Shown here one piece after another: positions 1 through 64,000 of a stretch of 64,000 bases of DNA; the first letter of the stretch is position 1; each line of letters begins with the position of its first letter. Below the pieces are notes generated by a model. That model was not told the DNA's origin. It was given only the letters and a program-made list of their open reading frames with translations, and made no database searches. A program made the translations under genes and the position numbers. The DNA is from Sarea resinae (lineage: Eukaryota). Location: positions 62,001-126,000 of the forward strand of contig JAPEUD010000004.1 in assembly GCA_026026165.1 (NCBI GenBank). The letters run 5' to 3'.

Positions 1-75
1 CGATTTCTATTCATGATTCTGTCCCATGTTACCTTGTTCGATCCCACTGACTGATGCCTCCGATTTCATGCACAG

Positions 76-1775
76 CTCGCCATGATCGGCTGTGGTAGCA
101 TGGGTGGCGGCATGGCCTTGTTGTTCGCCGAACACGGCGTTCATGTATCCTTAGAGGACCCTTCCGAAGAAGCTGTGCAGCGCGTACTCGAGCAGGGCAA
201 GCAAGATGGAATTGGGCATATGCTGGAGAAACATCAGGGTTCGTATGTTTAATCCGCCGCTACCTTCAATGACTAACGGCGATACAGATTATGCCGACCT
301 TTGCAAGAGCTTAGGCTCACCAAAGATCTTTGTCTTCAGCCTGCCGCATGGCACCGTTGGCGACACCGTCTTAGGAAGCTTGCAGCCATATCTGACCAAA
401 GGTGATATCATCATTGATGCCAGCAACGAAAATTGGCAGAACACTCAGCGCCGGCAAGGAAAATGTGTTGCCATGGGCATCTATTATATTGGTATGGGTG
501 TTTCCGGTGGCTATCAGGCTGCGAGGAGAGGGCCGTCCATGTGCCCGGGGGGACAAGATGTGCCAATGAATATGATAATGCCTTTTCTGAAAAAGATCGC
601 GGCAAAAGACCCCAAAGGCCGACCTTGTGTGGGCAAGGCTGGCGAGGGCGGCAGTGGACATTACGTCAAGGTGAAATCGTTGTTCAAATCGCTGAGATGG
701 AGTGCTGACTACGTACCTGAAGATGCTTCACAATGGGATCGAACAGGGCATGATGAGCGCCGTAGCAGAGGCATGGCACGTCATGAATGCATCCTTGGAC
801 ATGGAATACGAGGAGATATCGGATGTCTTTTCCAAGTGGGCCGCAGAGGGAGAACTTGTAAGCGCATATTTCTCTCAAGACTCTGGACTCTATTTGACTT
901 GGGCACAGAAAAACACATTTCTCGTCAATATTGCTATCGACATTTGTAGGACTAAAGACAAAGATGGGCGCTATCCGCTCAGCTATGTCCAAGATAAAGT
1001 CGTCCAAGAAACAGACGATACCGAAGGCACGGGCATCTGGTCGAACGAAGAGGCCATCCGTCTCCATATCCCCACGCCTACACTGTCAACAGCTTATTCC
1101 TTCCGCGTAGGGTCCGGCGATCGAGCACAGAGGGAACGAGTGAAGGGTGCTTTTGGAGGCGACTTTCCGGTCGAGAAGATATCTTTCCGTAACGATGGCG
1201 AAAAAGAGTCTTTCCTGGAAGACTTGCGACTGGCCGTCTACGAGGCCTGCTTGGCGTCATACGTACAGGGGCTGATTGTCATCGACAAAGCGGATAGAGA
1301 GAACAACTGGAGCATCAACTTTGCGACCGTCGTTCAGATCTGGAGGGGTGGCTGCATCATCCAAGCAGATCACATCGCCGACATGCTCGAGGAGATCTTC
1401 AAAGGTCCCCGCGCAGTCAAGGAGAACGGCGACCGCAATCTCCTTTACGAACCACGTATTGCCGAAGAATTCAAAAGGGGCTTCGCGGCCTTGAAGCGTA
1501 TCGTATCCAAAGGGGCAGAGACCAATGCGATCATCCCTAGTATCAGCGCGACTTTGGATTATCTCAAGTATCAGACCAGTTTGGGTAAGTCGTTTTTCGC
1601 TCCACTCAATCGTAGCAGTTTAGCAGCGCCACAGACTGACGATTCGCCAGATTTGCCGACACAATTTTACGAAGCCGAGTTGGACTATTTCGGCAAGCAT
1701 ATGTTTGACTTGAAGTCGGAGCCCGCCGGCAAGCCTGTGACGGGCAAGCATCATTATGAATGGAAGCCTGCTTAG
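76..1775 (+). CDS. gnd: 6-phosphogluconate dehydrogenase-like protein, multi-exon, probably 5'-partial (first exon likely upstream of the window)
   Basis: Spliced reading gives LAMIGCGSMGGGMALLFAEHG (Rossmann motif), IIDASNE, GMGVSGG..AARRGPSMCPGG, GSGHYVK|MLHNGIEQG, GTGIWS, IWRGGCII and DYFGKHMF. Introns start near 239, 671, 858 and 1585. TAG ends at 1775. Confidence 0.9.
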
Positions 1776-2249
1776 TAGTTAGGTCTTTGGGATAGCCGGT
1801 TCGGAGCCTGCTTGGTTAGCGAGCATGTGAAAGGATCGAGGGGAAGAGGGCGGTCGTACATGTCAGTAGCGTTGCATGACATAGATGGAGGATTAGACGG
1901 CTTGTCTTGATAGAATAGATTAGCCTAGCCATGACCAGACCAGACCAGACCAAACCAAGACTCTGCAAGCCGTCAAGCTTTCCTTTTTCCTTTTATGAAG
2001 ACACAGTATGAAGCCCCATGGGCAAAAGACAGCATTCTGGCTTGCCTGCCTGCCTGCCTGCCTGCCCGCCGGGCTTCGAATTAGAAGAGCAGAGATTCTT
2101 TGTATTTACATCCTATATATCAAGCACCCGACTCACTTTCCTAAGAACTCCAGAGGTTACCGTTACCTCCCCCCCCCTTTTCTCCCCCAACCGGCTCCCC
2201 GGTCTGAGGGCCCGAAGAGGGACCCGATATCCAAACAGGCTCCGTGCAT

Positions 2250-2861
2250 CTACGGCAAAGTGGCCCAGACGGCAGCAGCGGCACCGACGAGGGGGAAAAC
2301 GCCTCTGATCAAATTCAAAGTGCCCCAACGATCCAACAAGGCCTTGGTGCTCTCCCCGCCGAGCCCCAGCGCGCCCTCCTTGACATCCTCGGCGAGTCCC
2401 TGGCCCTTGAGTTCCTGCTCCTTCTGGTGCAAGCTGTCATTGGTGGGGGCCATGACGAGGAGGGTGTAGGGGGCGATGGCGACGGTGGCGACGGCGGCGA
2501 CGGCGTACAGCTTCCACGCGCTGGGGTGCGCGACCGCGAACGGGTGGTTGTAGGCCTGGTAGGCGGCGAGCGCGTGGAAGAGGCTGCCGAAGACGGCGAG
2601 GGAGGGCGCGTATTTCTTGCCGCGGTCGTAGAGGGCGGCCCATTGCTCGGCGGCGACGGGGGAGGGGGCGAGGAGCAACGAGGGCACGCTGAGCACGCTG
2701 ATCGAGGTGATGGTTCCTGGTCGGCGTCAGTGGGGGTGGGCTTTGGTGATTGAGTGGCCGACGGTGGGTGGTGACGGCGGCTTACCTGCGAGAAAGGCCG
2801 AGGTCGTGATGCCAATGGCTTGGGCGGCGCGGATCGTGTCTGTGGTCGTGATGGCCGCCAT
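2250..2861 (-). CDS. DUF1772 / anthrone oxygenase-like membrane protein, 2 exons
   Basis: Exon 1 reads MAAITTTDTIRAAQAIGITTSAFLA, followed by a GTAAG..CAG intron (about 2785-2717). Exon 2 has QWAALYDRGK, PYTLLVMAPTNDSL and LLDRWGTLNLIRG, which are typical DUF1772 motifs. Confidence 0.8.
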
Positions 2862-3534
2862 CGTGATGGTGACGCGGTTATATATTGGGAATGGATCTGG
2901 TGCTGTTCGACCTCAATCTGAGTCTTTGCTCAAAAAAATGAAAGCAAGAAGATGAATAATTGAGGATTGAAGCCTTTTACTTGTGACGATTGAATAACGT
3001 ATGATGGATGCCAGAGCTTCTAAAGCCTTCCAAGTGGTGTCTGATGGAAGACGAGATCATAACACTACTACTGAAGTACCTACCGTACCTACCTACTACT
3101 ATGTACTACATAATACGTAGTACTGCGCCAACTTGGAAGAGTAAGCTTACTATGGCATGATCCTTCACACTGCGACAGCCCTGATCTCCCCGCTCTGTTC
3201 GGACGCTGACGCACGTGCGCACCCCGTTTGATAAGATGGACGTCGGACTATGCGATCGGACATGGTCGACGCGACCGCCCTCGATAACCTCAGTGAGGAT
3301 TGTTATTGTGTCACTGCGGAGTACAGGTAACAGGTACACGAAATACTGCAGTAGAGAGCTGTCAAGCATCCACCCCACCACCTGATTAGCTGAGAGCGTC
3401 CGCCCCTCCCCGTCTCTGCTCCGTCATCATGTTCTGTAGCAGAATTCAAGTCGATCACCAAGACTCTGTGTATATATTCCATGTCTGACAGGAAGGAACA
3501 CTTCTACACGTGAACCACCTACCCTCAGAGAACC

Positions 3535-4248
3535 ATGGCAGACATCACCCTCTACGACCTTGGCAGCAAACAGGGCCAGAGCTGGTCCGGCAACGTCTGG
3601 CGGACGCGCCTCCTCCTCAACTACAAGCAGCTCCCCTACCAGACGCACTTTCTCGAATACCCGGACCTGCGACCCTTTCTCTCTTCCAAGGGCATCCCAC
3701 CGGGCGGCGAAGGCACGTCTGCATACACGGTGCCCACATTGCAGATCGGGGACCGCTACATCATGGACTCGGCGGCCATCGCCACCGAAGTCGAGAGACT
3801 CTACCCGACGCCCGCGCTGCCGCTCGAGACGCCAGCGGGGACGAAGCTGCGATCGAAACTCTCGGCTGTCTCGAGCGCGATCGACCCGATCATTAAGCCG
3901 CAAGTCCCGAAGACCATTCTCAACGAGGCGTCACAAGAGTACTTCTACTCCACGCGCAGAGAAAGACATGGGATGCCTCTCGAACAGCTGGAAGCAGAGC
4001 ACGGGGGGAGCGCGGCGTGGGAGAAGGTGGACGAGGCCTGTAGGGATCTTGCGCAGACGCTGAGAGAGAATGGAGGGCCGTTTGTAGAAGGCAAGGAGCC
4101 CGTGTATGCTGACTTTGTCACCGTCGCCTTTCTGGAATTTGCGAAAAGGGCAGGCCAGCACATCTTCGAAAGGCTTGTCGGTCCGTATCCGGAGCTGAAA
4201 GCCTTGTATGAGGCGTGTAAGCCTTGGTTGGCGCGGAACGATCATTAG
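3535..4248 (+). CDS. Glutathione S-transferase-like protein (fungal GST_N_3 type)
   Basis: Intronless 237 aa ORF with ITLYDL..WSGNVWRTRLLLNYKQLPY, YTVPTL..DSAAIA and GPFVEGKEPVYADF. Confidence 0.88.
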   Translation: MADITLYDLGSKQGQSWSGNVWRTRLLLNYKQLPYQTHFLEYPDLRPFLSSKGIPPGGEGTSAYTVPTLQIGDRYIMDSAAIATEVERLYPTPALPLETPAGTKLRSKLSAVSSAIDPIIKPQVPKTILNEASQEYFYSTRRERHGMPLEQLEAEHGGSAAWEKVDEACRDLAQTLRENGGPFVEGKEPVYADFVTVAFLEFAKRAGQHIFERLVGPYPELKALYEACKPWLARNDH

Positions 4249-4580
4249 ATTAACAGGGTATATAGGTAAGGCATTGATTCGGTAGAGCTACAAGTATGAA
4301 GCCTTATGATATTAGCATTTACAGGATAGAATGAGTACTGCTAATTCAGCGGATCATTGTCATTTAATACACAGTACTTAAATACTTATAACTGGTAAAA
4401 ATGCATACCAAACTTCCTTTCATTCGTTTTGCGAAAAGCCACCTAGGAGAATCAGTCAGTCAACATGACCCCTCCCATAAAAAAAACAGCCTCGCTTCTA
4501 AGCACTGTAGCCTCAAGGCCATCAAGACGACGACGGTTGGAAAGGTCGAGGAGGCGAGGAGGCGAGGAGGGCAAAAAATG

Positions 4581-4670
4581 GGGTCTGGCCGGGAATTGAA
4601 CCCGGGGCCTCTCGCAAACAGAACTTAGAGTCAACCCTAAGCGAGAATCATACCGCTAGACCACCAGACC
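4581..4670 (-). tRNA. tRNA-Pro(AGG): tRNA-Pro (anticodon AGG) with an 18-nt intron at 4617-4634
   Basis: Reverse complement reads GGTCTGG TGGTCTAGCGGTATGATT CTCGC TT AGG G [TTGACTCTAAGTTCTGTT] T GCGAG AGGCC CCGGG TTCAATT CCCGG CCAGACC C. Acceptor, anticodon and T stems pair, A and B boxes are present, and a T6 Pol III terminator follows at 4573-4578. Confidence 0.95.
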
Positions 4671-5301
4671 GATCTTCGTTGAAAGAAACTCGTCATAAAG
4701 AGCCTATGTACTTCCCCTCGCGTCTACCGAGTCCATGTGGGATCCATGTTGATCTACTACGTATGAAGTAGTACGGAGTAGGTGGGGTTGGGTCTGAGCA
4801 GGGGGTGCCGTCGCCAAAAGACTTCGCCAGGGTGGACGGAGACCCTGGCTGGGTGAGGGGGTCCCACACGATATACTGACATCAATTGGTAGGTCAGCGC
4901 TTGCTTGCTTGGTGGGCGTTTCTGGTAGGAGAGAGCAGTCTATTGCGGTTTGCGAAGTACGTCTCCGGAGTGCGTGAGATGCGAGGCGCTGTTGACACTC
5001 TGCTGCATGCAGTTGGTGATTGATACAAGGGGTGTGCGCACTGGTAGATGAGGCATTGTAGAAGGAGGCTTTACGGTGTTGCCTTGCCATACAGTGAGGC
5101 TGATGGATAGCATCCTACAGTACTTGAAAAACGGTGTCTGCTATTCTTCTTGATACTGAACAGTTCCAGCCTAATCTCATATAGAACCCAAGCACGGCTT
5201 CGTCCCATTTCCTTACGTAGGATCCCCGAGGATTCAAGTGTCAACGGGCAATGCTGTCAAAGAAACTCGATATTTTGCCTTCAGATTGAGTGACTATGCT
5301 A

Positions 5302-6620
5302 TCAAGTATTACTCCGCAAGAGATGCGTCAGCTGCTCGTCTCCTGCGTACTTCTTCAGCGCTTCGTTCTTCCAAGTCTGATACGGACTAAGCTCATTTGC
5401 ATCCCCGGGCTAAGGCTGTTACTGCCGGCGTAGACATCGGCCACGGGCCAAAGCATGCAAGGGCTGCTAAAGGCCAGCGCTTTGGGTTCAAAGGACGCAA
5501 ATTCCTAGTCAATCATGCCAGTGATGTTGAAGTCTTCGTCAACTAGAATAGGATCACCCTTGTCGTCGAAGTGTTTTAGGGAGAAGCCGGCATGGTTATG
5601 GAGCGGCAGCACCTCTGGGATCATATCCACACGCCAGCGATAAGAGAGACAGTGGTCCACTGCGAGGGTTGACAGCTCGCCATTGGCTGTGAGCTTCAAT
5701 TGCTGTACAAGCATCGCTCTCAGGGAGGACTCTAGGTCATCGAACGGCCCGAGAGGAGCGTTGGGGGAGTCGAAGAATTGGGATTGCGCGAATCCGCCTG
5801 TTTTGCTAGATGTGCTTGAGGAAACTATCGATCCTGTAGAAGTATCTCTCTACTTCTCCAGGGCAAGCAGAACGTCTGCTAATTGTTCTAAGATTGTGGT
5901 CCTTTGATTAGGTGTCGTCATATCCCACATCAGGGGGGGCGCCTTTCATCTTCTCCATGAGCAAGAGAGGCACCCCTACGAGATTCTCGCTGGACTCGCT
6001 CGCGAAGTGAAATACTTTCGGAACAGGGACGCCAGTACTCTCCAGATATTTGAGCGTGAGGGTTTCACTGAGGCTGATGTACTCTTGTGTGGGTTTGGGT
6101 GGGAGGAGAGGGTCGTCGAGTCGGATCCGGGCCATCCAGACAATTCCGTCCTGAAATCGGATGTCGATATTGCAATTTTGTCCACCTGTCTGGCTCAAAA
6201 TGGTTTCGACATTGAGGTTCCCTTGCCGATCCGGCACGAGTGCGGGAATGGAGCACGAAATGCCATTGCGGAGACGGCAGGCCAAAGAGACCAGGGCAGT
6301 GGTATTGACTTGATACAGGCGATTTAGAATGTGTTTGGTCTGGACGGATCTAGATGCAGTATAGTGGGCCTCTGGCTCCGTGTCCTGTTTGAGACCTCAA
6401 TGAACTTCAACAATCGAGAGGTGTTCATTGGGCCACAACACACCTCGGATGGACAATGATGGAATGGGATCCGGCAATGCTTGGCGCAGAAGTGCGAGGC
6501 ACAAATCGCACAGCTTCCAATATCGCGTTCAGCTGGCTGAGGGCATGACCCATATTCGCATTCACGAAGGGTCGTGTTTTCGTCCTGAGACTTTACAGAG
6601 AAATCGGCGTTTAAGAACAT
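5302..6620 (-). pseudogene. Disrupted aminoglycoside-phosphotransferase (APH)-like fungal kinase with an N-terminal Cys/His zinc-finger-like region
   Basis: Motifs CxxxxC..CAICASHFCAKHC, GGQNCNIDIRFQDGIVWMARIRL, SETLTLKYL..VPVPKVF, LLMEKMKG and HFDDKGDPILVDEDFNITGMID. Lesions: a +1 frameshift in the G7 run at 5933-5939, TAG at 5505-5507 where IDWE is expected, and a further frame break near 5410. Confidence 0.8.
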
Positions 6621-6909
6621 GTACGGTTCTGGATTTTGCAGGGGTCAAGCTTGCAGTGAGGAGTTGAGAGCTCCGTGATTACAAATGTTTTGGTCGCTGG
6701 TCGTAGGATGATATCTTTGAGCGCTGATACGAAGATTTGCCAATCCAATTGCAGGCCTTTTTTTTCAACCTTGTTCACATTCTCTTCTCGCGTGTATTCA
6801 TTATTTCTACACACCCTTCGACTACCTTTAATCTACGTTGGAGTGTAATCAGATGCCGTCTTGCGTATTCTCTCAAGAAGGGTTGCTAGGCCTGGGTATG
6901 ATGCTGCTG

Positions 6910-8318
6910 TCACGCTAAATGCAGTAAGTTCTTCCACTTCCACAGCAATCCCCAGCCGCCGAACACTGACGAGAGCCCTGTGAATATGATGAGGGGCCCG
7001 TAAGTCGTTCCATAACCAAAGCTTCCCAACGAGCTCGTTCTCCCAGCTTTGAGCAGCGGCACACCAGCAAGCCCACCACTCACATATCCAATCCCCCTCG
7101 CGCCATTCAGCAGACCATACAGCATTCCTGTATCGATAGCCTCATTCATCTGCGCAGCTTCGTGTTCCAGCTCATTGATGACGCCTCCCCAAGTCGCGCT
7201 GTAGCCACCGGCAAAGAAGCCGAAGCTGATGGAGAATAGTACCAAAAGCGCCATGCTACCTTTCGACGTCAGGCCCCAGAGGAGGAAAGCGGACAGAGCG
7301 GAGCTGATAGCGGATATGGATGTTACAGTCGTGGCTGAAAGGGGGAAGTATTTGTTGTCGCTGAGATACCCAAAAAAGGACGACGACACGATGCCAGGGA
7401 TGTTGAAAAGGGTGAGCAGAATGGTGGCCGAGGTCTGAGAGAGCAAAGTGACTTCGTGGGCGTAGGTGTTCAGATATGTTTGCGGAATACCATACCCAGA
7501 GCTTTGAAGAATAATGGCGATGCTGTAGATATAGAAGGTCTGGTGTTTGAGGAACTGCCAGGGGATCTTCCGTGTCCGATGAGTGTTTGAGGATACGCTC
7601 GAAGGATGAGTTAGTATCAAGAAGATTGGGGGAATGCTGGTACCGGCCGCAATAGCCGTCCATATCCTCAACGTGATGCGAAATCCGTAGCGATCAAGAA
7701 GGGCTCTCATCAGAAACGGACAAGCAGATCCCACGATGTTTTTGCAGGACAGAACAACTCCGTACGCCACAGCTCGGTTGCTGGTGTTAAACCATTCACC
7801 AAGCGATAGTGTGGTCGGACTGTAGATGAGAGCGCATCCTAGCGCTGCCATGACACCCTGTGTCGCAACCAAATGCCAGACATGAGTGCTGAAGGAGGAC
7901 AGGAGGAAGCTAATGCATGTGAGCACAGCGCCGCAAACAGCTGCGGTCCGGCGTCTACGGGCCCATCGCTTGGTGAACAGCGCGAACAGGAAAGGCATGG
8001 AGAGGTACATGACGCCGTTGGAAGTGGTGCCGATGATACCGGTGACTGCATGACTTCCTTGCAGCATGCGGCTGCTGGAATAGTATTCTTGGAAGACGCC
8101 GTAGTTCATGGCGAAACCTGCATCAGTGAGTAGAATTGCAATCAGATTGTGGGACTCAAGCTACCCCATATCGGCAGCTGCAAGATCGAGCAGCCCACGA
8201 GAACGCATGCCCTCTTCCTATTTGATTCCCATTGCCTTGAGTCGGCTTGATCGATGCTGGATGCATCTTGTTCGGTGTCGTGGAGCTGCTGCTCGGCGAC
8301 GCTCTCATTGCATGTCAT
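6910..8318 (-). CDS. MFS monocarboxylate-transporter-like protein, 2 exons
   Basis: Exon 1 MTCNES..CSILQLPIWG, intron about 8164-8118, then FAMNYGVFQEYY, LVATQGVMAALG, EWF..RAVAYG and FFGYLSD. About 12 hydrophobic segments. Confidence 0.88.
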
Positions 8319-9337
8319 TGCGAATAAGCTGGAGACTGGAGATTGGAATATGTAAAGAGGAAGGTTGCCAGCGAGCCAAGTGTGCGACATCTTCCATTGC
8401 TTCAAGAGCCATGACGTTTCCGAACGGACGTGCGCCCTACGAGTGATAATGTCAACCAGGATCCTTCCCGTCCGTGGCAGATGGTCGCGTCGTAGAAGTC
8501 ACACCCGGCGGGACCAATGCATCCATTATGACCGTCTACTCTGTACGCTCCGGACAAGAAGTGAGGCTCATAAGAGTCGTTTTCGCAGTCGTGACCACAT
8601 CGACCAGTCCCTTGTGCTCGGGCGACCGTAAGTGGAAATAGGTAGGGAAAAACATCTCATGTCGCATGTCCGACCCAAGGTGTGCCGCTATCCCCAGTAG
8701 TGACCTTGACCCCACCATCCACAGCTGATAGAAGAACTACAGAAGGATCGTACTATTCTTTAGTACTTCTACTTCTATATGAATCATGTCTTCCACTCTA
8801 CGACAACCGTGCTGACCTGAAGGCAAATTGAGATACCTACCTACCTACCTAGCCAGCTTGTTCAGCTTGATGCGAAGAGGAAAATTGTACTCCGTTACCA
8901 TCCTTCGATCCGTCACCCACATTCGCATCGTCTCGCTTTCTTTCTTTTTCAAGATCCATCTCCCACCGTTCTACAGATCTTTCAAATCCTAGATTGGCGC
9001 ATCACAGCCTTTCCGGGGTATCGCATCGCGAACGAACAATTCTTGTATCACACTCCACAAAGTAACAATTCCCGACGAGGAGAGCCATGAAGTTGAGTAG
9101 CAGCGGATTATCCTGCGATCAAGGTACTACCATGGGTAACATGCATGAAACCGGTGTTCAACTTGACCCCACCCGCCATCATCCATCTCACTCGCGCACG
9201 AAGGGGATGATAAAGGGTGTGGCCAAGTTGTTCTGAGATGATACGGTTGAACTTGATCTGGATAATACCAGCGAAAGGATCATGCTTGCCTTTTCCCCTC
9301 ATTGGAAACACTGATATACTGATTCAAGCAGAGCGAT

Positions 9338-11156
9338 ATGTCCGCCACGCCGCCTCGTTCGGGTGACCTGGAAAAAGGTCCGACGAGGACGACCGGAGAC
9401 CAAAATGGGCGGGCCGAAATCCAATCCCTGGATGACAGCGTTCCTTCATCGGCAGGATTCAGGGACAGGATGCGCTTCTACTGGAGTAAATTCGAGAGGC
9501 AACTGGTCGTGTACAATCTAGAAGCTCGGGGCATACAGCGAGTCGAAGAGGACGAGAAGGACGACATCAAAGACTTGGGGTACATGCAGGTGATCATCCT
9601 TTGGTTCTCGATCAACCTTGCGGCAAATAACATCACCCTGGGACTGCTTGCGCCAGCGGTCTACTATCTGAGCTTTTTGGATGCCGCCATGTGCGCCGTC
9701 TTTGGATCGATCCTGGGTAGTCTGCCTACAGCATACATCGCAACATGGGGACCAACATCTGGCAATCGCACGATGGTATTGATTCACCCCTCTTTACCAA
9801 GGTATCAACCTAACTGTTCGCCTAGATAATCACCCGATATACAATGGGCTGGTGGCCGAGCAAGCTCATTGTGATTCTCAACTTGATCGTCCTTCTGGGG
9901 TACTCCATGATCGACTGTGTGGTAGCTGGGCAGATGCTCTCCGCTGTGTCGCCACATGATAGCATGTCAGTTGTAGTCGGTAAGCCATAGAGCTCTCTGA
10001 GACAAAGCTGGTATTGACCTGGGCTATTAGGTATAATCATTGTGGCCGTCATTACATGGGCCATCACGACGTTTGGATACCAAATCTTCCATTACTACGA
10101 ACGGTATGACCTTCGTAATTCGCCTCCAGATGTCACACTGATCCCCGTTTAGGTATGCATGGCTGCCTCAGCTTGTTGTTCTGTGCATATTGGTGGGAAC
10201 AGCGGGGCCGAAATTTGATACCAATACACCGTCTCAAGGCGATTCGAGAACGGTCATTGGCAATAGGTATGATTCATACGCTTGGGAGTAAGTCAGTCGC
10301 TTATCATTCGCAGAATATCCTTCTTTTCACTCTGCTTTAGTGCCGCTATCACCTACGGAGGAGGTGCAGCGGATTATTTTGTTTACTATCCCGTGAATAC
10401 TTCGGCTTGGAAAGTTTTCACCTCATCGATGATCGGGTTGTCTCTCAGCTTTTCGTTCGCTCTCCTCTTAGGCATTGGCTTGGGATCCGGTATGGCTACC
10501 CATCCGGATTGGGCAACAGCCTACGACACCTCTCAGGGCGCTCTCATCGTGCAAGGCTTTTCTCCCTTGGGCGGGTTCGGAAAGTTTTGTGGCGTGGTAG
10601 TTGCCCTGGGTCTTGTCGCCAATCTCATCCCGCCTACCTATTCCTCGGGGGTAGATTTCCAGATCTTGGGCCGTTATGCTACCAAAGTTCCGCGCGTTCT
10701 TTGGAACACCGTTGGCGTTATTATCTATACCGTCTGCGCTTTGGCGGGGCGTAATTCTCTGTCGGAAATCTTTACCAATTTTCTGGCACTGATGGGCTAC
10801 TGGGTGGCTATATGGTTTGCTCTTCTGCTGGAGGAGCAGCTAATCTTTCGTCGAAAACGTGGATATAATTGGGCTATGTGGGACGACCGATCAAAACTCC
10901 CTCTAGGCATCGCTGCGCTGCTCGCCTTCTTGGTTGGATGGGTTGGGGCGATCCTGTGCATGGCCCAGGTTTGGTATATTGGCCCTATTGCGCAGCAAGT
11001 GGGACAATATGGAGCCGACGTACGTACACGCATGATCGGAAATCATTCAAGTAGGAAACTGATCTGTCTTAGATGGGAAACTATGTTGGTTTCTCGTGGG
11101 CCGCACTCGTCTACCCTCCTTTGCGGTATCTGGAGCTTAGACGATTTGGCCGTTGA
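9338..11156 (+). CDS. Purine-cytosine permease (NCS1, Fcy2/Tpn1-like), multi-exon
   Basis: Motifs EARGIQRV, WFSINLAANN, WGPTSGNRTM|IITRYTMGWWP, ADYFVYYP and FTNFLALMGYW. Final exon GNYVGFSWAALVYPPLRYLELRRFGR* ends at 11156. Confidence 0.9.
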
Positions 11157-11842
11157 GTGCGGAATTGCTGTTGGATGTCCGCTCTCTCAGGGTCCGTCAT
11201 GACCCGTCTCCATTCTCGGATCAATGCCGCCGAAGCATGTAGAAACATGTGAGCATCGTGACTGGCAGAGCTGGCATATTGGACAGACAGGTTTACGTGT
11301 TGTCGTGATGCCCTGTAGATATGACGAGACCAGACCGTCAATCAGCTGAAAAAAGCAAAACATTCCTCTTCCTCTATCTCGATTGCTGAACATGCATATC
11401 ATGTAATGAGTGACTGGTACGCTCCGATCGATATCTTAGACATCACGGACCGTAGCCCCATGAGGACGATGATCGATCAACGTTGCTGCACTAGAAAAGC
11501 TCCAAGCTTCGACCGAAATGTTCTCTCGCATGGGATTTCCTATCGTGGCAGTGTCCACTGCAGCTGCAGAGTCGAGTTTCTTGATCGGGCCTAGGCCAGG
11601 AACAACTATCGCAGGCTCCCCCGCGTCGTGCAACCGCGCAACGATGCGACCTTGCAATGATAGATAGGGCGATGCACGATAAGGCCAAGATTGGGTCAAT
11701 CCATGACCAGTGGACAGCCCCAGACTCTGGACCCTGCGCGCATCTCCTAATATGCATTTGGGCATATAGATAGCAAGGTATGTGCATCTTTTCAGCTCTG
11801 GATTTCCGAGCTCTTCTTCCCCAGAGCTGCCACTCATTCGCC

Positions 11843-13840
11843 ATGTATATTCCAGGGCCATTGCCGACCCTCTTGCTCTCTTCGCTCGCTATCGCGCATG
11901 TCGCATTGGCATCACCTCTCGTTCCGCGCAATGAGACTTGCAGGCGGACGAAGGTTGCGATCCTGTCAGTCAATTAAGCTGCGAGTCTAATACGGATCCA
12001 TCGTTGCTAATGTTGATGTCCTAGTGGTGCTGGAGTCGCAGGCATTACCGCTGCGGTAGGCGATTTGTTGTCCATGACGAGCATGCATGGCTGATGTCTC
12101 TGCTCTAGCAAGCACTCCACAATCAATCGGTAGAAGACTTTGTCATAGTCGAATATAACGGTGAAATCGGAGGCCGGGTCGCGCATACGAACTTCGGGGC
12201 CGACAAGGACGGCAAACCTTATGTGGTTGAGATCGGGGCCAACTGGGTGTGCAACCTTCTATGCGACCAACCAAGCACTCTTCCTATGCTGACACTGCTA
12301 CCAGGTGCAAGGCTTGGTGACCGAAGGCGGCCCGGAGAACCCAATATGGGCATTGGTATGTCCTGAGCAACCCAAATCTATCAACTCTCCGTTTCCTGAG
12401 AGCTGACCCGTATATCGACCACAGGCGCAAAAGTGGAATATCACCAACACCTACAGCAATTACTCCTCGATCCAAACCTTCAATGGGACTGGCGCAGTCG
12501 ACTACACAGACCTCCTTGATGATTTCGAAGACGCGTATTCGGTCCTCGAACAGGACGCCGGCTATATTCTGAGCGAGAACCTGCAGGACCGAAGCGTTCG
12601 TTCTGGTTTGAGCCTGGCGGGATGGAAGCCGAAGAGCATGGAGGCTCAGGCGGTTGAATGGTGGGAGTGGGATTGGGAGTATGCTTATAGTCCTGTCTGT
12701 ATATCCCAACTGGTCTTTGCCATAGCTCTTGCTAACGTTTGCTTCTGTCAATCAGGAACTAAGCTCGCAGGAGTTTGGAATTGTCAACTACGTGAGTTCT
12801 CTTCTACCCCTCCTCTCTCCTTGGCTGTACTCGCGTTGGAATACATTCGTCTAGAGCAAAACTCATGCGATGGATTTATACAGAACACGACCTTCTACCA
12901 ATTCTCAGATGCCAACAATTTCGTCATCGACCAACGCGGCTTCTCGCATTTTCTCATCTCAGAAGCCTCAACCTTCCTCTCGGCCTCCGACCCACGCCTC
13001 CTGTTCAACACAACAGTCACAAACATAAGCTATACATCTCCGGACGCCGTCACCATCACGAACGCGGACGGATCCTGCATCATGGCCGACCACACGATCG
13101 TGACCTTTTCTCTCGGTGTCCTACAGAACTCGCCCACGCTGGCCTTCGAGCCCGAACTGCCGGCCTGGAAACAAGAGGCCATTTCCTCTTTCAGCATGGG
13201 CACGTACACGAAGCTGTTCCTGCAATTCCCCCTCGACACGGAACCCTTCTGGAACACATCCTACCAATTCTTCCTCTACGCGTCCCCGAGCACACGCGGC
13301 TACTACCCGGTATGGCAATCGCTATCCTCGACGGGCTTCATCCCGGACAGCAACATTCTCTTCGCGACAGTCGTCCAAGACGAATCGGCGCGGGTGGAAC
13401 GCATGAGCGACGCCGACGTACAAGCGGAGCTGCTCACGGTGCTGCGACAGATGTACGGCGCAGCCGCCGTGCCGGAGCCGACGGCGTTCCATTTCCCGCG
13501 CTGGGGCACCACCGAGTGGGCGTACGGGAGCTACTCGAACTGGCCGCCGGGGGTGTCGCTGGCCGCGCACGAGAACCTGCGCGCCACCGTCGACGGCCGC
13601 GTGTGGTTCGCCGGCGAGGCCACTAGCGCCGAGTATTTCGGCTTCTTGCAGGGCGCGTGGTTCGAGGGCCAGAGCGTCGGCGCGCACGTCGCCGCGTGTG
13701 TCAAGAATGGCACCGGCAGTGCTGCGTGTGGCGCCGCGGCGGAGAAGGCGTATGAGGTCTTGCATGGCACCACGCCGGAGAGCATGTATGATGCCGCCAA
13801 CGGGTGGGAGGTCACTAGTTTTCAGACGAATGGGTTCTGA
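11843..13840 (+). CDS. Secreted FAD-dependent polyamine oxidase (flavin amine oxidase), multi-exon
   Basis: Signal peptide MYIPGPLPTLLLSSLAIAHVALA; KVAIL|GAGVAGITAA (FAD motif on a microexon); IGGRV, EIGANW|VQG, TFSLGVLQ, YTKLFLQF, YGSYSNWP and WFAGEATS..GFLQGAWFEG. Confidence 0.92.
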
Positions 13841-14707
13841 TACTGCCCTTGTCTTCTTGGGGCGGGGAAAAGGGGATGTGAAGTGGTCAGTCGAGGGAGG
13901 GAGGGAGGGAGGGAGGGAGCTGGTTGACGGTCGCTCATCTATACGAAGTATATATCTCGCAAGCAAAGCCACGACGCTTCTTTCTTACCGAAAAGACCAT
14001 GTCTCCCTCTGGGGATCCCAAGAGGCGGTTTCTTAACGGGTGTACCGGGTGTAGCTTATAGTAAGTTAGTATCGTGCATAGACACGGCGATTCTATCAAA
14101 CAAAACCAAGTTGGCAATCACAATCAGTAGTCTGTTAATAAATCTATCCATAAAACACTAGATTGGCGCCTGCCCATTATTGTCCCTCGACCCAATACGT
14201 TGGCAAAGCCCCGACGACAAGGAAAACTTCTGCGGCGAACGAAGCTCGCGTCGTCGAGTTAGGTGGTGATAGTGGTCGAAGTTCGGGGGCGCCTCTCCAT
14301 TAGCTAGTGGGGTTTTCTTTTAAGAGACAATGGACAGGTGGTAGGTATTTCTGAAGTGGTTTCCAATACAATCTTGCTTTTGGGTCTTCGGATTTTTGAG
14401 TCTTGGGATCGCTCTGTGCACGTCGTCAGTCGGGCACTAGAGAGGAAAGAGGGAATGGTGTAGGGAACAAGGACCGGCTTACCATTCTGGGGCTTCCGCA
14501 CGGTGCCGGCCCCGACAAGCAGCAGAACAGAGGCCGGCGTAACAATGATCGACGGACGTGTCCATGCCAAACGGGCCATTAATCTTTCCCTCCCTTTTCT
14601 TCTTTCTTCTCTTCCAACCTTTTCCTCTCCCACATTTACCCCATTCGTTACACCATTCGACCGAAAAGAACACCCGACGGTTGTAGCTCCACCACCCCAA
14701 AGAGAGA

Positions 14708-15384
14708 TCAATCCTCCATCTCCTTCTCGGCGCCCCCATCCGCGGCGGCGCCCGGACTCCGGCTCCGTGCCCGGCCGCCTGTTTTGCCCCTCGCGCCCTT
14801 GCCTTGTCCTTGGTTCTGTTGGCCTTTTCCTGGCGGCGGCCGTACGAAGGCGAAGTCGACTGCGATGGTCTGGTCGAGGAGCTTGGCGTTGTTGGCGCCG
14901 TCGATGGCCGCGCGGGCTTCCGAGAGCGTGGGGTATTCGATTAGTGCGTAGCCCTGATTGATCGATTAGTTAATCCCCAGGATGAGAAGACTGAAGGGAG
15001 GTGTGAAGTTGAACATTGATAGAAGCGTTAAGCGCTGCGCATGTGAAGATGCAGAAGTGGAAATGGCATTGTAACATGCCCGCTTCAGCCGGGCTTCAAA
15101 GTATGTCGTGGGAACGGATGTTTGCAAGGGGAGAAGAAGAGAGAACGGACCTTCACATAACCCGTCCTCCGATCCAGATTCATGTGTAAATTTTTGATCT
15201 CGCCGTATTCGCCGAACAGCTCGTTCAGGTCCTCTTCGCTGGCTTCTTCGTGGATGTTGGTTGCCACGATGATCCAGCCCTCGATACTGCGGACCGCGGG
15301 CGCGTTGGCCTGGGTCATCGGCGAGGCGCCGGTTGTGGTGGCGGTAGGAGCGGCAGGCTCATCGACGTCCATGGCAGTAGACAT
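14708..15384 (-). CDS. RBM8A: RNA-binding protein 8A / Y14 (exon junction complex), 2 exons
   Basis: Exon 1 [33 protein letters not shown], intron about 15150-14954, exon 2 [40 protein letters not shown]. Confidence 0.95.
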
Positions 15385-18300
15385 TTTGATGAGAGGTGAA
15401 AGGGAATGAGATGCGGAGTGTGTGGTTGGCGGCGGCGGTGGTGGTGATGGTGGTGATGGTGGATGATGAAGAGGTGGGGATTGAATAAGTCGTCAGATAG
15501 ACTCGAACGTCTGCTTTGAGCCAGAAAAGAGACGAGGGGATCCGTGGGTGTGAAGATGGAGGCAGACTCGCGTTTGATAGCGACAGCAATTCGATTCAAA
15601 AGGTGGGCGTCGCAAGTGATTTGGGAATCAAGATTGATCTTCTCGACGCGAAGCGCATGCAGCGCCCGACTCAAGATAGCCGCGTCCAGTCGCTCGCTTC
15701 GAACTTTTTGGGGTTTGAGCATGCGGCTCAACCGCTCATCCATACCAACCCCTACATCGACTGCAAATACTGCGTATAGCACATCCTGCATTGACTCTCT
15801 GCCTTTCATAATTGCAATATTGACACATGTCGATATTCGATGGGACTCAAAATAAGATCTTTCTATTGCTTCCTCGGTTCTAGAACCTAGATGCCCTGTT
15901 TTGCATGCTTATCATCGTATACGGAATCTCCTACGACTATCGGAGTACACATTTTTCTCATTGGCTATCTCAACCAATTGTAGGGCTTCATCGGCGAGGA
16001 AAATCGAGCACCGGTGTCGTCTGGGACTCAATAACTCCACCTCGTTGTCACATTCATACAGGGAAGAGATGAGATCTCTTTTGTATCGCCGGACGCAGGA
16101 GTTCCAATTGGCCCAGCAGATGCTACCCACGGATGTCGGGTCAACAGCGCGGCTAGTTTGAGCCAGTTGCTCTTTGATACAGGCACCCGTGTGGGGTAAG
16201 TGGCGCAACGTGGTGATGCCCTGGTCAAACGCAAAAGCAACGCAAGACTTGAACAGGTTCTCCTTGGAATGTGGCGTAATATGGCAGGCTGGAAGGATTC
16301 AATGGAAGTTGCGGTAGTATTGCGGTAATCGCGATAGCAACGGTATTAGATTCCCTGCTTTTTGGTTTCGTATCAGAGAGATGAGAATAAGGATCTTTGA
16401 AGATGCGCCGAAAATAGAAAGACAAGAGGGGAAAAGAATTTAATTGTAATATATATGGAATGCTTCATCTCCTCCCCCATCTGACAATAATGGCCTCTAC
16501 CCGTTACTCACACCTCTCTGCTTTGTCCCATTGGTCTGCGCATCACTGGTCATCCCGATTCCCATCTCTTCTAATCAAATCTGGCTGCTCATCTCTGCAC
16601 AAGGTGTGCTGAATGCTGTGAGTGGGAGTCTGCCGTTCAGTCCTACCAGCCTGTATTTAGAGCGGCGGACCGGGCAGCGCAAGGGGCTGGCTTATGGCGT
16701 TATGTAGGATCAAAAAGTACCGCGGTCCTGCCATCTGTGGCCAGCAAGGGACCGGATAAGTGCGGGTTTCAGACGGTGTTAGGGGCGTGAGTAGTTGCTG
16801 TAGTAGGACTTTTGTCTTTCCTACTGAAGTCCTTCCCACTGGATGCCGTTAATCATAACTTTTCAGGGGTCGTTAGCGTTCACTTTGAATATAGAAAAGC
16901 AAAACTTATCCTCACAGCGTTTTGTGACTCTTCCGCTTCTCAAGGGTCCCAGTACTCGGATTTTCCCTTCCAACCAACCGCCACCTCAGTCCCACCAATC
17001 TCTCTCTCCTCGGCCTTCTCCTGTTCTGGACCCACCAAACAGGGAGAACCACTTCGTTATTTCCTTCCCAGCGGTTGGCTTTCCACTCACGCAACTCTTA
17101 CTGTCCGTCTTCATGCTGTTGCTTGGCCCGCGCTACTTGCAGCACAAAACACGACAGAAGTCCTCGGCAGCATTGTCTTCGGCAACTCATTCGGCCGTCA
17201 GCAGCGGCGCTCCCAAATCCGTTCTCATGATCCCTCTGAATCGTCTATTGGCGGTACTGGTAACAAACGCTGCAGCTGCATCCCAATCAGCATCTCAGCT
17301 TTGGGTTCTGCGATGCCAGTGCTCGTGTTTTTGGGTTCGCCGGACGGTGGTCAAACAGCTCGAGTAGTATTCGTGGCGTTGTTTGTGGTACTCCATGGGC
17401 TCTTTGCGGGCGCGTTAAGCACCACGTGGTAGGCGATGGCAGATGAGTCGGCGGCAAAGCAGTCAGTATTGGAGACAGGATCGGTCTTCGGGCTGTTTAG
17501 CAGATGGAAGAGGCATCGGAGACGTTGTGAGCGTGCCTGAGCATTGCATTGGTGAGAGGGAAGCAAGGCAGCAGCGGAAGCGTTGCTATTGTAAACTTGG
17601 GTCATGAGACCGAGCTTGAGCCGCTCGTTAGATTTATGGGAATTTCAGCGCTGTTGATTGGATGGGCGTGGGGTCCCAAGATGCTGGTGAAAGGTGCATA
17701 TCGTTGTGGTTTCGAAATTCCCGAGTTCTAGATGGGGTGCTTGTGCTTGATATCCGGTGCCACGGATACGGTTTTGGATTGCGGCGTAGGCCTAGTTGCT
17801 AGGAAATAAAAGATTTGAGAAGCAATTATAAATGCATTATCACACCAGGGCGATGGCCATTTCTCAGGAAACACATATTGCAGAGATATTGCACGTTTGG
17901 GATTTGAAACAAAATGCGATAAGTTGGCCTGCATCGAATTATTCTGAAAAGTTGTACGGGTCTGGAAAGACAGGAGCGTGACCTCCACAGTCCACCGCGA
18001 TTGGATGTTCCTTCAAAAGAGAAAAAGAAGGGGGGTCGGCTGGTTCCCGCAAAATCTGGTTGCTCGAGCAGAGCCTCAGCTGAAGTCGGCAGCGCTGATC
18101 TTTGCTTCCTTGAGACCCCTCAAATCCTTGAAAGGTTTTCTCGAGAGGCCGGTGGCTCTGAAAGGGGTCGCCTGTAACGAAGGGTGAGAGGAAAACCAGA
18201 CGCCACGTGAGTCATCCAGAGAAACGTCATGATCCGGACCGACAGTCTGTGCCTATCTTTGGCTCTATGGCAGCGCAACTCCCACGGCCGCTAGCCGCCA

Positions 18301-19440
18301 GAGTGGAACGAGCCTCTGAGGAGACAAGGTGCGCTGACCGGGGAAGACGGGAGGACGGGGAGAACAGTCGCAACAATCATGAAGGGAGACAAGACGAAGG
18401 ATCACGGACAAGAAGTGCGATGATGGGCAAGGTGGTCACCGCAGACAGAGCAATGTGGGAATTACGAGACGACAGGACCAGGGCATAGCTTGCGTCTTTT
18501 GTCCCTACCATACCAAATGGATCTGGGGGCGGTGGACAAAAAGCGCGCTACGGTAGGGGACCGTCCTTCTGGGACGGGTACGTTCCATGGCGGCATCTAT
18601 CCGCCGTCCATCCTGGTGGGAGTGCTGCTTAATGTGTGGACTGCTGGGTGATAGGAGATGCCCAGAAGTCCACGGGTGTCAACACACCTCCACCCCTCCC
18701 CCTGGGCTTAGGTCAGCGTCCTACTCTACTCATAGTAAGGTTTGGCCGGGGAGGGTCGCCGGTTGATGTAAGATACCTGGTCAGTGGGATCTATTAAGTT
18801 TCGTACCCTGTCGAACTACTATGAGCACCGCCCGCAGTCGTTCCTGGAGGCTTCCACATGTGCCGAGAGGTACTCCGTATATACTCATAGTACGAAGTAT
18901 TCGTACTCCTTACTGTGACGCTGAGGCAAGCACTCTTGTCGTCGCGCCGGTCGCTGCCCATCAATGTCAGTTCGCCATCACACACTTCGGGTATTACCGT
19001 GCGATGCCTACCTTAGGTAAGATCTCCTTCACCGATGAAGTGCGGGCTTGCCCAAGTACCTCCAGACCACCTAGTGTGACCGGAACAGCCGCGCGCACAA
19101 GCCCGTCTCTAATGATGTTCCTGAAGACTCCGCTGAACTGTCCTTGAAGCATATCAAACTCGAAGATGATCTGCACAGCTATCCTGAACAACCTTGCGTG
19201 TTTTCTAAGATTCCATGACTGGTTCTTCCCTACCGTGGAGACAGCACGATCTCCCGCTGATACATCACCTTATGCCTTAACGATGCCTGTAGCCCAAGCG
19301 GGTCCCACTGAACGCACAGGCTTCCAAGATCGAAGCATCTTTTCAGAGTTGTTGATGTCTACTGCAATCACCAGATTGAATGGGAACGACCGCTGCTTCT
19401 GTCTGTGGTCGCTCGCTCCCTGCTTTGCAATCCATTGAGC

Positions 19441-19450
19441 TATATAAATA
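19441..19450 (+). promoter_or_regulatory. Candidate TATA box for Clr5 copy 1
   Basis: TATATAAATA about 125 nt upstream of the ATG at 19565/19571. Confidence 0.45.
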
Positions 19451-19564
19451 CTTGGCCCAAGCTACCAGTAGATTCCTGACTGCCATCTCCACGACATTGT
19501 TTCTCGAGCACAAGCTACATGTATCTCGACTATCCCGCCCATCAAAGTCCTCTGTATTATAGCC

Positions 19565-19810
19565 ATGACTATGCCTTCTTCCTTCGAGTGGGAAAGCTGG
19601 AAGAACTATATCGTATACAAGTACGTCCGGCAGAACAAAACCTTGAAGGTCGTCAGAGACGAAATCGAAGCCGAAGGGCTGCGGTATGTGACGTAAGTTC
19701 ACCATCTGTCAGTAATTGGTCTATGGGCGAAAGAAGTCTCAGCGGTATTTAGGCAATACAAACTTCAGTATCGTCTGAGAAAATGGAGAATCCGTAAGAT
19801 GAATAGATGA
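19565..19810 (+). CDS. Clr5-domain-only microprotein, copy 1 (59-61 aa, 2 exons)
   Basis: (MT)MPSSFEWESWKNYIVYKYVRQNKTLKVVRDEIEAEGLRYVT, phase-2 intron 19693-19752 (GTAAGT..TTTAG), then QYKLQYRLRKWRIRKMNR*. Fits the Clr5 pattern WE..K..I...Y......L............Y/L..RL..W...K. The branch site is weak. Confidence 0.7.
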
Positions 19811-20970
19811 CGCGCGAACGGCCCCAAGGACTGGTATCAAACCAGTAAGTATGCTTGAAACCCTTGGATCCCTTATTGACAGCTGCTGAGGCACCATTAC
19901 GCAATGCCTCTGGACTTGGATGATGGTTCGCAATGGCATGCTTGACACCGGGGGTCTACCTCATCGTCCGACTGGGGTTCTACTGGGGTTCTACTTGCTT
20001 TCGCTTCGTTTGAGGCTTTAAGGTTGCTTGCTTAGCGCCTCATGCCACAGCAGTAATCCATGACACGGCTGGATCTGAAAGCCTCCAGGCTCTATTTTGC
20101 ACTTCTCTCGTCGTTCTTTCTGTCCTTTGGGGCAATATAGCTATATTCCTTTTACTTTGCCATTTCTCCAAGTCGTCGGTCGATGAACATGGAGAACGGT
20201 GAAGATAGGATCAAGATAGCAATTTGACAAACTTTTAACCGGTGAACTTGCCGCTTGAACAGTGAGAGAACGGATGCAGAAGCAACTTGGTTGATACTCT
20301 GCGATACCTTATGATAGCTCGGCGGATGACCAATCATCGTTAACATGGCAGGGCTGGCTACCAGGACCACGGAACGGGGATGATGCTCAAATACCGATAA
20401 ATGTTGCTCGCCCGCCCCTCCTCTTCTAGAAGACTTTGGGCGATCATGGATGGATGGATGTAATTTTCCCGTTATAGCTTCGATCAATCTGAATATTTCC
20501 CATACAACCAAGGAACACGAGGGCAATAATTGCTTTCGTGTCCGACGTCTTGTGTACCTTACCTTCCATACTTTGCACGGTCCTCGGAATCAAGCTTCGT
20601 ACCTTGACGGCGGACATGGGTGTTTGTGTCCGGCTATTCCCGCGAGCGGCGACGCCGGATCGCCCCGAATGGTCTGCGTTAAGCGCTTCCCTAAATCTCG
20701 CGAGCCATCAATCTCGATCTATGGTTATGGCTGGCCAAACTCTAAGTCTGCGTACCTTACTGTTACGGTATTTGGCGTACTATCAACACCACCGCCAGGT
20801 ACGCCGTGGCTACGGCACCACGACCGCTATATGTACCTAGGCAGTTAGTAAGCTTACAGAATTCTCTGTACTCCAGAGACTTTCTCTACGGTATCTGAGA
20901 TTTGCTGGACCTCGCGTTGAGGTGTTAGGCCATTTTGCTTGCTCCGAGGATTGTCGCGATGGAGGCTGAT

Positions 20971-21007
20971 GGGGATCGGGGGTGGGGGGAAGGGGGGGCA
21001 AGGGGGG
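20971..21007 (+). other. G-quadruplex-forming motif
   Basis: GGGG-ATC-GGGGG-T-GGGGGG-AA-GGGGGGG-CAA-GGGGGG: five G-tracts with 1-3 nt loops. Confidence 0.6.
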
Positions 21008-24000
21008 ATTGTACCTACCTTAACCGTAGATCCAGAATTGTTCCCCGATAATCAACCACCTCAGTTCGCCAACCGTTCGTTTCATCTAGAGGGCTGATCA
21101 TTGGGGGCGGTCACAAAGCTACGGCATGACAAAAATACTCCGTAGCTTGCTGTCAATACAATAAATTCGAACGGCGGGCTGCACCGTCGTGGCGTTTGAA
21201 CATACTAAAAACCCCCTTATCTGGAAGAAAGTCGTAGCGTCCTCGACGGACGAGCCGTGAGATGACGGACCGTACCTGGCTTGGCACACCAAGCACGCGT
21301 CGTGTAGATCAATTCAAGTAATTCTGCGCAGCTAGTATTGGATCATCGCTTCCAAGGCAAAGATCTCATCGGATCAGACAATCTTTGCGTCAATCAGGGC
21401 TTACATCTGCAGCGAGCGAGGAGCCAACGCAGGTGTCTCTGCCTAGCTGCCCTTGGTCTATGAGGAATACCTTCCCTTGTGGCTTTTCAGGTCGGTCGGA
21501 GCCCGAGGATGGAAAAGGGGGTCGCTGACGTGTTGCTCTATTCTGCAGGCAAGCTATCCCGTGGGGTAATCTTGCCAAAAACGAGAGGTTCAGGCGGTGA
21601 GGGCCCGCTGAGACCTGTCGGCGTACCCATCGGGGATGAAGTCAATCGAATGAAAGCCTCTAGGCAAGGATTATTAGTGCCGTGCTATTAGCTCTCAGCT
21701 GGATACATGATCATCCCGACGTTCGTGAGTAGTGCACACACCGTAAGACTTTTGTGGATGGTGGTTGAAGCTCCAAGCCAAGGAAGGCAATCGTAGTTAC
21801 TGTCAGAGATCATGCGTGGAAGGGAGGTGGAAGGGAGGTGGGAGGGAGCGGCGTTGTCCATCGTTACGAACTACCATCAGGATTCAAGAGGAAGCTGGGA
21901 TGTTGGAATCCACTAGAGCTACAAGGCCTGGGACAGGGAAAATACCTTAGGCTCGAAGAGGTAAAAAGCCACTTTGTGCCCTCGACGTACTCCTTAGGGG
22001 TTGTTCATCTCGCAATGCATATCTGGCGACCCATTGCCGCGCACCAGCGACTACAGACTGAGGTGTACGGGTACCGTTGGTGGGTTTGATGATGAGCCCG
22101 AGATGACCTCGTGGCATGGTATATTCAGTACCTGAAAGACTTTGATTTTACTGCGTACAGCAGACATCATGAACAAGGGGTCTTCAGCCACTGCAAGCCT
22201 CCTGCCAAGGTCTCCCGGATTCGTGTCGAAGACTCGAAGTATTTCCTCCAAGGCCGCATTGACCACTGAATGGGAGGCCGACAGGGCTACGAGATTGGCG
22301 GACACTCAGTGGTAGTATTACACACAGAGTCATCTTTAACCTCGGAACCCTGTTGTTTGGCTGTGATGTAGTCTTCTGTGGAGAGGAAACGAAAGAGTCT
22401 TGACGGTGTTGATGCTAGCACATGCTTGGTCGTCGAGCAAGAAACGTGACCGATGAGGGAATCCTCCCTAGCACATTACCTTGCCCAATGTAGGTACGTG
22501 GCGGTAGTACCTTTGCCAGATATGGATGCTAGAGTACGGGAGTATTAACGACTTCTTCTCCAGAATAATGCAGAGAGTTGGGATGAACCGCATAGACGGA
22601 TAGCTCGTCGTTCTGTGGATCCGTTACTACGCCGCAAGGCCGAATGAGGCACGCCAAGCATTGTAGCGCAGGGTTTCTCAGCTGGCACCCTCGTCCGGAA
22701 CCAACCTTCCTCGTATCTCAAATAACCTCTCAGCTTGGTAATGCAATGACTCCAAGTCGAAGCAGTCAGACTATACTGCGCAGTATGGTCTCAAGCCATC
22801 AAATATGATTGCTCGATCTAGGAAAACGGGGCTCACCCCCTCTGAACGTATCCCAATAGTGAGTTCGGAATTCGTTATTCCGCATCGATGCCGGCGGGGG
22901 GCCTTGCAGAAGTATCTCTTACACGATAGGTACTTGGTGTGAACTTGAAATTGCGATCCATTAATTCTACCTGTAGCGTTTACTCAGGACGGTAACATAC
23001 CTGGGAATGGTTCTACCCTTCTTATCTGCGAAGGAGAGAAACATTCTGGAAGTCTCCCGCGGCTAAGGATTCTCATCGTGATTCAGTCCTGATCAACAAA
23101 TACGAGGGCCCATTCTGTGCTCGATCAATTCTTCATGGTTCCTCTGTTTCAGGATCTTTTGGCGCTCACTCGGTTCACATCGCTAGGTACCTTACCTTAG
23201 TAGGCAGTGACGAGAGTCGTGAGTGGCGCGATCTGCCTTGCTCGAGAGGTGAGCATACTCCGTACACCGAAATAGTTTGGTCCCCGCAGAAACAGTCCCC
23301 CGTATCGCGCGAAGTGGGGGCGGCAATATTCGGCACTGTTGTTGCGATCTTCAGATGCTATCGTATGAATTGACGAGGTGCCCTCTCTCGGAGCTACCGC
23401 AGCTGAAACAGAGGCCTCGGGGACGTGTCCACCATATTCGTACAATTATACTGGGCTGAGTCCCGAATGAGGAGAAAGTAGCGCGGATTGTCACTCTTGT
23501 CGAACGGCCAGAATGTCAATCTAAGCACTTGACGGACGCGCTGTTGGATCAGGCTGGTTTCAGCCTTTCAGGATTTTACAGATTGGCCCTGAGCTGCACC
23601 AGCCAGAAGGAATACACTGTATCGGTGTTCCTGCAGTTTATCGAGTTCATATTCCGTGGAGTAGTAGTACATCCAACATGGAAATCGAGGACAAGGAATG
23701 CCACACGAAGCCATCTCCGAAGGATCTGCAATTCTTGGTGACGGAGTAGGAGACTCTTCCGTCCGATCGACAGCCTGACCTGGTAACGCGGGTAGGCCAC
23801 GTGCTGTGCAGGCTAGATCCTTATGCTGCCAAGTACTCTGTAGAACGGGTATCCCAGTACCGGCCGCAGACTACCTTCAGATTGGCTCCAACTGTCTTTC
23901 GGCATCTGTCAACACGGAGCACTCGGGCTCCCATTTCCGACCTCACATTCGAAGTGCGTCGAACACATCTGAAAGCTGTAGCTGTGGATAGCAGAATGCC

Positions 24001-24873
24001 CCATTTTGCTTAGCGCCAGTCGAGGACTCGAAGTTGTCACTGACTCTTATTTCCGGAGGAGCTCAGAGTCCTCTTACCATTCTCATTCACGTTCTAATCT
24101 TATTGATCCCATCCGTACCAGACGGCCAAGACTATCTCTCCACTTCTCAGTTACCGCTGAAAATCTGAAGCTTCCGCCATGGAACTAAGGCGGATTGCGT
24201 TTGAAAGCACATCATTGCCTGCACTGAGGCATGACGGGCATCGACGGACCACAGATCGACACCACTTGACTTGACTTTCGATGCTCTTCCGTCCCCTCAC
24301 TCTAGCTTCCCTCCTTCCTTGATTTAGCTTTGGCAGGGTTGTTGATCTACGTATCAAAGATCAGCATTAGGGAAATGCGCAATTACCAGTGCTACTGAGC
24401 TCCGGCAAGGCGTAATCATCACCAGGCAACTTCGTACTTCTTACATCTCCTTCGTTGATACCCTTTCCTGCTACCATTGGTCGGCAGAAACGACTGTTAC
24501 CTGCTTGTTGATCTGCTCCAGAGACGTCCTCAAATCTTCATTTACTCTACGGCCAACGCCTTTCGCTAGTCACGAATTCTGAACATTCCACTCAGCTGAT
24601 GCAATCTTTCGTTTGGCATTATTGTTTCCATGCCGCCAGGAAAAGGATCGGCTTGGCCACCTCGTCCTTCCTGACCAGCAGATCACGAGCCGCAGTCCCT
24701 CGTGACGATCCCTGTACATCCAATATGATATATCGCTCTGCTCAGCGCCCGAAGCCTTGTCGCCAGTACAGACTCATGGCTAAGCTTGCCTAGCTATAAG
24801 ATCAATTCTCGCCGAGCATCATCTCTAGATTGGCGATTGCTGAATCTCTCTTTTGGCTTCATCGAAAATCGGA

Positions 24874-24882
24874 CTATATAAG
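24874..24882 (+). promoter_or_regulatory. Candidate TATA box for Clr5 copy 2
   Basis: TATATAAG about 110-150 nt upstream of the in-frame ATGs at 24985 and 25027. Confidence 0.4.
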
Positions 24883-25026
24883 CTTGGTCATCGAACAAGC
24901 AGCGTTCCACCTTCGGTAGCTTGGCTCGAGCCCTCTCACTCTCGGAGCCTCGTTGGCCTCCCCAACCACAAGCGCCCTTCCCGAATGTCTTCAAAGCTGG
25001 GCCTAACATCCAACTCCGACGTTGAC

Positions 25027-25250
25027 ATGCCCACCTCTTCAGAATGGGAAGATTGGAAGGAGTTCATACGTCATAGATATGTCACTGAGAACATGACTCT
25101 CAAGGCTATCAGAGACGAATTGGCGACATTGGGGTTTGAAGTAACGTAAGTTAACAAACAAAGCCGATAGACCTCAACTAACGTGTCAACTAAAGGTTCC
25201 CTATGCTTCAATACCGGGTTAACAAAGCCTGGGGAATACGGAAGACATGA
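25027..25250 (+). CDS. Clr5-domain-only microprotein, copy 2 (57 aa, or 71 aa from ATG 24985; 2 exons)
   Basis: MPTSSEWEDWKEFIRHRYVTENMTLKAIRDELATLGFEVT, phase-2 intron 25146-25195 (GTAAGT..ACTAAC..AAAG), then FPMLQYRVNKAWGIRKT*. Confidence 0.75.
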
Positions 25251-28205
25251 TGGCCAAAGAACCTGATATCATTGGCAAGCGGATCTTCGCCAATACAAGC
25301 AAGTAGCATGCTCCAGATGTTGGCTCTCCCGATGGATCAGCACTGTACCGATACTTGCACGTATGACAATGAATCTTCAGGCTATACTTCTAGGGGCTGA
25401 CGGTTTGAAGTAGCGTCGTTATCTTCCGCGCCATGGGCGCCCATCACTTGATGGATTTCCCTTGCTGTCTTCTAATAAGTCTTTTCGGACGAGGACATTG
25501 GGCTAAAGCTTTTGTAATAAGCAGAGGGGTTTCCTTTATCAGTTGGGCGTTGGAGCATAGAATGGCAATTCTCTGTTGTGTTTCATATTTAAATAATATT
25601 CAAATAACATTAATATCGGCGAGTCTGCCAGCGACAGCTCTCTTTACCGGCTTCTTAGCTCTTGAGCCAGGCCAAGAATAGATACAAGGGCCTTCAACCT
25701 CGACTTCGCTTTCAATATGGTGTGGACGGGTAACCCGGAGAAGGACCATTGATCTGGTATTTGCAGCGGGAAGGAAACTACGGGGAAGTACTATCAATCG
25801 CAAATTCAGTAGCGAGAAGGCACCGGATATTATTCATTGCAACTCCGTCAGTGTGAAAGGGGTGAATGAGGATGACGGATGCAGCCTACTGATTGCAGAA
25901 TCTGACGCAATATTGTTGCTCTAGGCAAGAAAAGTCTCGAGAAAATGCAGTGGCAGAATTGAGAGAGAGAGAGCGAGAATAAGTGCGATCGATGGCGCCG
26001 ATGCTCGTTTTGTCGTTGTACGTTGGAAATACCCGATTCGCCATTTTTACCTCGTTGTCAGATACCTCCACCTAACCAAGTATAAATATTCATTCGGTAA
26101 TTCAGTAAGTAGGAGGTAAGTTGCCACGCAGTCAGGCACATTAGCGTCATTAGCTACGTCCTTCTTACTCCAAGCAAGCTTTTGAGGTAATAGATCTTCG
26201 TGCTCTACTCGCATGTTTCTTCTTCGCTGCAATGGTTAGGTCCGTGGCTTAGCTCCTGCAAGAGCACGCCGAGCTGGAGCCTGGCGGAAGAAGGCGCCCT
26301 TCCCGACCATACAGCACAACTCTTCCGAGACGCCCTTTTGGTTGCCTCGGGGATGGGTGCCTATCAGATTGCAAATTCACAGGCATGCAATCGTTCTCAG
26401 CTTTAATTTTATTTCCTGCCGCACTCATCAACTTTAGTGTCCTGCTCCGCTGAGATGACACGACCCTAGTACTATCAATCTCAAACATAATAATTCTCGG
26501 ATTTCAGACACGACTGTTACTTTGGGGCAGACATGGGGCTTGTTGGCGTCTCATGATTTCATGAGGAGCAGTACAGTTGACGCACTGGGCGTATTGTATC
26601 TCGTTCTACTACGCCGATCGAAGAAAGGACAAAACTCGGGAGCTTTGACCCCCTCTCGACGTATCCTGAGAAAGGACAAAAATCGATCAGACGATATTAC
26701 TGCCCGAGAGTGGGCTTTCACCGCTCAAAAGGTAGCCCTAGCTACAATGCAACAGCGATCTCGGCCTCGATCTCGGCCTGCTTCTCGGTCTTAGGAGCTA
26801 TGCCCTCGTATGTCTGGCTGCCAAGATTTGATATCCAGAAGAGAATTAGTGATGACAGGCATGTGCCCATCGTGGAAATGGCAATTCTGTATTATAAAGT
26901 ATGTACAATAGCCCGCCACCCGCGATGAATCAATGGGTGACTAGGTATCTACCGTTCGCTGCAGGGAAGACAGCTGTTGGCATCTGATGAACTACCAGAG
27001 AGATGCTTGGGCCGTGGGACTGGGACCTGATCATTATTGTTCGACTTCTGACGGAACGCCATTGGCAGTGGCCCTGAATTTTCCTTTGGACACGTTCGAA
27101 TTTTTGAGGCTTGCGTGCACTCTTGAATTTGACGTCGTGCGTTGTGCATGACACCAGTACGGCCATGAAACAGGCTGTCGATCGTCCAATCAAACGGCCA
27201 GCTCTCTCTAGTTTGGTGTGGCATCTTTCATACTCATTGGAGAATTGGATGGGCTGAGGGTCTGAGCAAAAGAATGCTATTCGGCGTTTACTGAGAGCTG
27301 CATTGGTGAAAGGCTGTGCTGTGTTTCATGTCGCAACTCACACATTTCATTTCGCGCCCTCGTGCGGCACAGCTGCACAGCTACACAGCCGTCCCGACCA
27401 CCAGGCAACGATGAGAGGGCCGGCACGACCCAGTACCGCCGTCACAAGTCCACTAAACCCTGTCTGAGATTTCCGCAAACAGATTTGGGAAGCGTCGAAA
27501 GGAGATTATTCTGTCTTGTTCTGTGCTCATTAGCCTTTAGCAGGGCCGTGGGGCTTGCAGAACAAGCCACCAGCAACATTGCTCTCACCTAGCTACATAC
27601 GTAAGAAGCAGGTTGACTTCCAATTCTATACAGGGGTAGAAGCAGGCTGCTATGCAAGGTACTCAACCATTATTGTTGCGGTGACTAGGTCATTTGATAG
27701 TCTCTTGAGTCTTCAGCCTCGATTCAGAGGCCAGCGTCAAGAGAGTCGGTTGCCTTGGTCGCCTAGATTGCCTCGTAGAACTTCTGCCTTGTCTCTAAGA
27801 GCAGAAGAGAATGTCTGTCACTGCTACCTACCTGCCTACCTGCCTTTCTACTTTACTCACTGGTCTATTTTACTCACTGCTCTACTGGGACGGTCCTGCC
27901 GGCAAGTCGACACCGCATTCATCCCTGTCTTTGTCTCCATAATTTGACCATCTCGAAATTTGCACGCTGGATTGACAGCCACATTGTTCATTTTGTACGG
28001 TGTTCACTACTACGAGCAACCAGTGCCAACAGTCAACGTATTTCTCATATGAGCCTTCAGCCATGTCATAATCATGGCATGTGTTTATAAGGAGAACGTA
28101 CTGTTATCAAAATGTCTTTCACGTCCCTAGGAGTCAACGAATTGGCTGGCTGCCTGGAGACCAATACCCAACCCGACCACTTAGGGTTACACACCTTTTC
28201 TGGCT

Positions 28206-28518
28206 ATGGTCCTTAATTCAGCCGAGGAAGCTGAGCTCGAGGAGCTGAAGGAGACAGTGACCTACTTGTATCTCACGACGAGCTTAAGGGAGACCAAAGA
28301 TAGACTGGCTGCCAGGGGTGTATTGGTATCGTACGTCTTTGCACTTCAAGATGCCATCTTAAGAAGCTCTGCTGACGCAAACTTTTAGCAAAAGGCAACT
28401 CAAGTATCGACTCAATAAAAAGTGGAAGGTGTTGAAACGGCCGCAAGGCCCTCCACAAGTTATAGATCCGGCGACCGAGGCTGGGCTGCAGCATCAGGGC
28501 CAGGGACATGATTCGTGA
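28206..28518 (+). CDS. Clr5-domain protein, copy 3 (84 aa minimal model; may extend by further splicing to about 29197)
   Basis: MVLNSAEEAELEELKETVTYLYLTTSLRETKDRLAARGVLVS, phase-2 intron 28331-28388 (GTACGT..GCTGAC..TTTAG), then KRQLKYRLNKKWKVLKRPQG..HDS*. A GTGAGT donor overlaps the stop codon. Confidence 0.65.
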
Positions 28519-31064
28519 GTAGAGACGACGGAACACCACCATTGGCTTTAGACTGATAGATGAATTTACGTTGTCAAAGATCTCGGGCTACAAGTGTTTC
28601 AGACGATAGCTCCTTGGGAGAAGAAGAACAGTGTGTCTATTCCTTCAGCTTGGCCCTGCTTCTGACTAATAGCTGCAGTCCTCCTTCCTTCCCGGGCCTT
28701 TCGCCATCTTTGCAACAAGAAGAGAAGTATGGGGGGACCCGCACGAGACCTAAGGTATTGGGAATAAGCACTGATTAATCTCGGCAGTACTCCTAGTATA
28801 AGCAACGCGTATGGGGCCATTGAGTTACCTACTGTCAACCAGTAAGTGTAGCCAACTCTCTCGAATTTTATCACTGTTAAAAAGTTGCAGAGAAACCTCA
28901 AACTCGCTCGGATCATGGCCTTCTTTCGGCAGTGATGGTCATAGACCTCTTATGATGGAGTCACTCAACTACAATGACTATCACGGCGGATACGAGCCCT
29001 ATTTCCCCAGTCCTATACCGGCTACGAACTACAATGTTGGACTTGATGAGTCAATCACTCAGGAAAACATCATGATTGATCCCGAATTGAGATTGCTTGA
29101 TCAAATGTTTCCTCGCCTTCCAGCCTCGGAGCCTGTGAGCACAGAACAGGACAGACCGGGCTCGAAGGATGTCAATTGCTCTAGCAGTCGCGCCTAGTAA
29201 GCAGATTTCTCCTTTGAAAAAGCCTTGAAGTATAGTCCTAATGAATTTTAATGTCCTAGACTCTAGCCTGGACGACGTCACTGCCAGTGCGCCAACGGTC
29301 GTATCAGCCCATCCATGCCTTGGCATTTGACTAAATGTCCTTCAAAATCAATGCTCCTACTACTATTTCATCTGTGGGATACTGTTACAGGCCCTATCGG
29401 ATCAATCATCTTTCCACTCGTTTGCGTCCATTTACACAGATGTTTTCGGCCTACAATTCGCAAGGCATTTGGGATTAATAGCAACATCTATAGATGAGAC
29501 TATAGAGACTTGTATCTTTCTTGCCTTCGCTGTTTACAGTGGCCCATGTTATTCATTTCTATACCGACCTAATCCTGTCACTTAAACGTTTTCTTTATCA
29601 TACAATGCAAGACTTATTAGACATTCAAGCTAAGGAAATTTCACCGTTTTAAAATGAAGGAGCAGCGACTAGACTGTCGTCGGCCAAGTGTTCTCAACTA
29701 CTATCCTAGAGAAGTTGGCTAGACCTTAGTAAAATTATAAAGATAAGTTTAGTTCTTGGTACTCAATTGCGGTTTTTAGCTTATTATATATTTGGCGCAC
29801 TAGAAAAAGAAATGTTATTGGAACAAGAATTTATAAGTTATGCTGGCGGCACTTTGCTAGACATCTGTTAGTTTGCTGGCTTAGCGCGCGCCTAGATCTC
29901 TTATTGCTGCCTATCTTGCAAGTGAGTTTCTATTGCGTGTCTACCGTTGTAGGATATGCACAGCTCTTTTATTAGGCAGCTTATTCTTATCAAATGTTCA
30001 GAGGCATACGTTGATAGCTGAAAGTTTGCGATGTAAAGTACGTCTACTAAAATGCAGAGATTTCTCTGCTTTGGGAGATTTTGATTTTTCTGTATGGCCT
30101 CCTTTCCTACAAACATCTCTTCCACCAAGTGTCAGCATGCCTGGGGTTGCTTTCGGATGCTATATACGGTAAGCTTGCATTTGCATTTCGAGGAAGTGGA
30201 CCCTAGCTTTCCACAAGATGATTAATCTGTGGGTGTTTCTGAACCTCCTAACAAAGATGGTGCAAGGATTCCAGCCACCCCCAGCGGGCTACCAGATTGC
30301 GCGGAAAGGCAGATAGATGGAATTCCAATGACCTGGATGCCAATACGGTTAGCGCGATGCAGCCAGATGGCCCCCAACGGCAAACGATCGGTCGCGCAGT
30401 GCACGTTCGGCAGGCAGGAGGTATGCTGCATCGCTGTAGACTGTCTGTCTTCCTGTTCCAGGCGTTTCGGCTGATGCATGATGCTGATCTCCATCTGTTG
30501 GGAGAGGAACACATGAGATGCAGCGGTCCCGCGTGCAAGGTTGGGAGAATGACAACTGACGGATTGATGTTAGGAACGGTCTCACCTGCAAGAGTCTTCT
30601 TTCGGCCGTGTTGAAGTCGTGCCAGTCAGACCATATATACAAGCGTTCTCAAAATCTGGTATAGGGGGGAGAAGGACAGGCATTCAGAGCCAAATGAAAG
30701 TCTGAGACGTATTGATTGCTTTCGGCGCCTAAGATCCCTGTGTGGGGAGTCAGCTATCGCGTTGACCAAGCACCGCAGTATTCTATCGACTACCTACCTG
30801 CCTTCTGTATGAAGGAGTTGGTAATTCAGACATTGGCGGCACCACTAGGACCAAAGTGGACCGGACCCACTGGATTTCGACTCTTAAAGACCATGCGCAT
30901 GAGACCCGCGGCAGACGCGCGACATGTCCCATGGGCGTGACAGAATTGCTTATGATTCGATCAGGGCTCCGTTGGCACTCAACATTGCCTCTTACAGTAG
31001 CGTGTGATGGGGATTGCTTGGGACCTTCCACTAAGCCTACTCTAGCCGAATCGAGATCTATTGC

Positions 31065-31108
31065 GCCCTGCGGGCCCTGCGGGCCCTGCGGGCCCTGCGG
31101 GCCCTGCG
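31065..31108. repeat. 9-bp minisatellite (GCCCTGCGG), about 5 copies
   Basis: Tandem copies read directly from the sequence. Confidence 0.9.
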
Positions 31109-32500
31109 TCCGCCTCTTGGGCACGGCACGGCACGACAACAGTGCTCTTCTCTGGGATCTTAGGTTCTGCTGGACACTCTAATAAAGAGACGGCGGATAC
31201 TAGTGCGGGCATCGAGAATTGAGACCCTACTCATCTTGGCTTTTCGTCATGTCCCAAGCTGTCGGGTTTTATGCGTCTCGACTCTCGACCCGCGGGGCGG
31301 CAGAGACGGAAACCAGGGTCCTCTGGCATCCACATCTGAATCGCCGAGCCAGCGCCCCCTTTCCACCCGATTGAAAGATGTCAGGTCCAGAAACGTCGTG
31401 TCGGAGGTTCCCGAAGCCCCATGGTAGGAACCCACGCCTCATTCCCGGAGATGTGGTCTCCTACCATATATCCAGTCCGTTATCGATATCACTCTCGGCG
31501 GAGAAATGAGAGTCCTCTTTCCTCAATGGGACTGATCATACGGCGTTACGCGAAGAGCTTGCCGTACTCCGAGATTCTCCAAATAGTGCCCCCGTCAGCA
31601 AGCCATGCTACGGCCGAGCATGGGCGAGCTGCCTTGAGCCATTCCACAAGGTGTTTCTCATCAATCCCAGCCAGCTGGAAATAATGGACAGCATTAGCGC
31701 CCTCCCCTCCCTCAGGCGTGCATTCGATCCAACATGGCGGGGTCTTTTCGGGACTGACCGCCTTGTTACATCTTATGCCGATTGACCCAGGCATTTGGCA
31801 TGGCCAGTAGTGACGTAGCGGTGTAGCCTGCAAGTCCTCTCAGATCACCATGGGCCGTTCACAATTGCTCCTATGGTTTTATCTTACATGGCATCATGCT
31901 CTGCCGAATGATGAGCACGGTCTGTTTCTACTGTCGCGAGGGGGGCTTCATTTGACTATACACATGCATCGTCGATGACGATTCGCGAGTAGTCGGCGCT
32001 GTGAATGAGCAGATGTGCCATATAGGAGCGATGATTCCATCAGAACGGCACAGTAAAGTCTGGAAGGTGATAAAGATTCCTCAGCCGGTCTGGAAGTGCG
32101 TCGTCCATCTTCTTCACAGTCTTCCAGCAGCAGTGTGCCTGACATGGATCCTCCGTACCTACCTTACCTTACGCTGTCTCCCCTCCCACGGGTGAAGTAG
32201 GGCAAGTCCATGTACCTCAGATAGCTGGTAGGTCGGGCGATTACTCCAGAGTCGAATGCACGGCCATTGCAATCGTTCAGCATGATACCTAAGGGAGTAG
32301 CCGAATTACATACTATGTAGTAGTCCCTTCGACAGCGGCACTCTGGCTCTCGGTACGCAGACCCAGACCCAGACCCAGACCGAGCGCCTCACCGATTAAA
32401 TCCGAGATCTATCCATGGCTCAGGTATGTGCCTACCAGACCCCACGGTAAATGACGATGCTATTACGACCAGGGACTATGGCAGATGCAGATGATGACCT

Positions 32501-32501
<1 letters not shown>

Positions 32502-32556
<55 letters not shown>
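32502..32556. repeat. (GAT)n microsatellite, about 18 copies
   Basis: Read directly from the sequence. Confidence 0.95.
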
Positions 32557-32559
<3 letters not shown>

Positions 32560-33940
32560 CGATGGGCGGGATCCATGGGTGGAGCGTCTCAGGCAAAGAT
32601 GCCGTCGCGTCCACTCGAGTTGGTGCTCCACCGACCGAGGACCTTATCTTGGGTCTTCGTACCTGAGGTAGTGTACTGGTGTACGAAGTGACAAGGCGAT
32701 GCAACGTCCTGCTCGACGCCCTGGACGGTCAAGCGTCCATGTCTGGGCTGGCGGATTGCGCCAACGGGCGCCTGATTATTCCCGACATGGCCAAACCGTG
32801 CATGGCTCTGGCTCTGGCTCTGGCTCTGCCTCATTTCCCGCCCACGATGATCGACCACACCCAGCGCGAAGGATCGTTCCTGGAAGGAGGCATCGAGCGA
32901 AGGATCCATGAATGTCTGCCTACCTTGCCTACCGCATCGAGTTGGCCGGGGCCAATCCCTCGCAGTAGCTTCGCATCCTCGCTCTTTCGCATCGGAGACC
33001 CGGCGTTAAGATAATAATGAGGCGACCGACTCCAGCTGCTACGCTGTACGGAGTACAGTAGCCAGACTACGGGGGATCCCCGTCCCTGTCCCTTCTGCGT
33101 AGAGTACGGGACCGACTGGGAGTGTGTGGTGGGGGTCAGCTCAGCGCGTACTCCGACTCCACTGCTCTCCACCCCTCTCCGCTCTCCACTCTCTTACCAA
33201 GCTCGCACGGGCTGCTAGCATTCCGCCCGTCTAGTTTGTCCTTTTCGTACATTGTTACTCACGACGCCTCTTCGCCCATCGTGAGTGGATAGAAGAGGCT
33301 CCAGCCAGTCTGGATATATTACTCCACCCTTCGCGACCATGCTACTGCTTACTCGTGCGACTGCCTGCTGTATACCCATCCCAGAAACCATATCGTCGGG
33401 TCCTTTCCAGCTGTCTCGGATTCTCCCAACTCCATATGTCTGGGTCTTCGCACGCGGCCCTGTGAGGTGGTCCCAGCGCATAGTCATCTCTCATCTTCCC
33501 CTCTATCTTTGTGTCTCCTCGCTTCACGACATCTGGTTTGGTGCGACGTAGCTACCGTTCAGCTGGGAGGGCCAGGACGCCAAGCTGGGAACGCCACGAA
33601 GAGAAGATCGAAAGATCAAGATCCGGTGCCGCGGTGCTGGGTGTTGGGTGGTTCCCGCCGAGGAAAGCTGCATAAATCAGGCCTCCAGTCCAACTCGGGC
33701 AGACGGACCGCCGCGGGGGCAAACACGGTGCGAGCCAGCCTAAGCAGGTCGACTCTTTTGCCCTGGTGGAGGCACGACTCAACGAGCGGTGTGGTGCAGA
33801 GTGCACGGCAACGCAAGCGGGACCACCTTTGCCCTTTTTTTGCTACTTATTTTTTGCCTTGCCCGCATTATTCAGTCCTCATGCTTTGATTGGGCCATTC
33901 TTCTGCAAATACGAGTATCCGAGCGAGTCTGAGCGTCAGC

Positions 33941-35130
33941 ATGGTGGAACGGATCGACGAGGACGAATGGGAAGGGCGGAAGGAGGTCATTCGACGTATG
34001 TACGTCGAGGAGGACAGGAAGCTGTCAGCGATAATGAAAGTGTTGGCGGCGCCGCCATCGTTCAATCCGACGTGAGATATTCCATTCTCTTTGTTTGATA
34101 TGGGTATTCCGGCATGACATTTGGCACGCGGCGTGCACACCTTGACTGATGCTGATATGCTTCCTATGCGCTTTCCAGTGTGTCGCAATACAAGACTCGT
34201 TTGAGACATTGGGGCTTCAAAAAGGATAGGGCCGGCGCGGATGGCATGACGAATTCCGAAAAAGCTAAAGAGCGAAAGCATGCACCGCCTATTCGACACA
34301 ATGGTCACGGAGAGATAGCGGGCAGCTGTTCTCAACAGCCAACACTCGACTCCTACAAAGAGTGAGATTCGACATCCTCATGAGAGCTGTGATGGAAGGC
34401 TGACCGATTCTCGCATAACAGCACCGACTCCTCTACTACCACAAACTACAGCGTCGGCAATGAGATCGCAGGCAACAGTACTATAGACGCAGCGGCATCC
34501 TTCTCCAACCTCCAAACTGACACGGATATCTCGAGCGTTTACGACCCTATGCTTCCGCAGCCCTCGCCATCACCTCAACAGATACCCTCCGACCATCTCA
34601 CAATCATTCCGACGTCCTCTCTACTACTCTACCCCTCATCGACGGCCTCCCACTCACTATCAGCGGCTGCATCGATCATGTCCACGTCCACAAACGCAAC
34701 AACCTCAACTATAACCGCTCCTGCAACCGCAACCACACTTTCCCCTTCCGGACTGACCTCTCCGTCGACTATAGCCGCGACCACAACTCCAACAACGAAC
34801 CCCATAGACGCAATCAATACCACACAACAGCATCCCGCATCACCTTCAGCGCCGCCTCCACCGAATCCATGCCCAGCCATAACCATCATTCCGGATCAGA
34901 CCATTGACCCCGACGTCGACTCTAGCCCCACCAGATTGGAAGCCGAAGCCAAAGCCGAAGCCGAAGTACATGAGTGCGTCATCAAACGCATGAAAGCCAC
35001 GTACAAATCTCGCTATGACGTCCCGCATCCATCGGCCAATAAAGCCAGGGTTCACAAACCCGTGTGCATCCATCGCGCGAGGAAGAATATGCCGAATCCC
35101 CACCCAGGCGTGCATGCTATGGGGAATTAA
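33941..35130 (+). CDS. Clr5-domain protein, copy 4 (about 340 aa, 3 exons, Ser/Thr/Pro-rich tail)
   Basis: MVERIDEDEWEGRKEVIRRMYVEEDRKLSAIMKVLAAPPSFNPT, phase-2 intron 34072-34178, then VSQYKTRLRHWGFKK. A second intron at 34362-34421 splices in frame into ORF 34549-35130. The 3' end is uncertain. Confidence 0.8.
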
Positions 35131-36230
35131 ACCAGAGAGGGAAGACGCGGATATAGGGTAGGCTTAGGTATTGTCTGGCTAGGAGGTAATTGCGAAGGAA
35201 TGCCCAGATGCCTTTGGCGAGTGGGGTGGACTGAGGCCATCGGTCACCGAAGGGATGGATTGGTAGACGACGACAACGGCGCTGGAAGGAGTTGCACTTC
35301 GATGCTGTGCGGGCTCCTAACGTCAGCTCACATCCATCCTCGAGGTGTTGATGGGAGCAGTCGACCGACCCTACGTCCGCCGTCTTCTCTCCCTTCATCA
35401 AGCATGCCGGAGTCACTTTCATCATGCATCCCATACTACCTCTTCCGCCACACACGTCCGACGTCGCCAGACCTGAACATTCCAACTGGTCACTCTCAGC
35501 ACTTTCTGTGCACACGCCTCTGGTCTTTTTCCCTTGCCTGTCCCACGATCTGGAAGAGCGTGCTGGAAGCGCGGCTCATGCGCCTCCAGGGACCACTGAA
35601 GGGGCAGGCCTTTAAACTTTTTTCTCCAGGTCTCAATGCCTCAACAGAGACTGTTCTCTTTATTTCCATGCCATTATAAGAGCAAGTGAGCGAGCGAGCA
35701 AGCGCTTCCGGAATTTCTGTCGCCTTGTCATAGATATTTTTTTTCTCTTCTCTAAGCGAGCGAGCCCGGAGGTCCAGTCTTTGGCGGGCATTTGTGAAAG
35801 TTTTAATTTTTATTAGCGATGGGCGATGGGCGATGAGCGATGGATGGGCCAAGGATGGATGGATAGATGGATAGATGAAACGGACGAACCACGGAAGATC
35901 CACGGATGGATCCAGTCAAGGATGACTTTAATAGGTAATCAGCGCACTGCTCCGCGCACCGCGCACCGCGCACCACCCGGCAGACCGCACATGTTTTGGG
36001 AAATGTCTTTTGAAAGTAATGTGTCTCAGATGTGCTTATTTTTTTGGACATGTTGTTATTACTCTATACCCTTCACGCAGCTGATCTCCTCGCTTATCGG
36101 GGATAATACATTGATATTGATATTATTGAGATCGATCTTGGTAAGGAAGAGATGGAGAGGATGATATTTGCCGTGTGCCGCCGTGAAGGAACAATGTATC
36201 TGATGTCGAAGTGGACGACCGCCCTGCGTT

Positions 36231-36305
36231 AGACGCGAGACAGACAGACAGAGACAGACAGAGACAGAGAGAGACAGAGAGAGAGAAAGAGAGAGAGAAG
36301 ACAGA
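36231..36305. repeat. Compound GACA/GA microsatellite
   Basis: Read directly from the sequence. A (TCAA)n run follows at about 36564-36587. Confidence 0.85.
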
Positions 36306-37313
36306 GGAACAAAACAAACGACTGAGAAAAAGGGGGTTGCAGTCTTGCGGTCTTAGGGTCTTGTAGATTTCTTTCTTTACTTCTTTTCTTTCTTTGTTCC
36401 CTTCGATCTTTCTTCCTCGCTCGCCAGGCCCTGCCCTGGTCGTTGATAGGGTTATACAATAGAGATCTCTACATCCGACAATCCTACCACCCTGGAAGAA
36501 ATCAACCAATCCACCTAATTCTAAAAAGATCCTTGAACCCTCAAACGAGTTCAAGAACAGGAAATCAATCAATCAATCAATCAATCAAACAACCAGCTAA
36601 TCAAATATCAACAACGTTCCCGAAACGAAATCAATTAATCGATGTAGTAACGCCCCGCTTTGCCCTGCCCACTGCTCTGCTTTTCTAATCCTACAAGTAC
36701 CTACCTATCTACCCACGTGGGATCCTCCGAGGAAGTCAATAAGCGCGTTCAAACAGGACAGACAGACTTTCAAAGGAGCGCGGGAAAAAATCTTAAGCAA
36801 GGAAGAGTTGAAAGGAACTTTCTCTCTTAGAGTGGTGGCTTTATCTCTCGAGACGTACTAGATAGGAGGGAAGAAAGTAGACTATAGAGCTTGCCTCCCC
36901 GTAACCGTTCTAGGTGCGTCATGCATGTCTTATCCTCAAATCTCAGGGAGATGATCATAATACTTTAGAAGCTTTCCCTCCCTCTGTCACGAAAGGAGTA
37001 ATATAGATGAAAAATCTCTTGATTCTCTGACTAATTTCTTCGCGTTCCAAGACACTATCTAGAGTAGATTTGTTTTCATGGCCATTCCACCTATTCTTCT
37101 AGTATTGCTTCCGTAATTGGCATCACTTTCATTTTACCCTTTTCTGCATTGTTCGAAGCGCTGGCTTGCGCATATGGTCTTCGTCCATGTATCGACAGAT
37201 GATGACAACCACGATCTCGAGTCTCTGCACGGGCTATTGAAACTCTCCGATGAGACGCGCATCGGCATGAAAGACGCAAACGACGCCTCTCCTCGTAGCA
37301 CATCTACCCCAGC

Positions 37314-39482
37314 TCATTCATCCTTCACCAACTCCCGATAGATTGGCGCCCACATCTGCACGCGGATCCACTCGTCCAGATCTTTCTCATCGGACGGAAT
37401 ATTCTTCTCTTGGGCCATCCCCTCATGCACAGCCTGCTTGATGACAGCGGCTGCAATACTAACGCTCAACTCACGTACGTCAGTGACATCGGGGAGTAGC
37501 CCCTTATCCGGATCCTTGAGGGCGGGAGACTGGGCCGCCAGTGCTTTCGTAGCGGCGACCAGGCATGCAGGGCTCAAGATCTTGGTTCGACTGAGGACGG
37601 CGCCGAGACCAATGCCAGGGAAGATTGTTGCATTATTGCATTCGGCTACCTCGTATTTGCGGCCATTGTATTCGACAGGTGGAAAAGGGGAGCCTGTGGC
37701 AATAAGGGCGCGACCTTCGGTCCAGGCGTTAATATCCTTGGGGTCTGCCTCGTGAAGACGGGTGGGATTGCTGAGGGGAAGAACGATGGGGCGATTGGCA
37801 TGGGAGGCCAGCTCGCTCAGAATCTCTTTGGTAAAGGACTTGGGGTGCGTGGAGGTACCAACCAGGACATGTGGGTGGACTGATTTGACTATGTCGAACA
37901 GGTTGTCGTGGGGTTTGTCGTTCCATTCGGCGTCTGGGCGGGCGTAGGGCTGTTGGCCGTGGGTGAGATCTTTGCCGTGCGATTGAAGAAGGAGGCCAGG
38001 CTTGTCAACACACCTAGTCAATTGTCCGAGGTCAGAGGGGATTCTTCAAAGGAGGGTCGAGTTGGCGAGGCAAAGGGGACAAGGAGATATCAAAATAGGG
38101 TTAGGTTCAGGGTCAGGGTTGAGGCACCATATTTGCCTGGCAGCGTCTTCCTTGGACTTTCCGCTATCTGCGGCGATAGCATCTCTGACCTGATCAGCAA
38201 TACCTGTTCCGGCAGTGCCGGATCCATAGATTACCATCCGCATATCTGTGAACTTGACTTTGCTGACATGCAACCCAGCCATGATGGCCGCGAGGGTAAC
38301 GCAGCCAGTGCCCTGAACGTCATCATTGAAGCAGGGAATATGAGGGCTGTACTGATCGAGGATACGTCGCGCATTGTTGAGCCCAAAGTCTTCCTGTGAA
38401 TACGAATTGCGTGAGCGGGCATTTCAAAGCCAGAAAATGGAAACGCCTTACAAAGTGTATGTAAGCTCTTGGAAACAATGCACGCGCTGATTGCACGAAC
38501 TTCTTCACAAACTCGTCGTACTGCTCGCCACGTATGCGCGGTTGGCGCAAACCAAGGTACAGCTTGTCCTCTAGTAGTTCTTTGTTCTGGACGATGGACA
38601 TCAGCGAATACCTCATAAGGCAAAGCAAAAGCATGGCTTATGAGAAGGCATGAAATTTTATCGACCGCAATGTAGAAGAAAGGCAACACACATCAGTTCC
38701 GCAGTCAAGGACTACTGGGAGGGTCCTTGAGGGATGAATCCCGGCACAGAGAGTTACCAAAACCAACTTCGCGATCGATATGAGGATGCCGCCAACTCCT
38801 TGGTCGCCAATACCAAGTATCTGTATCCTTCCTCGTTAGATGGCACGGAGATTTCGAGTTTCAGAAACTAGCCTCTTCACCATCTGTGACCACAATATAA
38901 TCAAAATCTTCCGCAGTTCCCAGTTGGGCGAGATTGTCATGAATTCGGTCCTGATCAAGGATATTCAAGAAACAGCCATCGGGCTTGCGAAAGAGTCTCG
39001 AGTAATTTTGAATTGCCTCTCCTTCAGTGGGTGTATAGATGATGCTAAACATTTCTTTCAAATGATCCAGGATGAGCTGTGGAACTTCAGCTTCAGACCA
39101 ATGACGCCGTATATGGTTTCGCTTACCTTATAATAAAGGACTTCATTCTGCTCCTTCAGACTCGTCATGAACGTATTTTTTCCCAGTGCAGTCGATCGAC
39201 TACTGTACTGCTCATATGCACGATTGACCTGCTCGTCCAAGGTCTGAATGTTGGGTGGTAAAAGTCCATATAGATTGAAATCTTTACGCTCCTTCGAAGT
39301 GAAGGCTGATCCTTTGTTGAGGATGGGTGATTGAAGTAATGCGGCACCCTAGCTGGGAGAGTGAGAAGCTGGCCATCTAGGATTGGGATATGCCTTACGG
39401 ATAAAGAACACTTCAGCGGGCCTGACGTGGACAGGGGGAGGTGCCCAAATTTGGGGTGCTCCTCTTCCAGATTGGCCGCCAT
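37314..39482 (-). CDS. MAE1: NAD-dependent malic enzyme, multi-exon
   Basis: Motifs [84 protein letters not shown] and [14 protein letters not shown]. Confidence 0.95.
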
Positions 39483-41049
39483 CCTGTTGTTGACAGGCAA
39501 GTTTGATGACGATTATACTGAGACGGCGAGAATTATGAGAAGAAGATCGGAGAAGTAGCCATGAAGGAAGGATAAGAATGACAGTAAGATCGCTGTCTGG
39601 ACTGTGGCCTTGTTTACAGGATGCAGGTGTCCCTCGACCCTCGCCTGCCCGATAAGTGGTAGAATGACGTATCATCTATTTAATCAGGTACCTAAGGTAC
39701 CTTAGGTAGGTAGGCAATGGAAGGTAAGCTTAACCACTGCATTTCCCTTGGTCATCAAGTCAAATCCATTATCACCAGCCCACAACATCAGTGTGGTGTA
39801 TACGCTGTACTTCATATATTGCCTGTCTTAGGTTGTGAGGACCAAATAGCATACGGCTCTCGAACCAACTAAGATATCGTCGTAAAAAGCAAAAGACTTC
39901 GAAGTCAATCGAAGCCTTGCAAAATGAAGAGACCGTCTACTCCGGAGTATAGCATCCAAAGCCTTCTCTGCGCCCCCCGGCCGCGTATATCTACCCCGCG
40001 TGCAAGAAACATGACACTTCATATCTTCGAAAAGCTTGTCTTATGATTTGGGGCACTATGAACAACGTAGAAGAGGGAGACAAAGGAAAAATTCTTGCAA
40101 GACAGATCTCCGCAGCTGGACACCGAAGACCATATATGTAGGTACGCAAGGAGACACACCCTTGTAGGAAGCTCGAAGAGCGCAAAGGGTATGTACTATG
40201 AAGGTCCAATTTTGTTTCGCAACGTTTCTTTGAGCAGCTGTCAGCCGCGAGGCCGACAAGCCAAACCAGTCCCCAACCGACTCCACGACAAGACGCCATG
40301 GGGCCAGAGGGCCTTCAAATGAAGATCTCGTATATACCCCTGGGAAGGGAGAAGCGACTGGTCAAGAAGTTGCGCTGGTGTGTATGTATGAAAAACGGAG
40401 AGGTTAGCGCGCCGACTGAGGGCGAAGAGAAAAGACGAGTCGAGCATGTGTGGAATCACTCAGACGCTTCATTGCCTAGTATTGGGATAAACGACGCAGA
40501 CGAATAGAGACGGTCTGACAGTCCGCAAGCATATCTAGAGAGTTGCAGTGGTGTACACCTTGGTATTGTTGCAAAGGGTTCAGATCGAAGTGAATATGAG
40601 AAAGATGGAAAAGTCGACCAGAAAGAAATTACAGTGCGAAGAGCGTCAAGCCATCGATGACTTGCTTAAGGTAGAGAGGAGGTGAGAGGTACTTGCGAAT
40701 CATGGTTTGAAGAGTAGTTTGTGCGAGTACTCGGTACCTGTGCTACAGGTGCCGGTATCAGATCAAATGCATTGAAGCGAAGCAGCGACTGCAGTGCGAA
40801 GATACTTCGTACCTCGTACCGGCGGTGCCAAGACTCGCAATCGCTCGCAATACTCCGAGTACATTCCCAGCCGACTTCACTCCTCTCCTCACGTCACTCC
40901 AGCTGCTTAACCCGGCAATTATCAAGTCAACGTCCTTCATCGGCCATCATCTCTCTCTCAAAGCACCACCTATCACGAGACCCAATCTCGTCTCGATCCT
41001 CGCGCCTCTCACCTCTCGCTGCTTGTTTGCTCGGAAGCCATCACTCAGG

Positions 41050-42627
41050 ATGGGAAAGAAGAAGCGCGGCCATCCCGACGTTGAGGAAATTCTCTCGCGG
41101 CCATGGTGCTACTACTGTGAGCGCGATTTTGACGACTTGAAAATTCTCATTTCTCATCAAAAGGCAAAGCACTACAAGTGTGAGCGATGTGGGCGACGGT
41201 TGAATACAGCCGGAGGTATGACAGTGACCCCCCACTATGAGGCATCTTACCTCGAACCTAGTGGCGCTGACTTTAACCCTTCGTTCTAGGTCTATCTGTT
41301 CACATGAACCAAGTACACAAAGAGAACCTCACGGCCGTCGAGAATGCCCTTCCGAATCGGTCGAGCCCTGATATTGAAATATTTGGTATTGAAGGCATAC
41401 CAGAGGATGTCCTTGCGACACACAACCAACGAGTGCTCAGTCAATTTCACCAGGCCGAGGCAGACAGGCGGCAAGTCACAGGCAATCCCCCTCCAGGTGG
41501 TGCTAGTAACGCCCCAAAGAAGCCGAAGTTCGAGTCGCCGTCTGAATTGAAGAAGAGGCTGGCGGAACACAAAGCAAAAAAGGCAGCCGAGCAAGCCGCT
41601 GGCATTAGCAGCGGCGATGTCACGCCCTTAGGTGCCGCACAAGGGAGCCAGAGCCCAGCATATCCACAGAATGTAGCTCCCTTTGTAAGTTTTCACAGCA
41701 ACCGTACGCAGTCTGAATTACACTAATATCCTTCAGCAGCAAGCCGGTTCACCGTCCTACACGCCGCAACAGCAACCCTACGGAGGTGGCCAGAACCCTC
41801 CTTCATATTCTTCGTATCCTCAGTCATACGGTGAGCATGGACAATCATTCCAGCAACATCAGAATCCCTATCCTCCACAGCCTGGATTTGCCTCTCCCGG
41901 TCAACAGTATCCCGGCGTTCCACAATTCACCCCAGCGCCGCAGTATTCGCCACCAGGTGGTCAACCTTTCGCAGCTCCTTATTCCACCGGTCCACCTCGG
42001 CCTTTAGGCGCTGCATCTCCGCAATTACCGTTCCAGCATGGTCAACAATCGCCAGCGCAGTCCCACACCCCTCTTCAGAACGGCTTGGCCATTCAGCGTC
42101 CAGGAAGTCTGCCGCCAGCCCCTGGGTTACCTTCACGGCCGTCGTTCGGGGTTCCTCAAGTCAATGCATTCCAATTCCAACAAATGCATCAAGGCCAAGT
42201 TTCCGGCCCTCCAAATTCAGCGGCCCACCCAGCCCCTCATACTGGCCACGAAGGGGCAGCGATGCCACATGGCCAGAACGGTCAAGTGGGTCATAGCCCC
42301 GCATCAACAGCTCCCAATCTCGTATCCAATTCTCCTCAACAGCCCAACGAGAATGCTCCTCCGGTTGCCGAGTATGCCGCCAATGCCGTCAATGAAGCCG
42401 GAAACGCGGAGTCGAAGGCGGCAGCTCCGGCAGTAGACAAGAAAGCCAAGAAGGACAAGTCCACCAAGCTTATGTACTCAGATAACGAGATCAGTCCGGA
42501 AGAGAAGATGGCCAAATTGTCTAGGTACGCATTCGTTCCCGACGATAAAGGAGAGTCTGTTCTAGGAAACGCTGTCGAGGCAACCGTCACCGGCGTGGTG
42601 GATGATCAAGCTATAGATGAAGCTTAA
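41050..42627 (+). CDS. ZNF207: ZNF207/BuGZ-like C2H2 zinc-finger protein, 3 exons
   Basis: [71 protein letters not shown], a Pro/Gln-rich middle and a C-terminal [13 protein letters not shown]. Confidence 0.92.
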
Positions 42628-42726
42628 TCAAAGTTTCTCCTTATCGCACCAGCTCTTACCATTGGCCAAAAAATCGAAGGTAAAGTACTCATCGATGTCT
42701 GGGCGTGGAAATGTGGCGTAGGGGCG

Positions 42727-42775
42727 CAGAGCAGAGCAGAGCATAGCAGAGCATAGCAGAGCATAGCAGAGCAGA
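42727..42775. repeat. GCAGA/GCATA pentanucleotide tandem repeat
   Basis: Read directly from the sequence, just downstream of the ZNF207 stop. Confidence 0.8.
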
Positions 42776-44346
42776 AGCTAAGTGATGACGGAGCTTTTGT
42801 GCAACTACATCTCTCTCATCTTTCTCCTTTTTCAACATTGATATCGCGCAGCTGCGTTCATCGGGAGCTTGGCGGGGAGGGATTAGTTACCGGGCCGATT
42901 AAGTCGCACACGCACTACACTGCGACTTTTACCGGTGAGTAGTCAATGGCGTTGGCTCCGCTGTGGGATGATGGGGCTCAGGCTGATAATGGTGTTCTGT
43001 CTGGGAGGAAGAGCATCATGAAGGATGTGTCGCCGACTCACGAGATCTTTCCCGTCTACTCTATCACGCACAAACACTTGTGCCCGGTTTGCCTGGCCTG
43101 GCTGTGTCTGATTAAAACTCGCATGTAAGTCTTTATCAAATGGTTGCTTGGATTATCTTAGCGCGTCTTAGAAAAGTGGAAATGAATTATTTAAATTCTG
43201 GATCTTCTTTGTTGGTGCATGTTTTGAACTGGTTATCTAAAAGCACGGTAGCGTAACCTCCCCCTCGCAAACACCTTCCACTACCCCCCAATAGCACCTA
43301 TAGAAGAATATGCGAAGCATTCATTGGCGCAACTCCAGTATTATTAGATAGTATAGGGACCATAAGTAACAATTCGGTTTTCTGGTGCCGTGCAACCGAT
43401 GATTTGCGGCACCTGTCAGCAGCACCTTATACGGTAGCTGAAGCTGGGGTTGAGGACGGCCTTTGCTTATGAAATAATCCTCGAGACGGCGAGGTTAGGT
43501 AAGGTAAGGTAGGTAGCGAATTTCCATTGCACTCTACTGCACATACTATGGTACGTCAGCTTTCGAAAGACTGTTTTTCTTATCAGGTAGGCTTGGATAT
43601 TAGGTATTTACTACCTAGTAGTTAGTATACTAGAGTCTTCGCTCTACAGCGAGCAAGGCCCTGTGTCGTAGGTATTGTCTCCTAAACATGAACGCCCAAA
43701 AGGCGATGGACCCGGCGACAAGCAGAAGATGCCAGAACCCCAAGGGTTCCACCATAATAAGAGGCATTGAGTGAGTAGATGGATGATGGATAGTGGAAGA
43801 TGGGTTAGGGGTGAGAGTTGTTTGCGATCGCCGGTGCATTCACTGCTCCAGGCGAGAACCATAACACCCCAGAAACACTTTGGTTCAAGTGATTCGAGTA
43901 TTGAGTGTGTAGATAATAGCCCGAAAGGATAGGAGCTGACAGCCTATTAGCTCACGGCAATTTTTCCAAAGGGAGCGCCCTCTGAAGGGATATCAGTCTG
44001 TTCGGCTGTATATTGTTTCTCGACACGATAGATTGTGAGATAGTGGATAGTGGATAGTGGATGGTTTAATATAGATGTTAGCAAGGTGGAAGGTAGCATT
44101 ATTACTCTTTTTCCTCAATCTTACGGCCATATCTGCTCTGTTGAGCTATATCCTGATCGATCTGAAATTGCTCCCAGTCCTGTTGCCAAATCGCCCAGCT
44201 AACCAGGTAATCAACCATCATAAGACCATCCACTTCTCTCTTGTCTCTGGGTACTTCAATCAGTTCGAGAAGAATCTTGATTCTTTTCTCTTCTCTGCTT
44301 CTCGAGATATTACTCAAAAATGGGTACTTCATACTCTCAGTCGAGG

Positions 44347-45197
44347 ATGGAAATAAGTGTCATCCTGGCTATCGGAATACTAGGCTGGAGCGCAGCATTG
44401 TATCTCTACTTTGCCAGAGGACTGTCTTCATTTTGGATCCCACGCATGCTACTGATGCATCCTTCGGCCCTCCCCTCGCTTATACGCAAGCATGCCATCC
44501 TTCTCATTGACCGCCACCGACATCCTCGTAAGGAAGAATTGGCCATGGCTCGACGTCTTCGACGCTCCCCGATTCTCAAGCTACCACCTGAGCTTCTCTT
44601 CGAGATTCTGCGCTACCTTTCACCCAGCGCGATCCTCGCATTCCGGCAGTCTAGCAGACATATCTTTCTCAGCTCTGGATACGAGCCCCTCATGCGCGGC
44701 GTCCGGAAGGGTTTGAAGATCGATCATGTGGAGATGGGAATCGTCCGAGGCAGGGAAGAGAAAGCCAAGCTCAAGGATTGGAGAATTATCCCTTGCGATT
44801 TACTCCCAAAATACTGGTGCTCTTTTCATTGTAAAGATGAGGCCGAGCTACATTTTGCGTACCGCGAGCTTTCAAAAGCGGCCGAACGCAGGATCTGCGA
44901 GGCGAGGCTGGTCATAATGCAAGAGAAAGAGAGTTTAAGAAGATGTGTTGTGAAGCACGATTCGAGAGAGAGGACAAACTCAAAGACCGCGATCGATTGA
45001 TATGCATGGCATGCAGAACATGGCATTATAAGGAATGGTTTACGCCTGAGCAAGCAAAGACGCCCGTGCTTAATAGAGTATGTCCTTATCCAAATTACTA
45101 TGGAGATAAGAAAAGAACAATCGATATACGTTTTGGGTCTTCGCGGGTCCTTTCTCTATGGGAAAGGTCGAATCAAGAATGGAGGGGCACTGATTGA
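44347..45197 (+). pseudogene. F-box protein with an N-terminal hydrophobic segment, frameshifted near 44910-44945 (pseudogene or sequence error)
   Basis: F-box SPILKLPPELLFEILRYLSPSAILAFRQSSRHIF. First Cys motif WCSFHC..F..RELSK..RRIC is in frame; a second copy LICMACRTWHYKEWFTPEQ..NRVC lies in another frame. Confidence 0.65.
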
Positions 45198-45626
45198 GTT
45201 CTCCTAGGGACTTTCAAATGGGAGTAAGGCTGTCAGATACATCGCATGTTGAAAATCAGCCAGCATACAAAAGTCAAGGCCTTGCTCGATTGCAGCAGAG
45301 AGGGTGTAGGGCAATGCGATTTCCTGGACGGGCTGATCTGGCTGACCCGGCTGATCGAGGATTGGCATACCACGGCAAGATTCTATCAAAATTCTTAGTT
45401 TCAGACTTCTGATCTCTAGGATTCTCAAATCGTTGAAGAGTGAAGGGGCCTCACTATATGTCCAGTTTCCCGGATGATATGCACCGCTACTTCGGAATTT
45501 ATGCTCGTCTTAGCTTCGCCTTTCCAGACTACTAATCACCAGCACTGCGAAGAAGTGCGAGCTCGCGATGGTGGTCCCTATCTATCTTCAGACAGAGGCT
45601 CCCTACGTGCAGTTAGCTATTGGATC

Positions 45627-46715
45627 CTAGATATTGCGCTCTCCCTCTAGCATCTCCTCGAGAAATTCATCACCAGGCGTTAACAAGTGGTTACTTACTT
45701 CGACATTGGTTTCTTCATTGAGGCCAGCGTCTGGTTCTGTTAACCCAACCCCTTCCTGGCGAGCCCCAACGGCGCCACCGCCCCAGGAAGAAGTGTGTCG
45801 CTCATCGTAAACGGCAGAGCGGGGACTCTCTTCTATGTCGACTTTCCCGGAGTTCCGGATCCCAGAGGCACCGTCACTACCGGAAGGAGAAGCCCAATCT
45901 CTGGTCTCGATCACCCGCTGTCCCTCTTATTCCCTGAGATCGCTGGTCGCAGCGGTGCCACGATTAGCAAGAGAAGATTTCCCTTCAACAACGGCAGAGG
46001 AAGGGGAACTTACGGGATTGACCAGTCTTCGGTATTGTCTTGGGTGTTCCCGGTGGAGAAAGCGCCCGAACTGTCGGCCTACATAGTAAAAAAGGTCCCT
46101 CGCCAACGCTCCCCAACATTGCGGAGACAGCGTTTTCTAGGATGGACATATTGGAATGATTCGACGGTATTTGGTGAAAGGCGAATAAGAAAAGCAAAAG
46201 TGGAGGGAATCGAGAGAAGTGTTGGTTGATGAAGAGGATCGAGAGGGTGTGTGTTTCTTTTGACTAGTCTTTAGTAGTAATCTGGGCGTTCCTGTTGGAG
46301 AACACGCCTGAACTGTCGGCCTACATAATACAGTAGGTCCCTCGCCAATGCACCCAGCAAGGTGGAGATGGCGTTTGCTATTATTGAAGACATTTTCGAA
46401 TTGATCGACGATATTCAAATCAAAGGAGATTAATAAGTGAGAATGGGGGGGATGAGGAGGTGTGTTTGTTTTTGATGAGATCGCACTCTCTATGATGGAC
46501 ATATTGAAATTAATCGACGGTATTCAGGTAGAGGGAGAATAAGAGAAGCAATCGTGGATAGAATCGAGAGAAGTGTTTGTTGATGAAGAGAATCGAGAGG
46601 AGTGTCCGTTGTGAATGAAGAGAATCGAGAGGAGTGTTTGTTTATGAAGAGAGCAAAGAGACTTTAGTGACGATTTCGGCGTTTTGAATGGCAACCTAAT
46701 AGCGCGTCGCCGCAT
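45627..46715 (-). pseudogene. Decayed orphan ORF with an internal tandem duplication
   Basis: Peptides SSSTNTSLDSxHxCFSYSP, NMSIxExAxS and GEGPxxLCRPTVxAxSPxGTP each occur twice, across frameshifts and stops. Confidence 0.5.
46040..46600. repeat. Degenerate direct tandem duplication
   Basis: About 46040-46140 matches about 46282-46380, and about 46141-46245 matches about 46493-46598, e.g. gatggacatattg..cgacggtatt..gaatcgagagaagtgtt.gttgatgaagag.atcgagagg. Confidence 0.85.
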
Positions 46716-47130
46716 TGAGAAGTCATGGCCTGTAGGTCGAGCTCCTTCTCAAAACCGTTGCGATCCTACTTGTCGTCCTTGACTATCCGATCCAAGTAGC
46801 TGAGCATGATACCTTCCATATTACGAATTGGGTACGATGCCTTATTGGTGCTGCAGCACCTCAGTGCCCTCTCTATAGAGTGTAGAGCCATCTATCCCTT
46901 ACCATACTCAATATGACGTTTGAGAAGAGCAACGGGTGGTTTAAGACTTGATCCTGGAACTAATTCGGGATATCGATGTGCTCTTTCGATGATCATCTTC
47001 TTTCATAAACGTCGCCACGGGACAAACCTTCTCGCCCTAACCATTCTTGCCATGAACGCCATCGAAAGACCTGTCTCAACCGTCCATCATAAATCCATCG
47101 GGCGCACTTTGTTTTCGCAAGCACGGTGAC

Positions 47131-48871
47131 ATGTTCTTCCCTCCAATTCGGCGGGCACTCGTCCCTGCTCTGATTCTGCTTGCCATTGTCGTCTTTTATA
47201 GATCTTCTACCGTGCTCGGCACCTTCCATCGACTTGCTGCTCGTCCAACGCCAGGAATCCGAGTATCAATTGTACCATTCCGTCACGGGTCAGATATTCA
47301 CTTGGGGCCCATTCTCCATGACCACTACAGCTTCGGCAGGAAATCAAATTCGACCACCACAGGAGGCCCTCTCAATGGATCGAGCTGGCAGCGGCCAGCC
47401 TCTAATCCTTATCTTGCGCCCTTGTTCAATTGTCCTACTCCGCCAAATAAGCACACCAATCATATCCGGCTAAACAACATTATCCGCAATATCTCATTGA
47501 TACCTGCCGTGAGCCTGACCGCTGAGGACCAACGCCAGTTCTGGAACCCAAGTGTCATATCTCTGCCCTACTGGTCGCAAAATCAATACCTGATTGTCAG
47601 CAGAATCGTGACAGACGGGCAGCACCATGAGAACGTCCTTTGTGAAGCAAATGTTTGTTTCGTGGGTTCTGGAGTAGGAAGGCCGGTTGGAGAAATTCCC
47701 TGCACTCAGGATGACATTAGAGTCTTAGGGCCAGCTGGTGGCATGAGGTGCGTGACAGAGCCGACCTTGTTGAAAGTTCCGCCAACGCCTGCCGCCAAGT
47801 GTGAGGGTGAATTTGAGATCTTCGCGGATGTACCTGGCTTTCACGATCCAAGAATCTTCTGGAGCGGTAAGGGTGAACCCTTAATGATGGTGAACACCCA
47901 GTAAGCTCCAACTCTAAACTCAGTTGTTGCTCTGCCTTTAGAGGACTCACTATCCTTTCAGGTCACAATATTTCTGTTATGGACTCTGGGTGATTGATCT
48001 ACGTCCTCTTCACAGACCACTGATAGATCTGCTCGCATCTTCGCCGATGAATCCTTCCTTAGGCCCGTTGATGTCTTATCCTTCACTTACAGAACTCACC
48101 CGCAACCCCGCAGAAGTGAGACTCCCCATTGAGAAGAACTGGATGTTCTTTTTTCCGGGCCAAGAAAGCTATCTCCATTACGAGATATCTCCGCGTCACG
48201 GCCGTAGCTTCGCTAAACTCATCGGCGCTGGTCTGACAACGAACAACCTCACCGACCCGCTCGAGATACCCTGCTTGACCGAGGATTCCGTCAGATCGCT
48301 TGGCAGTGGACTCGGAAATGCAACGAAGATGGGTAGCAGCGGTGGCGGTGTGTGGCATCAGGCGTCGAACTCTCTGCGACTGGTTCTTTGTGAAAGGAAC
48401 GATGCCAATTGCAAGCCCAACGACGAAAACACGGTCTTCTTCGCCGTCGCTCATCAAAAGTACAACAACCCGCTCCATCTCCCACTCCGTTACGAGCGCT
48501 ACTTCATTGTTTGGTCCGCTGCGTCACCCTTTGCAATGTTGGGGGTCTCGCGCCATCCTCTCCTCTTGGCCAACGAAACGGCCACCGGATGGACGGCCGC
48601 GCAAAACAGGGAGGGTGATAGTAATATCAGCGATGATGGCAATCTGGGCAAAGATCAAAAGGGCTCCTCTGGCTGGGCGGAATTCACATACACGGTCAGC
48701 ATCGCATATGCATGGGGTAGGGGGGGCGACGAGGCGATATGGAAGAATACGGGCTTTTTAGACGACGAGGTCGTGCTGGGCATCGGAATTGATGATAAAG
48801 GACAGGGCTTCGCAAGCGTGAAGACGAGAGATCTTTTACAGTGCTTGAGAGCTTGTCCAGGGAGCAGATAA
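47131..48871 (+). CDS. Type II membrane or secreted protein resembling beta-1,2-mannosyltransferase (GT91) / GH130-like beta-propeller, 2 exons
   Basis: N-terminal anchor RRALVPALILLAIVVFY; motifs WNPSVISLP, FHDPRIFW and IEKNWMFFF; intron 47902-47961. Confidence 0.65.
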
Positions 48872-49733
48872 ATTCCTGCTGACAGTGAAAGGGGTTGATT
48901 GGGACTAAAATGAGAAGAGAGGGGAGATTCAGGTGGGTATCTCAGTGATGATAGGTCTGTAGTGGAAGGAAGCCCCGTAGCAAGAATGCGGTTGATTATT
49001 TCTTTGATCTCGGTGGGAAGTATAGCTCCTCGTTAGCTACCGTGGCTGTCTGGCTCCTGAATTGACGCTCAATGTCGGATTCTCTACCTCGATCGTTGCT
49101 TGAAGTTGTTCGTGCCGTGGATGACATTGATACTATGAGTACTCGGGAGTATCTCAGGTGCGTTGGTCTACTCCGTAGGTTGGTCTAGACCGATGGAGGG
49201 AGGAGGTACTTGGGTACTCGCTTGCGCCGTATCAATGTCTACTCGGAGTACCTGGGCAGGTGTGGGTGACACGGCAAAACTGCAAGTATCTCTCCGCAAC
49301 GCCGAGCGAGTTGGCGGGCGAGAGCGACATCACCACCCATCACCGCCTAGATCTCGCTTGGCCCTCCAATATCTCTGCCGTGCATCCGTTCGAGAAAGCT
49401 CAACGGTCTCTGAAGCAGAATAGAAAAGATTTCCCTACCGTCTCCGATTTCCGTATATCTGCATCAGGCCATGAATGCATCTCAATCGCGGTGATTTGAC
49501 GGTATGACATGCTGCCGTCCAGACGACCCTCAACTGGCCTTCTGCTGATATATCACCATCACCGCTGTAGGAGGCGCATGAGGTTTACAGTTCCTTGACT
49601 CATATCTCCGCCAAGTCGCTGAGCAGACGGCTCCCTTGCCAGAGGCTCCCTCGGAGCTGCGCATCCTATCTGGAAGTTTGCAACCCTGGACCGTCCATAG
49701 CATCTCTCGCGAGCCCGTCCTGCCCATTCAAGT

Positions 49734-51599
49734 ATGATCAAGCGGTCCAGGTTCCCGGACCTGATTCGGCGGATCTCTTCGACACAACATTACCACACCT
49801 TTCCTACCAAGCCGCCAGCCTCGAGAGGTAGGCCACCTTCTCCTGACCATAACTCCGATGAGGGCTCGGGTCAGCCTCCCGCCCACTCTCGGAATGACTC
49901 CCATACCTCTGCTCACGACCACGAATCTCCGCTTCCGACCCGCCAATTGGCCGTTTTGGCTGTCATTGCCTTGGCAGAACAGACAGCCCTCAACTCTATC
50001 AGCCCGTATCTGCCGGAGATGGCCTCAACCTTTCCTGAAGTAGACGAGAACAAAGTCGGTCTCTACGTTGGACTTATTGCATCATCATTTGCGCTAGCGC
50101 AATTTGCGACCAACTTTTTCTGGGGATGGCTCTCCGATAGAGTGGGAAGGAAGCCTGTTATACTCCTGGGAACGCTCCTGACGTCTGCGTGTTTTGTGGC
50201 GTTCGGTTTCTGCAGGACTTTATGGCAAGCTATGCTAGTACAAGCTTTTATGGGTCTCGTGAATGGAAACCAGGGAGTTGTGTCAACGTGCTTGGGAGAA
50301 ATAACGGATCGCAGCAACCAGTCGAGGGCATTCATCTACCTTCCGGTGGTCTATGGAATAGGAGGAATTACTGGGCCAGCCGTGGGCGGGCTGTTGGTCT
50401 TCAAACGCAATCCTTTCGATAAGACCAAGCCGAATCCTTATCCGTATCTTGCGCCGAACCTTCTTGCATCGGTTCTATTACTGGTCGATTTGGTAGTGAC
50501 CATGTTCTTCATGGAGGAGAGCTTGGAGCAAGCCAGAGATCTACCGCCATTGGGAGAAAGAGTAATGAATGTGTTTACATGGTTATGGCAGTTCTCCTCT
50601 TCCACCCGGCCGAGCTACTTGCGTCATAAGCATTTGAAGCATCATCGCCGAGATTCGAGCAATCGTGTAGTCGATGGAACAACTGCAGAGGATGGAAACG
50701 ATGATGACGATAACGATGAGGATGAGGACGAGGACCCAGACTCACGAACATTCCTGCACATGCCTCGTCGCGCTGGCGAGTTAACTCGGAAACAAGTCTT
50801 CAATCGCGATACCATCCTTTTACTTGCTACATACCTGATCTTCCAACTATCTAATATCTCCTACAACTCCTTGTACCCCATTTTTGCTCAGGGGCCTCCT
50901 CCTACAGGCCGCAATCTCTCGACACAAGAAATCGGGTTGTCTCTGTCCTTTTCCGGCATTGTCACCATTATCTTCCAAGTTGGCCTCTTTGGGAAATTAA
51001 GGGAGAAGTTAGGGAACAGGACGACATACAGACTAGGGTTGGGGGGATTCGTGATAGCATTTCTGCTGATGCCTTGGGTGGGATATAAGGATCCTGGTAG
51101 CAAGGGGCCTTACCAGGGCAAGGTTTGGCTCTGGCTCGAGCTTGGATCTGCGTTACTTATCAAGACTGTGGCGGCAGTTGGGGGCTTGACGTCTGCTCTA
51201 CTTCTTGTAAGTCCGCTGATGACGAAAGACTAATTAGTAAAGACCAGTGTTGACGGTAGACCACAGATTACAAATTCTGCCCCCAACCACTCGGTCTTGG
51301 GTACGCTGAACGGTCTAGCCCAAACACTCTCGGCTGCAGGCCGTGCAGCTGGGCCTTTCTTATCTGGTGGGCTGTTCTCGCTCGCGACCAACGTCAAGCC
51401 TAAAGGAGAGGCTCTTGCCTGGGGTGTCTTTGGTGGTGTAGCCTTTGTAGGGCTGTTGATGAGTTTTGGCATTCGAGGACAAGGATTGGAGGCTGAGGGA
51501 TGGGACGAAGAATCAGGTACCTCGAGCGAGGTTGAATCACAAGACACTGACGAGGACGGGGAAGCAAGTGAACATACTGGGTTGCTAAGGCGAAAATGA
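49734..51599 (+). CDS. MFS transporter (DHA1/tetracycline-efflux-like), 2 exons
   Basis: Motifs WGWLSDRVGRKPV, GLVNGNQGV and GEITDRSNQ; intron 51207-51266; then ITNSAP..LGTLNGLAQT..RAAGP. Confidence 0.92.
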
Positions 51600-53884
51600 C
51601 CGGTATATATACTCACTATTCACGAGCGATGGCGTTACGACATGAGCTTTCCGCATTCATCAGCTAGATTTGGACTTAGCAAAGTCACACGAGCCGCAAG
51701 GGCAAAATGCCCGTGGACAGCAGCCTATTTGGATGCTGACAATTTTGTGTATAGGAATCTTCTATCAACTTGTGTATCAGGAATCTCCTATCAACTTGTG
51801 CACCATGGTCATTGATCTCTGCTTCCGTTTGAATGCGTGGAGATATACCAGTCTAACCAAACAGCCGCAGTAGTCGCTCTGGCGTCTGGTGTCAGAGTTG
51901 TGACTCAATGACTCGATAATTTTCATTACTCAATGGCTGAAATATTAACCGAAAGGATGAATCACTGTTCTCGATTCGAAATCTGGATTTTGATAGCGGG
52001 ACTGCTATTCGTATCTATCTCTTTATATCAGTGCTCACTCTCGCCCTCACTCTCAAACAGTCATCTGCACCTGCAACGCTCTTTTTTTCTGAACGAAAAA
52101 AGCCCTTCCTCATGGCCCACGCCGCCAATAACTTCCAACACTTATACCTCAACGAACAGATCTTCGCTTCCATCGTGGCTAGGCCTCCCTTGGTTGGTCA
52201 TATCTCATCGATGAACTCCAAAGAGGACCATCTACCGATAGCCTGTCATACGAATCATTAGCGCTTGTTACGGGCTAAGTGGATAGCATCAGGAAATGCA
52301 TCGCGACCATACTGAAGGAGATTATCAAAATCAAATCAATATAACGGTTCGGGGTTCGTCGCGTGGAAGCAAGCCATACGTTTGGCCATACGTGGAAAGG
52401 TTCCTTGGATCTGAGAGCGCCGTGGGCGCTGCTCGTGATGATATGGCTGGTGAGTCTTACTTTGCTTTGCTTCACCGTGTGTGGGTGTGGGTGTGACTGG
52501 TTTCCGTCGGTCGCAAGGAGGGTTTCGGGCGCAGACCAGCGAACGAGGTGCCAGATATTATGGTGGACGTGGAGATTGGAGTGGGTGCTTGTTTGCGCTG
52601 TGTGGATTGTTGGTGCGCGTGTGTGCAATAGCTTCAATGTTGTCGCGTCGCCCGCCAACTACCAAAGACCACGGATGGCCTCAATCACAAAGCCGTGGTG
52701 AGTGTGGTGCGTGGATGGGTAGCTGGACGAACGAGCACACAGCAAAGTCAGACTGTTCAGGACATCTGGAGGGGGTCCCAGAATGGCCCAGACACACACC
52801 CAGCCAATCTACTACGGAGGGAAGGCACATTCACGGGTCCCAAGGTTTAAATATGTCCGCGGCCAAGGTCTAGTACCCAGACCGGTCTGATAGCGCAGTG
52901 GGATGCGCGCCCTCCTGGCACCGCAGTGAAGAAGAGCCCATTGAAATAATCCTCCCCGGCCGTCATGGGCCAGCCCCGAGAACCACCGACGAAGCCTGGC
53001 CCCGCGAGGGGTGGCGGTGCACGAGTACTCGGCTCGGGGTGGGGGACCTACCATTCAAGCCTGCGATCTGCGGTGCGGTAAGACCTGTCTACTTTTTTCT
53101 TTTTCCATCAATGTTTCAAATCTTCTGATGTATGCGGCGGAGAAGCTGCAGACGTGCTTGTCGTGATACGATCATCTCTTTCACACATCGGCGAGATTTT
53201 TTCGATGAATCTGTAGGCTGGTTACTATCATCCCCGCGCACTTTTCTATCGCCTCCCTGGAAAACTACAAGCCTTGGTGGTCTTTCGAAGAGGCTCTGAA
53301 GGGGCGTGGAATGGGCTTGGATCCGAGGGGGTTCGATCCGGCGACCATGACAGATTGGAGGCGATGTTGTGAATGTCTGGGCGAGTGAATGGAGGTGGGT
53401 GGGTGGGTGGATGGGGGAGGGAAGGGGGATGTAAACAAAGCCCCGTGTCGTGTGGTGTTGAGGTTTTCTCAAGCGCGGCAGGAGCGAGACGCGCTAATCC
53501 ACACAACCCCACCACTAGCGCAACCGCAATCGCAACCACAAAAACGAGCCGCGGATACGGCTCGCTACAGCCACGCAAGGTAATCAACGATAAACTTATG
53601 GAAAATCTATTGGGCCTCTATACTGCGCAGTAAAGTGACAACCACATTTAGATTATACGCAAGCTAAGAGACTATCCGAAAAACGCGAAAGATATACATT
53701 CTACTCGTTGGCTATGGTATTTAATCTACGATGAATGGGAAGGAGTGAAAGAACAGTAAGGATATAGCTTACTAATAGCAGAGCTATCTGTCGCAATGAA
53801 GCGACAATACAGAGCTCTAAAACCCTGAAAGAAGACATGATATTAATCATGTCACTGAGCCAGGCCAGCACGGCGCGTGGTTGA

Positions 53885-54905
53885 TCAACCGGCGTTTTCA
53901 CCCAGCCACTCAGTCGTAATCCAATTCAATTCCTTCTTGAACCAGGGCGTCTCGACAGTCAATTCGGTATCAAAGATATGATCGCCGGGTTGAGTCACCA
54001 GAGCTATTTTCGTACCTGGATGGAGACGCTCCACCTCGGATACAAAGGTCCTGCTTCCCTCTATGGGTACCACAGAGTCTTCGGTGCCATGATAGATGAA
54101 CATGGCAGGAAGCTTTTTGGCAGTCTCGAGTTGCTCCAGGGGGAACAACGTGGGATCCGACCCGAGAAGCTCGACATAGCGCCCTTGCTGAACCGCCACC
54201 ATGAGGAGGGACGCTCGGTCCGGAGGGTCGACGCTGGTGACTATCTGGCCTGGTACCATCGAGGCAATGTGGGAGGAGAGGGTTTCGGGCGGGAGCATAG
54301 GTACGCCGAGCAAGTTCTTTTCTTCACACCGAGTGTAGAGGGGGCACTTGACGTCTAGCATCGGGTACGCCATGACGGCGGCCTTGATGCCCGGAAGAGG
54401 ACGGGCTATTGCAGCCTGCGCGGCAAGGTAGCCGCCAGCACTCTGGCCCACGACCAGAATATTCTGGATGCTTATTTCGAGAGGCTGCTTGTACCTGGAG
54501 AGGAGCTCCGGCAGGGAATCGCGAGTCCAGGCCCAGAAGTCGTCTAGATCTTCGAGAATGTCAAGTCCCGTATTTTCTGGCATGAGGCGGTGGTCAGGAG
54601 CTATGACAATGGCTGACTTGGCGACAGTATGTTGGAGGAGCCAAGTGGGGAACCATTCTTCGAAGTTACGAGATCCGGTAAACTATCTCAGTATCATATC
54701 TCAGTATCAGGCTGCGGTGGCTTCGCTCCATGAGCTAAGTACTGACCAGACCACCGCCATGAAACTGGACTGCGAGAGGATGGATTCCGGCCGACAAGTC
54801 TCTTGGAATGAACACATCGACGTCAATGCTCTGCTTGTTGACGGACTTGTATGAAGTCGTTAGGATATCGAATCCGGTGAACTTTCCTAATCCTGCTACA
54901 GCCAT
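53885..54905 (-). CDS. Alpha/beta hydrolase (HSL-like), 2 exons
   Basis: MAVAGLGKF..VQFHGGGL|VTGS, DHRLMPE, nucleophile elbow GQSAGG, HGTEDSVVP and PGDHIFD. Confidence 0.9.
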
Positions 54906-55432
54906 GATGAAGTTGATGGGATTGATGAAGTTGGATTGTCAACAGTATAAGACAATGGAGTGGAAGTTGAAAGATATCTAAGTGGGACGGTACCAACCAA
55001 CATTTATGGTCATCTGGTGCCGCTGTCTGTCCATTCCGTGCTTATGCCCGGCCCCATGATTGCAGCTCGCAGGGTCAATGAAATCCACCTCGGTGTCAGC
55101 ATTAGAGTCCGTAGGTTCCTACTCGGAGTACTCTCGAGGCAAACCATTGACGATCTACTACGTAGTAAACGTAGCAATGCAGTATGATTGGGGTGTATAC
55201 CCGCCCATTCGTTATCTGGCGGTGGCATAGTGCTTCAACGACGATCCACGTGAGTCATGACAGATTTGTCCGACTGGCTTAGCAACCGCTGACACCAACA
55301 AGAGTCTGTTTGGGTGAGTCATTCGTCAGGTAGCCAGCGGAAACATCCTGGAGCATTCTTGGTCAGCAGCGGGGTTGGATTTGGCCCCTATATCATCACA
55401 TCTCCCGCGCAGCATGTTGTTGCTGCCTGTCG

Positions 55433-55444
55433 TGCTTACTAAGG
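55433..55444. promoter_or_regulatory. Candidate Yap1-type bZIP site (TTACTAA)
   Basis: TGCTTACTAAGG occurs identically at 57165-57176; another TTACTAA at 55512-55518. Confidence 0.4.
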
Positions 55445-55836
55445 TGATGCCGCCGTCCACGGGTGTTCGTGTCCTGGCGGAGACGGCTGAGACAGCGGAG
55501 ATGGGCGGAGATTACTAATCACAACAATACCTTACCCTCGAACCACCATCTATCAGTCTATCTATCTCTCTTACTCGGACATGTCGTAGCCATGTTGAGG
55601 TCCTCCGCTCGTATGGATGCGATGCGGTCGGTCCGTGCCAACCGAACTACAGCAGGGCTGGCACACGGCATGAGAGCAAGAATTTCCAGAATTTCAATGC
55701 TGACCGATATGTGCATCAGTGCTGACTGCATCGAATGTGGACTCTAGTGGTCTTTAACAGTTCCAACTTACTCCAAGACTGTAGAATGAAGTAAACCAGG
55801 GAACATCCAGTCTCTCTCATCTAGAAGAACGGCAAC

Positions 55837-56948
55837 ATGGTCGACCTGAAAGAAGTCCGCGATTCCAATCAAAAGCTCGCTTCCTCTTTTCCTGAACTCA
55901 CGGCATTGTTCGTTGGTGCGACCAGCGGGATTGGTGAGAGCATCCTCAAGCAATTCGCGAAGTCGATAGAGAAGCCCACGGCCTACATTGTCGGACGAAG
56001 CGAGAAAGCGGCGTCTCAACTGCTCGAAAGTCTTCACGCGCTCAATCCCAAGGGCGTCTTCAATTTCATCGAGACCGATGTCTCCACTCTCAAAAATGTG
56101 GATGGCGTTTGCGATAGGGTGAAAGGGAGGGTGGAGAAGCTCAATCTCCTCTTTCTATCCGCTGGTTACATTTCCTTTGTCGGTAGACAAGGTATAGAAT
56201 CAATCTTCATATCTGACTCCTCTATTCCTGATTTTTGCCTTGGTCATTTTGCTCTATCAACCCATCATTATCTTTCAGTCTAATACATATGGATATAGCA
56301 ACTCCGGACGATGTTGATGCATCACTGGCTCTCCGTTACTACGGGCGTGCCCGCTTCATCCAGAATCTTCTTCCGATCATGTCTTCTCCAGTATCGCGGG
56401 TAGTAAGTGTTCTTGCGGGTGGGAAGGAAGGCAAAATGGTTGAATCAGATCTCTATCTTCGGCACAACTACTCCATCATGAATGCGGCAGTCCATTCGGC
56501 TACCATGATGACACTTGCCATGGATCGATTCGCGGCCGAGAACCCCTCGATAAGCTTCGTTCACGTCTTTCCTGGCTTGGTGAATACACCAGTCCTGAGC
56601 AGAGGCTTGCCGGCTCCTGCTGCAATTTTCATGAAGTACGTAGGGATCCCGATACTCTCGCTCTTTGCACTCTCATACAATGAAGCTGGGGAAAGAGAGC
56701 TGTTTTACGCGACTTCCGCGAGATACCCACCTGCCGGGAATCGGTCTAGCGCCGTGGGAGTTGTCTTGGGCCCCAAGGTCGAAGTGGCGGAGGGTTGTGA
56801 TGGAGCGCAGGGAACCGGTTTATATCTACTGGATTGGAACGGAGAGATTGCTGGTGATGAGAAGCTCCTTACGGATTTCAAGACCCGTGGCTTGAGCGAC
56901 ACAGTCTGGGCGCATACCTTGGAGGTGTTTGAGAATGCTGCACAATAG
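55837..56948 (+). CDS. Short-chain dehydrogenase/reductase, 2 exons
   Basis: ALFVGATSGIG, LLFLSAG, intron about 56192-56298, then LRYYGRARFI and FVHVFPGLVNT. Confidence 0.9.
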
Positions 56949-57768
56949 AGAGCCCTATTACTGTATTGCGTCAAGGATTGGTCCTCTGAGAAATGAGTCA
57001 AGTGAGACAGTAGACAAGCCGAACACGCAGCGATATCCACTTATTCCGGTAGTAGTTGTGTCCCGTCCATTTCGATTTTTACTCTCTTCACATTCGATGT
57101 AAACAGCCACAGTAAGCATGTATGATGCGGGCACTTACCTAACAGTACTAAGGTGCAGCTAATCTGCTTACTAAGGCGCCGAGGAACGCGGCGAGTGGGA
57201 ACTCGGAGTCCACCTTATTGATGCGTAGCGGGAGCTCAAGCCCCCTAACCCCCCAACCGCGCGCGCGGACGCCGCCGCTGACACCATCGCATCGCATTGC
57301 ACGGTGCTTCTGCGCCGCGCACTGATGTTGACCTGCCGTCCCACCACCACATCCCCCTCCTGAGGCGCGTTCGCGTGTGGTTTGATTTCCTCGAAGGCTC
57401 GCTCGCAGCGGCGATTGCAATCGCGACCGCCACTGCGAAAATGCCATGCTTGATGGCTGAGCTGACAGGAGTCGAAATGGGCGGCAGTCCAATCAAATCA
57501 TATATCATATGGAGCGAGCCTGTTTGTTGTTTATCGTCGAGCCCCTCGTGTGTGGATTGGAGTATATCGCTCTCTCTTGTCCTTTTCATTTCCTGAAAAC
57601 AATTGAAAATAGATTACCTGTCTTTCCTATCGAGCTCAAAATCCAATGTCCCTCTTCTTCCGTGTCTGTACACTTGTTTCCAAATAATACAAACAAGTCC
57701 CCTTCAATCTTCGACCTCGTGAAACACTGACTCCAGCCAACAAATAATACCCCGCAAAATTCAAAATC

Positions 57769-59236
57769 ATGAGCAAGCTGCTGACCGTCTTTGGCGCCAC
57801 GGGCAACCAAGGCGGCGCCGTCATCGAATCCGTCCTCAGCCATCCGACGCTCTCCAAGACATACCGTCTCCGCGGCATCACTCGCGACCCCAGCAAACCG
57901 GCCGCCCTGAAGCTGAAAGAGAAGGGTGTCGACGTGGTCAAAGTCTGTCTGCCTACCTTTCTGCCCTTCAGCAAAACCCAAACGAGGGCACTGTTGCAGT
58001 GTATTGACTCATCTTTTTTTCTCCTTTTGCTAGGCCGATCTGCTTGACAAAGAGTCTCTCAAGCAAGTGATCCAGGGGTCAAGTGCCGTATTCGCAGTCA
58101 CCAACTGTGCGTCTCATCTCTTTTTGTCGCGGGCTCTTTTTTTCCACCCAGTCATACCTTCGCTCTCAAACCCAGCTGCACATCAGCCTGCCAATCCGCC
58201 CATGAGACCCAACTGAAAAACACCCCTCACCACAGTCTGGGAAAAAGCCACCAAGGCCAACGAAGTGGCCCAAGGCCGCAACGTCGCCTCCGTATGCAAA
58301 GAATGCGGCATCGAGCTACTCATCTGGTCGACGCTCCCGCACGTCACGAAGATGACCTCGGGCGCCCTGAAACACGTCACGCACTTCGACAGCAAAGCGG
58401 AAGTAGGCGAGTATATCGAAGAACTGGGGGTGCCGTATGCTTTTTTCGTGCCGGGGTTCTACATGAGTAATATCACTGGGAGTATCAAGAAGGTAAGTCT
58501 GAGAAGACCTTCTATGTGATTTTGCTTTTCGATGTGGTTGGTCGGTGTTTCACATGGAGATGCGTTCCTCCCTTTACTCATATCCCTTTAAAAGACCTCG
58601 CTTCCGGTCTTTACATGCCTCGAGATCCGTCTTGTATCATTCCAACTCAACAAACACAAGCTGATTCAGAGCCGAAAAAAATAGACAGAAAACGGCCTAT
58701 CATACGCCTCGACCTTTACGCCGACGACGCCGGTTCCTCTTCTCTCCCCGGGCACAGATACAGGCCTCTTCGTCTCGTCGCTCCTCTCGCACTACCCGGC
58801 AACGCTGGGCACTTCGATCCTGGGTGCGTCGGGCTGGTACACGCCGGCGCAGATCGTCGACACTATCACGGCCGTCTCGGGACAGAAATGCACATATACC
58901 CAGCTCAGTGAGGCGCAGCTGAAGGCGGGGCTGATGGCGCAGGGACAGGCGGGCGCGGGCGGAGGTGGGATGTCTGAGGAAAAGGCTGAGGAGATAGTGG
59001 AGAATTTTAGGTTGGTTACTGAGTGGGGATACTTTGGCCCTGGGGGCAAAGAGGGAGTCGAGGATAGTATCAAAGTGAGTCTGCTTTCTTTTTCTGCCCA
59101 CTTCCTCGTTGTGGTTTGTTTCGTGCCTTTCCTTATCGGCATTATTGTCTGACTTCTACGACTTCGGGAAATCTAGCTACTCGACACAAAGCCAACCACA
59201 TTTAAGCAATTCGTGGAGAGAAACAAGACGTGGTAA
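57769..59236 (+). CDS. NmrA-like NAD(P)-binding protein, multi-exon
   Basis: MSKLLTVFGATGNQGGAV, RGITRDPSK, VFAVTN, QGRNVA, IWSTLPHV, HFDSKAEV and PGFYMSN; last exon KPTTFKQFVERNKTW*. Confidence 0.9.
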
Positions 59237-59491
59237 TTGTGGTGGCTATAATAATCACAAAATCTCAACATGCAGCAAAAGGGAATGGCGGTGAGGCATG
59301 TATGCTGACTATGCTATGATATCAACTATCGTTGAGAATTCAGAGCCGAATTTCGTGACGATGCTTGCGTGCAGATGCTGGTAAAATGTTAAATGTTTCT
59401 ACTCGTGAAGCTAATAATCAAGCAAGAAGAAGGACATCGACAGATATTTTAACAAATGCCGAGCAGAAGCTCTCTGGAAATACGAGACACA

Positions 59492-61627
59492 TCATTTATC
59501 CCAGAAGATTTCCTTTAGCTTTCTCTCTTTTTCGTTCTCAATGTACCGGTCGAAGTTCGCAGACGCAGGGTCAAACAGGTTTCCCTGATACACCTCTGGT
59601 TCAAGAAACGCGCACCTCTCCCCCTTACTCGCCAACGAGCTACAAAGGTGCATATGGAGAAAGATAGCGACCCTTTGGTTACCATGTTCCGTTAGACGCC
59701 ATCTGGGTGGTACAGCCTCATCCAGCGCGAAATCTTGGTTGTTCGAGGTGGTGTCCTCGGTGTCAAGCCACCCAGACGTGTCGAGCCAGAAGACTGAACT
59801 GTCACCCTCGCTACGAAGTCGTCGTACGACATTTTGTGTCGCGTGTTCCATTTGCCCTCGGAACGGACGCATGATGAAGATCTTTATGAGAGCAGAAGTG
59901 GCCTTTGGTGATTTTGTAAGACCAATCGCTGGAGTGGTGCTTTGATAGGCAAGTTCGCGTATAGCTTGGACGAGAGACACGTAGGTGTCCTCAAAGTGTT
60001 CCATCAATTCCCAGCCAGAGATATTGTATGCCTGTCCATGTGTTTCGAACGAACGCAGATCTGAGTCGCCGATGTTCAGTAGCTTGGTCCGTAAGTGTTC
60101 TGCATAATACTTAGGTTAGACATTTGCTTACGATAACGTCCGGGACATAAGCGTCGAACATCCATAGATGCTCAAAATAGGCCGAATTCTTAGGTCCACT
60201 CAATGTTGGTCAAGTCAGCTGCTGCTTCATCTGGGGTCATACTAGATCGAGGCCCACCTTCTGAAGAAGACATCACCGAGTCCGGTAGGATGGCCAGTTC
60301 CGCCAATGCAGCCTTGCACAAGGCACATGCCATCCACTCCGATGCAAACGTGGTCAATTCCGAACATCTCCCCCAGAAGATACTCCCATCCCATCACCCC
60401 TGCAAGCAGTCCATCAGCGCCGCCTGAACGTCTTCTATCCTTCGGAACGAGAGAACCAGGAGAATCTGTTATGACTTCGAGCAGCTTCTTTCCACTGCAA
60501 ATGGACCGACTATCTCCGCTTACACCGCTTGCTGCACCGGGATATTTCTCGTTTTCTCCTGGGAGTGTTTTGATTTCTTCTGAGAGATCGTCAATTTTTG
60601 AGCGGGGGGCTTCCATCCTTGCTAGATCGCCACCGTTATCTAGCCAGACTCCTTCGAATTCCACAACACCCCCAATACCTCCACCATCAACCATGGGGCC
60701 AATGATCCGAATTTCGTGCTCTTCAGAAGGATTCAGGTCACTCCTACGTATCTGAACTAGGCCGGTCGCATTCATCAGCAGAACATACTCTTCGTCATCT
60801 ATGCGAGCTAAAAGAGAAATTGGAGGCGCAGGCGCCCGAGACAATGGCGATGTGTGAAACGAGAAATGGTCTCCGTCGGCAACGATGGACTGATTAACAT
60901 GGCTGGTATAATCCGCCGCAGAATTGTGAAGAGCCACGAGCACGGTACTCGTGTTTCTGACTCTGATGTCAAGATAAGCTCCTGCAGCACGGTCAGTTCC
61001 GCAAACCGACTCTTTGGACAGGTCATGTTTGCTGGCGGCTCGCAAATCAAAGCCGATTCAATTATTGATGGCGGCAAAGGGCTTGACAAAGATGAGGGCA
61101 GTGTCTTAACAACGGAAATGATGGCGGCTCGTAAGGTGCCAAGTAGGTTCGCAAACACCGCTGCCATAATATGTAGGGTCTGACTTGCCTGGGAAGGTTC
61201 CGTCCTTTCGCAGATGATTCGGTGTGGATGTCCACCTTCCAACGTACTAAGATGGGATCAGCCGCTGCTGTAGACAGCGTTTGCAGTAAGAAGCCTTTGA
61301 GACACTTACATGGATCTGGGGATTGCTGGCGGGAACAAATTGTAGATTCTTCGTGGCCTCAAGAAGGAACAGTTCCTCGATGCCGATGGAGCTCAGTGTC
61401 GAAACTGTATTGTGGCTTGCCAACCAACAGACACATCCAACAGCGATCAGCATGAAAAGAATCCTGAGCTTCTTCTTAGAATGGGGCTTCATCCGGTATG
61501 GAGGAGGCCGGCCCGCGAGTATTGGCAATTTGGGTATGGTGAAGCGAGAGGGAGTCTGATCATGATTGATACCGGTGGGCGTCGTCTGTCCTGTACCGCT
61601 TGATGAGGAGCCCTCCGGGCTAGACAT
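59492..61627 (-). CDS. Membrane-anchored SGNH/GDSL-like (CE2-like) hydrolase, multi-exon
   Basis: Transmembrane LRILFMLIAVGCVCWLA; PASNPQIH|LVRWKV; LLEVITDS, GWEYLLGEMFG, IGVDGMCL, VPDVIV|LNIGDSD, IFIMRPFRG, WLDTSGWL and LTEHGNQRVA. The start codon is uncertain. Confidence 0.7.
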
Positions 61628-62470
61628 CTGTGTAGACTTTATAAAAAGAGAGCGATGCTGGAACATGGTGCACGAGCGAGATGGAAAATGATAGAATGAG
61701 GATGAGAAGGTATCTTCACCAAAGATGATTGTTCGCGAAAGAATGGATGGTATTACTCTCCGAAAGAAGAACACTCTCTATTACTCTCTCGTTCCGATGC
61801 TGATCTTACGACGACTAGTTACTTGGATTGATATTGTGCGTGTTCCCATGCCTGCTTGTTCTAATGCCTACTTCTTGCCTTAATCGGACTCCTGAGTACC
61901 TTTTGACCTACCTGTATGCCTTACCCTGATATCACTCTGAAGCCTAAGGTACCTACTTTACGTAGATTAGGTGCCTACCTACCTCAGCTTTGCAATAAGA
62001 AAGCCTTGATGTGGGAATCTTGAAAATCTGTGTCCGTCATTTTATATCTTAGGATATCAACATTAATATCAAAGCTGGACACCGTATTGCTTATGTCAAA
62101 TTTGCCTATAAATACTTCCTTTAATAGAGTTTAGTACCAGGTGTTGATTTGCCTCTATTTTGATTGAGCTTGCTATTGAATTATTGCCCTGACGCTCCCC
62201 GGGATGAGCTACGACTGTATTCGATTGTTTGTTGACAGCGTCGTGACATGGCACAGAGCACAGAATAACATAGACGTACTACTGCACCTTCTCCTCGCTT
62301 GAAAGATCGCCGATGATTGATTCGCGCAAATGTCAACATCAGACTCTAAGTCCACGTAGCCTCGATGACTGTAAGGCACGTGCTCTATTCATGCTCACTA
62401 GCATTGGGGGCTCTCCAAAATCCAGAATCCATTCAACTCCAGGTCTAGACGCTTGACGGGATCCGAGATC

Positions 62471-63176
62471 ATGAATTCGCTACATTCGCCAGTGGTCAGA
62501 GCCACCATTCAGGCTGCTGGTCTTAGCGCCATCTCAGCTTTTCTAGCACAAGCTATCACAGCACACAAACAAGAGGTACAATCCAATCAAGCAATCGCCA
62601 ATTCTGCTATGGACACTGATTTACCTGGCGAACCACATGCAGGCCACTTTGCAAGTTGAATTGACTCCCATGTTGCATTTCGTTCTCTTCAATGTCTTGA
62701 GCACACCGCCAAATTTCTTCTGGCAGCGATTCCTTGAAGAAAGCTTTCCCGGAGACTGCCTGGTACCAGTCAGAAAGGGTAACGGCGCCGAGGAGAAGAC
62801 CGTGACGGAAAGACGTCTTGATTGGCCTAATACCCTGAAAAAGTTGTTGTTGGATCAGACGGTGGGAACGACTGTTAATACAATTCTCTTCATTGCCGGT
62901 CTGGGTTCTATCAAAGGCATGAACTTGGAGCAGATAGTCGGTGCAATTGGCCAGGTATGATTCCCTCACTAGTTGAAGCTCTCTTCTTCCAATCCAAAAT
63001 GAAATTAAGGCGGCCATTGCTAGGACTTTTGGCCTATGATAAGAGCAGGCCTCAAGCTTTGGCCGATGGTCTCGGTAATCTCGTTCACTGTTGTGCCAGT
63101 GGAGCAAAGACTCGTCTTTGGCAGCCTTGTTGGCGTTGGATGGGGGGTCTTTTTAAGCTTGGCGGTTGCGGGATAG
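62471..63176 (+). CDS. Mpv17/PMP22 family membrane protein, 3 exons
   Basis: ATIQAAGLSAISAFLAQ; PPNFFWQRFLE; KKLLLDQTVG; DFWPMIRAGLKLWP..FTVVPVEQRLVF..WGVFLS. Confidence 0.9.
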
Positions 63177-64000
63177 CCGGGGGTAGCACGGAGCTGGTCT
63201 GGGGGAGTATCTTCTTATCAACGATTCTAGATGCTCGTGCATAGGTGGTCATGGGCACCATACACTCAAGATATTTAAATCGATGTCCAGTCTGCCTATT
63301 CGGGCATTCCTACTGCTAAAGCGCACCTTTGCATTGTAGGGGTTGCCCGCTTAGCAAATTGATGCACTGCCCCTTCCAACAACCCCGAGGAGTGGGGGAG
63401 AAGGAGAAGCTGTCCCAGGCACCGCCCTGACAAGTGGAACGAGCCGGACAAATCGTCCCAGCACGAAGCCACGAAACAAACTGCCAATATATATAATCAT
63501 ATATCGCACTTGCAGCAGTCGGCCTTGCAAACAATCGACAGACAGCACAGCCTACTTATTTCGAGGTTGCTTCCTGCCGTGTGTGAGCTTTTCACTGGGC
63601 AAGCACATTTCCTAGAGCGCTCGGCCTCTGGGACTCTGCCTTCGGCTCGCCTGCTTATCAGCGACAGATTGGGTAACGCCGCCATTTTATCGTCCCTTGG
63701 GCGGCTTAGCAGCGGTCGGGGCTGTCAGCCCTACCTCAAGGTAGGCACCAAGCTTAATTACGTATACCTTACTTTACTGTATGACGTACACTTTAGATGA
63801 CAAAAGAGCGTGCTGATGGCGAGGTGCCCTCCCAAACTTCATCATCGAGCAAAATATTATTAATTACCATAATGACTAATATCACACCGCATGGTCTTAT
63901 GATTGGTGCTGTGGGAAATGTTATGGAGATTATCACGTTCCCACATGACAATGGAAGACGCGAGGACGGAAAGCACCATCGCATTGCGCGATCCGCTCGG

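Follow-up and report, generated by a model that had tools for sequence, protein, structure and literature searches.

The chances are about even that roughly 21 kb of Sarea resinae DNA hold four paralogous Clr5-domain (PF14420) genes on the same strand. The first two, c1 and c2, would be old sister duplicates that consist of the domain only, c3 a divergent copy, and c4 a gene with the domain as a head followed by a tail. The copies lie 3-6 kb apart, all on the (+) strand, in a part of the window (the whole 64,000-nt stretch that was analysed) without a further recognisable protein domain. Among 149 stop-to-stop ORFs of at least 60 aa between 18162 and 36858, only Clr5 ORFs passed the Pfam cut-off, which bears out the description of this region as a gene desert in the initial annotation. 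The closest flanking domain matches are an RRM ORF at 15088-15492 (-) and a malic enzyme at 37317-38692 (-), and scans for Rfam families, tRNAs and tandem repeats between 15.5 and 37.5 kb gave nothing relevant. Transposon relics were rejected as the filling of the desert (0 RVT/DDE/rve Pfam matches), and so was RIP-type AT-rich decay of the stretch, where GC is 0.42-0.57 throughout. The features of the four copies are as follows.

19442..19451, + strand: candidate TATA-like box TATATAAATA, read from the sequence about 115 nt upstream of the c1 ATG; suggestive only
19565..19692, + strand: c1 exon 1, 42 codons plus 2 nt, Clr5 helices 1-2 (Pfam, external HMM)
19693..19752, + strand: c1 intron, 60 nt, phase 2, GTAAGT..TTTAG
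19753..19810, + strand: c1 exon 2, TGA stop at 19808-19810, full product 61 aa
24985..25145, + strand: c2 exon 1, annotated ATG at 24985, second ATG at 25027 (Pfam Clr5, 32.5 bits)
25146..25195, + strand: c2 intron, 50 nt, phase 2, GTAAGT..CTAAAG, branch site CTAAC
25196..25250, + strand: c2 exon 2, TGA stop at 25248-25250, in agreement with the NCBI model
28206..28330, + strand: c3 exon 1, divergent and Clr5-like, first conserved W replaced by L (external HMM, hhalign)
28331..28388, + strand: c3 intron, 58 nt, phase 2, GTACGT..TTTTAG, branch site CTGAC
28389..28518, + strand: c3 exon 2, TGA at 28516-28518, product 84 aa
33941..34071, + strand: c4 exon 1, Clr5 helices 1-2 (Pfam 35.5 bits, E 1.1e-8; external HMM E 1e-13)
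34072..34178, + strand: c4 intron 1, 107 nt, phase 2, GTGAGA..TTCCAG
34179..34361, + strand: c4 exon 2, third Clr5 helix and basic linker (Pfam positions 41-54, 15.7 bits)
34362..34421, + strand: c4 intron 2, 60 nt, GTGAGA..TAACAG, chosen for an open frame
34422..35130, + strand: c4 exon 3, S/T/P-rich low-complexity tail with basic C-terminus, TAA stop, product 340 aa

The loci, their GT..AG splice sites and their phases were as first proposed, each with an ATG, and the reading frame is intact together with start, donor and acceptor in all four copies. The first exons measure 128, 119, 125 and 131 nt (c1 to c4), and every first intron is in phase 2. The proposed product sizes also agree: 61 aa for c1 (59 aa from its second ATG), 57 aa for c2 from the ATG at 25027 or 71 aa from the annotated one, 84 aa for c3 and 340 aa for c4. 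The second ATG of c2 lines up with the N-terminus of c1, and c1 itself has no in-frame ATG from the preceding stop (19469) to its start. The branch point of c1 is less canonical than those of c2 and c3, and its intron has no clean branch site. For the second intron of c4, no other donor/acceptor pair among those tried opened a frame longer than 300 codons. The resulting layout, an N-terminal head and then a 280-aa low-complexity tail, is usual for Clr5 proteins; the exon 3 tail matches no Pfam family and has a codon score of 0.071.

Assignment to Clr5 was made with Pfam PF14420 at its gathering cut-off of 22.3 bits. Exons were scanned singly, and it is exon 1 alone that passes for c1 (24.4 bits, E 3.2e-5), c2 and c4. 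For these three copies the proposed Clr5 identity therefore holds by Pfam, while c3 falls below the cut-off and was found with an external HMM. This model was built from 38 Clr5 fragments from outside the window and searched against 2004 six-frame window ORFs. It retrieved exactly the four copies, with E-values of 3.3e-15 (c2), 1e-13 (c4), 9.8e-12 (c1) and 5.8e-4 (c3); below them came exon 2 of c4 at E 0.35 and everything further at E>5. Alignments of 41 and 71 rows showed W21, I28, Y32, L39 and F51 to be invariant or nearly so, and c2 and c4 retain all five. The pattern used to test membership of Clr5, these core residues and a third helix of the form Q-Y...W-G..K, was found. The conserved F is L in c1, and c3 has W to L and I to V substitutions at the core.

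The position of c3 in the family is the least firm. Its first exon scores 12.7 bits (E 0.15) with Pfam, its second exon, scanned separately, is unmatched, and tblastn to the other copies gives only E 0.48-0.85. In the tree it is unplaced, on the longest of all branches (2.24). An open frame that arose by chance and only resembles Clr5, without being related to it, would fit these values, which would leave an array of three. Such an origin is unlikely, however, given that c3 ranks fourth of the 2004 ORFs with the external HMM (17.1 bits), aligns with the exon-1 profile in hhalign at 76.6% probability (E 2.1e-5), and carries its phase-2 intron exactly at the family site, with CTGAC as canonical branch point. 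It further lies on the same strand between c2 and c4, and its codon score of 0.162 is within the top 1.8%. It is probably a divergent Clr5 copy. Its stop overlaps a GTGAGT donor at 28515, from which candidate extensions would lead to about 150-207 aa, and the 84 aa of its product are a provisional length.

The initial annotation had remarked on a common phase-2 intron at the same aligned position, and this intron, between helix 2 and helix 3, is present in all four copies. It is a habit of the family as seen here and not a formal criterion: 38 of the 63 pattern-matching Clr5 relatives terminate exactly at the intron site, the signature of unspliced ORF calls that stop at xxG|TAA. Being a family-wide feature, the shared intron position is no mark of local duplication. 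The tree does place c1 and c2 as sister paralogs (support 99/84), so that local duplication stands for this pair, whereas the data neither establish nor reject a clade of three copies or of all four (p-AU 0.50 and 0.51). The identity of c1 and c2, estimated by eye at about 50%, was computed as 51-54%.

Both sisters end right after the domain, with stops 4 codons (c1) and 2 codons (c2) past Clr5, and are domain-only as proposed. The simplest reading is therefore that their common ancestor was already short. Clr5 is usually the N-terminal head of larger proteins, as the initial annotation held. The spliced relatives P0056, P0012 and P0014 have 225-719 aa (P0014 has 719 aa), Clr5-head clusters in the ESM Atlas comprise proteins of 481, 574 and 1023 aa, and excerpts of PMC7608984 and bioRxiv 10.1101/721753 describe longer Clr5 proteins of 537 aa and 621 aa. 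This layout is found in c4 and not in c1 (61 aa) or c2 (57/71 aa); it is the typical architecture and not a condition for having the domain. A search for short annotated Clr5 proteins (20-244 aa) returned 35 matches, of which only two come from NCBI annotation: c2 and a Cordyceps protein of 225 aa. The other 33 are unspliced ORF fragments from Logan, JGI and ENA. Since short matches are such fragments, the short 'Clr5' clusters of the ESM Atlas (51-67 aa) are no evidence for a domain-only class.

The usual architecture, with Clr5 heading proteins of 225-1023 aa, raises the question whether the two exons of c1 and/or c2 are just the beginning of longer genes or isoforms, with downstream exons too poorly conserved to recognise. 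Clr5 tails are often of low complexity and undetectable by homology, as illustrated by the c4 tail without a Pfam match, and the c3 stop overlaps a donor with possible extensions. A candidate alternative donor (GTAAGA at 19794) inside exon 2 of c1 could reach a 139-codon frame at 20430. Its use would, however, require a 636-nt intron and remove the end of the domain, and the ORF reached appears non-coding (-0.064), is not protein-like and has no Pfam match. In c2, the stop is preceded by no GT sites other than GTTCCC and GTTAAC, which leaves no plausible donor between domain and stop, where the NCBI model also ends. That sister genes should both stop 2-4 codons past the domain by coincidence is improbable, and no Pfam domain was found downstream of the copies. 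We regard longer genes as very unlikely, and somewhat favour c1 and c2 being expressed as stand-alone small proteins.

The c2 product was found among the public sequences (P0001, KAI9838850.1) and is identical letter for letter over 71 aa, with the same intron and stop. Its record reads 'MAG: hypothetical protein M1819_004057 [Sarea resinae]' and carries a precomputed PF14420 assignment; the annotation is a gene-finder model. For c2, the view that these genes are hidden and missed by ORF-length filters is thus not upheld. c1, c3 and c4 found no counterpart in the protein collections searched, and these three appear to be absent from the public protein set. Apart from c2 itself, an exhaustive profile search produced no match above 44 bits and no orthologue, and two metagenome scans, with the c2 product and the c1 exon-1 frame as queries, revealed no encoded relative. 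In a search for longer homologous proteins (77-2000 aa, E<=0.01), which is weak by the tool's own grading, 0 of 1655 candidates passed.

How c1 and c2 have diverged bears on whether these two are functional. Over 56 codons they share 54% amino-acid identity, with a saturated pS of 0.91 and a pN of 0.29. Identity is concentrated at codon positions 1+2 (78/112) as compared with position 3 (20/56; Fisher p 3.2e-5), where shuffling predicts 0.26±0.06. Self-blastn of the window revealed no mutual DNA-level similarity of copies and flanks, and introns and flanks, aligned globally, appear random. With synonymous sites saturated, pN low and no DNA-level similarity, c1 and c2 are an old pair in which amino-acid change was restrained on most of the path. 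At the level of sequence, this speaks for purifying selection over a long time on the domain-only form. The signal covers the whole path between the copies and is compatible with a recent loss of function in either. Codon scores point to coding potential most clearly in c1 (0.159) and c3 (0.162), within the top 1.8% of 171 non-Clr5 ORFs in the stretch; c2 (0.10) and c4 (0.07-0.105) are middling, in the top 6-8%. For scale, real coding pieces average 0.215, and the longest chance ORFs lie at -0.06 to -0.07.

These data bear on the proposal that c1-c3 are dead or dying remnants, duplicates that lost part of a longer Clr5 gene and lie in a gene-poor stretch undergoing decay, with frames that are open merely through shortness; by our estimate, a 60-codon frame stays open by chance in about 5% of cases. 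The copies do lie within about 21 kb without another recognisable gene, no orthologues emerged from the profile search or the metagenome scans, and the genome annotators called just one of the three small copies. In addition, c3 lacks the conserved W and is under the Pfam cut-off, and c1 has a poor branch site and the F-to-L change. Decay is nevertheless somewhat unlikely in view of the saturated pS combined with a pN of 0.29 and the far greater similarity at positions 1+2 than at position 3, a pattern from which it follows that neither lineage was free to drift during most of the period after duplication. Starts, splice sites and frames are kept in four out of four copies, codon usage is coding-like, and no relics of a tail turned up downstream of c1-c3 when c4 and six longer homologues were used as tblastn queries. 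Judged by its sequences, the cluster is a plausible small gene family.

To see what the isolated domain might look like, the c2 product was modeled with AF2. The model has three helices (18-34, 39-49 and 55-66; pLDDT 79.3) and was obtained with an alignment cleaned of intron read-through residues; the uncleaned alignment gave only two confident helices. VIA-align found nine chains with Z>=5 but no chain with Z>=8, a range (Z<8) in which, according to the tool, a match may reflect a common helical arrangement. Most of the best structural neighbours (Z 4.2-5.7) are domains that bind DNA, of the HTH, winged-helix, Myb and transposase N-terminal kinds, and examples are 3elk (Z 5.6, rmsd 2.2 over 52 residues), 5yiu (Z 5.3, rmsd 2.0 over 49 residues) and 8b4h (Z 4.9). 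Foldseek gave nothing in the PDB at E<=1e-3 (best E-value 1.2), and a profile/sequence search of the PDB gave no match (top E 0.5, a ribosomal protein). The ESM Atlas model has as its neighbours the Clr5 heads of proteins with 481-1023 aa and, at TM 0.58-0.65, the N-termini of IS21/rve/HTH_21 proteins. A homodimer prediction with two copies of c2 residues 13-71, in which the tool did not use the alignment, returned 'no answer' with a score of 0.00, which speaks neither for nor against a dimer.

Based on this model, the Clr5 head may be a binding module of three helices that resembles a helix-turn-helix. Without a tail, such a head would then occupy the target of tail-bearing Clr5 proteins, be it DNA/chromatin or a partner, and would bring no effector part to it, so that Clr5-type silencing or transcription control would be damped or tuned. 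We hold such competition by tail-less heads to be doubtful as a mechanism. Quite improbable is the wider proposal that c1 and c2, perhaps with c3, are lineage-specific, selectively maintained head-only proteins that antagonise or tune the tail-bearing Clr5 chromatin factors through competition for the DNA/chromatin or protein target of the head; they would form a regulatory layer of the microProtein type on silencing in a filamentous ascomycete, encoded beside the target-type c4. If the small copies do modulate the long ones, this would be a rare case of microProtein-type regulation in fungi. The old, constrained head-only pair in itself suggests an independent function for the 55-residue head, and it offers a minimal construct for the question of binding. 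That three of the four genes are apparently absent from the public protein set indicates how short two-exon genes slip through annotation.

The Clr5 domain is named after S. pombe Clr5, a protein that is said, where Hansen et al. 2011 is cited, to have a role in silencing. It is widespread in ascomycetes and almost unstudied outside S. pombe; a full-text literature search for 'Clr5 domain' yielded only five papers, in which the mechanism of the domain is not treated. The cluster resembles the Clr5 proteins of Ascomycota in the domain HMM (c1, c2, c4), the W/I/Y/L/F positions and the phase-2 intron site, and c4 has their usual head-plus-tail layout. Whereas those proteins have 225-1023 aa and tails, c1 and c2 have 57-71 aa and no tail. 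The closest known entry, KAI9838850.1, is the window's own c2 gene, with a start 14 codons upstream of the ATG first chosen and annotated only as hypothetical. HTH, Myb and winged-helix domains, including the N-termini of the IS21 (IstA), Tc3 and Mos1 transposases, align with the predicted three-helix arrangement of the Clr5 head at Z values within the range of common helical arrangements and without a sequence relationship, a resemblance in shape and not membership.

MicroProteins, as described in excerpts of PMC9638782 and PMC4807768, are small single-domain proteins (<20 kDa in PMC9638782) related to a domain of larger multi-domain proteins. With 57-71 aa, Clr5 as their only domain and larger Clr5 relatives that include c4, c1 and c2 correspond to this description in size and domain content. 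Like the microProteins of plants and animals, such as miP1a/b acting on CONSTANS, they are small and single-domain, and a tail-bearing relative, c4, adjoins them. Known microProteins sequester their targets via a protein-protein interaction domain, whereas the Clr5 head is not known to interact with a partner. As the model of the head looks like a three-helix arrangement of the DNA-binding type, competition for a target site would be at least as likely as sequestration.

Four Clr5-domain (PF14420) loci, termed copies 1 to 4, were reproduced by reading the sequence directly and splicing it by script, with the coordinates, phase-2 introns and product sizes proposed in the initial annotation:

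19565-19692 and 19753-19810, plus strand: copy 1, 61 aa (59 aa if the second ATG is used); intron of 60 nt, GTAAGT..TTTAG
25027-25145 and 25196-25250, plus strand: copy 2, 57 aa (71 aa if the ATG at 24985 is used); intron of 50 nt, GTAAGT..CTAAAG
28206-28330 and 28389-28518, plus strand: copy 3, 84 aa; intron of 58 nt, GTACGT..TTTTAG
33941-34071, 34179-34361 and 34422-35130, plus strand: copy 4, 340 aa; first intron of 107 nt, second of 60 nt

Exon 1 measures 128, 119, 125 and 131 nt in copies 1 to 4, so the first intron is in phase 2 in all four, and it interrupts the Clr5 domain at the same position each time. A canonical-looking candidate TATA box (TATATAAATA) lies at 19442-19451, some 115 nt ahead of the copy 1 start, and a pyrimidine-rich tract is found at 33840-33860, upstream of copy 4.

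Contiguous pieces were scanned against Pfam with the exons kept separate, the gathering score of Clr5 being 22.3 bits. Exon 1 alone exceeded this cut-off in copies 1 (24.4 bits), 2 (32.5 bits) and 4 (35.5 bits), and exon 2 of copy 4 matched profile positions 41-54. Copy 3 fell short of it in the same scan, with 12.7 bits (E 0.15) for exon 1 and no Pfam match for exon 2. As a control for chance, an HMM was built from 38 external Clr5 fragments, with window sequences excluded, and run on all 2004 six-frame ORFs of at least 20 aa. The top four matches were the four loci (E 3.3e-15, 1e-13, 9.8e-12 and 5.8e-4), the second exon of copy 4 came next at E 0.35, and all remaining ORFs had E>5. The window therefore contains exactly four Clr5 copies, all on the plus strand, with copy 3 as the weak one; hhalign gave it 76.6% probability against the exon-1 profile. 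On these scores we assign copies 1, 2 and 4 to the Clr5 family, as had been proposed for all four, and copy 3 is probably a divergent member.

The array was described as lying in an apparent gene desert, a stretch bounded by two genes:

15088-15492, minus strand: RRM ORF, left of the stretch
37317-38692, minus strand: malic enzyme, right of the stretch

The two strands of 18162-36858 together hold 149 stop-to-stop ORFs of at least 60 aa, and none but those of Clr5 passed a Pfam cut-off. Beyond the stretch gene density is ordinary, with domains of 6-phosphogluconate dehydrogenase, anthrone oxygenase, GST, MFS, purine/cytosine permease and amine oxidase on the left and, besides malic enzyme, F-box, MFS, hydrolase, SDR and NmrA on the right. 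In terms of Pfam-recognisable domains, which both strands lack outside the four Clr5 loci, a desert of about 21 kb (16300-37300) is therefore real. Its GC content is normal (0.42-0.57), and the GC profile gave no sign of AT-rich decay. Scans of the stretch found no Rfam families or tRNAs, no transposon domain or internal repeat in 16300-37300, and only trivial microsatellites as tandem repeats. The copies lack DNA-level similarity to each other in a self-comparison of the window, and the longest non-Clr5 ORFs of the stretch score as non-coding by a codon-usage measure trained on clear genes of the window. A perfect (ATG)19 microsatellite at 32501-32557 is read as poly-D or poly-I by the open frames that overlap it. 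Elsewhere, an imperfect tandem repeat at 46018-46652 (units of about 120-240 nt, 71-94% identity), overlapped by open frames 45744-46226 (plus) and 46140-46523 (minus), is the one place where the window resembles itself at the DNA level. ARAGORN reported a 'tRNA-???' with a four-base anticodon (tagg) at 4580-4670 (minus), probably an intron-containing tRNA read under bacterial settings or a false call.

A search with the four exon-1 peptides against 5.8 billion protein clusters, limited to 21-76 aa, returned a single protein, P0001, which equals the spliced copy 2 product from the upstream ATG letter for letter. At NCBI it is KAI9838850.1, 'MAG: hypothetical protein M1819_004057 [Sarea resinae]', encoded on a contig of 663,728 bp. 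Copy 2 is therefore already annotated with identical intron and stop, so that one of the four genes, all presented as hidden, was present in NCBI. Copies 1, 3 and 4 had no match among longer proteins in a weak search, and an exhaustive HMMER search of 1.84 billion representatives did not find them either, although copy 1 could in principle sit inside the 50% cluster of P0001. P0001 was the single protein above 50 bits in this HMMER search (runner-up, 44), and neither the search nor metagenome scans with the copy 2 product and the copy 1 exon-1 frame found orthologues.

We retrieved 71 Clr5 relatives, of which 63 fit a simple pattern covering helices 1 and 2. More than half of these (38/63) terminate exactly at the intron site, and most of the others continue into unrelated residues. 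A phase-2 GTAAGT donor read unspliced gives xxG and then TAA, and termination at this site is the expected outcome of unspliced ORF calling. A properly spliced third helix was present only in P0001 and the relatives P0012, P0014 and P0056. This argues that the intron between the helices is a family trait, and that its common position is uninformative on local duplication. Because such ORF calls end at the intron, the 'short Clr5 proteins' of metagenome-derived collections and the ESM Atlas are mostly exon-1 fragments and form no known domain-only class. When annotated short forms were searched for directly, only two of the 35 matches were NCBI-annotated: copy 2 and a Cordyceps protein of 225 aa. 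P0012 (JGI record, 290 aa) carries three Clr5 domains, or heads, in tandem; heads can thus multiply within one gene as well as in separate genes.

In a maximum-likelihood tree built on exon 1, weakly resolved with 66 rows and 39 columns, copies 1 and 2 were sisters (99/84), copy 4 was placed weakly with a widespread subgroup including the Cordyceps protein, and copy 3 was a long branch without placement. AU tests did not reject a clade of copies 1, 2 and 4 (p 0.497) or of all four (p 0.511), and the four-copy constrained tree beat the free search by 1.43 log-likelihood units. The local duplication proposed for the whole array is thus shown for the copy 1-2 pair only.

Over 56 aligned codons, copies 1 and 2 share 54% amino-acid identity, with pS saturated at 0.91 and yet pN at 0.29. 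Codon positions 1+2 are identical at 78/112 sites and third positions at 20/56 (Fisher p 3.2e-5), where shuffling predicts 0.26±0.06 for third positions. Free drift of either lineage since duplication would alone push pN well above the observed total, and we infer that both copies were protein-constrained for most of their history. Codon usage is coding-like, placing copies 1 and 3 in the top 1.8% and copies 2 and 4 in the top 6-8% of 171 background ORFs. We lean towards copies 1 and 2 being functional genes; recent pseudogenisation of the small copies may alternatively have occurred. The domain-only products that had been described correspond to copies 1 and 2, which terminate 2-4 codons past the domain, and not to copy 4 with its 340 aa. 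Given the shared ending, the simplest reading is that the ancestor of the pair already had the head-only form, which would then be as old as the pair.

That the small copies are only the first exons of long genes is less likely. At copy 1, GTAAGA at 19794 could lead to a 139-codon frame, but this route needs a 636-nt intron and the frame has a non-coding codon score and no Pfam match, while copy 2 has no plausible donor ahead of its stop. Nor did sequence searches find relics downstream of the copies when the copy 4 tail and those of six longer homologues served as queries. Downstream of copy 3, a 131-codon open frame (28802-29194, plus) resembles a plausible disordered protein region that could be joined from a GTGAGT donor (28515). 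The frame lacks a Pfam match, and with a codon score of 0.007 it is ambiguous.

To return to copies 1 and 2 as head-only genes, the AlphaFold2 model of the copy 2 product from a cleaned alignment has helices at 18-34, 39-49 and 55-66 (pLDDT 79.3, pTM 0.59). Foldseek against the PDB gave nothing at E<=1e-3. An exhaustive VIA-align pass gave 9 chains at Z>=5 and 0 at Z>=8, values attainable by any small helical bundle. Most of its matches are DNA-binding HTH, winged-helix, Myb and transposase N-terminal domains (PadR-like 3elk, Z 5.6; ArgR 3ere, 5.5; GcrA 5yiu, 5.3; IstA 8b4h, 4.9; c-Myb repeat 1mbg, 4.7; Tc3 1u78, 4.4). The ESM Atlas's own model neighbours IS21/rve/HTH_21 N-termini and the heads of Clr5 proteins of 481-1023 aa. 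An HTH-like head that may bind nucleic acid or chromatin is a lead from these models rather than a result. According to passages citing the original work, S. pombe Clr5 reportedly acts in chromatin silencing, in the pathway of the deacetylase Clr6. In our preferred reading, copies 1 and 2 would act as stand-alone heads: by sitting at the target of Clr5 proteins that bear a tail, copy 4 for example, but supplying no tail themselves, they would tune Clr5-type repression. We give this predicted mechanism a low probability.

According to published abstracts (PMC9638782, PMC4807768), microProteins are characterised by size and relatedness to larger proteins; an interaction is defining for them as well. 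By sequence, copies 1 and 2 agree with the formal size and relatedness criteria, as candidate microProteins. Their head-only architecture differs from the usual Clr5 layout, and old, constrained, tail-less Clr5 copies clustered beside a tailed one would represent a modestly interesting twist on a known family.
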